From IMG/VR virus record IMGVR_UViG_3300043681_000019, positions 1 through 42,621 of that record: a stretch of DNA of 42,621 nucleotides; one strand, written 5' to 3'. The translations under genes were made by a program, and so were the position numbers. The DNA comes from a virus. Within the stretch, counting starts at the first letter, position 1. The number at the start of each line of letters is the position of its first letter. The notes under the pieces are model-generated. The model saw only the letters and a program-made list of their open reading frames with translations. It did no database searches and was not told the origin of the DNA. Shown here piece after piece: positions 1 through 42,621 of the stretch.

Positions 1-127
1 GATTGTGGCGGGCGAGGCGGACACGCGAAGCGTGTCGGCCGCCGCGGGCACGACGCCGAGCTGTAGTTGGACAGATACGGCGGTGAGCAGTTGGGCCGCC
101 GTCCTCGTCGCCTTCAAGGCGGCGGCC
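1..127. repeat. Terminal direct repeat, copy A (identical to 42495-42621)
   Basis: Base-by-base comparison of the two window ends shows 127/127 identity. Confidence 0.95.
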
Positions 128-1240
128 CCACCCCCGCCCCTCTCGACCTATCAAACGCGCGTGTTGGCGGATGGCGCATCCGCCTACTGGCCGCTCGATG
201 ATCCGGCAGGCAGTACAGCCGCCCGGGACCTGGCGGGCACCCGTCATGCCCCGATCGCCGGCCCGGTGACGGTCAACCAGCCCGGCATCGGATCGTCCCG
301 CGCGATGACGTTCGCTGTGCCGGGGCAACTCCTGCCGCCCAGCCTGCCGGTGGCCGCCCCCGCCATCACGCTCGAAGCGTGGGGCTATACCACGACGCCG
401 AGTGGCTCCAACATGGGGATCATTACCGCCGAGATTTTTTTCGGCGGGGAATACATCTGGGAACGCCGCGATGATCTCCCGACGACATTCCGACTGACGT
501 ACCACAACGGGACCGCCGTGCTCACGTTCAGCGTGACCGTGCCGCCGGCCCCGACGCTCGGCGCGTGGGTCCATATGGCGGTCAGCGCCAGTGTCGCGAT
601 GGGCGTGCAGTTCTATGTGCAAGGCGTCCCCATCGGGACAGCACAGGCGCTCGCGGCGATGGGGGGACCAGGGGGTGGACCACGGGCGCTCGCCGCGTTT
701 CACGATGACCCGCGCTCGTGGATTGGCTCGCTCCAAGACATCGCTATCTATCCGCGCGTCTTGACGGCCACGGAGATTAGCCAACACTACACGCTGCGCC
801 TGACGCCCGATGTGCCGCCGGCCGCGCCCGTCTCCACCGCCCAGGCGCGCGGCCGCACGGATGCGGCCGGCACGCTGAAGGTCAGCACGGTCACGGCCGG
901 GGCGCTCGGCCCGCCGCTCGCGTTCAGTAATACCCGCGTGCGGATGAACGCCGATGGCAGCCTCGTGACGACCACGACGACGCCCGGCGCCCTCGGCCCG
1001 CGCGTCGCCCTCACCAACGCCCGGGTCCGCACCGATGCGACCGGCGCGCTCCTCGTGGCCGTGGTCGCCGCCGGCGCCCTCGGCCCCATCGTCAATCTCG
1101 CCAATGCGCGCGTCCGCACCGATGCCAACGGCGCCTTGCTCGTCGCCGCGGCCACGGCCGGCGCGCTCGGGCCGGCGGTCGCCTTGCCGAATCTGCGCGT
1201 CCGGACCGATGTGAATGGCGCGCTCGTGGTGGCCACATGA
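1..1240 (+). CDS. Tail fibre / receptor-binding protein, C-terminal part (continues from 41977..42621 across the junction); LamG (Laminin_G_3-like) domain plus C-terminal 29-aa repeats
   Basis: The track ORF 5..1240 is in frame with the open frame that starts at 41977. Motifs YWPLDDPAGSTAARDLAG, ITLEAWGY, WVHMAVS, FYVQGVP and GSLQDIAIYPRVLTATEISQHY fit the concanavalin/LamG_3 pattern. GC3 is high. Confidence 0.8.
   Translation, partial: IVAGEADTRSVSAAAGTTPSCSWTDTAVSSWAAVLVAFKAAAPPPPLSTYQTRVLADGASAYWPLDDPAGSTAARDLAGTRHAPIAGPVTVNQPGIGSSRAMTFAVPGQLLPPSLPVAAPAITLEAWGYTTTPSGSNMGIITAEIFFGGEYIWERRDDLPTTFRLTYHNGTAVLTFSVTVPPAPTLGAWVHMAVSASVAMGVQFYVQGVPIGTAQALAAMGGPGGGPRALAAFHDDPRSWIGSLQDIAIYPRVLTATEISQHYTLRLTPDVPPAAPVSTAQARGRTDAAGTLKVSTVTAGALGPPLAFSNTRVRMNADGSLVTTTTTPGALGPRVALTNARVRTDATGALLVAVVAAGALGPIVNLANARVRTDANGALLVAAATAGALGPAVALPNLRVRTDVNGALVVAT
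809..1237 (+). repeat. About 4.9 tandem copies of an 87-bp (29-aa) unit at the fibre C-terminus
   Basis: Units start at 896, 983, 1070 and 1157, exactly 87 nt apart. Each encodes (A/P)GALGPxxxLxNxRVRTDAxGALLVxxxx. A degenerate copy lies at 809-895. Confidence 0.85.
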
Positions 1241-2016
1241 CCTTCCTCGATCTTTACGGCGCGTTCTTGGATCAGGAACTCGGCACGGCCGATCGCACCA
1301 CCCTGTTCACGACGGCCAAACGCAAAGCCGCGATCAACGCCGCGCAGCTCTGGTTCACGACGCAGACCGTCTGCCTGCAAACCGAGGAGTTGATTCCGCT
1401 GGTCGATGGCGTCGCCGAGTACTCGCTCGAGACGATCATCGCGACCGGCAAATATTTCGCGCTCGCGCCCGAGGGCCCGGAACTCTTCCTCACGCACGCC
1501 GACATGACCACGCTCCAGTTGGCCGGCCAGCACGACTTCCCGCGTCGCACCGAAGCGTGGCTGAACACGAGCGAACCCGGCTGGCGCTCGAGCCAGCCCG
1601 CGACGCCGACGTGCTGGTACGAGACGCTCGACGGCGCGGCGATCTTGCTCGGCCTGCATCCCCCGCCGCGCGTGCCCGTGGGCGAGACGTGGCAATTCCG
1701 CGTGCCCTACGTCATGAAGCCGGACACGATGGTGGTGGACACGGACGTGCCCTTCACCATCAGCACGATCGTCAAGACCGCCATGGAGCCGTGGCATCGC
1801 GCGCTCGGCTACTACGCCGCGCACGACCTCGAGAAGCTCCGTAAGGACCTGCCGCGCAGCGCCGCCGCGCTCGTGCAAGCACAGGCCGAAGTGGACAACT
1901 ATCTCAGCAGTCAACACGTGCCGCAGAGTGCCGTCATTCAAGTGATGCGGACCTATCGCCATCGCCGGCCGATGGACCGGACGTACGGCGCGCGATTCGG
2001 ACGGTCCCCGTGGTAG
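1237..2016 (+). CDS. Hypothetical virion protein (259 aa)
   Basis: ATGA overlap with the fibre stop. Balanced amino-acid composition. Sits in the tail module. Confidence 0.7.
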   Translation: MTFLDLYGAFLDQELGTADRTTLFTTAKRKAAINAAQLWFTTQTVCLQTEELIPLVDGVAEYSLETIIATGKYFALAPEGPELFLTHADMTTLQLAGQHDFPRRTEAWLNTSEPGWRSSQPATPTCWYETLDGAAILLGLHPPPRVPVGETWQFRVPYVMKPDTMVVDTDVPFTISTIVKTAMEPWHRALGYYAAHDLEKLRKDLPRSAAALVQAQAEVDNYLSSQHVPQSAVIQVMRTYRHRRPMDRTYGARFGRSPW

Positions 2017-2180
2017 TCCACTTCAGTTGCGGCCACGTCGTCGATCTCGACCCCAGCAAATGCGACGGGCAGCCGCGCTGCCCGACGTGTGGCCAGGGCC
2101 GCGTCACCGCCGTGCGCGTGTGGCGGCCCACGTTCACCGGATCGGTGCAGCAGCCGGAGGCGGATGATGCCGACACGTAA
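2010..2180 (+). CDS. Small Zn-ribbon-like protein (56 aa; below the track length cutoff)
   Basis: GTG at 2010 overlaps the upstream TAG. Translation: VVVHFSCGHVVDLDPSKCDGQPRCPTCGQGRVTAVRVWRPTFTGSVQQPEADDADT, with a CxH...CxxC arrangement. Confidence 0.3.
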   Translation: MVVHFSCGHVVDLDPSKCDGQPRCPTCGQGRVTAVRVWRPTFTGSVQQPEADDADT

Positions 2181-2415
2181 CCCCCTCGGCCCCACGCAAG
2201 AGGCGATTCGCATCATGGCGCTCCATCTGCCGACGGGGCGCCCGACCCCGGCGCCGGCCGCGCCCCCGCCGCCCGCGACGCCTACGGGTTCGACGCCGGA
2301 CGAAATGGTGTTGAAGAGTTTGATGGCCGCGATGGGCCACGGCGGGATCGATCATCCCGCGCATGACACGACCGTGAACGCCCTCCTCGGAGCCCTGACC
2401 CGTGGCCGCCCGTAA
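2164..2415 (+). CDS. Small Pro-rich hypothetical protein (83 aa, from the internal ATG of track ORF 2089..2415)
   Basis: The ATGATG at 2164 fills the gap between neighbouring genes. The upstream part of the track ORF is Arg/Cys-rich and looks non-coding. Confidence 0.35.
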   Translation: MMPTRNPLGPTQEAIRIMALHLPTGRPTPAPAAPPPPATPTGSTPDEMVLKSLMAAMGHGGIDHPAHDTTVNALLGALTRGRP

Positions 2416-4297
2416 GCCGACGCTCCCCACGCGGAAGGGCGGGGCCGCCGTCGGGCCGGCGATCGAACTCGTCTCGGATCTGACCGGCGGGCTCGATCGC
2501 CGATCGAACGCGACGCTCATCGGGCCCACCCGATCGCAGCGCCTGCTCAATGTCCGGACGAATGTCCCGGGCCGCTGGCATCCCCGCCCCGGCTGGGCGA
2601 CGTTCACGACCACCAACCTCGGCCCGAGCCGCGCGCAAGGCGGCAAGCGCATTTACCTCGAAGGCGTGCCCCCGTTCACGATCGTCGGCTGGGAGGGCGA
2701 TATCTACACGCCGAGCGATCTGGGGGAGTGGGACAGCCCCGTCGCGACCGGCTTCAGTCCGACGGCCTTGATTGATTTTCCCTCCGACTCGCAGATGGTC
2801 GCCGTGTTCGATGGCGTGACGCCGCCGCAATTCAGCACGGACGGCGTGAGTTGGCGCCCGCTCGGCCTCGCGGGCCCGACGAGTGCGCCCACGCTCACCG
2901 CGAGTGCCGGCGGCACGCTCATGACCGACCACGTCTACGAGGTGTCGGTCGGCTATCAAGGCGCCCTCGATAATTTCCCGAGCAATGAGGGCCCCGCCGC
3001 GACCATCACCGTGACGATGCCGAATCTCACGATCCACGTCGTCGCCGCCGCCTCCGCCGATCCGCAAGTGACACATCTGGTGATCTACGCCCGCGACGTG
3101 ACGCTTGGGGAAAGTCAACGCCGGTTCGTGACGACCGTCGTCAATCCAGGGACCGGCACGGTCGTCGTCGACCTCACGGCCAACACGTGGAGTGAAGCCC
3201 TCGAAGCGCCGACGACGCACAATCCGGCCCCGCCGCTCGAGTTCGGGCAAGTGTGGAAAGGCCGCTGGTGGGCGAAGGACCCGGTGGGCCCGGTCACGAT
3301 CCGGTTCTCGGAGATTTTTCTGCCGCAAGCCTGGCCCGTCAACTACACGATCGATCTGCCGTTCACGAGTGGCGATCACATCACGGCGATCATTCCCTAC
3401 GGGGACACGCTCGTCGTCATGGGCACGTCGAAACCGGCCTTTCTCATCGTCGGCATTGGCGTGCTCGACTTCGATGTGCGCCCGAGCGCCGGCAGTCGGG
3501 CCGGCTGCTTTGGCCCGCGCGCCTGGGATCTGGTCGGCGGGCGCATCGCCCATGCGTCGGGCGAAGGCGTGTACTTGTTCGATGGCGCCAATGATGGGCT
3601 GCTCACGACCGACCTCGAACAAGACTGGCGCGATGTCGTGGACGTGACGAGCGAACCGCAGCTCTATCGCACGCCGCTGGTCTATCACGAGGCCGAGAAG
3701 GAAGTGCGCGTCGCCGTGCCGAATCTGACGCTCTATGGGCAGCCGGGCGAGTTCGTGTTCGACCCGATCCGGACCGGCCAGGGCGTGCCCGTGTGGAGCA
3801 TGACCGACCGCGCGCTGGGCGGCTACATCAGTTGGAATGGGCCCGAGACGCGCACGGGCGATCGGGGCCGGCTGTTCAGTTGGGATCTGACGACGGGTCA
3901 GCTCCGTGAAGAAAACCTCGGCACGTCGGCCGATGGCGCCGATCTGACCGCGCAGTATCGCGGGCCGGTGTTCACGTCGGGCTTGCCGATGACGCGGTTT
4001 CTGAATCTGTATGCGGAGCATGCCGTGGCCCAAGGCGTGTTTACGCTCACGGTCACGGTGGACGAGGCGTTTGTCTGGTCGGGGACCGTCGACATCAGTG
4101 GGTTTGCGCCGACGCTGTCGGTGGCGCTGCCGTTCTTTCTCGGCATCGGCGGCCGGCGCGTGTTCCAAGTGGACCTGCCGCTGGAAGCCGAAGGCCGCGG
4201 AATTTCGGTCACGGGCGTGTACGTCGGGCAAGACAATTTCGACTGGTTCACCTACGCGTTTACGTATCTGCCCGAGCCAGCCTTGAGGGGGTTCTAA
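2402..4297 (+). CDS. Tail hub / beta-propeller-like structural protein (631 aa), possibly P22 gp10-like
   Basis: Long ORF with good composition and high GC3. Segments LLNVRTNVPGRWHPRPGW, WKGRWWAKDP..IRFSE and DTLVVMGTSKPAFLIVG recall the P22 gp10 tail-accessory pattern, from memory only. Position is between the fibre genes. Confidence 0.65.
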   Translation: MAARKPTLPTRKGGAAVGPAIELVSDLTGGLDRRSNATLIGPTRSQRLLNVRTNVPGRWHPRPGWATFTTTNLGPSRAQGGKRIYLEGVPPFTIVGWEGDIYTPSDLGEWDSPVATGFSPTALIDFPSDSQMVAVFDGVTPPQFSTDGVSWRPLGLAGPTSAPTLTASAGGTLMTDHVYEVSVGYQGALDNFPSNEGPAATITVTMPNLTIHVVAAASADPQVTHLVIYARDVTLGESQRRFVTTVVNPGTGTVVVDLTANTWSEALEAPTTHNPAPPLEFGQVWKGRWWAKDPVGPVTIRFSEIFLPQAWPVNYTIDLPFTSGDHITAIIPYGDTLVVMGTSKPAFLIVGIGVLDFDVRPSAGSRAGCFGPRAWDLVGGRIAHASGEGVYLFDGANDGLLTTDLEQDWRDVVDVTSEPQLYRTPLVYHEAEKEVRVAVPNLTLYGQPGEFVFDPIRTGQGVPVWSMTDRALGGYISWNGPETRTGDRGRLFSWDLTTGQLREENLGTSADGADLTAQYRGPVFTSGLPMTRFLNLYAEHAVAQGVFTLTVTVDEAFVWSGTVDISGFAPTLSVALPFFLGIGGRRVFQVDLPLEAEGRGISVTGVYVGQDNFDWFTYAFTYLPEPALRGF

Positions 4298-4298
4298 C

Positions 4299-5561
4299 GT
4301 GCCCGCGAGTTACCCGTCCGGCATCAAGGCGTTTCCGACTTACGCCAACGGCGATCAGGTCACGCCGACGACGATCAACGATCCGAACCTCGAAGTCACC
4401 GCGATCGAAGCGGGGCTCATCGACGGGCTCGCGCATGATCTCGTGCCCGATGCGACCAGCAATCAGCGCAGCCTCGGCACGGCCGGGCAACAATGGTACG
4501 ACCTGGTCATCAGTCACCACCTGACCGCCGGCGAACTGACGATCACGGCGAATGTGAGCGGCGAGGCCGCGTTCACGGTCATCAATACCCACGCCGCGGG
4601 GAGCGGGGCCATCATTCAAGGAGCCTCGGCCGGCGCCGGGGCGGCGCTCCGGGTGCGCGACTATCTCGGCACCGACATCGCGATCATCACCGGCGCGGGC
4701 CAACTGCAAATCGACGCCATCCTGTCCCACGGGGACATCAAGAGCGAGAGCACGCTGCACGTGACCGGCGCGGCCACGTTCAGCGGCGGCGCGGCGTTCA
4801 GCGGCGGGCTGGCGACGAGCGGGATGGCCCAACTCGAGAATGTGAGCATCACCGGCGCGATCAGCGTCAATGGGACGGCCACGTTCAACAGCCCCGTGCT
4901 CGTGCACAGCACGCTGACGGTGGAGGGGACGATCACCGCCCCCGCGATCGCGGTGAGCGGGACCCGCCCCGGCGCCTATGCGATGACGCTGACCAATACG
5001 GCCGCCACCGGCCACGGGCTCCTCGTGCAAGCCGGCACCAGTAGCGAGGACCTCCTGCGCCTGTCGAACGCCGCGGGCGTCGCACGGATGATCATCGGCG
5101 CCGTGGGGAACTTGCAGGTGTTCGATGTCCTGGTGCATCAGGGCTTGATCGTGACCGGCGCGTCGGACTTGGGGCAGACGGTGACGGTGCGCCGCGATAT
5201 CGTCTCCGATCGGCCGTATATCGTCGTGGGCACGGCGCCCGTGACGATTCATACCCTCGCGCCGCGGCATGGCTTCGATGTGGCCACGTGCCTGCTCGTG
5301 TCCGGCATTCTCGCGGGCAACGGCGACGTGTCGTTTATCGATCTGGTCCTGGCGATTGGCAATGGGTCGGCGTCGCTCCTGGCCGGCCTGAGTAAAGGGG
5401 GCGCCGGCAGCCGCGTCTATACCGTAAGTGGCAACAACATCCAACTCGTCATGGGCAACGGCAACTATCAAATCGGGACCTTGCCCCTGACGGTCGAATG
5501 TCTCGGGTCGGCGGCCGTGCTCTTGCCGACCCTCCCGGGCCCGACGCCGAGAGAGCCGTAA
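4299..5561 (+). CDS. Tail fibre / spike protein (420 aa)
   Basis: The N-terminus YPSGIKAFPTYANGDQVTPTTINDPNLEVTAIEAGL matches the widespread fibre N-terminal motif. The remainder is G/A/T/S/V-rich and looks beta-helix-like. Confidence 0.75.
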   Translation: MPASYPSGIKAFPTYANGDQVTPTTINDPNLEVTAIEAGLIDGLAHDLVPDATSNQRSLGTAGQQWYDLVISHHLTAGELTITANVSGEAAFTVINTHAAGSGAIIQGASAGAGAALRVRDYLGTDIAIITGAGQLQIDAILSHGDIKSESTLHVTGAATFSGGAAFSGGLATSGMAQLENVSITGAISVNGTATFNSPVLVHSTLTVEGTITAPAIAVSGTRPGAYAMTLTNTAATGHGLLVQAGTSSEDLLRLSNAAGVARMIIGAVGNLQVFDVLVHQGLIVTGASDLGQTVTVRRDIVSDRPYIVVGTAPVTIHTLAPRHGFDVATCLLVSGILAGNGDVSFIDLVLAIGNGSASLLAGLSKGGAGSRVYTVSGNNIQLVMGNGNYQIGTLPLTVECLGSAAVLLPTLPGPTPREP

Positions 5562-5562
5562 C

Positions 5563-5928
5563 ATGGCCAGTTCCAGTTACATTCGCAATCTGCTCACGCC
5601 GGCCTTCGAGGTCGTCGCCAAGGCGTTCGACTACGCGCTCTCGGATCTGCGCGTGGGGCGGGCGCATCCCGGCAGCTCGCTGCAAGCGCGCGGCGGGAAC
5701 CTGCAGTGGTACCCGCTGTCGGCGACGACGCCGGCGACGGCCAATGAAGAATTCTCCGTGCGTCACGGCTTGAAGTCGGCACCGTATCTGCTCGTGCCAG
5801 TGCTCGCACTTGACAGCCCCGGCGGGCAGCTCGTGCCGCTCATGGTCACGCGGCCGGCCGATAGCACGCGCGTGTACGTGGCGAGTGCGGTGACCAACGT
5901 CGTGGTCACGTTTTTCGTGGAAGGATGA
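5563..5928 (+). CDS. Hypothetical structural protein (121 aa)
   Basis: Tight spacing to both neighbours, with an ATGA overlap at 5925. Normal composition. Confidence 0.7.
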   Translation: MASSSYIRNLLTPAFEVVAKAFDYALSDLRVGRAHPGSSLQARGGNLQWYPLSATTPATANEEFSVRHGLKSAPYLLVPVLALDSPGGQLVPLMVTRPADSTRVYVASAVTNVVVTFFVEG

Positions 5929-6890
5929 CGATCATGCCCACCCCAGACGAAACGCAACGCGGGCCCGATGGGCAGCTCCGTAAATGGCAGCCCGACACGA
6001 AAAATCTGGAGGCCTTCAACTATCTCGGCCCGTCCAGTGGCTTTGCGTCCGCAGAGGAGGCCGCGCAGGCCGACCTCCAGAGTGGCCAAGGTTCGTGGGT
6101 GCCCGCGGCGTTCGGCGGCGGGATGCCCTGGTGGATGAAAGCGTTTGTCGCGACCGGGCTCGGCTCGGCCGCCGTGACCGGCTTGGGGGCGATGTTCGCG
6201 CCAGGCGCGTTTGGGGCCGGAGGCGGTGCAGGCGCTGGGGCGGGCGCCGCGGGCGCGGGCACCAGCGCGGGCCTGCCGACGGGGCTGGGCGCGAGCGCCA
6301 CGGTGGGCGGCCTGCCTCCTGCGGTCGGGACGAGTGCCACGCTCGGCGCGGCGCCCGGCCTTGGCGCAGGCGCGGGCGCGGCGAGTGCCCTTCCCAGCCT
6401 CGGCGTCGGAACGAGCGTCGGTGGGTTGCCCCCAGCGGTCGGCACGTTGACGGGGCTGGGCGCGGCCCCAATCGCGCAGACCACCATCGGCGGGCCTGCC
6501 CCCACGGGCTTCGGCACGTCGGTCCCGTCCCTGAGCCCCCCGCCAAAAAACACGTCCTCACTCGGCAGTACGCTCAGCAGCGACTTCATCAAGAACGTGC
6601 CCGCCTTGGCCGGCCTGCTCGCCACCGTCCTCGGTCGGTCCTCGGGATCGACCGGCAGTAATCCGGCCTCGGACGCCTTGAATGGCCTCGTGCCACAGCT
6701 CACCTCGCAACTGACGCAGTTGAGTCAGAACGATCTGCAACGCCGGCAAATGAGCGACCCGCTCTATGAAGCGGTGCTGCGGGGCGCGATGGGCGGCCTG
6801 CCCGTCTGGATGCGCGGCGGCAGTTCCATCAATCCGCCCAACCCGATGGCGACGCCGTCATTGACGCCACCCACCACGCCGAAGGTATAA
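5925..6890 (+). CDS. Gly/Ala-rich putative internal/ejection protein (321 aa)
   Basis: Central low-complexity region with GLGA/GGLPPAVGT repeats. Sits at the ejection-protein position of a P22-like map. Confidence 0.6.
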   Translation: MTIMPTPDETQRGPDGQLRKWQPDTKNLEAFNYLGPSSGFASAEEAAQADLQSGQGSWVPAAFGGGMPWWMKAFVATGLGSAAVTGLGAMFAPGAFGAGGGAGAGAGAAGAGTSAGLPTGLGASATVGGLPPAVGTSATLGAAPGLGAGAGAASALPSLGVGTSVGGLPPAVGTLTGLGAAPIAQTTIGGPAPTGFGTSVPSLSPPPKNTSSLGSTLSSDFIKNVPALAGLLATVLGRSSGSTGSNPASDALNGLVPQLTSQLTQLSQNDLQRRQMSDPLYEAVLRGAMGGLPVWMRGGSSINPPNPMATPSLTPPTTPKV

Positions 6891-6894
6891 CCCG

Positions 6895-8478
6895 ATGGCT
6901 GGCTACGACAGCACGATCTACGACACGCCGACGTTCACGGGGGTCCAACCCAACAAGATCCCGACCGCGCCGTGGACGCCCCCGAAGACCATCGAGGACT
7001 ATCAGAACACCCCCCCGCCGCCGCCGCCGAGCTACGCGAAGGGCCCCGGGCGGTGGATCGGCAATCAATGGGTCGAAGACTCCGTGTATCCGCCAGGCAC
7101 CGGCGGCTATCCGGCGCCGGGCGTCACTCCCGATCCGATCGCGTTTCCGCCGCCGACCGGCACGACGGGCACGACGCCCTCGGGCGCCAAGCCGAGCCTG
7201 AACCCCAAGGATGCGGCGTCGGTCGATGCGTACCTCGCGTGGATGGCGAAGCAGCCGGGCATCAATCCGTCGGTCATCAATGACCCCGGGTACTGGCGAC
7301 AGAAACTCCTGTCCGGCGAGCTCGGCACCGACGAGAGCTACATCAGCCAGCGCATGTTCCAAGCCGAAGGGGCCCCGGCCGGATCGAGTGGCACGGGCGG
7401 GCTGAACCTCGCGGGCCTGAACTTCGGCAGCCTGTTCGACGATCCGGCCGCCGCGCAGCTCATGCAACTCCTCACCGGCCGCATCAACCAGTTGACGCAG
7501 CCGATCAACGATCCGAATGCGGCGGCGGCGCAGGCGGCGATTCAAAACGCGCTGATGCACTTGACCAATCTGCCGGCACTCGCGGCGCCGACGCCCGTCG
7601 CCCCGCTCGCGGACAACTCGGGACAAGTGGCCGCGATTCTGAAGGCGCTGGAAGATCAGCGCACGTCGACCACCGGCGCGACGCAGCAGTATCGCGACAC
7701 GATCGACACCCTCGTGAAGCAGTTGAGTCTGCCGGCCTTCAGCGACGATCAACTCGCGCAACTGAAAACCGCCGCCGTCGACACGCTCAACCACGAGCAC
7801 CAGCAGGCGACCGAAAACACCGTGCGGCAGATGGGGATGCGCGGGGTCTCGCCGAGTTCGGGGCTCGTGCAAGAAGCGATCAAGAACGTCGACCAGCAGT
7901 ACCAGCAATTGAAGGCGCAGGCGCTGCAAGCGCAGAACACCAAGGAGATTGACCAGATTAACCAACGTCGCCAGCAACTCATGCAGGCGGCCTCGTCGGG
8001 ACTGGAAGCCGCCCAGGGCCAAGCGAACTTCGAGCAGAACAACATCCTCGCGCAACTGAACGCGATGATGAATGCGCGCAATCAGGACATCAACGTCCGG
8101 GGCCAATCGCTCCAAGAGCAGGCCAACCTGCAGAACTTCCTGTTGAATCAGCGCAATCAGGACCTCACGCAGACGACGACCGGCGTCACGCTCGCCCAGG
8201 CGCTGGCGCAGTTGTCCCGCGACCAGCGCAATGAACAGAACACGAATCTGAATCAGGCCGTGCAGTACGCGGGGATTCCGGTGGACCTCAGCGCGCAACG
8301 ACTCAGTCAGGCGCTGCAAGTGCTCGGCTTGGGCGCCGGCGGCACGTCGCCGAAGGATCTGTTGACGGCCCTCTCGCAAATTTCTCAGCAGGCGGGCCTC
8401 GCCAATCAACTCGGGGCCACGCAGAACGCCGGTCTCGGCGATGCCGTGGGCCGGTTGCTCGCGGGCCTGCACCTGTAA
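6895..8478 (+). CDS. Gln/Asn-rich coiled-coil putative internal/ejection protein (527 aa)
   Basis: Pro-rich N-terminus followed by about 300 aa of Q/N/L/A heptad-like sequence. The antisense 547-aa ORF is Arg-rich and is rejected. Confidence 0.7.
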   Translation: MAGYDSTIYDTPTFTGVQPNKIPTAPWTPPKTIEDYQNTPPPPPPSYAKGPGRWIGNQWVEDSVYPPGTGGYPAPGVTPDPIAFPPPTGTTGTTPSGAKPSLNPKDAASVDAYLAWMAKQPGINPSVINDPGYWRQKLLSGELGTDESYISQRMFQAEGAPAGSSGTGGLNLAGLNFGSLFDDPAAAQLMQLLTGRINQLTQPINDPNAAAAQAAIQNALMHLTNLPALAAPTPVAPLADNSGQVAAILKALEDQRTSTTGATQQYRDTIDTLVKQLSLPAFSDDQLAQLKTAAVDTLNHEHQQATENTVRQMGMRGVSPSSGLVQEAIKNVDQQYQQLKAQALQAQNTKEIDQINQRRQQLMQAASSGLEAAQGQANFEQNNILAQLNAMMNARNQDINVRGQSLQEQANLQNFLLNQRNQDLTQTTTGVTLAQALAQLSRDQRNEQNTNLNQAVQYAGIPVDLSAQRLSQALQVLGLGAGGTSPKDLLTALSQISQQAGLANQLGATQNAGLGDAVGRLLAGLHL

Positions 8479-8486
8479 CGGACCAT

Positions 8487-10259
8487 ATGGGGATTCCAGA
8501 CTTGATCGATCCGCGGATGTTGAGCCAGGTCGGTGGCGTGCCGCCGCCCTTGCAGGACTCGATTACGCCGGTCCCCCTGCCGACGCCGCCCCAGGCCTCA
8601 CCCATGGCTGCGCCGCCGAACGTGCCGCCCGGCATGGGCCTCGATGTGTCGCGCCCCGCGCCGCCGCCGCAACCGGGGTTTGCCCAGATTCTCGTGAGGG
8701 CGATTCCGATGCTGCTCGCGGGCATTGCCGCCAAACGTGGCGGCACACCGGCGGTCAGCGGGCTCCTCGGCGGGTATGCCGACGCGCTCGAAAAGCGACG
8801 ACTGCTCGAAGAGAAACAACACGAATTCGACGTGCAGACGGCGGCGACCGAAGAAGAACGGCAGATGCGTCGGCAGGAATACCAAGCGAATCGCGATGCG
8901 CGGATCGGCAACTACTTCACGGACCTGCTCGGGAAGATCGGATCGATTGATGATCCGGCGCAGTACGCCGCCGTGATTCAGAACGCCGACACGGCCGCGC
9001 AGAAAGCCTTCGGTACGCCGGCCGGCTTCATCTCGAATCAACTCGCGGGCGCGTTCGACAAAACGAAAGCGGTCACCAAGGCGCAGAAAGACGCGCAGGC
9101 GCGGCTCGCGCTCGTCAGGACACAGTTGGGCGAGAACTTCGATGACGCCGTCGCCGCGAATGCGACGATCACTGAGCCAGCCACCGGCAAGAAGCAATCG
9201 CTCCGCGACTTGCAGGCACTCGCGGGCCTCGATGTCACGAGCCCCGAGGGCGAACCCATCGGGACGACGCCGAAGGTCACCGAAACAGAGAGCACGTTCA
9301 TTACGCGGGGCATCAAGGCGGCACAGAAGGCCAAGGGCGGCCCCCTCGACGAAGCGGAGACCAACGCGAAAGTCGCGGAACTCCGGCAGCAGTACGCGCA
9401 GGCGGGCCGGGTTATCGATCCAGAAACGGCGCGGCACAACCGGGCCATGGAAGCCGCGGCCGCACGCGCCGAGGCCGCGAAGAATGCGCCGTCCAAGCCG
9501 ATCGAGGTGGGCACGCCCGATTACAAGGTGGCGCAGGACTTGGCGTTCGGCCGGATGTCGCCCGCGTTCTTCCGGACGCTGGTGGCCTATACACGCGATG
9601 TGGAAAAGAAAGCGGCCATCTACGCGTTGGCGGGGGAGATCAATCCCAATTTCAACCAAGCGGATTTTGAACGCGGGTTCAAGTTCATCAACAACGCGCA
9701 GACGGGGCGACAGTTGTCCTCGCTCGACAATGCGCTGTCGGGCGTGCCCGACTTGCTCGCGGCGTCCGATGCGGCCGATCGGTCCGGCGCGACCGTGCTC
9801 AACAGGTTCACGACGCCGGTCCGGATCGGGATGGGAAATCAGAAGTTCTCCAACCTGAACACGGCGCGGCTGGCGTGGGCGGATGAAGTCTCGGGCGCGC
9901 TCGGGTTCGGCACGGCCTCGGACATGAAACTGCAGTTGGGCTTGGACCTGACGGATGCGAACCTCTCGCCGGCCAACTTTCGAGCGGCGATTCAGAATGT
10001 CGTCGTGCCGTTCCTTGAACGCAAACGCGCGAGTATTTTGAATCAGGCCAGCGTGTACGGCGGCGCCGACAACAATTCGAGTGTCCAGCCGACCGGCGCA
10101 CAAACGGGCACCGGGCGTCAGACCGGGGCGGGTCCGAATACAGGCGGCCCATCGACCGCGGGTCCGAAGGAAGGCGAGACGCAACCGATCACCGATCCGG
10201 GCTATCCCCCGGGCGCGATGAAACAGTTCAAGGGCGGACACTGGGTCCGCATTAAGTAG
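8487..10259 (+). CDS. Putative internal/ejection protein (590 aa)
   Basis: Pro-rich N-terminus, one hydrophobic segment (ILVRAIPMLLAGIAA), then a long helical A/K/E/Q-rich body. Confidence 0.7.
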   Translation: MGIPDLIDPRMLSQVGGVPPPLQDSITPVPLPTPPQASPMAAPPNVPPGMGLDVSRPAPPPQPGFAQILVRAIPMLLAGIAAKRGGTPAVSGLLGGYADALEKRRLLEEKQHEFDVQTAATEEERQMRRQEYQANRDARIGNYFTDLLGKIGSIDDPAQYAAVIQNADTAAQKAFGTPAGFISNQLAGAFDKTKAVTKAQKDAQARLALVRTQLGENFDDAVAANATITEPATGKKQSLRDLQALAGLDVTSPEGEPIGTTPKVTETESTFITRGIKAAQKAKGGPLDEAETNAKVAELRQQYAQAGRVIDPETARHNRAMEAAAARAEAAKNAPSKPIEVGTPDYKVAQDLAFGRMSPAFFRTLVAYTRDVEKKAAIYALAGEINPNFNQADFERGFKFINNAQTGRQLSSLDNALSGVPDLLAASDAADRSGATVLNRFTTPVRIGMGNQKFSNLNTARLAWADEVSGALGFGTASDMKLQLGLDLTDANLSPANFRAAIQNVVVPFLERKRASILNQASVYGGADNNSSVQPTGAQTGTGRQTGAGPNTGGPSTAGPKEGETQPITDPGYPPGAMKQFKGGHWVRIK

Positions 10260-13200
10260 ATGCCGCCCCAGACGCCCATCGTGCCAGTCGGGGGCATCAT
10301 GCCGCCCTCCCCGGCGATTGTCCCAATCGGCGGGACGATGCCCGAGACGGCGGTCGACACCGGTCCCCACATCGGCCCCGAGCCCCCCTGGTGGCGACGC
10401 GCTGCCGAAGCCGTGACGCGCGGCAGCGCGAACACGCTCGCCCACCAGATCGATGCCGCCACGACGTTCGCGAAGGACATCGGCGGGTTTGCGGAAAGCA
10501 CCGCCCGAATGGCGGTCAATCCCGCCACGGCCGCCGCCGAGATGACCGATGCCGAGGTGAATCGACTGTTCAATCTGGGGGTCCAAGGGCCACCTCCGGG
10601 CCAGAACCGGAGTGCACTCGAGTGGGTGCCTCTCGTCGGGCCCGTGGCCGCCGATACGGCGAATGCGATCCGCGAGGGTCGCCCGGGTCGCGCCGTCGGG
10701 CATGTGGCCGCCGTGGTCGCGCCGATGGCCGCCGAAGCCGGCCTCACTCGCGGCGTCGCGGCCTATCGTGCCGGAGCCCCCGCCCGCGCCGCCAGCGCGC
10801 GAGCGGGCCAAGTCGCGGACTTCGTCAAGAAGTACAAGCAAGCCCATCCGCCAAGCCCGGGCCATGCCTATACCGATGCGGAGCTGACGGCCACGATGCC
10901 GGCGCTCGCGGACGAGCATCGCGCCGCGACCATCACGACCACGCCGGACACGATTGCCGCGCAAACCCAAGCCGTCGGCAAAATCGAGGAGAACGTGCGA
11001 GGTCTCGTCGATGCGTTTCCGAACGAGACCGTGCAAGTGTCGATGCCGGACATCGAGCACGCCTTGGACACGGGCGCTCCAGGGCCGCGCACGCCCGGGA
11101 GCCGGGGCATGGGCACGCGCAGCACGGATGTCGCGACGGGCCTGAAGGCGATCGAGACGCTCGGCCTCGACCAACCGATGTCCTTGTCCGAACTCTACGA
11201 TCGCGTGTTGCGCCTCAATGCCGAACTGGCGAAAGAACTCGCCCAGAGCAAATACGATGTCGCGAAAATGCGGACGGCCGATCCGGAGTTCCGCGCGCTG
11301 GAACTGGCCGCCGATCATGCGAGGAATCTCGTCTGGGACCGCCTCGACCAGTTGGGCGTCAAGGGCGTGCGCCAGTTGCGGGAGATCGAAGCCGCGTTGA
11401 TTAAGACCCGCGGGGCGGCGCTCCGACACGAGTTTGCTGGCGAGACGATGGTGCGCCAACCCGGCGGGGATAGCGTCGGCCGGAGGATTGTGGCCCGGAT
11501 GCTGAAAACCGCAGGGTTGGGCACGGGCGCGCTCGTCGGCGGGGCCGTGGCCGGCGGGCCGGGTGCCGTCGGGGGCGCGGCGGTCGGCGGCGAACTCGGA
11601 GAAGTCGCCGCGGGGGCCGTGCGTGGCGCGCAGCCGCGGAACGTCATCGTCGAGCGCGCCATGCGGAATCTCGACGACATCCCGGGTATGCAGTTCCCCT
11701 CGTTGCCCGCCACGTCGTCGACCACACCGGGCGGGGCCGTGCCTGGCGGACCTGGCGGACCCGCCGCCGGCGGCCCTCCGGGCACGGGCGTCGGGCCAGC
11801 CTTCTGGCGCCCTGGGCCGAAACCCACCGTGACGATTCTGCCGCCCGACCAGTTGCCGTCGGGCACGGCACCTCTCGGCCTGCCGCCCGCGCGGCCACGT
11901 CAGTTGGGGCCCGCCGTGCGCCCGATGCCGTCTGGGGCGGAAGCGCCCGACTACCAAGCGCCGCCGATTCCACCGCAGCCACTTCCGAGGACGTGGGCGG
12001 AAGTCAAAGCCTTGCACGGCATCGATCCAGAGACCACGGCGACGCCTCAACTCCTGCTGGGCCCGGCCGTGCGCGAAATGCCTGCCGCCCCAACAGGCCA
12101 GGACTACCGCGCCCCACGGATCGCGCCGCAACCGCTCCCGACGACGTGGGAGGAAACCGGACGCTTTCACGGCGGCGATCCTGACTTGCGCGGTACGGAC
12201 CAGCGCCCGGACTACATCCGCGAAATTCTGAGCTTGCCGCCCGAGGAACAAGCCCTCGCGATTGCGGAACTCGAGCGCGGCACGCCACCGCCAGAGCCGC
12301 CCGCCGGGGCCCCACCCCCGTCGTCAGGCCCTCCACCGGCCCCGCAAGGCCCAGTGGGGCCGCTACCAGCGCCCGTCGTCGCCGAGCCGCCGACACTGCC
12401 CGCGCCAGCGGAAGCACCGCCCCCGCCGCCAGCCAGCACCGTGGCTCCGCTGCTGCCGCCCGAAAAGATACCGAGCACGAGCGGGGATCTGGTTGCCCAA
12501 GTGCAATCGAGTTTGATGAACAACGGATCGTCCGATCGTGGGATGGACTACTGGCGGCAACAGTTTGCCCAAGCCACGCCGGAGGCGTTGCAGGCGACCG
12601 CGACCTACCTGCAAGGGCCGACGGCCTCGTCCTGGCTCAAGCGATTCATGTTGCCAGAGGTGATGCAAGTTTTACGGGACCGCCGGGCTCAACCGTCCTT
12701 GCCCGGCGCCGAAGACGTGCGCGGCCAGGAAGTCACGCAGCCGACCCTTGACATCCCCGAGCAATCGTTCAATCTCTCGAGCCCTGATGAAACGCAGCCG
12801 AGCCAACCGATGCTCGGCGACGAGCCGCCGCCCGCGCCCGGGGCGCGGCAGATTGCCGCGAACGTGTCGGAAGTCGATCCGCGCAGCATCAAAGTCGATC
12901 CCGATCGGTTTCAATTCAAGAGCAATTTCGACCGCGTCGGCGTCGTGCCCGAATCGCGCATCAAAGGCAAGTGGAACGAGAACCTGTCTGGGATACTGCT
13001 CACGTGGATCGATCCGGTGGATGGCCAACGGTACGTCATCAACGGCCACAACCGGCTCGAGGCCGCCGTCAGCAAGAACGTGCCGCGCGTCATCATCCGC
13101 GACGTGGTTGCCACCGATGCCGCCGAGGCCCGCGCGTACGGCGCAATGGCCAACATCGCCGAAAACAACGGCTCTCCAGTCGATGCCGCCAAGGTCTTGC

Positions 13201-13898
13201 GCCACGCCACGGACCCAGTGGCGAAACTGAAAGAACTCGGCATCGACACCACGAAGCGCCTCGCTCGCGATGGCTTGGCGCTGGCGCACCTGTCCGATCC
13301 CCTGTTTCAACGGGTCGCGACCGGCGATCTCAACGAAGCCCTCGGGATCACGATCGGCGGGGCGGACCTCTCGCCGGAAAATCAGATGGCCGTCGTCCAG
13401 CTCGTGGAGCGGCAAGCGAAGAAGGGGAAGAAACTCACCCCCGAGGTCGTGGCCCATCTCATCGAAGACGTGCGGGATTCGCCCACGGTGGCCCATGCGT
13501 CGGAGCAGGGTAATATGTTCGCGGACTTGCTCGGAGAAGATCGGTCACAATCAGTGGCGATTGAACGGGCGCAAATTCGCGATTGGTTACAGACGACGCT
13601 CGAGAAAGACAAGCGGTTGTTCAAGTACGTCCAGCAGGGCGATCGCGCCGCCCGGCTCGCGGCGGAAGGCAACGTGATCAACGCCCAGGCGAATGTGGCG
13701 AAGGCGCAGGAATCGGCGACGATTGCGGAACTCGTGAAGAAACTCGCGAATGCGAAAGGCCCCATCAATGACGCCATCACGACGGCCGCCGTCCGCACTG
13801 CGAACGGGGAAGACATCAGCGCCATCCGCGCCAAGCTCCTCGAACAAGTCAAGCGCGCCCTCGAATTTGAACTCGGCGGTGGGGCGGGCCCTCAATAG
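10260..13898 (+). CDS. Giant multidomain virion protein (1212 aa) with a C-terminal ParB/Srx-like domain
   Basis: Stop-start abutment at 10257-10262 (TAGATG). ParB-N-like block at about 12860-13210: VDPRSIKVDPDRFQFK ... YVINGHNRLEAAVSKNVPRVIIRDV ... AMANIAENNGSPVDAAKVL. Also a Gly-rich hydrophobic stretch and a roughly 260-aa Pro-rich linker. Confidence 0.8.
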   Translation: MPPQTPIVPVGGIMPPSPAIVPIGGTMPETAVDTGPHIGPEPPWWRRAAEAVTRGSANTLAHQIDAATTFAKDIGGFAESTARMAVNPATAAAEMTDAEVNRLFNLGVQGPPPGQNRSALEWVPLVGPVAADTANAIREGRPGRAVGHVAAVVAPMAAEAGLTRGVAAYRAGAPARAASARAGQVADFVKKYKQAHPPSPGHAYTDAELTATMPALADEHRAATITTTPDTIAAQTQAVGKIEENVRGLVDAFPNETVQVSMPDIEHALDTGAPGPRTPGSRGMGTRSTDVATGLKAIETLGLDQPMSLSELYDRVLRLNAELAKELAQSKYDVAKMRTADPEFRALELAADHARNLVWDRLDQLGVKGVRQLREIEAALIKTRGAALRHEFAGETMVRQPGGDSVGRRIVARMLKTAGLGTGALVGGAVAGGPGAVGGAAVGGELGEVAAGAVRGAQPRNVIVERAMRNLDDIPGMQFPSLPATSSTTPGGAVPGGPGGPAAGGPPGTGVGPAFWRPGPKPTVTILPPDQLPSGTAPLGLPPARPRQLGPAVRPMPSGAEAPDYQAPPIPPQPLPRTWAEVKALHGIDPETTATPQLLLGPAVREMPAAPTGQDYRAPRIAPQPLPTTWEETGRFHGGDPDLRGTDQRPDYIREILSLPPEEQALAIAELERGTPPPEPPAGAPPPSSGPPPAPQGPVGPLPAPVVAEPPTLPAPAEAPPPPPASTVAPLLPPEKIPSTSGDLVAQVQSSLMNNGSSDRGMDYWRQQFAQATPEALQATATYLQGPTASSWLKRFMLPEVMQVLRDRRAQPSLPGAEDVRGQEVTQPTLDIPEQSFNLSSPDETQPSQPMLGDEPPPAPGARQIAANVSEVDPRSIKVDPDRFQFKSNFDRVGVVPESRIKGKWNENLSGILLTWIDPVDGQRYVINGHNRLEAAVSKNVPRVIIRDVVATDAAEARAYGAMANIAENNGSPVDAAKVLRHATDPVAKLKELGIDTTKRLARDGLALAHLSDPLFQRVATGDLNEALGITIGGADLSPENQMAVVQLVERQAKKGKKLTPEVVAHLIEDVRDSPTVAHASEQGNMFADLLGEDRSQSVAIERAQIRDWLQTTLEKDKRLFKYVQQGDRAARLAAEGNVINAQANVAKAQESATIAELVKKLANAKGPINDAITTAAVRTANGEDISAIRAKLLEQVKRALEFELGGGAGPQ

Positions 13899-14050
13899 CC
13901 CGCAGTTTGCCGAACGCTTTCGGGCGCTGGTCCGCGAGGGCGCGATCCGTCCGAGTCAGGACTAGGAGCCCTCGTGCTGCGCGCGTTTGCCCTGATTTGA
14001 GCGCCGCGCGAGGGGCGAAAGTGCCAGCCGTACGGTCCGAAAATCGTCCC

Positions 14051-14080
14051 AGTTGCCCAACAGTTGCCAAGGCAAAAAAG
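14051..14080. repeat. GTTGCC(C/A)A repeats left of the att core (candidate arm-type integrase sites)
   Basis: aGTTGCCCAAcaGTTGCCAAGGCAA, including the inverted TTGCC-AA-GGCAA. The same heptamer recurs on the other side of the core. Confidence 0.4.
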
Positions 14081-14111
14081 TTCAAAAATGCTAGGAAATT
14101 TGCAATACCAA

Positions 14112-14158
14112 TCGGGCTTTTAACCAGAGGGTCGGTGGTTCAATCCCACCGCGGCCCA
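14112..14158 (+). other. attP core: 3' 47 nt of a tRNA-Lys(UUU)-like gene
   Basis: TCGGG-CTTTTAA-CCAGA (anticodon arm, one mismatch), GGGTC variable loop, GGTGG-TTCAATC-CCACC T arm, GCGGCCC acceptor 3' strand, then A. No matching 5' acceptor strand or D arm lies upstream. It is 130 bp from the integrase gene. Confidence 0.7.
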
Positions 14159-14214
14159 TACCTTTAGAATCAATCACTTACAGAACATCTTGCAGGCCGA
14201 ACGAGGCGGAAATC

Positions 14215-14285
14215 ATTGCCAGCCACGTTGCCAAACGGCCCCAAATCGCCCCGCGCCAGCCCGTGGAACGTTGCCATGGCAACGT
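14215..14285. repeat. GTTGCCA repeats right of the att core, including an 18-bp perfect palindrome
   Basis: ATTGCCA (14215), GTTGCCA (14228) and ACGTTGCCATGGCAACGT (14268-14285), the last immediately after the int stop codon. Confidence 0.45.
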
Positions 14286-14289
14286 GGTC

Positions 14290-15459
14290 TCATCGTGGTT
14301 TCTTGACCAATCTGGCCTGCCGCTCGTCGGGTATCCACGTGAGCCGCGCGTGAGGCGAGGGAAGCTGCGGATCGAACAATTTGGGCTTGAGCGCCTGGGC
14401 CAAGAGGTCCCGCGCCGCGGTCATCCGTGCGTCCATCGTTCCTTCGGTGTACCGATCGATAGAGTTCGTCCGCAGCATCTCCCGCAACGTCCGATCATCC
14501 TTCATCAATTTCGCCGCCCAGGTCCCGAAGGTATGTCGCAGGGTGTACGGATGGACATGGGGCAAGGCCGGGAGGCCCCGTCGGACCCGTCGCGCTTGTT
14601 CTTGCGCGAGCGCCGCGGCAAAGGACTTGTGCATCGAACTGGTCGAGAAGCGACCTTCGGCCCCGAGCCTGAAGAATTGCCGGAGCGCAATCAAGGCCCG
14701 CGGTACGACCGGGACCATTTTCTCGGGCATCCCCTTGCCCTTTTTGCGCCGATGGGCGCGCACGGTGCCGTGACGCCAATCGACATCCTCATACGTGATT
14801 TCCATGACGAGCTGCGCGGGCCAGCCTGTCCATTGCAAGACGCGCAGACGCGCCCGTGTTTTAGACCGCGGGACCGTATGCCGAATAATCCACGCCATGA
14901 CCTCAATCGGCTGCGCGCGGATCTGCACGTTATCGCGCTCGTCGTAGGTCGGCACGTCCTTGACGATATTCACCGCGGACTTGCCGTCCAGCATCGTGTA
15001 CAGCGCCATTAATGCCGTCCGGCGTCGATTCAGTGAACTATTCGCCAAGCCGCCCGCGCCATCGGCGCGTCCCTGTCGACGCCAATGCTCGAGTTGCTCG
15101 CGGAGATCGCGCGACGTGAGACTCTTTCGCGTGCGATGGCCGAGCCGTTCCGCCCATTGACCAATGTGGTACGCCTGATCCTGAAAGCTCGCCATCGCTC
15201 GAATGAGATCGAGATACGCGGCGGCATCCTCGGCGAGCGTGGCCCCGGCCGCCGGCCGTTGGGCGACGGGGGCGGCCTTCGCCTTGGCAATCAACGCCGC
15301 ACGGTACTGCGGCAGCTTCGCGAGCGGCGTATCGAGCGGGTACCGCTTCGAGACGAAGCGGCCTTTGACGCAGGCAAAGACTTGCCAACTTGTCGCCTCG
15401 CGACGAATCCCTGCGCCGAGTTCAGTTTTGGTGGCGCGGGCTTTCTCATCCATGTTCAC
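14290..15459 (-). CDS. int: Tyrosine integrase (389 aa)
   Basis: RLRVLQWTGW (Arg box), HPYTLRHTF (HxxR) and a C-terminal RYTEG tyrosine. Adjacent to the tRNA-fragment attP. Confidence 0.9.
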   Translation of the reverse strand: MNMDEKARATKTELGAGIRREATSWQVFACVKGRFVSKRYPLDTPLAKLPQYRAALIAKAKAAPVAQRPAAGATLAEDAAAYLDLIRAMASFQDQAYHIGQWAERLGHRTRKSLTSRDLREQLEHWRRQGRADGAGGLANSSLNRRRTALMALYTMLDGKSAVNIVKDVPTYDERDNVQIRAQPIEVMAWIIRHTVPRSKTRARLRVLQWTGWPAQLVMEITYEDVDWRHGTVRAHRRKKGKGMPEKMVPVVPRALIALRQFFRLGAEGRFSTSSMHKSFAAALAQEQARRVRRGLPALPHVHPYTLRHTFGTWAAKLMKDDRTLREMLRTNSIDRYTEGTMDARMTAARDLLAQALKPKLFDPQLPSPHARLTWIPDERQARLVKKPR

Positions 15460-15683
15460 GACACGTGCCGCTCGAACACGGCGATGATCGTTTCGTTCAG
15501 TTCGTCTGGCGAGGTCATCAGCCGGTGCAGTTGAAATTGCAGGAGCCGGTAGCCACGGGCGTCGTTGACGTTGATGGCCTGCTCGAAGAGTTCCGCGATG
15601 ACGAACGGGCCGTACTGCTCATTGGCAATCCAGTTCTTGGAAATCTCGGCGACGATGAAGCGTTCCGTCGGGACACGGCTCAT
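15456..15683 (-). CDS. Hypothetical protein (75 aa) coupled between xis and int
   Basis: ATGA overlaps at both ends (15456-15459 and 15680-15683). Normal, lower-GC composition. The internal ATG of track ORF 15456..15734 was used as the start. Confidence 0.6.
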   Translation of the reverse strand: MSRVPTERFIVAEISKNWIANEQYGPFVIAELFEQAINVNDARGYRLLQFQLHRLMTSPDELNETIIAVFERHVS

Positions 15684-15895
15684 CGCGGCGGTCCCTCCGT
15701 GTTGGTCGACGCCTCGAGCCACGCATCGATCCACTCGCGACGGAAGCGGAGATCAGCGCGGCGATCTCCCACCCGGGCCGCCCCGAGCCGGTGCAGTTGC
15801 ACTTCGAGATACAGGCCCTTGACCCCGACTTGGGCGTAGGCCGCCGCTTGCGCGATCGTCAGCCACGGAGAGACGATCGTGGCCTTCGCATCCAC
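15680..15895 (-). CDS. xis: Excisionase-family HTH protein (71 aa from GTG 15895; alternative ATG at 15979 gives 100 aa)
   Basis: SPWLTIAQAAAYAQVGVKGLYLEVQ..LGAARVGDRRADLRFRREWIDAWLEA fits the MerR/excisionase (HTH_17) pattern. Located upstream of int. Confidence 0.6.
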   Translation of the reverse strand: MDAKATIVSPWLTIAQAAAYAQVGVKGLYLEVQLHRLGAARVGDRRADLRFRREWIDAWLEASTNTEGPPR

Positions 15896-15909
15896 GCTCT
15901 CATGGTGCT

Positions 15910-15970
15910 GGGGGGGAGTAGGGGGGGGGGGGGGGTAAAAAATCGCCACACCTTCATCCCCTTTTTTTTT
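15910..15970. repeat. Homopolymer cluster: G7 (15910-15916), G15 (15921-15935), A6 (15937-15942), T9 (15962-15970)
   Basis: Read directly from the sequence. The cluster lies at the repressor 3' end and in the repressor-xis junction. Confidence 0.95.
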
Positions 15971-16466
15971 CGCGCGCATGGAAAATATCCAAAAGAGACG
16001 GCTCAGGGTGTCCAGTCGCGCGCCATTCTCCCCATTCTGGGAAGGCCCGACCGAAGGCGGTCTGGAGCTGTTCGTCCGTCGCACCAAGTGCGAGGGCATG
16101 GCGGGTCGTGCTGGTAAGGAGCCGCAAGGCCCCGGGTCGCGCTTGGAGAAGGCTAGCCGTAGTTGCACCATCAGGCACTTCCTCACGTCGCCAGGTACTG
16201 ACCTCTGACGGCACCGCGGTGTTCACCACGGATTTCTTCGCGCCGTCCTCCAACGGCGTGAACACCTCGGGCACGCTCAAACCAAGGAATTTCGCAATCG
16301 CGTCGATGTACTCCCAGCTCGGAATGTTGGTGCCGTTGGCCCAGTTCGTGACGACGTTCGGCTTGACCCGCACCGCCCGCGCCAAGGCGGCTAATCCCCC
16401 CCGCCGCAATTTCAGGGCCTCAAGCCGCTGGATGAGCGGCCGGACCGCGTTTTTCTTTTTATCCAT
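15954..16466 (-). CDS. CI-like XRE-family repressor (170 aa from ATG 16466; the track ORF starts at TTG 16508)
   Basis: LIQRLEALKLRRGGLAALARAVRVKPNVVTNWANGTNIPSWEYIDAIAKFLGLSVPEVF is a classic HTH_XRE. Divergent from a Cro-like gene. No LexA/S24-type motif is visible in the C-terminal half. Confidence 0.8.
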   Translation of the reverse strand: MDKKKNAVRPLIQRLEALKLRRGGLAALARAVRVKPNVVTNWANGTNIPSWEYIDAIAKFLGLSVPEVFTPLEDGAKKSVVNTAVPSEVSTWRREEVPDGATTASLLQARPGALRLLTSTTRHALALGATDEQLQTAFGRAFPEWGEWRATGHPEPSLLDIFHAREKKRG

Positions 16467-16523
16467 CAAGGCGTGCCAATACTTCCTATCACGAAAATAA
16501 TTCCTCAAACGAGAAGTTTAGTA

Positions 16524-16552
16524 TTGACAGCTATTTCTCTAGTCGCTACTAT
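16524..16552 (+). promoter_or_regulatory. Consensus sigma70-type promoter TTGACA-17-TACTAT for the early (Cro) operon
   Basis: TTGACA at 16524-16529, 17-nt spacer, TACTAT at 16547-16552, then 6 nt and the GTG start at 16559. Sits in an AT-rich intergenic region. Confidence 0.6.
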
Positions 16553-16558
16553 TCGCGT

Positions 16559-16786
16559 GTGCTGAACACTCTGCGTCGCCTTCCGCTCAAACGTCGCGTG
16601 CGGGTCTACCTGGCCGCGGAGGGCATCACCCAGACCGAACTCGCCGCCCAGGTCGGGATTCGCGCGAATCGGTTGTCGGTGATTCTCTCGGGCCGCGCCA
16701 CGCCGAGCGCGCGCGAGGTGCTCGAACTGGAACGCATCACGGGCATTCCCGCCCGCGACTTCATTGAAATCGAGGCCCACGTATGA
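16559..16786 (+). CDS. Cro-like XRE HTH regulator (75 aa)
   Basis: YLAAEGITQTELAAQVGIRANRLSVILSGRATPSAREVLELERITGIPARDF. Divergent from the repressor gene. Confidence 0.75.
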   Translation: MLNTLRRLPLKRRVRVYLAAEGITQTELAAQVGIRANRLSVILSGRATPSAREVLELERITGIPARDFIEIEAHV

Positions 16787-16983
16787 CTTCGCCCTGGTTG
16801 ACGGCGAGTGAAGCGGCGACCTATCTGCGGTTCGTCGATGCGGAAGGCCGACCCAATACGAAGGCCCTCCGCAAGTATCTGGACAGGCATCCGATTCCCG
16901 TGTCGCGGCTTGGGGGACGGCTCCGATTTCACGTCGATGACATTCACGCGCTGGTCGTCCCGGCGGCCCGGGTCGCCTCATGA
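16783..16983 (+). CDS. Second excisionase-family (HTH_17-like) DNA-binding protein (66 aa)
   Basis: ATGA overlap with the upstream gene. Sequence: SPWLTASEAATYLRF...IPVSRLGGRLRFHVDDIHALV. Confidence 0.65.
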   Translation: MTSPWLTASEAATYLRFVDAEGRPNTKALRKYLDRHPIPVSRLGGRLRFHVDDIHALVVPAARVAS

Positions 16984-17162
16984 AGACACTCACGCAATTC
17001 CTGGCGCGCCTGGCGGAGCTCGTGCGCCGCGAGTTGCGTGCGCGCCAGCGCCGCCGTGAGGCGCGCGATGGTTTCGAGGTCGGTGCGGTGGAATGTCCGC
17101 GGTGCCACCGGCAATTTTCGTTCGCGAGCTACGCCGGTCATCGGTGTGGCTCGGTGCACTAG
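16980..17162 (+). CDS. Small CxxC...HxC protein (60 aa)
   Basis: ATGA overlap at 16980. Contains ECPRCHRQFSFASYAGHRCG. Confidence 0.45.
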   Translation: MKTLTQFLARLAELVRRELRARQRRREARDGFEVGAVECPRCHRQFSFASYAGHRCGSVH

Positions 17163-17169
17163 GAGCGTC

Positions 17170-17571
17170 ATGCAACACAGTCTGGTCGTCGGGCGGGCGC
17201 GAACGGAAGCGAATGGTCTTCGCCGGGATTCGCAGGCAGTTCGCAGCGGTTCACACGGGCCGCGAAGTCTTACGAAGTCCGATCGCGTCGCCGTGAGCAC
17301 GCTCGTGCGCGATGTCATGGCGCGGGTCGGGCTCACGCAGAAAGCGATGGCGCAAAACGCCGCGATTACCGAATCGATGCTGTCCGAGGCGCTCGCGCCG
17401 CACGGGACGCGGCATTTAGCAATGGAGTGGCTCCTCGATCAGGACGATGACTTTCTCATCGTCTTGCTCGAGCAGATCACGGTGTTGCGCGGGCTGACGG
17501 ACCAGGCCAGGCGCGATGTGAAAGCGGCGCGGGTGAGTGAACTCGTGCGGTTGATTTTGGAGTGCGCGTAA
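17170..17571 (+). CDS. HTH regulatory protein (133 aa, from the internal ATG of track ORF 17038..17571)
   Basis: AGGAG at 17161-17165 precedes ATG 17170. Contains VGLTQKAMAQNAAITESMLSEAL. The upstream part of the track ORF is Arg-rich. Confidence 0.6.
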   Translation: MQHSLVVGRARTEANGLRRDSQAVRSGSHGPRSLTKSDRVAVSTLVRDVMARVGLTQKAMAQNAAITESMLSEALAPHGTRHLAMEWLLDQDDDFLIVLLEQITVLRGLTDQARRDVKAARVSELVRLILECA

Positions 17572-17627
17572 CCACCACGGGCCCGGCGGCTGGAACCGCC
17601 GAGCCCTTTTTCAGGAGTGCCCTGGCA

Positions 17628-18296
17628 ATGACAGAGAGAGTATCCATGACCGACGACACGCCCGTCAAGACGGCCTACCGCCTCCCCGACGGGCAGATCA
17701 TCCACGTGCAAGAAGAACTCGCCCGCGGTGCCCAGACGATTGGCTTCACGCTCCGGGGCGGCGAGGTGGTGGATGCGGTCCGCGTGCCGCCCCCCGTCAA
17801 TCGCGTCGTGACCGACCCGCCGCAACGGATGACGCTGGCTGAGCGCGACGCGACCCTTGAAGCGCTCATCCTCGTCATCGCCAAGCTGCTGTATCAGGCG
17901 CGCGAGTGCCACACGCTCGGCGTGGCGTCGGTGATTCCGTTTGAGCATCTGCCGCAGGCGTGGCGGCAGGACTTGCACGACGCGGCCCGGGCCGTCGTCA
18001 TGCACGAATCGCTGCCGCGGCGTCAGGATGCGGATGTGGCCGCGCGGGCGTATCTGACGCGCTGGCTCGAGGCCGAGGCCGTGACGCAGGCCCCCTGGGG
18101 GACGGCGGTGGCGACGCAGGAACGCCGGTTGCTGGAGCGCTTCATCGAGCGCATCACGGGCGGGCTCGGGCCGTCGGTCGTGACCGAAGTCTTGCACAGC
18201 TATCAGGCGGCGCTCTGCGGGCCAGAGACCCGCACGGCGCGGGCCCAGGTTGCCCGGGCGGCGTTCGCCACGCACACGTCTGGAGGTGTCGCATGA
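17628..18296 (+). CDS. Hypothetical early protein (222 aa; alternative start at 17646)
   Basis: Good composition from MTERVSMTDD onward. The stop overlaps the recT start. Confidence 0.6.
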   Translation: MTERVSMTDDTPVKTAYRLPDGQIIHVQEELARGAQTIGFTLRGGEVVDAVRVPPPVNRVVTDPPQRMTLAERDATLEALILVIAKLLYQARECHTLGVASVIPFEHLPQAWRQDLHDAARAVVMHESLPRRQDADVAARAYLTRWLEAEAVTQAPWGTAVATQERRLLERFIERITGGLGPSVVTEVLHSYQAALCGPETRTARAQVARAAFATHTSGGVA

Positions 18297-19087
18297 ACGG
18301 CAACAGCATGACGCTGGTCCCGCCCACCGTCCCCGTGACGGCCATGACGCCGGTCACGTTCACGTCGGACCAAGTCGAACTGATCAAGCGCACGATCGCG
18401 AAAGATGCGACCGATGACGAACTCGCGCTCTTTCTGCATCAATGCAAGCGCACGGGCCTGGACCCGATGACCCGCCAAATCTACGCGATCAAGCGGCAGG
18501 GCAAGATGACTATCCAGACCGCGATCGACGGCTTTCGTTTGATCGCCCAGCGGACTGGCGAATATCGCGGGCAGGTCGGCCCGTTCTGGTGCGGCGAGGA
18601 TGGCGTCTGGAAAGACGTATGGCTCGACAAGCGGCCGCCGGCCGCGGCCAAGGTCGGGGTCTTGCGGGAACACTTTCAGGAGCCGTGCTGGGGCGTGGCG
18701 CGGTTTGACGCCTATGCCCAACCGCTCACCTACGCCAACGGGCAACTGAGTCTGTGGGGAAAGATGGGCGACACGATGATCGCCAAGTGCGCCGAGGCCC
18801 TGGGCTTTCGGAAGGGGTTCCCGCAAGAACTCTCCGGCCTCTACACCAGCGATGAAATGGAGCAGGCCGACACGACACCAGTCGCGAGCGCGCCGCGCGT
18901 GGTCGTCGAGCCCGCCGTACCCAATGGATTCGACGAATGGTGGCAAGACCTACAGCAGGTCGCGCACGAGGGCCGCGAGGTCCTCCGCGAGACGTGGCTC
19001 GCCAGTCCCCAGGTCTTCCGCAAGTACCTGATCGAGACCAACAACGCAGCGTGGGAAGCCCTCAAACGTTCGACGGTGGCGGCATGA
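18293..19087 (+). CDS. recT: RecT/Bet-family single-strand annealing protein (264 aa)
   Basis: ATGA overlap at 18293. Contains LFLHQCKRTGLDPMTRQIYAIKRQGKMTIQTAIDGFRLIAQRTGEYRG. Confidence 0.85.
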   Translation: MNGNSMTLVPPTVPVTAMTPVTFTSDQVELIKRTIAKDATDDELALFLHQCKRTGLDPMTRQIYAIKRQGKMTIQTAIDGFRLIAQRTGEYRGQVGPFWCGEDGVWKDVWLDKRPPAAAKVGVLREHFQEPCWGVARFDAYAQPLTYANGQLSLWGKMGDTMIAKCAEALGFRKGFPQELSGLYTSDEMEQADTTPVASAPRVVVEPAVPNGFDEWWQDLQQVAHEGREVLRETWLASPQVFRKYLIETNNAAWEALKRSTVAA

Positions 19088-19725
19088 AAATCCACGTCGT
19101 CGATCAACGCTCGCCGGAATGGCGCCAGTTGCGCGCGGGCAAACTCACGGGCAGCCGGGCGAAGCACATCCTGGCGGCCGGACGCGGCAAAGAGGAAGCC
19201 GTCGGCCGGCGGGACCTGCGCTATCAACTGGCCGCCGAACGGCTGACCGGCGAACCGCAAGAGGACACGTTTGCCAATGGCGCGATGCAGTGGGGCATTG
19301 ACCACGAGGCCGCCGCGGTCGCCGCATATGAGGCGGTGACCGGGCAAATGGTCGAGGCCATCGGGTTCTGCGAGCACGACACACTGCTCGCCGGCACCTC
19401 GCCCGATGGCTTCGTCGGCGCCGACGGCCTCCTGTCGATCAAGTGTCCGAAGACCTCGACTCACGTGGGCTATCTCCGCGCGGACACGGAGCCCAGCGAA
19501 TATGTCGCGCAGAACACCCATGAACTCTGGCTCACCGGCCGCGCGTGGATCGATTTCGTGTCGTTCGATCCGCGCCTGCCCGAGCTCCTGCAACTGCTCA
19601 TCGTGCGCGTGACACGCACGCCCGAGCAACTCGAGACGTACGGCCAGGCGGTGGCGCTCTTTCTCCGTCAGGTCGACGACGAAGTGACCGCCCTGAAGAC
19701 GATGAAAGGCCGGAGGGCCGCCTAA
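19084..19725 (+). CDS. YqaJ/lambda-Exo-like recombination exonuclease (213 aa)
   Basis: ATGA overlap at 19084. Contains QRSPEWRQLRAGKLTGSRA and DGLLSIKCPK, consistent with a PD-(D/E)XK fold. Confidence 0.85.
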   Translation: MKIHVVDQRSPEWRQLRAGKLTGSRAKHILAAGRGKEEAVGRRDLRYQLAAERLTGEPQEDTFANGAMQWGIDHEAAAVAAYEAVTGQMVEAIGFCEHDTLLAGTSPDGFVGADGLLSIKCPKTSTHVGYLRADTEPSEYVAQNTHELWLTGRAWIDFVSFDPRLPELLQLLIVRVTRTPEQLETYGQAVALFLRQVDDEVTALKTMKGRRAA

Positions 19726-20000
19726 TGGCGTACGAGAAAGATCCGAATGAGCTGGGCGCGCTGTGGCTCAAGACGGGCACGAAGGGCGAGTACTTGAGCG
19801 GCACGATCGACGGTATCGGCGCGGTCGTCTGCTTCAAAGCGAAGCCGACCGAGAAGGGCCCGACGTGGCGCGTGTTGAAGTCGCAGCCGCGCGAGGACAG
19901 CGCGAGCCTGCGCCGGCGCGATGCGCGCGAGGACGGCCCACGACGATCGCGGGTGGATGACGCGGATGACGCCCGGCTCGACGACGAGGACGGCTTCTAG
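19725..20000 (+). CDS. Small protein (91 aa) with a DUF736-like N-terminus and an SSB-like acidic C-terminal tip
   Basis: TAATG overlap at 19725. N-terminus: GALWLKTGTKGEYLSGTIDG..VVCFKAKPTEKGPTWRVLKS. The protein ends ...DDADDARLDDEDGF. Confidence 0.6.
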   Translation: MAYEKDPNELGALWLKTGTKGEYLSGTIDGIGAVVCFKAKPTEKGPTWRVLKSQPREDSASLRRRDAREDGPRRSRVDDADDARLDDEDGF

Positions 20001-20460
20001 CTTTCTCGGGTTCTGCGATGACGCCGGCCATTTTCAGGTCGACGATCGCGCGGCGTTTCGTGCGTACATGGCCGCGCACTTCTCGGGCCAAGAAGTCGTG
20101 GTCACGGTGCAGCCCAAGACGCGCGCGCGCAGCCTGCGGGCAAACGCTTACTACTGGGGGGTCGTGGTGGACGCGGCGGTGGAGGCGACGGGGCAGGACG
20201 CGGACACGATCCATGCGTTCTGGTGCGAGCAGTTCTTGCCGAGTGAAGCCAAGCGGCTGGAGTTTTTCAACACGATGACGAAACAACGCATCAAGGTCAC
20301 GGTCGACACGCGGCGCACGTCGTCATTGACGGGCCAGCCCTTCTACGACTTCGTCGAAGAGTGCCGCCTCTGGCTGCAGGAATGGCTCGGCGTCACCACC
20401 CAGGACCCCGATCCGGCCTACTGGCGCAAACGCGGACAGACGCAGGAGGTGACGGCATGA
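19957..20460 (+). CDS. Possible NinB/Orf-like recombination mediator (167 aa; start uncertain)
   Basis: VVVTVQPKTRARSLRANAYYWGVVV...TIHAFW resembles the NinB pattern, from memory only. Follows recT/exo. Confidence 0.5.
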   Translation: MTRMTPGSTTRTASSFLGFCDDAGHFQVDDRAAFRAYMAAHFSGQEVVVTVQPKTRARSLRANAYYWGVVVDAAVEATGQDADTIHAFWCEQFLPSEAKRLEFFNTMTKQRIKVTVDTRRTSSLTGQPFYDFVEECRLWLQEWLGVTTQDPDPAYWRKRGQTQEVTA

Positions 20461-20669
20461 AGACGACAGCCCATAGCCATCGGTGCGATCGGTGCGGCCA
20501 GGAGTTCGCGTGCGAGGGCGCGGAGTTTACCAACTACGACGGGGACCCGCTCGTCGTCTGCGAGTGGTTCCACGTGCGGGCGATGACCCTGTGCGCGTCG
20601 TGCGAGGCGTGGCTTGAGGGCGACGGCGACCTCGTGGGCGACGCGATCGAGGACCGGAGCGCCGTCTGA
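20457..20669 (+). CDS. Cys-rich small protein (70 aa)
   Basis: ATGA overlap at 20457. Contains HRCDRCGQEFACEG...CASCEAW. Confidence 0.55.
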   Translation: MKTTAHSHRCDRCGQEFACEGAEFTNYDGDPLVVCEWFHVRAMTLCASCEAWLEGDGDLVGDAIEDRSAV

Positions 20670-20905
20670 TGTTGCGCTGGATCTTGTCCCTGCTCGGCGT
20701 CGATGATGCGCCCGATTCGGCGTGGGCGCCCACGGGCATCGCCGTCAAGTTTCGCGGCCACGACGAGAGCAAGGCACGGACCCGCTGGGAGCAGCAGGAG
20801 GCCGAAGCCGCCGCCTGTCGCGAGGCGTCGTTGCGAGCCCAAGCGACGGTCGCGCGCAAGGGTCGCGCGAAGGCGACGGAGTTTCCTCGCGAGGTTCCCC
20901 AATGA
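20669..20905 (+). CDS. Hypothetical protein (78 aa)
   Basis: TGATG overlap at 20669 and ATGA overlap at 20902. Confidence 0.45.
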   Translation: MLRWILSLLGVDDAPDSAWAPTGIAVKFRGHDESKARTRWEQQEAEAAACREASLRAQATVARKGRAKATEFPREVPQ

Positions 20906-21240
20906 CGCCGACACGGATTCAGCGGTCGCGCCGCAAGGGCTGGAAGATGCCCGCGAACGCGGTGTATGTCGGGCGGCCGACAAAGTGGGGGAATCCGTTC
21001 CGTCTTGGAAATCCAGGACCGGATGACTGCATGGTCTGCGCGGATCGCGTTGAGCTGGTGGGGAAATATCGCAGCGAGTTGACCACGTTCGCGGGGGCCG
21101 GGTCCTTCGTGCGCGTCACGGTAGATGAGATCCAACGAGAGCTGCGCGGGAGGGATCTCGTTTGCTGGTGTCCGCTCGATCAGCCTTGCCACGCCGATGT
21201 CCTCTTGGAACTGGCCAGTCAACCGGTGGCGACCTCATGA
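20902..21240 (+). CDS. DUF4326-family protein (112 aa)
   Basis: RRKGWKMPANAVYVGRPTKWGNPF ... LRGRDLVCWCPLDQPCHADVLLE. Confidence 0.75.
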   Translation: MTPTRIQRSRRKGWKMPANAVYVGRPTKWGNPFRLGNPGPDDCMVCADRVELVGKYRSELTTFAGAGSFVRVTVDEIQRELRGRDLVCWCPLDQPCHADVLLELASQPVATS

Positions 21241-21629
21241 TCCAACCCTCCTTGCTCGATGTCGTCCAGCGCGAACAACGGCCGTGGAAAGTCTCCCGCC
21301 GCACGAGTCGCGCGGCGTTCTACGAAGCCGAACTGCACGGCCGGATTCGCGGACGCGAGGCCATCGTCGGCCGCGCGCTGCGGGGCTTGTGGAATCGCCA
21401 TCAACGCAGTGCCACGAGTTCGCATCTCGCGCGCTGGATTCAACTCGCCGGCAAGGACTGGGTCGGGCGCGAAGGGTTCTGGATTCTCATCGAGACCCGA
21501 CGCGCGCTCAGTGGACTGCGGAAGAAGGGCCTCGCCGACACGGCCGATGTCGGCTTGCGCGAACTGCGGTGGCGCTGGCGCGAAGCCGGCACGGGCGAAC
21601 GACCGACCGAGCACCGGAGGGCGTCGTAG
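21237..21629 (+). CDS. Hypothetical protein, possibly winged-helix (130 aa)
   Basis: ATGA overlap at 21237. The internal ATG of track ORF 21162..21629 was used. Confidence 0.55.
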   Translation: MIQPSLLDVVQREQRPWKVSRRTSRAAFYEAELHGRIRGREAIVGRALRGLWNRHQRSATSSHLARWIQLAGKDWVGREGFWILIETRRALSGLRKKGLADTADVGLRELRWRWREAGTGERPTEHRRAS

Positions 21630-21733
21630 AGCAAACGATGAGATTGACGGCCTAGGGTCTGCAGCCCGAAGAGCGCCTTCCCAGCGCCTGGCCGTCGATG
21701 TAACGCAACAGGGAACCTACTGGGAGGTAGGGC

Positions 21734-22321
21734 ATGGCGATTGGCGTGCGAACGCGGTTTGAGGTGTTCAAGCGTGACGATTTCACGTGTGGCTACTGTG
21801 GCAGACGGTCCCCGGAAGTGGTGCTCGAGGTGGACCATATCCACCCCGTCTGTCACGGGGGATCGGACGACGCGATCAATCTGTTTACCGCGTGCTGGGA
21901 GTGCAACCGCGGCAAGGGTGGCGTGCCGTTGGACGAAGTCCTCACAGGCGAAGATCCGCACGACCGCGCTGTGCTCATCCTCGAACGGGAACGCCAACTC
22001 AAGGAATACAACCAGGTCCTCCAAGAAGAGAACTGGCGCCGAGAGCAAGAGGCGTGGGCGCTCGTGCGCTTTTGGAAGGAAGAGCAGGGCTACACGGGCG
22101 AAGACCTGGAGACGATCAACCGGATCGACTACCGCTGGCTCAAGAGCGCCTTGCAACACTGCCCACGGGAAAAGATCCGCGAATTCATGGAAATCGCGCT
22201 GGGTCGTGGCTTGACGAAGAACCTCCGGTACGTGGCGGGATGTGTGCGGAATTGGCGCTACGAAAAGGCCGCTGATGACGATACGCCACGGGGCAGCAAT
22301 CAGGACGATTACGGCAGGTGA
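21734..22321 (+). CDS. HNH endonuclease (195 aa)
   Basis: FKRDDFTCGYCG...LEVDHIHPVCHGGSDDAINLFTACWECNRGKG. GGGAGG lies upstream of the ATG. Confidence 0.85.
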   Translation: MAIGVRTRFEVFKRDDFTCGYCGRRSPEVVLEVDHIHPVCHGGSDDAINLFTACWECNRGKGGVPLDEVLTGEDPHDRAVLILERERQLKEYNQVLQEENWRREQEAWALVRFWKEEQGYTGEDLETINRIDYRWLKSALQHCPREKIREFMEIALGRGLTKNLRYVAGCVRNWRYEKAADDDTPRGSNQDDYGR

Positions 22322-22328
22322 ACCAGTA

Positions 22329-23126
22329 GTGAGTTATTACGGCATTCTCTTACCGGGCTTCTGGGACGGCGAGACCGGCGAGGCCATCGCAAAAGCCGGA
22401 GGCAGCCAGGCGCAACTCGTCGCGCTCTATTTCATGGCCAATCAGGACGCGAACATGCTCGGGCTCTACCGTGCCCGCCTGCCCATGATTCGGGAGCGCA
22501 TCCGTACCTTGTCCGCGAAGGCGCTGGAACGCGCCATCATGGCGTGCGGGGAAGCCCAGTTTGCGGACTACGACCTGACCACCGAGCACGTATGGGTCCG
22601 CGAGATGGCCAAATATCGTCTCGGGCTCCACAACGGCCCCATCAAACCGGACGACAATCGCACCAAGGGCGCAATCCATCTCTACGCCAAGCTGCCGGCC
22701 AATCCGTTTCTCGGTCCGTTTTTCAAGAGATACCGAGCAGATTTGCATCTTCCGAAGGCAAGGACCTATCAAGGCCCTTGGAAGCCCCTTGGAAGCCCAC
22801 CCAAAGGTCCTTCCAAGCCCCTTGGAAGCCCCTTCCAAGCCCCTTGGAAGCCAGATAACAGTAAACAGAGAACAGATCACAGTACACAGGTACAGAACGA
22901 GCAGTTAGATCAAGAGCAGTGCGCTGACGCGCACCGCGTGCTCGTGAAACTGGCGCATCTGGTGCTCGATGCCCTCAACCCCGACGCCGAATGGCCCCCT
23001 ATCAGCGAGCTCTGCGAACGCCTGAAAGACGCCGCCGCTCGCTACGGCCTTCCGCATCGCACCGGCCGCGAGATCACCGCGGCGATGGATTCAGCCATCG
23101 CGCAACGGCAGCGGCGGGCCTCGTAA
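22329..23126 (+). CDS. Putative replication initiator/organiser (265 aa from GTG 22329) carrying the iteron array
   Basis: AGGTG lies 9 nt upstream of the GTG. The N-terminus YYGILLPGFWDGETGEAIAKAGGSQAQLVALYFMAN resembles replisome-organiser N-domains. Eleven-bp iterons are embedded mid-gene, as in lambda O. Confidence 0.55.
   Translation: MSYYGILLPGFWDGETGEAIAKAGGSQAQLVALYFMANQDANMLGLYRARLPMIRERIRTLSAKALERAIMACGEAQFADYDLTTEHVWVREMAKYRLGLHNGPIKPDDNRTKGAIHLYAKLPANPFLGPFFKRYRADLHLPKARTYQGPWKPLGSPPKGPSKPLGSPFQAPWKPDNSKQRTDHSTQVQNEQLDQEQCADAHRVLVKLAHLVLDALNPDAEWPPISELCERLKDAAARYGLPHRTGREITAAMDSAIAQRQRRAS
22776..22852. repeat. Seven phased 11-bp iterons (CCTTGGAAGCC / CCTTCCAAGCC): candidate origin of replication
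   Basis: Units at 22776, 22787, 22798 (degenerate), 22809, 22820, 22831 and 22842, contiguous with an exact 11-bp period. The cores TTGGAA and TTCCAA are reverse complements. An A/T-richer ACAG-repeat stretch follows at 22853-22920. Confidence 0.8.
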
Positions 23127-23482
23127 TGGCGGCCACCTGGACGATCGCGCGTGGCGCCGACCGGTGTGGCGGGCCCTGCGGTGGAACCATCGCGGCCGGG
23201 GATCTGCTGCTCGAAATCCGCCTCGCCGGCGTGAAGGTCGGGACTCCGCCGAAGCTGCGTTGTCAATCGTGCGGCGCGCTCTTCGCGCCGTTGACGGACG
23301 AGGCCATCGCGCGGGCGCAGGCGGCCTGGGTCGACGTGCGCGAGCGCGAGGCGCTGCACCAGGCGGCGGCCCCGGTCATCCGGCATCGGCTGGTCCGGAC
23401 GCCGCAGTCGTGGGCCTCGATGCAGGAGTCGGCGGGGAAGTTGTTTGACTTCGGCAAGGCCGCGGCGGGGGACCGGGAATGA
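23126..23482 (+). CDS. Hypothetical Cys-containing protein (118 aa)
   Basis: TAATG overlap at 23126. Contains CGGPCGG...RCQSCG. Confidence 0.55.
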   Translation: MAATWTIARGADRCGGPCGGTIAAGDLLLEIRLAGVKVGTPPKLRCQSCGALFAPLTDEAIARAQAAWVDVREREALHQAAAPVIRHRLVRTPQSWASMQESAGKLFDFGKAAAGDRE

Positions 23483-23670
23483 TGCCGGTGAAGCGCCCGT
23501 GCCTGCACGGCTGGCATGTGGCCTGCCGCGCGTGTGCCGCCATCGCCGATGCACTCGACGCGCAATTCCAGCGCGACGTATTTTTCGGCGTCTACAACGC
23601 CCGTGGGTACACGCCGGAGGAATGGGCCGCGAAACAGCGACGCGATCGCGATCGGCGGGCCGCTGCATGA
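23479..23670 (+). CDS. Hypothetical protein (63 aa)
   Basis: ATGA overlaps at both ends. Confidence 0.5.
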   Translation: MMPVKRPCLHGWHVACRACAAIADALDAQFQRDVFFGVYNARGYTPEEWAAKQRRDRDRRAAA

Positions 23671-23879
23671 CAGCCCGGGAGAAGTTTCACATTGGCCAAC
23701 CTGTGACGCTGACCGCGGAGGCGATCCAGCGAAAAATCTCCCGTCACGTCGAGCACGGCGTCGTGGTCGGTTTCGGCGACCGATCGACGCTCGTGTGGAT
23801 TCAGCGGGAGGGGCGCAAGTCCCGGGAGAGCTATCACATGGATTTTTGGGAACCGGACGCACGCCGGGACACGGTATGA
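23667..23879 (+). CDS. Hypothetical protein (70 aa)
   Basis: ATGA overlaps at 23667 and 23876. Normal composition. Confidence 0.55.
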   Translation: MTAREKFHIGQPVTLTAEAIQRKISRHVEHGVVVGFGDRSTLVWIQREGRKSRESYHMDFWEPDARRDTV

Positions 23880-25045
23880 GCCTGATTCGCGCTGATGCTC
23901 GCTCGCTCCCGATCGCTGATGGCGTCGTGAACTGCTGCGTCACGTCGCCGCCGTACTTCGGACTCCGCGATTACGGAACCGCGACATGGGACGGTGGCGA
24001 CCCAGACTGCGCGCACACGGGCCGCTTGAAGCCACAGCGGGATACGCACGGGCAAGGCGTGAGCAAGGGCCGATTTTCCGACACCAGAGGGACGCAACCA
24101 GCGAAGCGAGCCACAACTATCCCGGTACGCGAGGTGTGTCGGTGTGGCGCTCGCCGGATCGATCGGCAGATTGGCGTGGAGGCCTCTCCGGATGCGTACG
24201 TTGCGGCACTGGTCGCCGTCTTCCGAGAAGTGCGGCGAGTGCTCACTGACGACGGTACGTGCTGGGTCAATCTCGGGGACTCCCACAACAACAGCGACAA
24301 GTGGGGCGGTGGCTCCTCAAGCGTCGGCAAGCACAAGCGCCTCGGAGGCGAACAGCCTTCAGCGGGCGTCCGCCGTCGCTGGCGTGGCATAGAAGGCACG
24401 AAGTCGAAAGACTTGTTGATGATTCCGGCAATCGTCGCGCTGGCGCTGCGGACTGATGGGTGGTACTTGCGCTCGGACATCATCTGGGCAAAGCCGAACC
24501 CGATGCCGGAATCGGTGACGGACCGGCCGACCAAGTCTCACGAGCACCTGTTCCTACTCACGAAGTCGGCGAAGTATTACTACGACGCGAAGGCTATCAG
24601 CGAACCGTGTGCTGGACTGAACCTCCATGACATCACCGGTTCTAGCTATGTTGCACCAGGGCAGACGCCGCACACCGGGACACGACGCAGTGGCAACACG
24701 ACGCGTGTGTTGGGGAATGAACGTGGGCGGCCTAGCTCGCACCTCGGTGCCAGTATCCCCTGGGAAGGCACCACCCGAAACAAGCGCGACGTGTGGACCG
24801 TGCCGACGCAGCCGTATATGGGCGCCCACTTCGCCACGATGCCTGAAGCGTTAGTAGAACCGTGCATTCTTGCCGGCGCTCCTATCGGTGGGTTAGTGCT
24901 CGATCCGTTCTGCGGGAGTGGGACGGTGCTGGCCGTCGCGGAGCGATTGAGTCGCCGGAGTGTTGGGACGGACCTAAACTATCAAGGCTTGGCGGCCGAG
25001 CGCATCGCACAGCGCGGACTGATGTTTGAGGAGGCCGTGTCGTGA
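23876..25045 (+). CDS. Orphan beta-class DNA methyltransferase (N4-C or N6-A; 389 aa)
   Basis: Motif IV TSPPY lies near the N-terminus and motif I LDPFCGSGT near the C-terminus. Also IIWAKPNPMPESV and TKSHEHLFLLTKS. No partner endonuclease is present. Confidence 0.9.
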   Translation: MSLIRADARSLPIADGVVNCCVTSPPYFGLRDYGTATWDGGDPDCAHTGRLKPQRDTHGQGVSKGRFSDTRGTQPAKRATTIPVREVCRCGARRIDRQIGVEASPDAYVAALVAVFREVRRVLTDDGTCWVNLGDSHNNSDKWGGGSSSVGKHKRLGGEQPSAGVRRRWRGIEGTKSKDLLMIPAIVALALRTDGWYLRSDIIWAKPNPMPESVTDRPTKSHEHLFLLTKSAKYYYDAKAISEPCAGLNLHDITGSSYVAPGQTPHTGTRRSGNTTRVLGNERGRPSSHLGASIPWEGTTRNKRDVWTVPTQPYMGAHFATMPEALVEPCILAGAPIGGLVLDPFCGSGTVLAVAERLSRRSVGTDLNYQGLAAERIAQRGLMFEEAVS

Positions 25046-25275
25046 CGCTGCCCCTGCTCGAGGAGGAGGCCGCCGTCTTGGCCGACATGCGCCGCGTGGG
25101 CGGCTTCCGGTCGGACGAGGACACGGTCAAGGGCGCGCTCTGGTGGTATGCGCGGTTTCTCGATCTCGACATCCACCCGGACGTGTTCGCGTTGTCGCTG
25201 CCGGAACGGCACGCGCGGATGCTGGTGCCAGATGGCGACCAAGGCGAATTGTTTGTGCCAGAGGTCGGCGCATGA
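25042..25275 (+). CDS. Hypothetical protein (77 aa)
   Basis: GTGA overlap at 25042 and ATGA overlap at 25272. Confidence 0.5.
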   Translation: MTLPLLEEEAAVLADMRRVGGFRSDEDTVKGALWWYARFLDLDIHPDVFALSLPERHARMLVPDGDQGELFVPEVGA

Positions 25276-25589
25276 CGCCGGAATCAGAGAAAGGGCCTGG
25301 ACTGATGGCCGCTGAACTGAAAATTACCACCAAGGAATTGCTGTCGCGTATTTGCGATGCGAGCGATGGGGGCGTGCCGAAGGTCGCCATCTTTCGTCCG
25401 GCCATCACTCGGGCCCGACGAGCGAAAACCGGAGTCACGACGATCCAGTTGATGGTCAAGACGGATGAGTTCTCGCCGAATGACCTGCTCGAGGATGGTC
25501 TCTGGGCCTGTCTGGCAATTGGCACATGCGCGCAAATACAACGGCTGATGCGTGACGCCGACATGGGACGGGCTAAGGAGCCAGCATGA
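25272..25589 (+). CDS. Hypothetical protein (105 aa)
   Basis: ATGA overlaps at both ends. Confidence 0.55.
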   Translation: MTPESEKGPGLMAAELKITTKELLSRICDASDGGVPKVAIFRPAITRARRAKTGVTTIQLMVKTDEFSPNDLLEDGLWACLAIGTCAQIQRLMRDADMGRAKEPA

Positions 25590-26302
25590 CGTCCCAGCCT
25601 GACGTGCACATCCGCCGCACCACCTTCGAGCGCATTGAACACTTGCGCCGACGCGTCGCCGAGACGACGGTCACGCTCGGCCGCGCGAGCCGCGAGAAGA
25701 AAGACGCGCAAGAGGCGTTCAATGCCGCGACGATGAATTTGTCATCGGCGGTGTCCGACATGCTCGACGAAGTGAACGGCGTCGCGAAGTTCCCATTGTT
25801 CGACTCGATGACCGACCAGATCGCGGCGGCGCAGGCCGATCCCGTCGTCCAGAAGTTGATCACGCGGATGCTCGAGCATGAGATCACGTCGGTCAACGCG
25901 CTGATTGTGGCCGGCTACAGCGAGGCCCAACGGCACGAGCTGGCGACGTATCTCGATGCGCTCGACGCGCACAAGCAAGCTGTGGCGAACGATGCGCCGC
26001 AGTTACCGGAGCTGCCCGGGGTACCCGCCTTTCTCGCGCCGGCGGACGTGTCCCCGGCGGACATTGAGGCCCTGGCGGCACGCGTCGCCAATCAAGGGCT
26101 GATGCTGACGCCAGAGCACATAGCCGCGGTGCCCCCCGACGGGTGGACCGCGGTTGAGGCGTGGGTCAGCGAGTGCGAGCGCATCAAGTTCGAGAAGGGC
26201 GAGGCGCTCGTGATGGACGACTTACCCGCGGCGCCGGCGTGTCTCGTGCAACCGCCCGTCCCCACTGGCAAGAAGGCGCGGAAGGGACGGGCCGTCGCAT
26301 GA
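25586..26302 (+). CDS. Hypothetical protein (238 aa)
   Basis: AAGGAG at 25575-25580 precedes the ATG. Helical, acidic composition. Confidence 0.65.
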   Translation: MTSQPDVHIRRTTFERIEHLRRRVAETTVTLGRASREKKDAQEAFNAATMNLSSAVSDMLDEVNGVAKFPLFDSMTDQIAAAQADPVVQKLITRMLEHEITSVNALIVAGYSEAQRHELATYLDALDAHKQAVANDAPQLPELPGVPAFLAPADVSPADIEALAARVANQGLMLTPEHIAAVPPDGWTAVEAWVSECERIKFEKGEALVMDDLPAAPACLVQPPVPTGKKARKGRAVA

Positions 26303-26532
26303 GGAGACGACGGTCGGAATTCTTCGCGACGTGCTCAACGGCCACGCTGCGCGCGATCGGATCGAAAGGCGGCACGACACGCGCCCGGAATTGGGAACGG
26401 CGCGTCCTGACGACGACGGCGAAGTGTGCGGACCGGGAGACGGCCGTGCTGCTGGCGTACCAGATGGGCCAGCGCGCGGCGTACCGCAAGCGGGCATGGG
26501 CGAAGCGCGCCACGTCGGAGCGTGCCGCATGA
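26299..26532 (+). CDS. Hypothetical basic protein (77 aa)
   Basis: ATGA overlaps at both ends. Confidence 0.45.
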   Translation: MRRRRSEFFATCSTATLRAIGSKGGTTRARNWERRVLTTTAKCADRETAVLLAYQMGQRAAYRKRAWAKRATSERAA

Positions 26533-26918
26533 CGATCAGCCGTGACCCGGCTGATGTCGCCGAGGCCCGCGCGCAGATCGCCCGTGGCGGGCGCCGGGGC
26601 CGCCGGGCGAAGTACGCCGCGGTGCCGACCATCGTCGACGGGCATCGCTTCGCGTCGAAGCGGGAAGCGCATCGGTACGGCGAACTCTGCCAGCTCGCGC
26701 GGGCCGGCCACATTCGCGACCTGCAGTTGCAACCGGTCTTTCCGATCGTCCTCGACGGCCGGCAGGTGAGCGCGTACCGGGCGGATTTTCAATACGTGAA
26801 CGCGACGACCGGCGAGGTGTTCGTCGAAGACGTGAAGGGGATGCGGACGCCCGTGTACATCCTGAAGAAAAAACTCATCGAGGCGTTGTATCCGTTTGAG
26901 ATTCGGGAGGTCCGATGA
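26529..26918 (+). CDS. DUF1064-family protein (putative nuclease/resolvase-like, 129 aa)
   Basis: KYAAVPTIVDGHRFASKREAHRYGELCQLARAGHIRDLQLQP...YRADFQYV...VEDVKGMRTPVYILKKKL. Confidence 0.75.
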   Translation: MTISRDPADVAEARAQIARGGRRGRRAKYAAVPTIVDGHRFASKREAHRYGELCQLARAGHIRDLQLQPVFPIVLDGRQVSAYRADFQYVNATTGEVFVEDVKGMRTPVYILKKKLIEALYPFEIREVR

Positions 26919-27139
26919 CGTGGATCGACGGCGAGGCGCGGATCGATCTCTCCTGTCCCACTTGCGGGGCCGTGTGGCAAGCGCCGGCCCTCGTGGCGGG
27001 GGTGTGGTGGGCGCCCGGGATTACGCCGGCCGCGATCGCGGCCCGCTGCTGGTGCCCGTATTGCCGCACGCCCCCGCCGATGGCCCCCGCGCCGCCGGCG
27101 CCGCTCGTTCACGCGCGTTCCCTGGAGACTGCCTCATGA
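26915..27139 (+). CDS. Small Zn-ribbon-like protein (74 aa)
   Basis: ATGA overlaps at both ends. Contains CPTCG...CPYC. Confidence 0.45.
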   Translation: MTWIDGEARIDLSCPTCGAVWQAPALVAGVWWAPGITPAAIAARCWCPYCRTPPPMAPAPPAPLVHARSLETAS

Positions 27140-27561
27140 GCCTGATCCGATCCTGCGTGGTCGTCCTTCTCGCTGTCGTCACGATCGCGTGCGGCGATAC
27201 GGTGATCAACCTGCCCACCAATCCATCGGCCACCACGAACGCGACGACGACGCCCACGGTCGTGCATCACACGATCGTGTTCCGCGTGCTGGGGAATACG
27301 ACCAGTGCGCGCGTGCGGTATTCGACGCCGCTCGATGGCTTGGGGCAAGTGGTGACCTCGCTCCCGTACTTCAACAGCCTCTCGACGACGGGGGACAGCA
27401 TGTTCCTCTCGCTCGAGGCGACGCCGATCAGTTATGGCTTCGGCATCCTCTATCCCTTCTTGAGCGTGCAGATCGTCGTCGACAATACCGTCTTCAGAGA
27501 AGCCACCACTCAAGACTTCACGCTCGCCCCGCTGGCCGTCAGTGGGCAATGGCGACAGTAA
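27136..27561 (+). CDS. Putative lipoprotein (141 aa)
   Basis: MSLIRSCVVVLLAVVTIAC looks like a signal peptide with a lipobox-like TIAC. Thr-rich linker. Confidence 0.6.
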   Translation: MSLIRSCVVVLLAVVTIACGDTVINLPTNPSATTNATTTPTVVHHTIVFRVLGNTTSARVRYSTPLDGLGQVVTSLPYFNSLSTTGDSMFLSLEATPISYGFGILYPFLSVQIVVDNTVFREATTQDFTLAPLAVSGQWRQ

Positions 27562-27586
27562 CCCGTCCGCCCAGATTGGAGGTTCG

Positions 27587-27802
27587 ATGACGCTCGCCCT
27601 GCTGCCGTCGCTGCTGCTCGCGGTGCAACCGCTCATGACACCGGATGTCGTCCGGCTGCTGGTCGTGATCGTGATTCTCGGTGTCTGTTTGTGGCTGATT
27701 CAAACCTACGTGCCAATGGCCGCGCCGCTCAAAACGCTGCTCACGATCGTGGTCGTCCTCGTGATCGTGCTGTGGCTCCTCCGCACGTTCGCGCTGATTT
27801 GA
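27587..27802 (+). CDS. Small two/three-TM membrane protein (71 aa), holin candidate
   Basis: GGAGG at 27577-27581. Contains LLVVIVILGVCLWLIQTYVPMAAPLKTLLTIVVVLVIVLWLLRTF, which resembles Thivi_2564-type small membrane proteins (from memory). Confidence 0.65.
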   Translation: MTLALLPSLLLAVQPLMTPDVVRLLVVIVILGVCLWLIQTYVPMAAPLKTLLTIVVVLVIVLWLLRTFALI

Positions 27803-27803
27803 C

Positions 27804-27887
27804 GTGGCCATCCGTGGGCCCGAGCAACGCGGGCTCGTGCTGTTGATCGTGGTGACGCTGGTCTTGCTGTGGCTGGCAGCCCGGTAA
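27804..27887 (+). CDS. Possible 27-aa single-TM peptide
   Basis: The GTG lies 1 nt after the upstream stop. Translation: VAIRGPEQRGLVLLIVVTLVLLWLAAR. Confidence 0.25.
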   Translation: MAIRGPEQRGLVLLIVVTLVLLWLAAR

Positions 27888-27889
27888 AT

Positions 27890-28180
27890 CTAGCGTCGGC
27901 CCGACCAGTAGTCGGGGCGGCGTTTGGCGTGCATGACGGCGACGATCCGAATCCGATCGGCGTGGGCTCGGTACAGGAGCGCATAGGGGAAGTGCGCGCA
28001 GAGTCGCCGGCGAATGGTGCCCCGCACGATGGGACCGGCGCGTGGATACTCCACGATCGCGTCCACCGTGCGTCGCACGTCCGCTAAAAACTCACGAGAG
28101 AGATCAGTCTGTTCCGCGTTGTAGTACAGGACCGCGTCGGTGGTTTCGCGGGTGGCGCGTCGATCAAACGTGACGATCAC
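27890..28180 (-). CDS. ParE/RelE-family type II toxin (96 aa from GTG 28180)
   Basis: FLADVRRTVDAIVEYPRAGPIV.GTIRRRLCAHFPYALLYRAHADRIRIVAVMHAKRRP. Overlaps the antitoxin stop by 17 nt. Confidence 0.8.
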   Translation of the reverse strand: MIVTFDRRATRETTDAVLYYNAEQTDLSREFLADVRRTVDAIVEYPRAGPIVRGTIRRRLCAHFPYALLYRAHADRIRIVAVMHAKRRPDYWSGRR

Positions 28181-28400
28181 GCAGCAACGCCTCCATCTCT
28201 CGGAACACGTCTTCGGCAGGAATGCCCTCGGCCGTGCCGGCGTCCATTTCATCCGCGCGCCGTTCGGCTTCCTCGGCCCAGAGGCGCAGGTGTTCCTCGG
28301 GCGACAGTTCATCCAGACTTTCGATCAGCCGGTGCGCCAGGCGCGCCCGGCCTGAGAGATCCAGTTGCAACGCCGCGGCTTCAAGTTCATCAATCAGCAT
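28164..28400 (-). CDS. Addiction-module antitoxin (Unstab_antitox-like, 78 aa)
   Basis: AGGAGG lies 10 nt upstream of the ATG. Contains LQLDLSGRARLAHRLIESLDE...LWAEEAERRADEMDAG. Confidence 0.8.
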   Translation of the reverse strand: MLIDELEAAALQLDLSGRARLAHRLIESLDELSPEEHLRLWAEEAERRADEMDAGTAEGIPAEDVFREMEALLRDRHV

Positions 28401-28416
28401 AACCGTGGGCCTCCTG

Positions 28417-28593
28417 TTAGGTCGTCTCGTCGGCGACGGGCCGGTACTTCTTCGGGCGCCGTTGCGGGACCGTCGGCGCCGTGCGCCAGTATGGCGACTT
28501 ACACTTCGCGCAGCATTTCGGCATGGGCGCGGTCAACGGCCGCCGGACCCACTGATGCCCGCACCGGTGGCACTGACAGACCGTCACCTTCAT
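28417..28593 (-). CDS. Zn-ribbon protein (58 aa; below the track cutoff)
   Basis: MKVTVCQCHRCGHQWVRRPLTAPMPKCCAKCKSPYWRTAP..., with two CxxC pairs. Directly upstream of the TA pair. Confidence 0.5.
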   Translation of the reverse strand: MKVTVCQCHRCGHQWVRRPLTAPMPKCCAKCKSPYWRTAPTVPQRRPKKYRPVADETT

Positions 28594-28742
28594 AGACCAC
28601 TATCCTATACCGGCCCGCGATCCCTTCGCGCGAAGCGTCATCCACACGTCATACACGAGCGCCCCGTACGCGCCCTTTCCTAATACCTTGTCCATCGACG
28701 CTTCCACGGTCAGCCCCTGCGGGCAGTGTCTCAGTTTGAAAT

Positions 28743-28895
28743 TCAGTTTGCCTGTTTGCGCAAACTTTCTGAATCGACGCCGAAGAATTGAGCAAGCGCC
28801 TTTGCAGATTGAGACACTACCCCCCCCTGCGCATGCAGTGCCAGAATTCGCGCGCTGATCATCGCGGCTTTCTCTGTTGTGATGTGTGTGGTCAT
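28743..28895 (-). CDS. Small possible HTH protein (50 aa; below the track cutoff)
   Basis: GGAGGA lies 11 nt upstream of the ATG. Translation: MTTHITTEKAAMISARILALHAQGGVVSQSAKALAQFFGVDSESLRKQAN. Contains a C8/G8 run at 28820-28827. Confidence 0.4.
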   Translation of the reverse strand: MTTHITTEKAAMISARILALHAQGGVVSQSAKALAQFFGVDSESLRKQAN

Positions 28896-28897
28896 GG

Positions 28898-29306
28898 TTA
28901 GAAGTCCTCCGGAAACCCGATCGTCACGCCGTCCCCATCGGCCACTGCCAGCAGTCGCACGCGCGCGCGCCCCACCTTGACCGAGACCGGCGCCCGGTTC
29001 TCACCCCGCGGGAACGCCCCACGCAGCGCCAGGGACGCCATCCAGAGCACGTCATGCGCCCGTCCGCGGGTGTTGCCACTGCGTGACGTGCCCTCGACCT
29101 GTACGGCTGCCCACAGCGCCCGCGTGAACACCACCGGCACGCGGAACCCGCCCAAGAACCCTTTGTCCGCGCTCGCCCGCCTGCGCGCGTGTGTAGGCCG
29201 AGATCACCTCCGCCTCGCCCCAGAACCCCTCCAGCCCCAAATCCTTCCCGGTCTTGATCGTCGTCGTCATATCTGTGCTGTCCCCTTGTGTCTTGGGAGT
29301 GCTCAT
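28898..29306 (-). pseudogene. Frameshifted gene: N-terminal part in the frame of track ORF 29052..29354, C-terminal part in the frame of 28898..29155
   Basis: Both halves look protein-like (MTTTIKTGKDLGLEGFWGEAEVISAYTRAQA / DKGFLGGFRVPVVFTRALW...HDVLWMASLALRG...VTIGFPEDF). They join with a 1-nt shift near 29165-29180. Each frame degenerates into Arg/Gly junk beyond that point. Confidence 0.55.
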
Positions 29307-29366
29307 GCCCTCCGCGCGGTCCTGGAGCCCGCACCAGCTCGAGGACCGACGCAAGGCAGGAACCCG

Positions 29367-29669
29367 CTAGGCCGCTTGCGCCTGGGCCGCTTCGTATTCC
29401 GCGAACGCGGCCAAGATGGCCTCGCGCAGCCGGTCTTGCGCGGCCTGGTCTTCACACGGCCGGAGCAGCGCGAACGACCGCCGCTCGCCATTGATGGAGT
29501 ACTGCCGGGCCGGAAACGTCACGTTCCGTCCGCCGCTCCGTCGTTCCCAAATCGCGAAGCCGACCAACTTGAGGCCATCGAACGGCCCGCCCGTGAATCG
29601 CAGCTCCGCATCAGCCAGCTTGCCGACTGGCGATTTCTCATTGGGGAGGAAATGGAACGTCATGGTCAT
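29367..29669 (-). CDS. SpoVG-like nucleic-acid-binding protein (100 aa)
   Basis: LADAELRFTGGPFDGLKLVGFAIWERRSGGRNVTFPARQYSINGERRSFALLRP...DRLREAILAAF resembles the SpoVG fold pattern. Confidence 0.55.
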   Translation of the reverse strand: MTMTFHFLPNEKSPVGKLADAELRFTGGPFDGLKLVGFAIWERRSGGRNVTFPARQYSINGERRSFALLRPCEDQAAQDRLREAILAAFAEYEAAQAQAA

Positions 29670-29750
29670 GGTGTGGTGTCCTGGTGTGCGACGTGCTCTC
29701 GGGCATCGCGTCCGGCGGGGCCCGACATGGGCCCGGCGAAGATTGAAAAG

Positions 29751-30101
29751 CTAGAAGAGGGACGATTGACGCGGCTGGGTTTCCGCCGGCGCCGTCAAGG
29801 TGAACGACTGCGCCGGCAACGCGAACTGTGGCAGCGCGAGTTCGAGCCCACGTACGTGTTCCGCGCCCGGGAGTGCCGGCCATGTGTCGGCCTCGGTCAA
29901 GCGAATCTGGCCTGCCCACCGTTCGACCCGCACGGCATCCGACATCGGCACGCTATCGACCAAGCCAAAGAGCCCGTATTCCGTCCACGCTTGCCCGACC
30001 ACCCACCGATGGCCGCCAGGCGTGTTCGCCCGCACAATCCACCGGTCGCTTTGCGCCATCATGAGCCACCGGTCCGCGTTCGCCGTCGTCGAATTCGTCA
30101 T
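29751..30101 (-). CDS. Hypothetical protein (116 aa), first gene of the accessory operon
   Basis: The internal ATG (30101) of track ORF 29751..30245 lies exactly 6 nt downstream of a consensus -10 element. Trp-rich, normal composition. Confidence 0.6.
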   Translation of the reverse strand: MTNSTTANADRWLMMAQSDRWIVRANTPGGHRWVVGQAWTEYGLFGLVDSVPMSDAVRVERWAGQIRLTEADTWPALPGAEHVRGLELALPQFALPAQSFTLTAPAETQPRQSSLF

Positions 30102-30107
30102 GCCGAA

Positions 30108-30136
30108 ATCATAAACCACTGGTATATGATTGTCAA
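30108..30136 (-). promoter_or_regulatory. Consensus promoter TTGACA-17-TATGAT (minus strand) with an overlapping 23-bp dyad
   Basis: rc(30131-30136) is TTGACA, the spacer is 17 nt, and rc(30108-30113) is TATGAT. The ATG follows 6 nt later. ATCATAAACCA-C-TGGTATATGAT (30108-30130) is a 10/11 + 10/11 palindrome. Confidence 0.6.
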
Positions 30137-30404
30137 GCGTCCCGTGTATCCATTCGCTGCATATGCCCCAGGAGAGTGGAAAAAATTGTGCATACGTGAT
30201 ACTTCGATGCCGCAACACGCTCGGCCCGCTCTTGTTCAGATCCACATCCCCACGCGCTCACGTCGGGACGGCGTGCCGCCCACGACACGCCCCCGCTCCG
30301 GTCTCGACGCCAGGAGGGCGACACGTCGCCCGTCTCGGAACCGGAGAAAAACCCAGCGCGACGCGAAAACATTGGAGCCCGCCGGTGGTATCCTGCGGTT
30401 CGTG

Positions 30405-30638
30405 ATGACTGAACATTCCGACCCCCTCGTTTCTCCGGTTGCTTCGTCAGATTCTGCGGAATTTGCGCGGTATGTGGGCGATGGCGTGTACGTGAAACGC
30501 ACCCCGTCGCATGTTGTCTTGACCACGTCGAACGGCAGCGAGACCACGAACACGATTTACTTGGAAGCTGAGGTCGTGCGCGCGTTGCGGGCCTGGTTCC
30601 GTCACGTCATCGACCACGAACGCGGCGACGCGGAGTAG
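30405..30638 (+). CDS. Hypothetical protein (77 aa; the only credible part of track ORF 28977..30638)
   Basis: MTEHSDPLVSPVASSDSAEFARYVGDGVYVKRTPSHVVLTTSNGSETTNTIYLEAEVVRALRAWF has normal composition. Immediately upstream of terS. Confidence 0.5.
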   Translation: MTEHSDPLVSPVASSDSAEFARYVGDGVYVKRTPSHVVLTTSNGSETTNTIYLEAEVVRALRAWFRHVIDHERGDAE

Positions 30639-30641
30639 GCC

Positions 30642-31055
30642 GTGCCGACGTACGACCAGTGCTCGACGCCCGTGAATCGCCGTGCGGACATTGCGCGCGC
30701 GAATGGGAAGTTGGGCGGTCGGCCTCGCGGCTCCAAGAATCGCAAGACGTTGATTCGTGAACGGGCGGAGCAGCTTATCGAGGACAAGCGACTCGAGTTC
30801 AACCAGGCCGTGGCCGAGAAGGCGAGAGCGTTGCTCGACCGGCAGGTGGAAATCACGCAGCAGAGCGAGAACTACAGCGCGGCCAACAGCGCCATCGACT
30901 CGTTGCTTGACAGAGCGTTCGGGCGCCCGTCGCCGAGACTGGAACAGGTGAGTACCCTCGGTCGTGAACCCGTGACGATTGTGAACGTCTACGCGCCTGG
31001 GACCGAACCGCACGTGGTGAAGCTGCTCAACGGGCGGATTGTCGACACCCCATGA
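30642..31055 (+). CDS. terS: Putative small terminase subunit / DNA-binding protein (137 aa)
   Basis: NGKLGGRPRGSKNRKT motif followed by a helical region. Located upstream of terL. Confidence 0.55.
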   Translation: MPTYDQCSTPVNRRADIARANGKLGGRPRGSKNRKTLIRERAEQLIEDKRLEFNQAVAEKARALLDRQVEITQQSENYSAANSAIDSLLDRAFGRPSPRLEQVSTLGREPVTIVNVYAPGTEPHVVKLLNGRIVDTP

Positions 31056-31067
31056 CGTACACGCCAG

Positions 31068-31217
31068 GTGGACGGGTCTTTCGACTGCGGTACACGCAGG
31101 AAGGTGGGCACATCCATATGGCAGAAGAACGGCGACCTCGTGGTTGATGAGCGGTCCTGGCCCGTGTTCCTCGCCCTCGCGGAATCCGCGGGTATCGACG
31201 TGCTCGAAGACGAGTAG
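31068..31217 (+). CDS. Possible small protein (49 aa) in frame with and just after the terS stop
   Basis: GTG at 31068. The sequence ...IWQKNGDLVVDERSWPVFLALAESAGIDVLEDE looks protein-like and fills the terS-terL gap. Confidence 0.25.
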   Translation: MDGSFDCGTRRKVGTSIWQKNGDLVVDERSWPVFLALAESAGIDVLEDE

Positions 31218-31222
31218 CCCCC

Positions 31223-32677
31223 ATGCCGCGGGCGGAACTGCACTGGAACCCGCTGCAATCGACGGCGCTGCAAGCGACGCACCGGTTTGTCGACTTGGAA
31301 GGCGGCATCCGCGCGGGCAAGACAACCCCCCTTGTCGCCAAGCCGGCGGACTTGGCCATCCGATACCCCGGGATTCACTGCTTCCTCGGACGGTGGACGG
31401 ATGACGCGGTGTCAGCTCAGTTGCGGCCGGCGTGGCGCGACTATGCCGCCAAGGTGGGACTCGAGCTGTACTGGCATGGGGACGAGCAGTACGACGAGGT
31501 CATCGGGACCGGCTCGCGGGTGTACTTGCGCGGGCTGCGGGCGAGTGAGGACAGTAACCGGTACGGGAAGTTCCGGGGGCTCACCCTCGCATGGATTGGC
31601 ATCGACCAGGCCGAAGAGGTGCCGCACGATGTGTTCCTGGAACTCGCCGGCCGCTTGTCGCAGCCAGGCTATCCGCATCAACTCTGGTTGACGCCGCAGC
31701 CCGTGATCCCAGACCACTGGATAGCGAAGACGTTCCCGGAAGACAATCCGTACCCCGACCATCTGTACCTGCGGACCAACGTGTACGACAACGTCGCGAA
31801 CGTCGGCCAGGCGTACGTCGATTCGCTCGAAGCCTTGTACCCGTTGGGGTCGTCACAACGACGCACGTTGCTGGAAGGCCGACGGGGCCTTGCGGGACGA
31901 GGCGAGCCGGTGTATGCGGGGTACTTCGACCGACAGCGGCACGTGCGGCCCGTGGAGCTGTCCTTGCGGGTGCCGCTGATTGAGTCGTGGGACTGGGGGC
32001 ATGGGCATCCGTGCGTGTCGTGGTCGCAGTTCTGGCCGGTCGGGGCGTACGTGCAGCTCGGGGCCGTGATGGGGCAAGCGATGTTCCTCGAAGACTTCGT
32101 GCCGGCGGCCTTGCAGTATCGGCAGCAATGGTGCCCGCGGCCGCTGACCATCCATGCGACGGGGGACCCGGCGGGGTTGGATGTGACCAATCAGGGCACG
32201 AAAGTCTCGAAGGTGCGAGAAGTGTTGGCCTCGCATGGCGTGACACCGACGGCCATCGCGTCGATGAACACGCCGGAGATGCGGTACGACTCGATTCAGG
32301 CGACGGGCGGGTACATGCGGCGCATCGCGCTCGATGGGGAACCGGCGTTTCGGGTCAATCCGCGGTGTGTGGTGTTGACGGGAGACGGGGCGGAAGATGC
32401 CAGCTTTACCGTCGATGGGTACGAGGGCGGGTACGTGTGGTCGGATATCGTGTTGCGCGGGCGGCAGACGTTTCGGGTGCCGAAGAAGGACGGGTACTAC
32501 GACCATTTTCAGAACACGAACGAGTACGCGGTGTTGATGCACGGGCCGGGACTGGTGACGCAGGAGACGCTCGCGCGAGTGGAGCGGCGGGAGGAGCGGC
32601 GGCGGATGCAGGACCGGGACCCGGCGGATGTACGGGAGCGGCGACGTGAGGGGATGCGGCATCGGGTGGGGCGATGA
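31223..32677 (+). CDS. terL: Terminase large subunit (484 aa)
   Basis: Walker A GGIRAGKT and Walker B-like LAWIGIDQAEE. The C-terminal nuclease half contains SWDWGHGHP and ATGDPAG. Confidence 0.9.
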   Translation: MPRAELHWNPLQSTALQATHRFVDLEGGIRAGKTTPLVAKPADLAIRYPGIHCFLGRWTDDAVSAQLRPAWRDYAAKVGLELYWHGDEQYDEVIGTGSRVYLRGLRASEDSNRYGKFRGLTLAWIGIDQAEEVPHDVFLELAGRLSQPGYPHQLWLTPQPVIPDHWIAKTFPEDNPYPDHLYLRTNVYDNVANVGQAYVDSLEALYPLGSSQRRTLLEGRRGLAGRGEPVYAGYFDRQRHVRPVELSLRVPLIESWDWGHGHPCVSWSQFWPVGAYVQLGAVMGQAMFLEDFVPAALQYRQQWCPRPLTIHATGDPAGLDVTNQGTKVSKVREVLASHGVTPTAIASMNTPEMRYDSIQATGGYMRRIALDGEPAFRVNPRCVVLTGDGAEDASFTVDGYEGGYVWSDIVLRGRQTFRVPKKDGYYDHFQNTNEYAVLMHGPGLVTQETLARVERREERRRMQDRDPADVRERRREGMRHRVGR

Positions 32678-32973
32678 CGACACCGGCCCGTGACTTTGAA
32701 CTCGACATGCTGAGGGCGGCGCTCACCAAGGCCCATGCGCTATTGGATGCGCAGGCGTGGCAGCCCATCGCCACCGCGCCGACGGATGGGGAGGCTCTGT
32801 TTTGGGTGGTGCCCAAGACGGCCGAGGAGGCCTACGGCGACACGTCAGGCGTGCCCATCGTCGCCGAATCGCTGACGCCGCGCCTCATGCTGGGGTTCTA
32901 TGGGCAGTGGTCGTCATTGGAGAAAGCGCTGTGGTGGATGCCGCTCCCGACCACGCCAGAGGAGACGCCATGA
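32674..32973 (+). CDS. DUF551-like protein (99 aa)
   Basis: ATGA overlap at 32674. Contains WQPIATAPTDGEALFWVV...ALWWMPLPTTPE. Confidence 0.6.
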   Translation: MTTPARDFELDMLRAALTKAHALLDAQAWQPIATAPTDGEALFWVVPKTAEEAYGDTSGVPIVAESLTPRLMLGFYGQWSSLEKALWWMPLPTTPEETP

Positions 32974-33077
32974 GCCCGATACCCGTGTGTGTGCGCTGCG
33001 GCTATCTGAAGAGCCGCCATCATGTGGAACTACTGCGGATGGGCGGCGGTGATCTGTCCGACCGCGACATTCGCTGA
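32970..33077 (+). CDS. Possible 35-aa peptide
   Basis: ATGA overlap at 32970. Translation begins MSPIPVCVRCGYLKSRHHVELLRMGGG... Confidence 0.2.
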   Translation: MSPIPVCVRCGYLKSRHHVELLRMGGGDLSDRDIR

Positions 33078-33148
33078 GTCGTTTCAAGCCCCTCCAGAGG
33101 AGACGAAGTGACGACGCGCGACGGGTTCGATGAGTGTGAGGAACACCG

Positions 33149-33373
33149 ATGACAGAAGGCGGCATGGACGACACGCGAACGGTCGATGAGGAGCTGCGCG
33201 CGATTGCCCTGGGGATTCTGGACCAGGCGAAGCGCGAGACGGACGCGGGCGTCGCGCCCACGCGGATTCTCGCGCTCGGGATGGCGGCTGGGGCCATCAT
33301 GCGGGTGCGGGACGATTGGGAAGCGATCCACGGGCCACTAACCCGGTTGCCGAAGATGCAGGCAGACGCATGA
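33149..33373 (+). CDS. Hypothetical protein (74 aa)
   Basis: GAGGAA lies upstream of the ATG. ATGA overlap at the 3' end. Confidence 0.5.
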   Translation: MTEGGMDDTRTVDEELRAIALGILDQAKRETDAGVAPTRILALGMAAGAIMRVRDDWEAIHGPLTRLPKMQADA

Positions 33374-33633
33374 AGCCGCGACCAGTGAGGTATACGTGGG
33401 ACGACACATCGGGCATCTCGAAGAAAGTGGCGAAGCTGGAGGGGGAGCAGGCAGGGATCTGTCATGGCTTTGTCGCGCTGGCGGACGAGCCGACGCTGTC
33501 GGCGATTGTGGAGCAGGAGGACGGCTGTCTCTGCCTGCCGGATGCCGTGAATTGTCGCTTTCTCGACGTGAGCGACGACGACCCGCCGCTGGCCTGGCAA
33601 CTCACGCGGTTGCGAAAGTTGGGCGCGGACTAA
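33370..33633 (+). CDS. Hypothetical protein (87 aa)
   Basis: ATGA overlap at 33370 and TAATG overlap at 33633. Confidence 0.55.
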   Translation: MKPRPVRYTWDDTSGISKKVAKLEGEQAGICHGFVALADEPTLSAIVEQEDGCLCLPDAVNCRFLDVSDDDPPLAWQLTRLRKLGAD

Positions 33634-33881
33634 TGGCGACCCTGCTCTATGCGTGGGACGTTGGCGGCTTCGTCGTGGCGTGTGACGTGGAGGCGCGCGA
33701 CGGGCGCGGGCGTGTGACGTTCAGTGTGGTCGAGGCCGACGCGCGGCGGTTCGCTGATGTCGGCGAGGCGCTGGACTACTGGAAGCGACCCTCCACTGTG
33801 CGGCCCCTGCGGCCGGACGGCAAGCCAAACCGGCCGCTCTCGGCCTACAGCGTGGAACTACGGCAGGTCGACCGCCCGTGA
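33633..33881 (+). CDS. Hypothetical protein (82 aa)
   Basis: TAATG overlap at 33633. Normal composition. Confidence 0.55.
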   Translation: MATLLYAWDVGGFVVACDVEARDGRGRVTFSVVEADARRFADVGEALDYWKRPSTVRPLRPDGKPNRPLSAYSVELRQVDRP

Positions 33882-33915
33882 CGCGCACGTCCCCCGTCAC
33901 AAGGACATGCGCGTC
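33880..33915. terminator. Hairpin between convergent genes (candidate bidirectional terminator)
   Basis: GACGCGCACGTCC (33880-33892) pairs with GGACATGCGCGTC (33903-33915) at 12/13 positions around a 10-nt loop. No U-tract. Confidence 0.4.
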
Positions 33916-33932
33916 ACGTCCGCCTCCGCGTC

Positions 33933-34343
33933 TTACTTCGGTTCCGGCCTCGGCTCGGTCGGCAACGTGTGGTCCGGATAGCCCTGGTCGGGAGAACCCG
34001 GCAGCGTGTGGTCGGGCACCAGAATCAACCCCAAGCACGCCAGCCACTTCACGATGTACTTCCGCCCCGGCACAATCGGGAGCTGCGCCGCGTACGGCGG
34101 CAGGCTGTTGTCCGGCTTCTCGGTCGGGTCGTACGGAAACACCGGCAACTGCACCGCCTGCCCGCCCCCCGGCAACTGAATCGGATGGGTCGGCGTGCCC
34201 CCTCCCCCGCCAAAGACCGGCAACTGCCCGGCACTCGGGGGCGGTAGGTAAATCGGCGGCATGGGATACGGGCCACCGCCGGGCAGGCTGTTGTCGACCT
34301 GTCCTCCATCAAGAAACGTGATTACGGCTAATCGTGAGGCCAT
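33933..34343 (-). CDS. Reverse-oriented Pro-rich repeat protein (136 aa)
   Basis: AGGAG lies 9 nt upstream of ATG 34343. Recurrent DNSLP / DHTLP / QLPVF motifs. Confidence 0.6.
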   Translation of the reverse strand: MASRLAVITFLDGGQVDNSLPGGGPYPMPPIYLPPPSAGQLPVFGGGGGTPTHPIQLPGGGQAVQLPVFPYDPTEKPDNSLPPYAAQLPIVPGRKYIVKWLACLGLILVPDHTLPGSPDQGYPDHTLPTEPRPEPK

Positions 34344-34529
34344 CGGGGGTACTCCTGTGACGCCGGACCCAGACCGCACGGTGGGGGAACGTGACTCCTC
34401 GCATGCACACATCGGGGCCTCGATTCGGACGGGATGACGGCTCAGGATTGAGCCGAGGGCGCCATGTTACTCCGAAAACTTCTGCGCGCCTGAATCTTCA
34501 GCGATGCTAGACTAGCGGCCAGTTGCCGC

Positions 34530-36650
34530 ATGGCTGACGCTGCCCCGATCCCCGGCCTCGCCGGTGTGCCCCTGGCCCGCGGCGCGGCCAAAACCGACCC
34601 GTACCGCGTCAAATTGTCTCCCGAGGACGAGCAGACGTTCGTCCAATGGCTCATCAACGAAATTCAGGCCGCGGATAACGCCCGCGCGAAGAGTACGCAG
34701 GACCACGGCCGCATTGACTACTGGCACGAGCTGTACGAGCAGACCCCGCAAGACCTCAGCGCCGCCTGGCCCGATGCGGCCAACCTCAGTTCGTGGCTTC
34801 CGGTCGAAAAGGTGGATGCGCTGCGCGCCCGGTTGACGCAAGTCGTCTTCGGGCCGTCGCCCATTTGTACGGTGGACGGGTACGGGGAGTCGCAAGAGCG
34901 GTGCGGGAAACTCGAAGCGTTCCACGAGTGGAAAGCGAAGGACGAAAAACTCCGCACGTGGTTTTCCCGCGCGATTCATACCAGTCTGATTGAAGGCAAC
35001 GGCATCCTGGAGTGTTCCGAACGCCGCCTCGTGCGGAAATTCCAAGCGCAAACGCGCGTCCATGCGGTCACCGATGACTTCGGCGCCCTCCAACTCGACG
35101 AACACGGGCGCCCGACGCCGAAACGCGGCGACGACGGCCAACTCGAGGTCTGCGACGAGCCCGGCTGCGAGAAACCCTCGCTCACGGTCCACTACAGCGA
35201 CCAGGCGGCCGTCTGTGACGGGCCGCAGTACCGCGTCTTGTCGATGAAAGACTTCCTGTTTCTCCCAGGCCACGCGCGGGACACGTCCGAAGTGTGGGGC
35301 TTTGCCAAACGCGTGTTTTTGCGGCTCCCGGAACTCGAACAGCGTCAACGCGCGGGCTTCTACCGGAACGTCGACCAGATTGGCACCGATGGCGACCGTG
35401 ACCAGCGCGAAGAGGACACGCGTCAGGGGCGCACAATTGCCCCGCAACAGGGGCCGACGGCCGAAAAAGAACTGTGGGAAGTGCATCTCTTCTACGACAT
35501 CGATGATGACGGCGTCGAAGAGTGGCTGATTGCGACCGTGAGTGTCCGCTTCGGCGTCTGTCTCCGGCTCGAACATGACTCGCTACGCCAGGTCCGGTTC
35601 ATTTCCCTCACCCCGTTTCCGCGCGCCGATTCGGTCTACGGCTACTCGTTTGTCGGGGACAAAATCGCCGGGGTCGCCGAAGAACACGCGGCCTTGCGGA
35701 ATCAGATTGCCGACCGCGGCGCGCTCGCGACCAACGCGCCCATCAAACGCTTGAAAGATGGCTACTGGAATCCCGACGATCAGCCGTGGGGCCCGAACGC
35801 GGTCATCGAAGTCGCGCGCATGGACGAAATCCAGCAGCAGCAAGTCGCCGATGTCCCGCAGTCGACCGTGTTTCAGAAGCGCGATTGCGAAGAGGCGGCC
35901 GAGCGCATTTCCGGCCTGAACGATCAGAGCGTCATCGGCGCGGGCTCGCCCACGCAAATCACCGCGACGCAAGTCCAACAGGAAGCGCACGCGTCGTTTG
36001 TCCGCATTGACGAGCCCGTCCATCACCTGCAGGAGGCGATGGCCGAGCTGTATCAGTTGCGGAATGAAATCTGGCGGCGGTCCTTGCTCGCGCAGGACTC
36101 GGGCGTGGCCCCGACCTCGAGCGTCCTCCGTGGCTTGCAGACGATTGGCCTCACGATGCCGACCGAGGGGCCGTTCAAATTCACGCACGAGGATCTGACC
36201 GGACACTTCTCGTTCGTGCCGAAGGGCAGTGTCGAGACGGCCGACAAGTACCGGATGCGCGAGGATTTCAATCTGTTTTTCGCGCAGACGTTGCCGGCGA
36301 TTGCGAAAGTGTTTCCGCAACTGCTCCAGCAGATCCAGACCAACCCCAAAGTCGGCGAGATGATTCTGCAGAAGGCGTTTCATCTGTACGGGATGAGCGA
36401 TCTGCAGAGCGTGTTCTCAAGCGGCGGACCGCCGATGCCGATGACCGCGCCGGGGATGCCTGGGATGCCCGGGATGCCGCCAGGGATGCCCTCGCCGCAG
36501 CCACCGGCCGGTCCGGGCGCCTTGCCCGGACTGCCGCCTGGGCCAGCGCCACCCGTGCGCGGCCCTGAAGTGCCGCCGCAGGTGCTCCAGATGCTGCAAG
36601 CCGCAATGGCGCACGGGGCGCCGGTGCCTGGGCCGGCGACGCCGCAATGA
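34530..36650 (+). CDS. Portal protein (706 aa) with a Pro/Gly/Met-rich C-terminal tail
   Basis: Size and position between terL and scaffold/capsid. Long helical core. The tail contains PGMPGMPGMPPGMP. Confidence 0.75.
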   Translation: MADAAPIPGLAGVPLARGAAKTDPYRVKLSPEDEQTFVQWLINEIQAADNARAKSTQDHGRIDYWHELYEQTPQDLSAAWPDAANLSSWLPVEKVDALRARLTQVVFGPSPICTVDGYGESQERCGKLEAFHEWKAKDEKLRTWFSRAIHTSLIEGNGILECSERRLVRKFQAQTRVHAVTDDFGALQLDEHGRPTPKRGDDGQLEVCDEPGCEKPSLTVHYSDQAAVCDGPQYRVLSMKDFLFLPGHARDTSEVWGFAKRVFLRLPELEQRQRAGFYRNVDQIGTDGDRDQREEDTRQGRTIAPQQGPTAEKELWEVHLFYDIDDDGVEEWLIATVSVRFGVCLRLEHDSLRQVRFISLTPFPRADSVYGYSFVGDKIAGVAEEHAALRNQIADRGALATNAPIKRLKDGYWNPDDQPWGPNAVIEVARMDEIQQQQVADVPQSTVFQKRDCEEAAERISGLNDQSVIGAGSPTQITATQVQQEAHASFVRIDEPVHHLQEAMAELYQLRNEIWRRSLLAQDSGVAPTSSVLRGLQTIGLTMPTEGPFKFTHEDLTGHFSFVPKGSVETADKYRMREDFNLFFAQTLPAIAKVFPQLLQQIQTNPKVGEMILQKAFHLYGMSDLQSVFSSGGPPMPMTAPGMPGMPGMPPGMPSPQPPAGPGALPGLPPGPAPPVRGPEVPPQVLQMLQAAMAHGAPVPGPATPQ

Positions 36651-36976
36651 TCGCGACCGACACCCAGCCCAACGGCTACGTGCCGCCGCCCGAGGGGCAG
36701 CCTGACCGGGAACGCGACGACCTGCAGGCGATGTTGCACTCGCCCGGCTGGCGGATTTTCTGTGAGCATGTGGCGGAAGACTGGGGCCGGCCCGAAGTGC
36801 TGACGCGCATCTGTGCGGCGCTCCAGAACGAGCAGTACATCGTCGCCGCCCGTCTCAGCGCCGGGAAGGACGCGATCGAAGCCGTCATGACGTGGCCGCT
36901 CAATCGCATTCACGCCTTGAGCCTGCCCGTGCGTGCACGCGCGGCGGGCCGTCCCCATCGGAGGGCCCGTGTTTGA
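36647..36976 (+). CDS. Hypothetical head-module protein (109 aa)
   Basis: ATGA overlap with the portal stop. Confidence 0.55.
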   Translation: MIATDTQPNGYVPPPEGQPDRERDDLQAMLHSPGWRIFCEHVAEDWGRPEVLTRICAALQNEQYIVAARLSAGKDAIEAVMTWPLNRIHALSLPVRARAAGRPHRRARV

Positions 36977-37253
36977 GCCCCGCGGTCCGAACGCCTTGAT
37001 TGATCCGATCGCGCCGACGCCGCGATCCGCACTCATTGCGCTGACCGACCGTGAGGTGCCGATCGTGGGTCGCGTCGTCGCCCTCGGCAAGGCGCATTGC
37101 CCCGACTGCGGCACCCGGCTCGTGCCCGATGTCGAGGTGGGGGCGATCGTAATCGTGCCGCCGACCGCCGGACAGGAAACGATCGTCGATGACCATGAAT
37201 ATTGGGTCGTGCCCTTCGCGGACATCCTGGCGGAATGGAAAGAGGACGTATGA
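36969..37253 (+). CDS. GroES/Cpn10-fold-like protein (94 aa from GTG 36969; the track ORF starts at 36933)
   Basis: LIALTDRE..IVGRVVALGK...VPDVEVGAIVIV...DDHEYWVVPFADILAEW parallels GroES (GEVLAVG...DVKVGDIVIF...EEVLIMSESDILAIV). No mobile-loop segment is present. Confidence 0.45.
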   Translation: MFEPRGPNALIDPIAPTPRSALIALTDREVPIVGRVVALGKAHCPDCGTRLVPDVEVGAIVIVPPTAGQETIVDDHEYWVVPFADILAEWKEDV

Positions 37254-38233
37254 GTGATGACGCCGCCGTCGCCGCCGAGACGATTCCGCTCGAAGATGGC
37301 GAGGGCGCGAGCACCCCGCTCCCGCCGGACCTCGCGCTACCGACCGAGCCCGCCGTCCCCGCGACGCCGCCGGCGGGGGAGACGCCCCAGGGAGAAACGC
37401 CCCCGGCGGCCGCCGCCCCGGTCGACCCGGCCAAGGCCGGCATCCTCGCCGAACTCGGCCGCGAACGGCACGAAAACAAGACGTTGAAACAGTTCCGAGA
37501 CCAGGCGTCGCCGATTCTCCTCGCGCTCCAGAAGCATCCCGATCTACTGGTCGAGATTCAGCAGCGGGAAAGTGGGGCGCCGCGCCCGGCCCCCCCGGCC
37601 GGCGTCCCCGCCCGCACGCCCCCGCCGGCCGAGGTCGGCCCTTCGGTCGAGGATCTGACGCAACTGGCCACCGACCTCGTGCTCTACAAGGCCGACGGTT
37701 CGGGCCTCCCTGATGTGGACGCCGCGCGGCGCATCTGGCAGCGCAACTCCCAGCAGGTGCAGCAGGCCGTGAATGCGGCCATCGCGCAGCATGTGGCGCC
37801 CATGCAGCAGACGATGCAGCGCAGCCAGGCGCAGCAGGCGCGCGAGGCGATTGAACAGACGGCCAAGTCCATCGGCGCCGATGGCCCGGAACTCGCGCAG
37901 ATTCTCGATGGCTTCATGCAGAGCGACCCGAGCCTGCTCAGCAACCCGCAGATTGCCGTCTCGGCCATCGTCATGGCGCGCGGTATGAAAGGCATGCCCA
38001 CCGGCGGCACGCCCGCCGTGGCCGCGCCCGGGACACCGCCCGGGCTTGAGGCCCCCGCGCCCGTGTTCACGGAACGGCCGGGCGCTCGCACACCGCAGCC
38101 CGTCGTCATGGCGCCGATTGAACAGCGCGCGGCCAAAGCGCGCGGCATGACGCCGGAAGCCTGGGGCGCGGCCACCGCGCCGCTCACGACCGCCGTCAAA
38201 GGCCAGCAACATATCGTCTTGGAGAATGACTAA
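37250..38233 (+). CDS. Putative scaffolding protein (327 aa)
   Basis: ATGA overlap at 37250. Acidic, Pro-rich N-terminus followed by A/Q-rich helices. Located between portal and capsid. Confidence 0.55.
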   Translation: MSDDAAVAAETIPLEDGEGASTPLPPDLALPTEPAVPATPPAGETPQGETPPAAAAPVDPAKAGILAELGRERHENKTLKQFRDQASPILLALQKHPDLLVEIQQRESGAPRPAPPAGVPARTPPPAEVGPSVEDLTQLATDLVLYKADGSGLPDVDAARRIWQRNSQQVQQAVNAAIAQHVAPMQQTMQRSQAQQAREAIEQTAKSIGADGPELAQILDGFMQSDPSLLSNPQIAVSAIVMARGMKGMPTGGTPAVAAPGTPPGLEAPAPVFTERPGARTPQPVVMAPIEQRAAKARGMTPEAWGAATAPLTTAVKGQQHIVLEND

Positions 38234-38799
38234 TGCCCCGATCCCCCCGCGCCGAATCCCTGCCGGAGACGTTCGAGGACGACGGCGCCGCGCCGGTCCC
38301 CACGCCACCGACCTTGCCGAGTTTCGAGATTGCCGAACGGCGCGCGAAGTACGGCGATGTCGCGACGTTGCGCGAGCTGGACGCCGCCGCGGCGCTCGTC
38401 GATCAGGCCGTGCCGATGGTCACGCGCTGGATCTATACCGGCCCCGGCGCCCCGCTCGATCGCTTCTACGAAATCATCGCGCAGAAGGGCTATCAGCAGG
38501 TCCACGAGCGGGACCTGAAGACCCCGGCGCACCGGAACGGGTGGGGCCTCTCGCCGGAAGGGTACGTGACGCGCGGCGAGAAGGGCCACGAACTGCTCGT
38601 CAAGATGCCCGAGCATCTCTACAAGCAGATTCAGGCGAAGAAGGCGCACGATGCGGACGCGAAGCGCCGGTCCGCGGGGAAATTGCGGCAGGACCTCGCC
38701 GAGGATCTCGCGGAGGCGGGCCACTCGCGCGCCGAGGCGATCGGCCGCGGTATCCAGATGTCCGAGTTTCAGGAAACCGCCGACGTACGGAAAATCTGA
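38233..38799 (+). CDS. Hypothetical head-module protein (188 aa)
   Basis: TAATG overlap at 38233. Normal composition. Confidence 0.6.
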   Translation: MPRSPRAESLPETFEDDGAAPVPTPPTLPSFEIAERRAKYGDVATLRELDAAAALVDQAVPMVTRWIYTGPGAPLDRFYEIIAQKGYQQVHERDLKTPAHRNGWGLSPEGYVTRGEKGHELLVKMPEHLYKQIQAKKAHDADAKRRSAGKLRQDLAEDLAEAGHSRAEAIGRGIQMSEFQETADVRKI

Positions 38800-38807
38800 G
38801 TGCACGG

Positions 38808-38883
38808 TGCGGGGTAGAGCAGCGGCCAGCTCGCCAGGCTCATAACCTGGAGATCGCCGGTTCGAGTCCGGCCCCCGCTACCA
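38808..38883 (+). tRNA. tRNA with CAU anticodon (Met, or Ile2 if lysidinylated), with an encoded CCA end
   Basis: Manual cloverleaf: TGCGGGG / TA / GAGC-AGCGGCCA-GCTC / G / CCAGG-CTCATAA-CCTGG / AGATC / GCCGG-TTCGAGT-CCGGC / CCCCGCT / A / CCA, 76 nt in total. Position 1:72 is T-T. Confidence 0.85.
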
Positions 38884-39352
38884 CACGAAGGAGTCCGGTG
38901 CAGGTGACGATGAGCCGCCCTCGCGAGAGGAGAAGTGAACTCGAGCCTGCGGCGCACGCGGCCCAGTCATCGATGCAGATCCATACGGCACCGCGGCCGC
39001 TGGTCCTCGATCATCAGGGCGCTCGTCTCGAGCGCGCGATCGGATTCCGCCCACGTTGGCTACCGAGACGTGACCGTGAACCGTCTTGCTGACCGGACTC
39101 CGAGAGAGTAGACTCGCTCGCATCAAGCGGGGCGTGCGTCGGTGGGCACGCCTCAGATCGACCGAACACTGATCGATCGCTCGCCGGCGTCATGCGGACC
39201 GCGAGCGATGGCCCGCGCCTCCGCATGTTCGCGGCCCAAGCCCCGCGTCACCCACGCTTGATCGGCCGGAGACTCGGTCGGAGTCCTTCGCGCGGCATCC
39301 TGAGCCCGACCCAACACTTCACCTTTTTCCGCGGGCGGTTCCACGTGGAACC
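38884..39352 (+). ncRNA. Gene-free GC-rich region next to the tRNA: candidate structured RNA or regulatory region
   Basis: No credible ORF on either strand across about 490 nt. GGAGTCCGGT (38890-38899) is complementary to ACCGGACTCC (39092-39101). Local hairpins include CCTC-GCGA-GAGG (38919-38930), GGCGTGC/GCACGCC (39131-39152) and CATGCGGA/TCCGCATG (39191-39227). Confidence 0.3.
39337..39352. promoter_or_regulatory. 16-bp perfect palindrome GGTTCCACGTGGAACC upstream of the decoration/capsid genes
   Basis: Read directly from the sequence. It ends 9 nt before the AAGGAG Shine-Dalgarno of the gene starting at 39376. Confidence 0.45.
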
Positions 39353-39375
39353 GATCTCGCCAAGGAGTGTGGCTC

Positions 39376-39858
39376 ATGGCCACTCTAACCGTCTCGTCGG
39401 GCGACTATCTGCGCCCGCATCGCGGCCATACGCGTATCTTGCATGCGCCCGAAGGCGCCGCGCAGGCCTTCAAGAAAGGCGCCCCCGTCAAATTCTCGGC
39501 CGTGGCGGGCCGCGAAAACGAAGTCATCGTCGTCGGCGCCGACCCGACCACGGGCGTGTTCGGCGTGGCCGCCGATGACGCCTCGGGCGTCCAGGGCACC
39601 GATGTCACCGTGTGGCTCGCCGAGCCCGGCGTCGAGTTCGTCGGCCGCGTGCAGGACGGCGGCGTGCTCGCCCACACGAACGTCGGGGCCGCCCTCGGCC
39701 TGATCTTCGACCCAGTGAACAACATCTTCCGCGTCGATCTCTCGGACACCACCAACACGAATCTGATCGGCGTGTCGCTTGTCGATGCCGCCGGCGACAT
39801 CAACGGACGGATCTCGTTCCAGTGGAAGGCGTCCGCACGCACGCCCTTCCAGGGCTAA
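39376..39858 (+). CDS. Putative head decoration protein (160 aa)
   Basis: AAGGAG at 39362-39367. Contains AFKKGAPVKFSA...GVFGVAADDASGVQGTDVTVWLAEPGVEFVG, which looks like a DUF2190/gpD-type beta protein. Immediately upstream of the capsid gene. Confidence 0.55.
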   Translation: MATLTVSSGDYLRPHRGHTRILHAPEGAAQAFKKGAPVKFSAVAGRENEVIVVGADPTTGVFGVAADDASGVQGTDVTVWLAEPGVEFVGRVQDGGVLAHTNVGAALGLIFDPVNNIFRVDLSDTTNTNLIGVSLVDAAGDINGRISFQWKASARTPFQG

Positions 39859-39872
39859 CAGGAGATTGAGTC

Positions 39873-40784
39873 ATGGCCCAAGTCCGAGGCACGATTCCCG
39901 CCAACGTTGACAATGTCGATAAGACCGTCTTCGCCATCGTCGGCAAGACCCTCAAAGAACTCCCGGCCATCTGGCGGAAGTTCTACCGCATCGAGACCAG
40001 CGATCGGAAGTTCGAGCGCAACGTGTCGTACGCGATGTTCGGCCCCGCCCCGGTCAAGGGCGAAGGGCAGGACTACACGACCCAGCTCATCAAGCAGGGC
40101 TGGACGAAGGACTTTACGCATCTGGAATTCGGCCTCGCCTTCGAGGTCACCCAGACGGCGCAGGAAGACGACGTGTACGACATCCTGAGTCAGTACGCGA
40201 CGGGCCTGGCCCGCGGCTGCCGCGTGGCCGAAGAGACGTACGCCGCGATTCCGTTCAATAACGGGTTCGCGACCGAGACGAGTCCGGACGGGCAGCCGAT
40301 CTTCGCGGCGGCGCATCCGCTCGTCGGCGGCGGGACGGCGCTCAACACGCGCACGAGCGATCTGTCGTGGCTCTCGTTGCAGCAGGCCATTATCGACCTG
40401 AACACCGACCAGAAGACCGAAGAAGGCTTCTTCTCGGCGCCGGTCGACGGCCTGATCCTCTACGTCCCGCCCGCGCTGGCGCTCCTGGCCGAGCGGATCG
40501 TCGGATCGTCCTTGCTGCCCGGCGTCGCCGACAACGACATCAACCCGATCAACAAGGGGTACGACATCACCGTGATCGTCAATCCCTACCTGACCGACCC
40601 GGATGCCTGGTTCCTCATCTACAAGAACAAGAACCACGGCATCCTGTCGTACACGCGCGTGCCGATCGGGATGCAGCCGCCCGAGCGGATTCCGCGGTCC
40701 GGCAACCGGTTCTATTCGATTCGCTTCCGGCGCTCGTGGGGCGTGCGCCAGTGGCAAGGCCTCTGGGGTTCGCCGGGCGCGTAG
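39873..40784 (+). CDS. Major capsid protein (303 aa)
   Basis: AGGAGA Shine-Dalgarno. Size, position and pattern fit: FYRIETSDRKFERNVSYAMFGPAPVKGEGQDY...HLEFGLAFEVTQTAQEDD...AAHPL. Confidence 0.8.
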   Translation: MAQVRGTIPANVDNVDKTVFAIVGKTLKELPAIWRKFYRIETSDRKFERNVSYAMFGPAPVKGEGQDYTTQLIKQGWTKDFTHLEFGLAFEVTQTAQEDDVYDILSQYATGLARGCRVAEETYAAIPFNNGFATETSPDGQPIFAAAHPLVGGGTALNTRTSDLSWLSLQQAIIDLNTDQKTEEGFFSAPVDGLILYVPPALALLAERIVGSSLLPGVADNDINPINKGYDITVIVNPYLTDPDAWFLIYKNKNHGILSYTRVPIGMQPPERIPRSGNRFYSIRFRRSWGVRQWQGLWGSPGA

Positions 40785-40808
40785 ACCGCCGAGACGCCGG
40801 TGTTTTCT
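40785..40808 (+). terminator. Candidate intrinsic terminator/attenuator after the capsid gene
   Basis: ACCGCCG-AGA-CGCCGGT hairpin (one mismatch) followed by GTTTTCT. Confidence 0.35.
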
Positions 40809-40882
40809 CCCGAGGGGTGGCCCGTCCGGCGCGGGCTGCGGCATCCAGACCGGTGCCCCTCGGGAAGTTTCTGGAGGTCGAC

Positions 40883-41446
40883 ATGAGTCTCGCAGGCAGC
40901 AGTTACGGCGATGGCAAGACCACGCATTTCGGATCGGATCTCGTCGTGGGTATCCGCGACGAGAATGCCAACGGCGTGGCGATTCTCGGCAGTGCCGCGG
41001 GCGGCACGTTGCAGATCGTCGCGGTCGGCGACGACCCGAACATTTCCATCGTCCTCGTCCCGAAGGGCACGGGGACGGTGTCGCAGGTCGGCGGCACGCC
41101 CATTGAGAGCAAGACGGTCAGCACGATCGCGACCGCCGGTCCGGTCACCTACACGCCCGCGCAACTGATCGGGGGGCTGATTCTACGCGACCCGGCGGGC
41201 GCGGCCCGATCGGATGTCACCCCGACCGCGGTCGCGCTCGCGGCGGCGATTCCGGGGGTGGCCGCGGGCACGTCGTTCGATGTCACGATTCGCAACGACG
41301 CGGCGGGGGCGTTCGCGATCACGGTTACCGCCGGCGTCGGCTGCACGCCCTCCGGCGTGATGACGATCGCGCAGAACGCGATGAAGACCTTCCGCGTCGT
41401 CTTCACGTCGCCCACGGCCTACACGTTCTATGCGGTGACGGTGTAA
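40883..41446 (+). CDS. Hypothetical structural protein (187 aa)
   Basis: GGAGG at 40873-40877. The internal ATG of track ORF 40367..41446 was used. G/A/T/V-rich, beta-like. Confidence 0.65.
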   Translation: MSLAGSSYGDGKTTHFGSDLVVGIRDENANGVAILGSAAGGTLQIVAVGDDPNISIVLVPKGTGTVSQVGGTPIESKTVSTIATAGPVTYTPAQLIGGLILRDPAGAARSDVTPTAVALAAAIPGVAAGTSFDVTIRNDAAGAFAITVTAGVGCTPSGVMTIAQNAMKTFRVVFTSPTAYTFYAVTV

Positions 41447-41640
41447 TGGCGGGCGAGTCCGCACGGCTCATGCCGCCGCTGGCCCCCACACCGGTCATCT
41501 CGGTCGCGCGCCTGCGCGAGAAGATCGCGGATCTGGACAAACAGCGGCAACAGCATCTGGCGAACGCGCACGCCTGCGCGGGCGCGATCCAGTTGGCGCA
41601 GGCGCTCATCGTCGATCTGGAGGGAGACGCCGATGCTTGA
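41446..41640 (+). CDS. Hypothetical protein (64 aa)
   Basis: TAATG overlap at 41446. Confidence 0.45.
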   Translation: MAGESARLMPPLAPTPVISVARLREKIADLDKQRQQHLANAHACAGAIQLAQALIVDLEGDADA

Positions 41641-41959
41641 AGGACGCCAACGCCTGCAAATCGCCGCGACCGCGCTCGGCAACGGCACGCCGGTGGACAC
41701 GGGCGGGGCCGGCAAAGATCACGCCTTCTACATCGAGACCACCAATGCGGTCGTGAGCGCCGGCGGCGTCACGCTTGAAACCGCGCGCACGGCGACGTTC
41801 ACCGGCGTGTGGCAGGCGATTACCCCCGAGATTCTGCCCGTGCAGAACGCGGTGCTGCTCGTGTCCTATACGGGCGTCTTGCTCGCGGTGCGGGCGCGCG
41901 TGTCCACCGCCATCACGGGCGGGGCGGCGGTCACGGTCGAATACGCGTCGAACAGCTAG
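41633..41959 (+). CDS. Hypothetical structural protein (108 aa)
   Basis: 8-nt overlap with the upstream gene. Normal composition. Confidence 0.6.
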   Translation: MLEGRQRLQIAATALGNGTPVDTGGAGKDHAFYIETTNAVVSAGGVTLETARTATFTGVWQAITPEILPVQNAVLLVSYTGVLLAVRARVSTAITGGAAVTVEYASNS

Positions 41960-41976
41960 GCCGGGCCGGGGACGCG

Positions 41977-42621
41977 ATGGCGATCACCGTCGTGCAAGGC
42001 ACGCCGAAAGCGACCGGAGGCAGCGGGCCGAGTATTGCCTGCGTGTTTGCGACACCTCCCGTCGTGGCCCACGGCATCATCGTGTTCGTGAACGTGTGGC
42101 GGAACACGGGGCTGCCTGTGCCCGACGGCTGTACCGACAATTTCGGCAATACGTACGTGCGGGTGAGCACGCAGGCGAACGCGCAAGGGGCCACGGCGCT
42201 GTTCTACTGCGCGGCCGTCGTGGCGACGGGGGCGAGCTTCACGGTGACGGTGACGAGTACCACGGCGAGTTTCTGGGTCGCGAAGGCGGTCGAATGTAGC
42301 GGCGGCCTCGTGGTGGATCAGTTCGTCGGCGCGACCGGGGTGAGTGCCACGCCTGCGACAGGGCCGACGGCCGCGTTGACGGGTACGGACGTGCTGCAAT
42401 CGGCCTGTCACGTCATCTTGGGGTCACACACGTCGATCACGGTAGGCATCGTCACGCCTCCGTGGGTGCAAGAGTTTGAGGAGTTGCCGTCAACGATTGT
42501 GGCGGGCGAGGCGGACACGCGAAGCGTGTCGGCCGCCGCGGGCACGACGCCGAGCTGTAGTTGGACAGATACGGCGGTGAGCAGTTGGGCCGCCGTCCTC
42601 GTCGCCTTCAAGGCGGCGGCC
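41977..42621 (+). CDS. Tail fibre / receptor-binding protein, N-terminal part (runs off the window end and continues at 1..1240)
   Basis: ATG at 41977 with no stop before 42621 (translated by hand). In frame with 5..1240 through the repeat. The combined unique length is 1758 nt, or 585 aa. Confidence 0.75.
   Translation, partial: MAITVVQGTPKATGGSGPSIACVFATPPVVAHGIIVFVNVWRNTGLPVPDGCTDNFGNTYVRVSTQANAQGATALFYCAAVVATGASFTVTVTSTTASFWVAKAVECSGGLVVDQFVGATGVSATPATGPTAALTGTDVLQSACHVILGSHTSITVGIVTPPWVQEFEELPSTIVAGEADTRSVSAAAGTTPSCSWTDTAVSSWAAVLVAFKAAA
42495..42621. repeat. Terminal direct repeat, copy B (identical to 1-127)
   Basis: Same comparison. The length equals a typical maximum assembler k-mer, which suggests a circular-closure overlap. 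Confidence 0.95.

What the first reader, a model, noticed from the sequence alone, without database searches (positions are those of the whole stretch)
27890..30136. Reverse-oriented accessory operon behind a consensus promoter: candidate prophage-expressed defence or exclusion island
Seven or eight small genes run antisense to everything around them, between the membrane-protein genes and the packaging genes. That position is a classic moron or defence hotspot. In order they are: an unknown Trp-rich 116-aa protein, a SpoVG-like nucleic-acid binder, a frameshifted gene, a 50-aa possible HTH protein, a possible 31-aa peptide (28600-28695), a double-CxxC Zn-ribbon protein, and an Unstab_antitox/ParE-RelE toxin-antitoxin pair. 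Genes are tightly spaced and share one strong promoter (TTGACA-17-TATGAT) overlapped by a dyad operator. That arrangement suggests expression from the lysogen, independent of the lytic programme. Only the TA pair has a recognisable family. The combination SpoVG-like + Zn-ribbon + TA + unknowns matches no defence or anti-defense system I know. The operon may therefore act as one abortive-infection or superinfection-exclusion unit.
Basis: partly seen in the sequence, partly recalled or inferred. Interest (0 to 1): 0.7.

Follow-up and report, generated by a model that had tools for sequence, protein, structure and literature searches.

The report
Mosaic accessory island in temperate phage
The backward-facing cluster of small genes is real, but closely related phages carry quite different genes in the same slot. 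It is best read as an exchangeable set of independent accessory genes under one repressible promoter (a toxin-antitoxin pair, a captured host-type regulator and a dead gene among them), not as one new defence machine.

Summary
The window is a complete circular temperate-phage genome. At 27890-30136 it has a minus-strand gene array behind an 11/12 sigma-70 promoter, and a unique 25-bp palindrome overlaps that promoter. The first ATG lies 6 nt after the -10, so the mRNA is predicted to be leaderless.

The "one defence unit" interpretation is not supported. Three close relatives (TerL 74-96% identical) keep only a frame:
- the promoter/operator up to ATG-ACG;
- a protein ending in a conserved 44-aa tail (Q-x-S/T/D-L-F-COOH, close to a beta-clamp-binding motif);
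- a 58-aa zinc-ribbon gene, seen in two relatives (the third contig ends first).

Everything else is swapped. The SpoVG-like gene, DUF6573, the 50-aa HTH and the ParE pair are absent from the relatives. Their homologues elsewhere occur without the other operon genes.

The "frameshifted gene" is a DUF6573 pseudogene with a ~34-nt deletion of its most conserved motif. The 31-aa peptide has no support.

The "SpoVG-like" protein fails Pfam SpoVG, but its model best matches phage SpoVG folds. It belongs to an unannotated, highly conserved Acidobacteriota family encoded beside ftsZ.

PADLOC finds no known defence system. Only the Unstab_antitox/ParE pair is a confident family member.

Verdict: a hypervariable accessory hotspot with a conserved regulatory frame. 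Interest is moderate.

The parts
30108..30136 (-). Near-consensus sigma-70 promoter: TTGACA (30136-30131), 17-nt spacer, TATGAT (30113-30108). Only 6 nt separate the -10 from the ATG, so a leaderless transcript is predicted.
   Evidence: (11/12, the only minus-strand hit). The promoter is conserved in L125, L050 and L014, where the block runs through ATG-ACG and then diverges.
30107..30131 (.). 25-bp palindromic operator candidate, AATCATAAACCA-C-TGGTATATGATT, filling the spacer and overlapping the -10.
   Evidence: I11, 92% complementary. (unique in the window, 0/100 shuffles). Near-identical in L125 (1 change). The outer arms are kept in L050. Two copies occur in sister phage L014.
30137..30260 (.). 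Conserved non-coding block upstream of the promoter, containing TATGCA repeats and a partial dyad. Its role is unknown: extra regulatory sites or packaging-related DNA.
   Evidence: About 70% identity with L050 and L125 over roughly 120-200 nt. No Rfam family matches.
29751..30101 (-). Gene A (116 aa). It has a rare small alpha/beta core (aa 20-69) and a conserved C-terminal tail module of about 44 aa (aa 73-116, nt 29754-29885) ending QSSLF-COOH.
   Evidence: GC3 0.80. Only 9 relatives among 1.84 billion representatives. The core is shared with P0008/P0009 and the tail with P0010 and P0130-P0134 and with the L014 213-aa protein. AF2 gives no secondary structure in the tail. The motif background is about 0.1% of ORF ends.
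29367..29669 (-). SpoVG-fold-like 100-aa protein. It is a phage copy of a highly conserved, unannotated Acidobacteriota family.
   Evidence: More than 8000 homologues at about 70-78% identity, none with a Pfam domain. It keeps all 42 invariant family positions. The chromosomal copy lies between the ftsZ-side radical-SAM gene and a PF02578 gene. AF2 pLDDT is 83. The two best BFVD matches are phage SpoVG proteins, TM 0.61 and 0.55. Pfam SpoVG and PDB Foldseek are negative.
28898..29270 (-). DUF6573 pseudogene. The N-part is in one frame (ATG 29270) and the C-part in another (to stop 28898). The junction is near 29178-29180, where about 34 nt encoding the conserved 'xADGVLVDVSEW' motif are missing.
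   Evidence: The halves hit PF20213 profile positions 4-25 and 40-88. Intact homologues in L036-L038 show the missing segment. An independently assembled Logan contig of the same genome is 100% identical across the junction.
28743..28895 (-). 50-aa HTH-like ORFan. It starts 2 nt after the preceding stop, with a GGAGG about 10 nt upstream.
   Evidence: Called by the JGI and Logan pipelines. There is only a weak Put_DNA-bind_N hit at E 0.16. GC3 is 0.55. No relatives in IMG/VR.
28417..28593 (-). 58-aa CxxC...CxxC zinc-ribbon protein with a basic tail. It is a conserved element of the island frame.
   Evidence: GC3 0.88. It is 93% identical in L125 and 79% in L014, with differences by codon position of 3/3/17 and 11/10/20. 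The C-x-x-C-G-H-x-W...CAKCKSPYW motif occurs in 22 IMG/VR loci. No curated family matches.
28164..28400 (-). Antitoxin (Unstab_antitox / TIGR02574-like, 78 aa), with an AGGAGG ribosome-binding site.
   Evidence: PF09720, 47.8 bits against a cutoff of 23.3, full profile. TIGR02574 at 1.4e-5.
27890..28180 (-). ParE/RelE-superfamily toxin (96 aa, GTG start overlapping the antitoxin by 17 nt).
   Evidence: PF05016, 32.8 bits against a cutoff of 23, profile positions 1-88 of 89. phrog_2455 at 1.1e-6. The Logan gene call gives the same 96-aa product.
12687..12818 (+). Paralogous internal copy of the tail module inside the 1212-aa late protein (aa about 810-853). It lies just before that protein's C-terminal domain and lacks the terminal LF.
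   Evidence: tblastn hit at E 7e-13. Translation. Identity by codon position is 27/33/19 of 44, which indicates protein-level selection. The C-domain hits phrog_21 and phrog_10691.

Best explanation
This is a hypervariable accessory-gene (moron-type) island of a temperate phage, probably a phage of Acidobacteriota. It is built as a conserved frame holding exchangeable, independently acting cassettes.

Shown. The frame has three parts:
(1) a near-consensus sigma-70 promoter whose spacer and -10 are occupied by a 25-bp palindrome;
(2) a protein with a variable N-domain and a conserved 44-aa C-terminal tail;
(3) a 58-aa zinc-ribbon protein.

In this genome the cargo between and after these anchors is a captured SpoVG-fold nucleic-acid-binding protein, a dead DUF6573 gene, a small HTH ORFan and a terminal Unstab_antitox/ParE pair.

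Inferred.
- A dimeric repressor, not identified and not the phage CI, sits on the palindrome. When it is absent, RNA polymerase makes a leaderless polycistronic mRNA that is independent of the + strand lytic transcripts.
- Protein A docks on a host partner through its tail. That partner is most likely the beta sliding clamp, because the tail ends in Q-x-(S/T/D)-L-F-COOH.
- The SpoVG-fold protein mimics or competes with the host's own ftsZ-linked copy.
- The ParE pair acts on its own as an addiction or abortive-infection module (ParE-family toxins poison DNA gyrase; established family knowledge).

The genes do not form one machine. The conserved anchors also serve as homology points for swapping cassettes between related phages.

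Timing. I lean towards expression outside the late lytic programme, either in the lysogen or at establishment. This was not tested.
For: Gene and promoter anatomy.

Frame conserved while cargo is swapped:
- L125 (TerL 95.7% identical) has the same promoter/operator, a tail protein as first gene and the Zn-ribbon at 93%. Its other genes (DUF932, PIN-like, DUF2283, unknowns) are unrelated to this window's cargo.
- Sister phage L014/L039 (TerL 80%) shares only the operator (two copies), the tail and the Zn-ribbon.
- L050 (TerL 74%) shares the promoter/operator and the tail.
- In the 4-way alignment, conservation runs through ATG-ACG and then stops.

Independence of the cargo:
- SpoVG-like homologues stand alone in 6 phage contigs and in chromosomes.
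- DUF6573 homologues stand alone in 3 phage contigs.
- ParE and the HTH ORFan have no IMG/VR relatives.

Pseudogene.

Selection on the frame parts:
- Zn-ribbon differences by codon position are 3/3/17.
- The tail paralogue shows most change at the third codon position.
- The tail motif is conserved in 7 of 8 C-terminal tails, against a background of about 0.1% of ORF ends.
- AF2 predicts no secondary structure in the tail.

Clamp-binding motif consensus is QL[SD]LF (PMC9690074). Phage Mu MuC motifs QHDLF and QPDLF, which differ from the consensus only at position 2, bind the clamp experimentally (PMC12867686).

The operator is unique in the genome, so it does not belong to the cI/cro region.
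Against: - No expression data exist, so promoter use, leaderless initiation and timing are all inferred from sequence.
- No terminator-like site closes the array, and no internal promoter was found. A single transcription unit is therefore assumed, not shown.
- The repressor is unidentified.
- The clamp-binding reading rests on a 5-residue motif. Position 2 is S/T/P rather than L, and the internal paralogue in the 1212-aa protein lacks the LF. The 35 residues upstream of the motif must therefore have another role.
- Only three relatives share the frame, and they are all from metagenomes.
- Variable cargo at a conserved slot is also what a true defence hotspot looks like, so individual cassettes could still be defence genes.
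Confidence: 0.62

Rival explanations
1. The whole operon is one co-functional, lysogen-expressed abortive-infection or superinfection-exclusion system, made of SpoVG-like, Zn-ribbon, TA and unknown components.
For: There is one strong promoter with an operator. The array sits in a hypervariable slot like known prophage defence hotspots (PMC9122126). It includes a TA pair. No other function is assigned.
Against: The gene set does not travel together. The closest relatives keep the promoter but replace the cargo. SpoVG-like and DUF6573 homologues occur without the others. One member is a deletion pseudogene. PADLOC gives no hits here or in the relatives' cargo.
Confidence: 0.07
2. The island is an establishment or anti-defence locus. 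It is fired immediately on DNA entry and then shut off by the palindrome-binding repressor, like plasmid leading-region genes. It would not be a lysogen-expressed defence.
For: In the sister phage a second operator copy lies in the intergenic region upstream of a divergently oriented ArdC-N anti-restriction gene (ArdC function in PMC7213743). The relatives' cargo includes DUF932, and this phage has (dead) DUF6573; from my own knowledge both families occur around anti-restriction genes of mobile elements. A strong consensus promoter plus a tight operator fits a burst-then-repress pattern.
Against: A ParE TA pair needs continuous antitoxin supply, which fits steady expression better. No repressor gene is conserved inside the island. 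The anti-restriction link of DUF932 and DUF6573 is from memory; no paper on DUF6573 was found. ArdC in the sister phage appears frameshifted.
Confidence: 0.2
3. The conserved tail of protein A is not a clamp-binding peptide. It is a docking or virion-incorporation tag recognised by a phage partner. This would explain why the same module sits inside the 1212-aa late (probably virion or ejection) protein.
For: An internal paralogue with protein-level conservation lies at a domain boundary of the 1212-aa late protein. About 35 conserved residues lie upstream of the QxSLF end, more than a clamp motif needs.
Against: The terminal Q-x-S/T/D-L-F is the most invariant part of the free tails, and it is exactly what the internal copy lacks. 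The tail genes sit in the reverse array, not in the late operon.
Confidence: 0.2
4. The region is mostly decaying junk: remnants of past insertions with little present function.
For: It contains a DUF6573 pseudogene, an ORFan HTH with atypical GC3, an unsupported peptide ORF, and gaps of 81-149 nt.
Against: The promoter/operator is conserved across four phages. The Zn-ribbon and the tail are under purifying selection. The SpoVG-like copy keeps all 42 invariant family residues. The TA pair has full-length profile matches.
Confidence: 0.06

Closest known systems
Morons of lambdoid phages (for example lambda bor and lom, HK97 gene 15). The comparison is from my own knowledge of the literature.
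   Same: Extra genes with their own sigma-70 promoter lie between blocks of essential phage genes. They are often oriented against late transcription and vary among close relatives. Lambda bor occupies the equivalent slot between the lysis and packaging genes.
   Different: Here it is a multi-gene array of about 2.2 kb. The promoter/operator, a tail-bearing protein and a Zn-ribbon gene are conserved, and cassettes are swapped between them. No flanking terminator was found. The first gene is predicted to be leaderless.
[quoted passage not shown]
   Same: Conserved flanks with completely different cargo in near-identical phages.
   Different: No cargo gene here or in the relatives matches a known defence system. 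Some neighbouring cargo is of the anti-restriction type (ArdC-N). The hosts are probably Acidobacteriota, not enterobacteria.
ParDE-type type II toxin-antitoxin modules (PF05016 toxin with a PF09720/TIGR02574 antitoxin)
   Same: Both proteins pass the Pfam thresholds over their full length. The antitoxin comes first, the genes overlap, and each has a good ribosome-binding site.
   Different: The pair sits at the 3' end of a longer array with no recognisable promoter or operator of its own. It is absent from all relatives. L125 has a PIN-like gene at the same position.
SpoVG (PF04026), a DNA/RNA-binding regulator of Firmicutes and others; phage-encoded SpoVG homologues
   Same: The order of secondary-structure elements is the same (six strands then a long C-terminal helix). 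The two best BFVD structural matches are phage SpoVG proteins, TM 0.61 and 0.55, probability at least 0.99.
   Different: No sequence-profile match to Pfam SpoVG for any of 26 family members, even at E <= 10. hhalign against B. subtilis SpoVG is negative. There is no Foldseek match to the solved SpoVG structures, although they are in the PDB sequence set searched. It defines a separate, unannotated family that is conserved at 70-78% identity and encoded beside ftsZ in Acidobacteriota.
Clamp-binding phage proteins such as Mu MuC/Mor (PMC12867686), and the bacterial clamp-binding motif QL[SD]LF (PMC9690074)
   Same: The tails carry terminal pentapeptides QSSLF, QTSLF, QTTLF, QTDLF and QPSLL. Most differ from the consensus only at position 2, as do the validated MuC motifs QHDLF and QPDLF. 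They lie at or near the extreme C-terminus of a tail in which AF2 predicts no secondary structure.
   Different: There is no homology to MuC/Mor. The motif ends a longer conserved 44-aa module that also occurs, without the LF, inside a late protein. Binding is untested.

Membership tests
Type II TA, ParE toxin (PF05016) with Unstab_antitox antitoxin (PF09720) | The toxin matches the ParE/RelE profile above the curated threshold over its full length. | tested here: met
   32.8 bits against a cutoff of 23, profile positions 1-88 of 89. phrog_2455 at 1.1e-6.
Type II TA, ParE toxin (PF05016) with Unstab_antitox antitoxin (PF09720) | A small antitoxin gene lies immediately upstream and is translationally linked. 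| tested here: met
   PF09720 at 47.8 bits against a cutoff of 23.3. The genes overlap by 17 nt, and a GGAGG precedes the toxin's GTG start.
Type II TA, ParE toxin (PF05016) with Unstab_antitox antitoxin (PF09720) | The pair has its own autoregulated promoter and operator. | tested here: not met
   No promoter-like site upstream of the pair. Only 16 nt separate it from the Zn-ribbon gene.
Type II TA, ParE toxin (PF05016) with Unstab_antitox antitoxin (PF09720) | The toxin arrests growth (gyrase poisoning) and the antitoxin neutralises it. | not testable with these tools
   Needs expression experiments.
SpoVG (PF04026) | Sequence-profile match to the SpoVG family. | tested here: not met
   No PF04026 hit at E <= 1 for the protein, or at E <= 10 for 26 family members. 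hhalign against 2ia9-type SpoVG gives probability 0.2. No NCBIfam hit.
SpoVG (PF04026) | SpoVG fold. | tested here: inconclusive
   The top two BFVD hits are phage SpoVG proteins (TM 0.61 and 0.55, probability 1.00 and 0.99, but E 0.02 and 0.08). No PDB hit at or below E = 1, although 2ia9, 2i9x and 2i9z are in the PDB sequence set.
SpoVG (PF04026) | Binds DNA or RNA. | not testable with these tools
   Needs EMSA or CLIP.
DUF6573 (PF20213) | Profile match above the gathering score. | tested here: not met
   The halves score 12.8 and 14.8 bits. Homology to intact phage members is clear by tblastn (41-52% identity, E to 6e-33).
DUF6573 (PF20213) | Intact reading frame including the conserved DGVLVDVSEW core. 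| tested here: not met
   About 34 nt are missing and the frame is shifted.
Known anti-phage defence systems (PADLOC-DB v2) | At least one signature protein matches a defence-system model. | tested here: not met
   There are 0 credible hits for the 9 products; the best is ParE against HEC-02B at E 0.036. The relatives' cargo gives only a weak JukA hit at 8e-4 on a miscalled ORF.
Moron / accessory hotspot island | Own promoter, independent of the flanking phage operons. | tested here: met
   11/12 consensus promoter, conserved in 4 phages.
Moron / accessory hotspot island | Present, absent or replaced among otherwise closely related phages. | tested here: met
   L125, L014/L039 and L050.
Moron / accessory hotspot island | A terminator closes the unit. 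| tested here: not met
   No minus-strand terminator-like site in 27400-30700.
Moron / accessory hotspot island | Expressed from the repressed prophage. | not testable with these tools
   Needs a lysogen transcriptome.
Beta-clamp-binding proteins (terminal QL[SD]LF-type motif) | A near-consensus pentapeptide at a terminus, conserved among homologues. | tested here: met
   Q-x-[STD]-L-[FL] occurs in 7 of 8 C-terminal tails, and 5 of them end exactly at LF. Only 8 of 883 control ORFs carry the motif in their last 12 residues, and by my count about 7 of those 8 are the tail proteins themselves.
Beta-clamp-binding proteins (terminal QL[SD]LF-type motif) | Physical binding to DnaN through the motif. 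| not testable with these tools
   Needs two-hybrid or ITC assays, or a complex prediction. The single-chain predictor here cannot do it.

The most novel reading that the evidence does not exclude
Phages of this group carry a dedicated cassette-array platform. It has a repressible, leaderless promoter, followed by 'tail-tagged' adaptor proteins. Their interchangeable N-domains would be delivered to the host beta sliding clamp (or to a shared phage partner) by a conserved 44-aa C-terminal module. The platform is closed by a conserved zinc-ribbon protein. One cassette is a hijacked copy of a previously unrecognised, near-universal Acidobacteriota SpoVG-fold protein encoded beside ftsZ. That would point to phage manipulation of host replication or division.
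Probability: 0.2. Interest if true: 0.65.

Novelty: new variant of a known kind. Interest (0 to 1): 0.42.

Why it matters
If this reading is right, the locus is a compact example from poorly studied, probably acidobacterial, phages. It shows how accessory genes are exchanged: conserved anchors (promoter/operator, a tail module, a zinc-ribbon gene) with free replacement of what lies between them.

It also flags three unannotated protein families worth testing:
- a rare tail module with a near-consensus clamp-binding end;
- a widespread phage zinc-ribbon family (CAKCKSPYW) that gene callers miss;
- a highly conserved SpoVG-fold family next to ftsZ in Acidobacteriota, which phages repeatedly capture.

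It does not provide a new multi-gene defence system.

Tried and rejected
- GenBank phages: no DNA match to the island, and only distant TerL matches.
- GTDB genome scan with TerL: no prophage relative, so the host could not be named directly.
- Metagenome TerL scan: the extra relatives (TerL 56% or less) share no island gene and no operator.
- IMG/VR pattern scan for the promoter/operator: 50 hits, none in a contig above 50% GC and none with extended similarity, so I treat them as chance.
- Zn-ribbon protein as the operator-binding autoregulator: palindromes upstream of its homologues in 17 other phage loci are inconsistent. Only L019 has a similar one. This is left as an open idea.
- Operator shared with the cI/cro region: no similar site there.
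- Divergent promoter hidden in the palindrome: the -35 on the + strand is poor (read from the sequence).
- Known RNA families in the region: none.
- Hairpin after gene A as a terminator: z-score -0.56, no T-run, and conserved only in the closest relative.
- A tail conserved as a DNA element: rejected, because the third codon position is the most diverged.
- Programmed frameshift or sequencing error in DUF6573: rejected, because about 11 codons plus 1 nt are missing relative to intact homologues, and a separate Logan assembly of the same genome is identical across the junction.
- AF2 model of gene A: pLDDT 58, too poor for a fold search.
- Profile search of the SpoVG-like family against PDB sequences: only a chance hit.
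- Word-index homologue search with the Zn-ribbon: 2 hits only, because the gene is rarely called.
- Papers on DUF6573: none found.

Full report
**What the window is.** The 42,621-nt window carries a 127-nt terminal direct repeat. A Logan assembly (L001, a contig of 42,524 nt) is 100% identical but circularly permuted. The window is therefore a complete circular assembly of a temperate phage genome, not an integrated prophage.
- A tyrosine integrase and a cI/cro-like pair lie at 14.3-16.8 kb.
- RecT/YqaJ-type early genes follow on the + strand.
- TerL is at 31223 and the portal gene at 34566. Late and tail genes wrap round to 13.9 kb.
- GC content is about 65%.
- No GenBank phage is close.

**Check of the observation.**
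- GC3 and a frame plot support coding for gene A (0.80), the SpoVG-like gene (0.80), the Zn-ribbon (0.88), the antitoxin and ParE. They also show a frame switch near 29175 inside the "frameshifted gene".
- The promoter TTGACA-17-TATGAT (30136-30108) is an 11/12 match. It is the only minus-strand promoter-like site in the region and the best within 18 kb.
- The dyad is a 25-bp near-perfect palindrome at 30107-30131. It is unique in the genome, and 0 of 100 shuffles reproduce it.
- Only 6 nt separate the -10 from the ATG of gene A, and there is no Shine-Dalgarno sequence. The transcript is therefore predicted to be leaderless (read). The upstream GTG start chosen by the JGI caller lies inside the promoter.
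- Pfam confirms the TA pair above threshold: PF09720 at 1.5e-12 and PF05016 at 1e-7.
- PADLOC finds nothing.

Weak points of the observation:
- The 31/35-aa ORF has no comparative support.
- Three intergenic gaps are 81-149 nt.
- The 50-aa HTH-like ORF has atypical GC3 (0.55) and no relatives anywhere.

**The frameshifted gene.** Its two halves hit DUF6573 profile positions 4-25 and 40-88. Intact homologues in three IMG/VR contigs read ...AYTR(A/E)xA-(I/L/V)A(D/E)G(V/E)LVDV(S/T)(E/K)WAS...GGF(R/K/L)VPV. The window reads AYTRAQA directly joined, one base out of frame, to (W)ASADKGFLGGFRVPV. About 34 nt encoding the most conserved motif are missing. This is a deletion pseudogene, not a sequencing error or a programmed shift. 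A separately assembled Logan contig of the same genome (L001) is 100% identical across the junction.

**The SpoVG-like gene.**
- It has more than 8000 homologues of about 99 aa at 70-78% identity, and none carries a Pfam domain. Several are named as coming from Acidobacteriota genomes.
- On a 3.9-Mb contig the gene sits at the end of the division cluster, in the order murC-ftsQ-ftsA-ftsZ-radical SAM-[this gene]-PF02578, near rpoD and dnaG.
- The phage copy keeps all 42 invariant family positions.
- Sequence-level membership of SpoVG fails. Pfam finds nothing even at E <= 10 for 26 members, hhalign is negative and NCBIfam finds nothing.
- A confident AF2 model (pLDDT 83) has six strands followed by a long helix. 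Foldseek finds no PDB match. In BFVD, however, the two best matches are phage SpoVG proteins, with TM 0.61 and 0.55 and probability at least 0.99.
- I therefore call it SpoVG-fold-like and not a SpoVG family member.
- Six other high-GC phage contigs carry a copy. None has any other gene of this operon nearby, and most copies are co-oriented with their neighbours.

**Gene A.**
- Only nine relatives exist among 1.84 billion representative proteins.
- The protein is a mosaic. A 50-aa core is shared with P0008 and P0009.
- A 44-aa C-terminal tail is shared with proteins whose N-domains are unrelated: P0010, P0130-P0134 and a 213-aa protein of the sister phage.
- The tail pattern is (L/I)P(GA/TL)E-VR--E(V/I/L)--P-F-LP---FTLTAP-ET----Q(S/T/P)(S/T/D)L(F/L).
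- Seven of the eight C-terminal tails carry Q-x-[STD]-L-[FL], and five end exactly at LF.
- Only 8 of 883 GC3-supported control ORFs have this motif in their last 12 residues. By my count about seven of those eight are the tail proteins themselves.
- AF2 gives a low-confidence small alpha/beta core and no secondary structure in the tail.
- The pentapeptides match the bacterial clamp-binding consensus QL[SD]LF except at position 2 (PMC9690074). The same is true of the experimentally validated MuC motifs QHDLF and QPDLF of phage Mu (PMC12867686).
- A paralogous copy of the module lies inside the 1212-aa late protein at 12687-12818, just before its C-terminal domain. It lacks the terminal LF.
- Between the two copies, the third codon position has diverged most (27/33/19 identities of 44). 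The conservation is therefore at the protein level.

**Comparative anatomy.** Three relatives could be recovered, and they settle the main question.
- **L125/L126** (TerL 95.7% identical) has a promoter/operator that differs at one operator position and the same 6-nt gap to ATG-ACG. Its first gene is a tail protein (P0130). Then come about 4.5 kb of unrelated genes (DUF932 and several unknowns), the Zn-ribbon at 93% identity, a PIN-like gene, one more unknown gene and DUF2283.
- **Sister phage L014/L039/L102** (TerL 80%, portal 83%) has the island one gene to the left of its position in the window, between the lipoprotein-like and membrane-protein genes. It has two operator copies, one in the intergenic region upstream of a divergent ArdC-N gene. 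It also has a tail protein and the Zn-ribbon at 79%. It has no TA, SpoVG-like, DUF6573 or HTH gene.
- **L050** (TerL 74%) has the promoter with the outer operator arms, about 150 nt of conserved upstream DNA, and a tail protein as third gene. Its contig ends soon after.
- In the four-way alignment, conservation runs through the start codon and the Thr codon and then stops.
- More distant relatives (TerL 56% or less) share nothing in this slot.
- The Zn-ribbon is a real gene. Differences by codon position are 3/3/17 against L125. Its C-x-x-C-G-H-x-W...CAKCKSPYW signature occurs in 22 IMG/VR loci. No curated family covers it.

**Interpretation.**
- The locus is a hypervariable accessory slot of the kind known from lambdoid morons and from P2/P4 hotspots (PMC9122126). 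What is unusual is its frame of promoter/operator, tail-bearing protein and Zn-ribbon, with the cargo replaced in between.
- The cargo genes of this genome have independent histories, and one of them is dead. The array is therefore not one machine.
- The TA pair is a self-contained module added after the Zn-ribbon. L125 carries a PIN-like gene in that position.
- The operator is not related to the cI/cro intergenic region. The repressor is unknown. It could be host-encoded or the conserved Zn-ribbon protein, but a survey of other Zn-ribbon loci gave no consistent palindrome.
- Whether the array is on in lysogens or fires at establishment cannot be decided from sequence. The TA pair favours steady expression. 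The ArdC-linked operator in the sister phage favours an entry burst.

**Verdict.**
- Observation: confirmed, with minor corrections.
- Interpretation: partly supported. It is an accessory hotspot with its own repressible promoter and a TA pair, but it is not a co-inherited functional unit and there is no evidence of defence.
- Novelty: a new variant of a known kind.
- Interest: moderate. It rests mainly on the tail module with its clamp-binding-like end, on the conserved cassette frame, and on the unannotated SpoVG-fold family.

Noticed in passing
window 1-127 and 42495-42621: A 127-nt terminal direct repeat. An independent Logan contig (42,524 nt) is 100% identical but permuted. The window is therefore a complete circular phage genome, not a prophage in a chromosome.
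   Followed up: yes
window 12687-12818 (+), inside ORF 10260-13898: The 1212-aa late protein contains an internal paralogue of the gene-A tail module at a domain boundary. Its C-terminal 340 aa hit phrog_21 ('portal protein', 1362-aa profile) and phrog_10691 (3925-aa profile). It has no Pfam or PDB match.
   Followed up: partly
L013 6001-6300 (3.9-Mb ENA/NCBI contig) and more than 8000 database proteins: The SpoVG-fold-like 99-aa protein is a highly conserved, unannotated Acidobacteriota chromosomal gene. It is encoded next to the ftsQ-ftsA-ftsZ cluster, near rpoD and dnaG. At least 6 other phage contigs carry copies.
   Followed up: partly
window 28417-28593 (-); L014 4001-4177; L125 7056-7229: The JGI and Logan gene callers skipped the 58-aa zinc-ribbon gene. 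In L125 a 206-aa 'PIN' ORF was instead called across it in another frame. The family (CAKCKSPYW motif) is common in IMG/VR contigs but nearly absent from protein databases (2 hits).
   Followed up: yes
window 30137-30473: The 340-nt non-coding stretch between the reverse promoter and the first packaging-side gene is conserved in relatives. It holds TATGCA repeats, a TATGCA-N5-TGGATA dyad (perfect in L050) and 3-4 CTCCGGT/AACCGGAG repeats. It could hold extra operators or a pac/cos-type site.
   Followed up: partly
window 27804-27887 (+): A 27-aa ORF with a hydrophobic helix and GC3 0.86 directly follows the 71/86-aa membrane-protein gene. It may be a real small membrane peptide. The membrane-protein gene itself is on the other side of the island in the sister phage and was not found in the 12.3 kb of L125 examined.
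   Followed up: no
L014 1347-2386 (-): The sister phage carries an ArdC N-terminal-domain (anti-restriction) gene divergent from its reverse array. The gene appears split over two frames. A second copy of the palindromic operator lies in the intergenic region upstream of it.
   Followed up: partly
window 23876-25045 (+): An orphan N6/N4 DNA methyltransferase (PF01555) lies among the early genes, next to HNH and DUF4326 genes. This may be self-protection against restriction.
   Followed up: no
window 33933-34262 (-): A second isolated minus-strand ORF (109 aa, Pro/Gly-rich, good codon score) lies among the + strand packaging and head genes. It may be another single-gene moron.
   Followed up: no
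L009 3900-4000: The gene for P0009, which shares the gene-A core, is preceded by a promoter of the same design but with a different operator: TTGACA, then a palindrome (TAGGCTCA-T-TGAGCCTA) in the spacer, then TATGCT.
   Followed up: no

Follow-up and report, generated by a model that had tools for sequence, protein, structure and literature searches.

A tRNA-linked insertion and a conserved candidate leader RNA upstream of the capsid genes of an uncultivated phage

What occupies the 492 nt that separate the end of a tRNA (position 38883) from the next start codon (ATG at 39376) in the virus record IMGVR_UViG_3300043681_000019? We analyzed the whole stretch of 42,621 nt (hereafter the window), for which a preliminary description had suggested that this gap holds a structured noncoding RNA comparable to GOLLD and ROOL, with a 10-bp pairing enclosing much of its 5′ half. 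Many of the underlying observations were reproduced. The gap is preceded by a tRNA-Met(CAU), recognized by both ARAGORN and Rfam (RF00005); it is devoid of a coding signature, with a codon-phase GC spread of 0.10 in both halves compared with 0.28–0.45 in the neighboring genes; its ORFs have, on inspection, the Arg/Gly/Pro-rich, off-frame appearance reported for them; and its GC content is not lowered (0.65–0.70). The quoted pairings are all present, including the nested CTCGAGCC/GGCT..CGAG pairing and the GCGA-capped hairpin at 38919–38930. The long-range pairing and a fold of the whole region, however, do not rise beyond chance: perfect inverted repeats of at least 10 bp are present in 29% of the 492-nt segments of this genome, in agreement with the caveat attached to the pairing at the time, and the minimum free energy (MFE) of the whole gap is marginally better than that of shuffled sequences (z = −1.99 on the + strand and −0.63 on the − strand).

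Comparison with related lineages (designated by L numbers) splits this one apparent feature in two, as most relatives keep the 3′ part of the gap and all those examined lack both the tRNA and the 5′ part. In L001, whose major capsid protein is 99% identical, the stop codon of a 188-aa gene is joined after 28 nt to the homologue of position 39110, and from there up to the decoration-protein gene the two sequences are 92% identical. The gap 38884–39375 is a composite of an insertion (part A, in place of which L001 has these 28 nt) and a conserved control region (part B), unrelated to each other. We consider both this composite nature and the status of part B as a conserved noncoding element, independent of the tRNA, highly probable. 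The features of both parts and of the flanking genes are listed in the table.

Table. Features of the tRNA–capsid gene interval, in coordinates of the window.
Feature	Position	Strand	Description	Support
tRNA-Met	38808–38883	+	Anticodon CAU, initiator-like, CCA encoded	ARAGORN; Rfam RF00005, 63.5 bits
Part A	38884–39108	.	225-nt orphan noncoding stretch; 3′ end supplies −35-like hexamer	Absent from relatives
Candidate promoter	39086–39114	+	Sigma-70-like: TTGCTG 39086–39091, 17-nt spacer, TAGACT 39109–39114	Motif conservation
P1	39129–39154	+	Hairpin GGGGCGUGC / GCACGCCUC, 9 bp	7/9 pairs changed on both sides; 93.7% of cells paired
CUGAUCG	39169–39175	+	Invariant, single-stranded, just 5′ of P2	Same in 9 lineages
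P2	39176–39209	+	Hairpin AUCGCUCGC / GCGAGCGAU	11/12 pairs changed on both sides; 96.6% of cells paired
PK	39191–39227	+	Pseudoknot stem, CAUGCGGA 39191–39198 (P2 loop) with UCCGCAUG 39220–39227	3/9 pairs compensatory
P3	39230–39247	+	Hairpin CGCGG / CCGCG	Invariant in 9 lineages
P4	39271–39285	+	Hairpin GACUC / GAGUC, invariant loop GGUCG 39276–39280	Covariation, 11 lineages
Anti-RBS segments	39301–39325	+	UGAGCC 39301–39306, ACACU 39314–39318, CCUU 39322–39325	MFE fold
P5	39306–39311	+	CCGACC 39306–39311 with GGUCGG 39276–39281	Covariation, 13 lineages, hand-picked alignment
P6	39331–39360	+	Hairpin inside anti-RBS helix	Palindrome CGGUUCCAC/GUGGAACCG 39336–39353
Ribosome-binding site (RBS)	39362–39378	+	Shine-Dalgarno AAGGAG 39362–39367, spacer, start codon 39376–39378 of decoration gene	Predicted masked target
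Decoration/cement protein gene	39376–39858	+		Foldseek matches to decoration proteins
Major capsid protein gene	39873–40784	+		PF25209 Phage_capsid_4, E = 6e-15

Part A and the tRNA (38800–39108) represent an insertion peculiar to this phage, consisting of an initiator-like tRNA-Met with a 225-nt noncoding trailer. The slot that received it, flanked by the 188-aa gene of the head module and the capsid operon, is variable: in the relatives it is empty or holds an ORF of 43–44 aa. By these comparisons, part A arrived with the tRNA. Bacterial initiator tRNAs are marked by the anticodon CAU, a 1:72 mismatch (canonically C.A), A11:U24, and three G–C pairs at the foot of the anticodon stem. The tRNA here has the anticodon, A11:U24, and two of the three G–C pairs (29:41 is A–U), and its 1:72 mismatch is U.U rather than the canonical C.A. 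The related loci scanned with ARAGORN all lack a tRNA. Part A showed no similarity to any related locus examined (blastn and tblastx), its exact pattern had no match in IMG/VR, and among 120 viral tRNA-Met loci similarity was confined to the tRNA, with none to part A. The enclosing helix (38890–38899 with 39092–39101) and its nested pairing, central to the preliminary description, both lie in this lineage-specific stretch, which has no homologue and carries no thermodynamic signal (MFE z = −0.99, with a GC-phase spread of 0.10). A faint, minus-strand-like GC-phase signal (spread 0.22) is seen within it at 38920–39040. A MITE bounded by 10-bp terminal inverted repeats was also considered for part A and rejected: it has neither a target-site duplication nor a second copy, and the repeat occurs at chance frequency. 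The adjacency of the tRNA to the downstream leader is accidental, because the related loci all lack the tRNA, yet most have the leader.

In a dozen or so lineages, all without a tRNA at this position, a conserved counterpart of part B (~39109–39375) precedes the decoration-protein gene. The leader is found in the core lineages and in several distant ones, in each case directly before the decoration gene and on the same strand, and two relatives, L178 and L003, lack it. Considering only fully bounded lineages (L012, L014, L020, L021, L023, L026, L027, and L028), the uncalled gap before the decoration gene spans ~250–490 nt; for L024, L025, L029, and L030 it is at least ~160 nt, a lower bound because the contigs end there. 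Substitutions in part B show no 3-periodicity (p = 0.5–0.97), and those in the adjacent gene do (p = 1e-3 to 1e-6 in four comparisons; 0.11 for L020). Each relative carries 7–12 frame-breaking indels in part B, except for L001 with none, and no ORF in the region is common to all lineages.

A covariance model of the 3′ domain, built from the core lineages, recovers the nonseed leaders of L014 (E = 2.6e-6) and L028 (6e-5) in the correct place. The core-lineage models of both domains detect no further significant copy in the window and miss the distant leaders of L021, L023, L026, L029, and L170–L179, for which short motifs and a shared architecture suggest homology. A cmscan of the whole window against Rfam 15 at gathering thresholds returned only the tRNA (RF00005), and at E <= 10 the interval 38600–39600 gave only two chance-level matches to unrelated families; the Rfam scan proposed as a check of the GOLLD/ROOL idea thus matched neither family even at this relaxed threshold. 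A blastn search of phage GenBank in distant mode with 38200–40800 as query produced matches to the tRNA only. The capsid protein had no match in genome contigs, and in metagenomes one usable close relative, a duplicate of L002. The core DNA motif gave 13 extra matches in genome contigs and 2 in viral sequences, all considered chance because none has an adjoining decoration or capsid homologue; a prophage copy was therefore not found in these scans.

The gene after the gap encodes, judging from structural similarity, a capsid decoration or cement protein with a gpD/TW1 gp56-like fold, as had been proposed. The best PDB matches of its AlphaFold2 model (pLDDT 91.9) in Foldseek are the cement and decoration proteins of Sf11, TW1, T1, phi29 (gp8.5), and lambda (gpD), with entries 9ocb_J (E = 1e-3), 5wk1_K, 9kzj_H, 6qyy, and 1c5e at probabilities of 0.99–1.0 and a TM score of about 0.5, and the gene adjoins that of the PF25209 major capsid protein, 14 nt upstream of it.

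The promoter proposed at the junction of the two parts is a weak match in the window itself (7 of 12 consensus positions, a poor −35, and below the scanner threshold), with a predicted transcription start near 39121. In each of the eight core lineages tabulated, the leader bears a −10-like hexamer (TAGAAT, TAGACT, or GAGAAT) at its 5′ edge. The distant relatives have the general form TTGACA-17-TAnnnT: L172 (TTGACA-17-TACACT) and L179 (TTGACA-17-TAGACT) each match the consensus at 10 of 12 positions, with 0.1 such sites expected by chance, and L170, L176, and L025 likewise show TTGACA-type sites. The promoters point rightward, and all genes lie on the + strand. A promoter for a phage-type RNA polymerase was rejected, the core motifs being unrepeated in the window and no RNA polymerase being present among the Pfam matches. 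We found no terminator-like site between the leader and the decoration gene. As this RNA abuts the RBS with which it is predicted to pair, follows a candidate promoter, and lacks its own terminator, it is most readily understood as a cis-acting 5′ leader and not as a free-standing noncoding RNA.

The leader is modeled as ~255 nt in two domains, at 39129–39247 (5′) and 39271–39376 (3′), and covariation among the aligned sequences supports the proposed helices P1, P2, PK, P4, and P5. In the 5′ domain 94.1% of cells are paired (73.0 ± 1.7 in shuffles; 23–43% in slid controls), 21 of 35 pairs are changed on both sides, and the covariation score is 0.513 against 0.155 in shuffles, a value reached by none of 500; it should be noted that the alignments of P2, PK, P4, and P5 were hand-adjusted to the structure, anchored on invariant flanks, which inflates the pair counts, and that the 9–13 sequences per set are few and mutually related, so that the shuffle control overstates significance. 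An alignment of all lineages by MAFFT gave a nearly empty RNAalifold consensus (−8 kcal/mol), because it is not structure-aware, and realignment to the covariance model left one-column register shifts in P2; P2 and PK were therefore aligned by hand, with gaps padded with N. The loop of P2 holds the 5′ arm of the pseudoknot, and its 3′ strand sits just 5′ of P3. One position of this stem is seen as U–A, A–U, and C–G, a G–C to U–A swap distinguishes the window from L001 within sequence that is 92% identical, and in L025 the stem reads CAUCCGGU/ACCGGAUG. The invariance of P3 means that covariation speaks neither for nor against it. Between the helices of this domain lie the invariant unpaired blocks CAG, CUGAUCG, and GGCC, the second of which recurs in L014 and, shortened to CTGATC, in L023. 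Three of the hairpins first described in the gap, at 39131–39152, 39191–39227, and 39230–39247, coincide with P1, the pseudoknot stem, and P3, whereas a fourth, at 39156–39178, is not kept in the alignment of the closest relatives.

In the 3′ domain, P4 is paired in 87% of cells (59.9% in shuffles, none of 500 being as high), with six of seven pairs compensatory across 11 lineages, and P5 is 100% complementary in 13 lineages, with none of 500 shuffles reaching its covariation score, numbers to which the same reservation applies. P5 has undergone the pair-keeping changes G–C to A–U (L025/L030), C–G to U–A (L170/L172), and G–C to U.G (L174), and the distance between GGTCGG and CCGACC is nearly constant, at 30–32 nt. 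CCGACC lies in a predicted bulge of the anti-RBS helix, the 7-nt bulge CGACCCA being complementary to the P4 loop GGUCG. At the position of P6 a hairpin of differing sequence is predicted in every lineage folded. The 3′ arm of P4 reads GGAG and resembles a Shine-Dalgarno sequence; an upstream ORF after it was considered and dismissed, as no start codon lies downstream of the GGAG. The thermodynamic signal of part B is weak (MFE z = −1.84; mean over 13 lineages −1.04). Covariation in related phages, proposed earlier as a check, separates the two parts of the gap, with covarying helices in part B and no homologue of part A to align. The suggested structured RNA is present, but its position, size, and kind differ from what had been envisaged, as only the 3′ ~260 nt are conserved and covarying; of the alternatives raised at the time, a late-regulatory region comes closest to this outcome. 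We consider it likely that part B acts as a structured leader RNA of the + strand.

The predicted output of this leader is access to the RBS of the decoration gene. In the MFE fold the anti-RBS segments UGAGCC, ACACU, and CCUU pair with 39371–39376, 39366–39370, and 39362–39365, respectively, and an equivalent pairing is predicted in every lineage folded. Cognate pairs of anti-RBS segment and RBS form better predicted duplexes than noncognate ones in all but 211 of 20,000 permutations (p ~0.01), using narrowed segments, a first version of the test having been confounded by the arms of P6. The predicted paired probability of nucleotides −16 to −1 reaches 0.81 in this phage and has a mean of 0.76 across 15 lineages, compared with 0.60 ± 0.14 at 59 other gene starts (Mann-Whitney p = 4.6e-5), which places the RBS at the upper end of a high background that is normal for RNA of 67% GC. 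The C/U-rich tract may instead be an unstructured translational enhancer.

These results can be combined in the following model. The interval 39086–39375 would be the control region of the operon of the decoration and major capsid proteins, with a promoter and a 5′ leader of ~255 nt. A bipartite anti-RBS segment would pair from the Shine-Dalgarno sequence through the A of the AUG, in a helix that encloses P6, and the default fold would thereby lock the RBS of the decoration gene. Translation of the two most abundant virion proteins would then need a trigger that remodels the module of P4, P5, and the anti-RBS segment; candidates are a protein made by the phage or its host, a small molecule to which the 5′ domain responds, and folding during transcription. 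Overall, we take the best explanation of the locus to be a tRNA-linked insertion next to a promoter-bearing, pseudoknotted leader that masks the RBS of the capsid genes (with a probability of roughly 0.65). The best reading of part B is a cis-regulatory leader RNA, new relative to Rfam 15, with predicted control of decoration and capsid translation. We infer that the leader works by masking the RBS and that it is subject to regulation instead of acting constitutively; that masking with regulated release is the function of the leader is put forward tentatively, at slightly below even odds.

The leader could also be a constitutive device for mRNA stability or processing, its pairing with the RBS being incidental or easily melted. 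Stable 5′ hairpins might shield the abundant late capsid mRNA from 5′-end-dependent RNases, or cleavage at a processing site might release the decoration/capsid message, present at high copy, from the low-copy portal/scaffold message. In phage T7, RNase III sites and 5′ stem-loops serve such purposes around gene 10. The element here lies exactly between head genes of low and high stoichiometry, the lack of a terminator means that read-through transcripts must exist, and the helices are well supported, with pairing of the RBS exceeding its high background only moderately. A stabilizer, however, needs no invariant single-stranded blocks and no pseudoknot, nor the 6-nt GGUCGG:CCGACC pairing beside the RBS that is kept via compensatory changes; the helices are all too short for a canonical RNase III site (about 20 bp), and an anti-RBS pairing of differing sequence is predicted in every lineage. 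We regard such a device as unlikely.

A more specific proposal is that the leader is a sensor RNA, either a riboswitch or a protein-responsive element, in which the pseudoknotted 5′ domain binds a metabolite or a phage or host factor and toggles GGUCGG:CCGACC, P4, and the anti-RBS pairing. What suggests a riboswitch is the architecture alone, a conserved pseudoknotted domain followed by an expression platform, and we judge a sensor of either type to be unlikely. Translational riboswitches (for example of the SAM-II/preQ1 type) and protein-binding leaders such as those of ribosomal proteins likewise have a pseudoknotted domain with invariant unpaired nucleotides and an anti-Shine-Dalgarno:Shine-Dalgarno helix, and CCGACC, a short sequence with two possible partners, resembles those of expression platforms that sequester the Shine-Dalgarno sequence. 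In contrast to these systems, the leader matches no Rfam riboswitch, its alternative conformers are inferred, and virion genes would be an atypical riboswitch regulon. If the sensor proposal were true, this would be the first riboswitch-like checkpoint on virion structural genes, gating translation of the capsid shell and coupling capsid production to the state of the cell or to assembly, for example by autogenous control through free decoration or capsid protein.

The inverted repeats might act as DNA or on the other strand, as sites bound by dimeric regulators of late transcription, as cruciform or single-stranded DNA in replication or packaging, or as an antisense RNA over the RBS. Watson-Crick covariation is strand-symmetric; there is no clear excess of G.U over A.C cells (18 vs. 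13), the strands show no significant difference in z-score, and the near-constant GGTCGG–CCGACC spacing would also suit a protein-binding palindrome. Unlike in operators, however, at least five helices vary freely in sequence yet stay complementary, and wobble-only changes in the anti-Shine-Dalgarno segment (C to U opposite G) are tolerable only in a + strand RNA. The rightward promoters and the + strand genes throughout also count against this proposal, as does the distance of 3–8 kb to the terminase and portal genes, the usual location of pac and cos sites. We consider it very unlikely, and the + strand RNA would be the active species.

That the whole 490 nt form one free-standing, ornate noncoding RNA tied to the tRNA, in the manner of GOLLD and ROOL, was suggested by the adjoining phage tRNA, the missing ORF, the many complementary segments, and the + strand z-score of the region. 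This one-piece reading is largely refuted, and we now regard it as extremely unlikely: the tRNA and the first 225 nt are missing in every relative and the last 260 nt are conserved without them, no Rfam family matches at E <= 10 beyond chance, the 10-bp helix is at chance level and part A does not fold better than expected, and the conserved part ends, without a terminator, in the RBS it is predicted to pair with. GOLLD and ROOL resemble the leader in being noncoding, multihelix RNAs with pseudoknots in phage or prophage DNA, but they are free-standing, 500–800 nt long, and often found beside tRNAs, whereas the leader here is conserved over ~255 nt, abuts the RBS and is predicted to pair with it, is never beside a tRNA in the relatives, and matches neither covariance model. 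Equally improbable is a decayed or hidden small protein-coding gene, for which the 43–44-aa ORF of the relatives in the slot of the tRNA and part A and the faint GC-phase signal in part A could be cited, given that no frame is open across lineages, the indels are not multiples of three, 3-periodicity and GC-phase spread give no coding signal, and the small ORFs of the relatives have no tblastn match in part A; for part B, the decayed gene once considered is not supported, whereas part A might still be such a remnant.

The cis-regulatory leader preferred here has partial counterparts among known systems. The T4 gene 32 leader, which has no Rfam model (PMC10690425), is another phage 5′ leader that acts in cis and, through a pseudoknot, controls how translation of the next gene is initiated, whose product is abundant and needed in stoichiometric amounts, as here. 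That element is short, and its pseudoknot (together with an unstructured operator) nucleates cooperative binding of gp32, whereas the present leader has ~255 nt and at least seven helices, is predicted to mask the RBS by RNA–RNA pairing, and shows no sequence relationship to it. In Mu com-mom, a factor encoded by the phage opens the hairpin that otherwise locks the RBS of a late gene, a plausible mode for the leader here, although Mu has just one small hairpin, in which the Com binding site is defined, unlike this multihelix leader. GP20-a (RF02991) and GP20-b (RF03003) are, similarly, motifs from comparative genomics located just upstream of head genes of uncultivated phages; they are 70–110 nt long and belong to other phage groups, and the Rfam 15 cmscan, which includes them, gave no match here. 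The csRNAs upstream of a major capsid protein family are likewise candidate cis-regulators (PMC10690425), and the present leader may fall among the 8495 unnamed csRNAs reported from IMG/VR (PMC10690425).

Structured cis-regulatory RNAs of phages are poorly charted. To our knowledge, the post-transcriptional control of capsid genes is almost unexplored beyond a few model phages. As a point of method, adjacency to a tRNA was misleading at this locus, and comparison with relatives separated an accidental insertion from the conserved element. The putative leader, long (~255 nt) and pseudoknotted, has been conserved in an uncultivated clade of soil phages with high GC, in front of the genes for the two most abundant virion proteins. 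If confirmed, it would constitute a tractable new RNA motif and raise the question of what unlocks capsid translation; it would bear on the timing and balance of head assembly, and may provide a reusable regulatory part for high-GC hosts.

The best-supported reading of the region is a composite: an accidental insertion of a tRNA with its trailer, and the promoter and pseudoknotted leader of the decoration/capsid operon. In this genome, with a GC content of ~67% and every gene on the + strand, 492 nt separate the tRNA from the decoration gene. The preliminary description held that this gap has no credible ORF and no lowered GC content, and both points were confirmed; codon-phase GC spread is 0.10 against 0.28-0.45 in the flanking genes, showing no coding signature. 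The 160-aa product of the next gene is, judging from its AlphaFold2 model (pLDDT 91.9), a decoration or cement protein, with best Foldseek PDB matches to capsid-stabilising proteins of Sf11, TW1, T1, phi29 (gp8.5), and lambda (gpD). The Pfam matches in the window include neither an integrase nor a phage RNA polymerase, and a search of 185,579 GTDB species genomes turned up no prophage copy. The head module contains a GroES/Cpn10-like co-chaperonin gene (36933-37253; PF00166, E = 5.7e-9), placed between the genes for portal and scaffold; it is also present in the related loci L014 (766-1077), L020 (641-922), and L021 (750-1019).

Features of the region and its genomic context (window coordinates unless a related locus, L, is named)
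Feature	Position	Strand	Remark
RecT/YqaJ recombination pair	17960-19725		genome context
DNA methylase	23516-25045		genome context
Terminase large subunit	31223-32677		genome context
SU10-type portal	34530-36650		genome context
tRNA-Met(CAU)	38808-38883	+	ARAGORN and Rfam
-35-like TTGCTG	39086-39091	+	supplied by insertion
-10-like TAGACT	39109-39114	+	17 nt after TTGCTG
P1	39129-39137 with 39146-39154	+	7/9 pairs compensatory
P2	39176-39184 with 39201-39209	+	11/12 pairs compensatory
PK (pseudoknot)	39191-39198 with 39220-39227	+	CAUGCGGA in P2 loop with UCCGCAUG; 3/9 pairs compensatory
P3	39230-39234 with 39243-39247	+	invariant, hence uninformative on covariation
P4	39271-39275 with 39281-39285	+	GACUC/GAGUC, covarying; invariant loop GGUCG
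P5	39276-39281 with 39306-39311	+	GGUCGG complementary to invariant CCGACC
Anti-RBS 1	39301-39306 with 39371-39376	+	UGAGCC/GGCUCA; MFE fold
Anti-RBS 2	39314-39318 with 39366-39370	+	ACACU/AGUGU; MFE fold
Anti-RBS 3	39322-39325 with 39362-39365	+	CCUU/AAGG; MFE fold
P6 hairpin	39331-39360	+	within anti-RBS helix; in every lineage, sequence differing each time
Decoration gene, 160 aa	ATG at 39376	+	next gene after tRNA
Major capsid gene	39873-40784	+	PF25209
43-44-aa basic ORF (MPLQKGSSQ...IAIALKTAGK)	L002:3111-3242; L012:402-536; L020:2570-2701		conserved; slot of window 38800-39108

Related loci, with capsid and decoration proteins akin to those of the window, were collected from IMG/VR, JGI, ENA, and Logan assemblies, and none of those scanned carries a tRNA. 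L001 is the closest relative, its capsid protein being 99% identical. There, 28 nt lie between the stop of the 188-aa head-module gene and the homologue of window position 39110, from which point L001 and the window are 92% identical up to the decoration gene; L002 is ~72% identical to the window from 39159 on. The lack of a tRNA in the relatives and the L001 junction together indicate that 38800-39108, the tRNA plus a 225-nt trailer, is an insertion peculiar to the window phage. The trailer resembles neither the collected loci nor any other part of the window, IMG/VR contains no exact match to it, and its MFE z-score is -0.99; in 120 viral tRNA-Met loci, similarity never reaches beyond the tRNA into it. 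Between the 188-aa gene and the leader lies an insertion hot spot, holding a 28-nt hairpin in L001 and a basic ORF that matches no Pfam family in L002, L012, and L020; in L020, ~960 nt without a called gene (1606-2570) lie upstream of this ORF and the leader. Within the insertion, a faint codon-phase GC signal at 38920-39040 fits a minus-strand frame (spread 0.22 vs ~0.4 in real genes) and may be a decayed-gene remnant or noise. The tRNA, within its clade found in the window phage only, looks from its sequence more like an initiator (fMet) than an elongator. A11:U24, a mismatch at 1:72 (U.U), an encoded CCA, and acceptor, D, and T arms near those of Escherichia coli tRNA-fMet fit this; at the base of its anticodon stem, only two of the three G-C pairs are present.

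By analogy with GOLLD and ROOL, a structured noncoding RNA had been proposed for the gap. All pairings quoted for it are present, and its headline 10-bp pairing is unremarkable, perfect inverted repeats of at least 10 bp occurring in 29% of 492-nt windows of the genome. This enclosing helix and the helix nested in it both lie in the trailer and lack statistical support. As a whole, the region shows just a slight folding advantage over shuffled controls (z = -1.99 on the + strand, -0.63 on the - strand), and an Rfam scan matched only the tRNA, even at E <= 10. Membership in GOLLD or ROOL fails on covariance-model match, size, and tRNA association. What survives of the proposal is a structured RNA in the 3' half, probably cis-regulatory and unrelated to the tRNA: the hairpins at 39131-39152, 39191-39227, and 39230-39247 correspond to P1, PK, and P3, whereas that at 39156-39178 is not conserved, and P2 was not listed.

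The remainder of the gap (~39109-39375) is conserved. An uncalled gap of ~250-490 nt precedes the decoration gene in L012, L014, L020, L021, L023, L026, L027, and L028, and of at least ~160 nt in L024, L025, L029, and L030, where the contig ends inside it; nine core lineages are alignable throughout, with invariant blocks. Its sequence pattern is that of noncoding DNA: 3-periodicity is absent from the substitutions that separate the window from five relatives (p = 0.5-0.97) and present in those of the adjacent decoration gene (p = 0.11 for L020 and between 1e-3 and 1e-6 in the other four comparisons), L001 shows no indel and every other relative 7-12 whose lengths are not divisible by three, and stop codons fall in almost every frame. 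A decayed gene ranks lower than the composite reading. The leader is missing in two more distant relatives: L178, where the 188-aa homologue meets the decoration gene at a TAA-ATG junction (1200-1510), and L003 (capsid protein 28% identical), which has a 13-nt gap (3410-3424). It is thus confined to its clade, and some lineages can do without it.

The conserved block opens with a -10-like hexamer (TAGAAT, TAGACT, or GAGAAT) in all eight core lineages tabulated. The window site scores under the scanner threshold. Among more distant lineages, retrieved later with a decoration-protein profile, L172 (TTGACA-17-TACACT) and L179 (TTGACA-17-TAGACT) each have 10/12 matches at the equivalent place, against 0.1 expected by chance, and TTGACA is also visible in L170, L176, and L025. 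No terminator-like site was found between promoter and decoration gene. Given these motifs and the lack of a terminator, we read the block as a promoter and a ~255-nt 5' leader (~39121-39375).

MAFFT with RNAalifold over all lineages gave no usable structure, and a covariance model left one-column register shifts. We thus aligned the nine core lineages manually, taking the invariant flanks CUGAUCG, GGCC, CGG/CCG, and CGCGG as anchors, and counted pairs computationally. In the 5' domain (39129-39247), standard pairs fill 94.1% of cells (shuffles, 73.0 +/- 1.7), both sides change in 21 of the 35 pairs, and a covariation score of 0.513 compares with 0.155 in shuffles; 0/500 shuffles reach any of these values and slid controls are 23-43% paired. 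Covariation statistics are inflated by the hand-fitting of alignments and by the low number and relatedness of the sequences. One PK position varies among U-A, A-U, and C-G, and a G-C to U-A swap separates the window from the 92%-identical L001.

In the 3' domain (39271-39376), P4 is 87% paired against 59.9% in shuffles, with 6/7 pairs compensatory across 11 lineages, and P5 pairing is 100% kept across 13 lineages through three independent changes (A-U in L025/L030, U-A in L170/L172, U.G in L174), the motifs of distant lineages having been chosen by eye at matching start-codon distances; 0/500 shuffles reach the P4 values, and 0/500 the P5 covariation score. The three anti-RBS pairings leave the Shine-Dalgarno (SD) sequence through the A of the AUG wholly paired in the MFE fold, in which a 7-nt bulge, CGACCCA, stays free to kiss the P4 loop. 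An equivalent anti-SD pairing is predicted in all lineages with differing sequences (CCUACC/GGUAGG in L021, ACUCCAG/CUGGAGU in L025, CCUUC/GAAGG in L026), and cognate pairs are better than permuted ones in all but 211 of 20000 permutations. Masking of the ribosome-binding site is a prediction against high background pairing: the mean predicted paired probability of nt -16 to -1 is 0.76 in 15 lineages and 0.60 +/- 0.14 at 59 other gene starts from the same phages (p = 4.6e-5, the lineages not being independent). A covariance model of the 3' domain from six lineages recovers the non-seed L014 (E = 2.6e-6) and L028 (6e-5), correctly placed, and no further significant copy in the window; core models did not detect the distant leaders.

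Several other features were seen here. A possible small hairpin at 39369-39383 (GUGGC-UCAUG-GCCAC), with the start codon in its loop, uses codons 2-3 of the conserved MAT N-terminus and competes with the lower anti-RBS helix. The P4 arms resemble an SD (3' arm, GGAG(U/G)) and an anti-SD (5' arm, CUC/CCUC), which makes other pairings, involving the real SD and anti-SD, possible; in the L172 MFE fold (~1400-1440), CCCUC directly 5' of GGUUGG pairs with the real SD, GAGGG. A G-poor C/A/U-rich tract, unusual at 67% GC, follows CCGACC in all lineages (39312-39330) and could be the anti-SD strand or a ribosome standby/enhancer site.

In the proposed leader, the 3' module would lock the ribosome-binding site of the decoration gene, and the 5' domain looks like a binding or sensing platform. 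Such SD sequestration recalls riboswitch expression platforms, the T4 gene 32 pseudoknot leader, and Mu com-mom. A constitutive stabiliser or processing element ranks lower. So does a DNA-level or antisense element. The thermodynamic z-scores, modest at a mean of -1.04, fail to tell one strand from the other, and the 18 G.U against 13 A.C cells are not taken as a G.U excess, so that assignment to the + strand rests on promoter orientation, gene context, and RBS pairing. The leader belongs to no RNA family described in Rfam. Earlier catalogues list candidate structured RNAs in front of phage head genes, including five motifs before a capsid family (PMC10690425), and the GP20-a/b motifs are further such candidates; the kind is thus already known, and the motif itself appears new. 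A fairly elaborate new leader motif would then control capsid genes in uncultivated phages.
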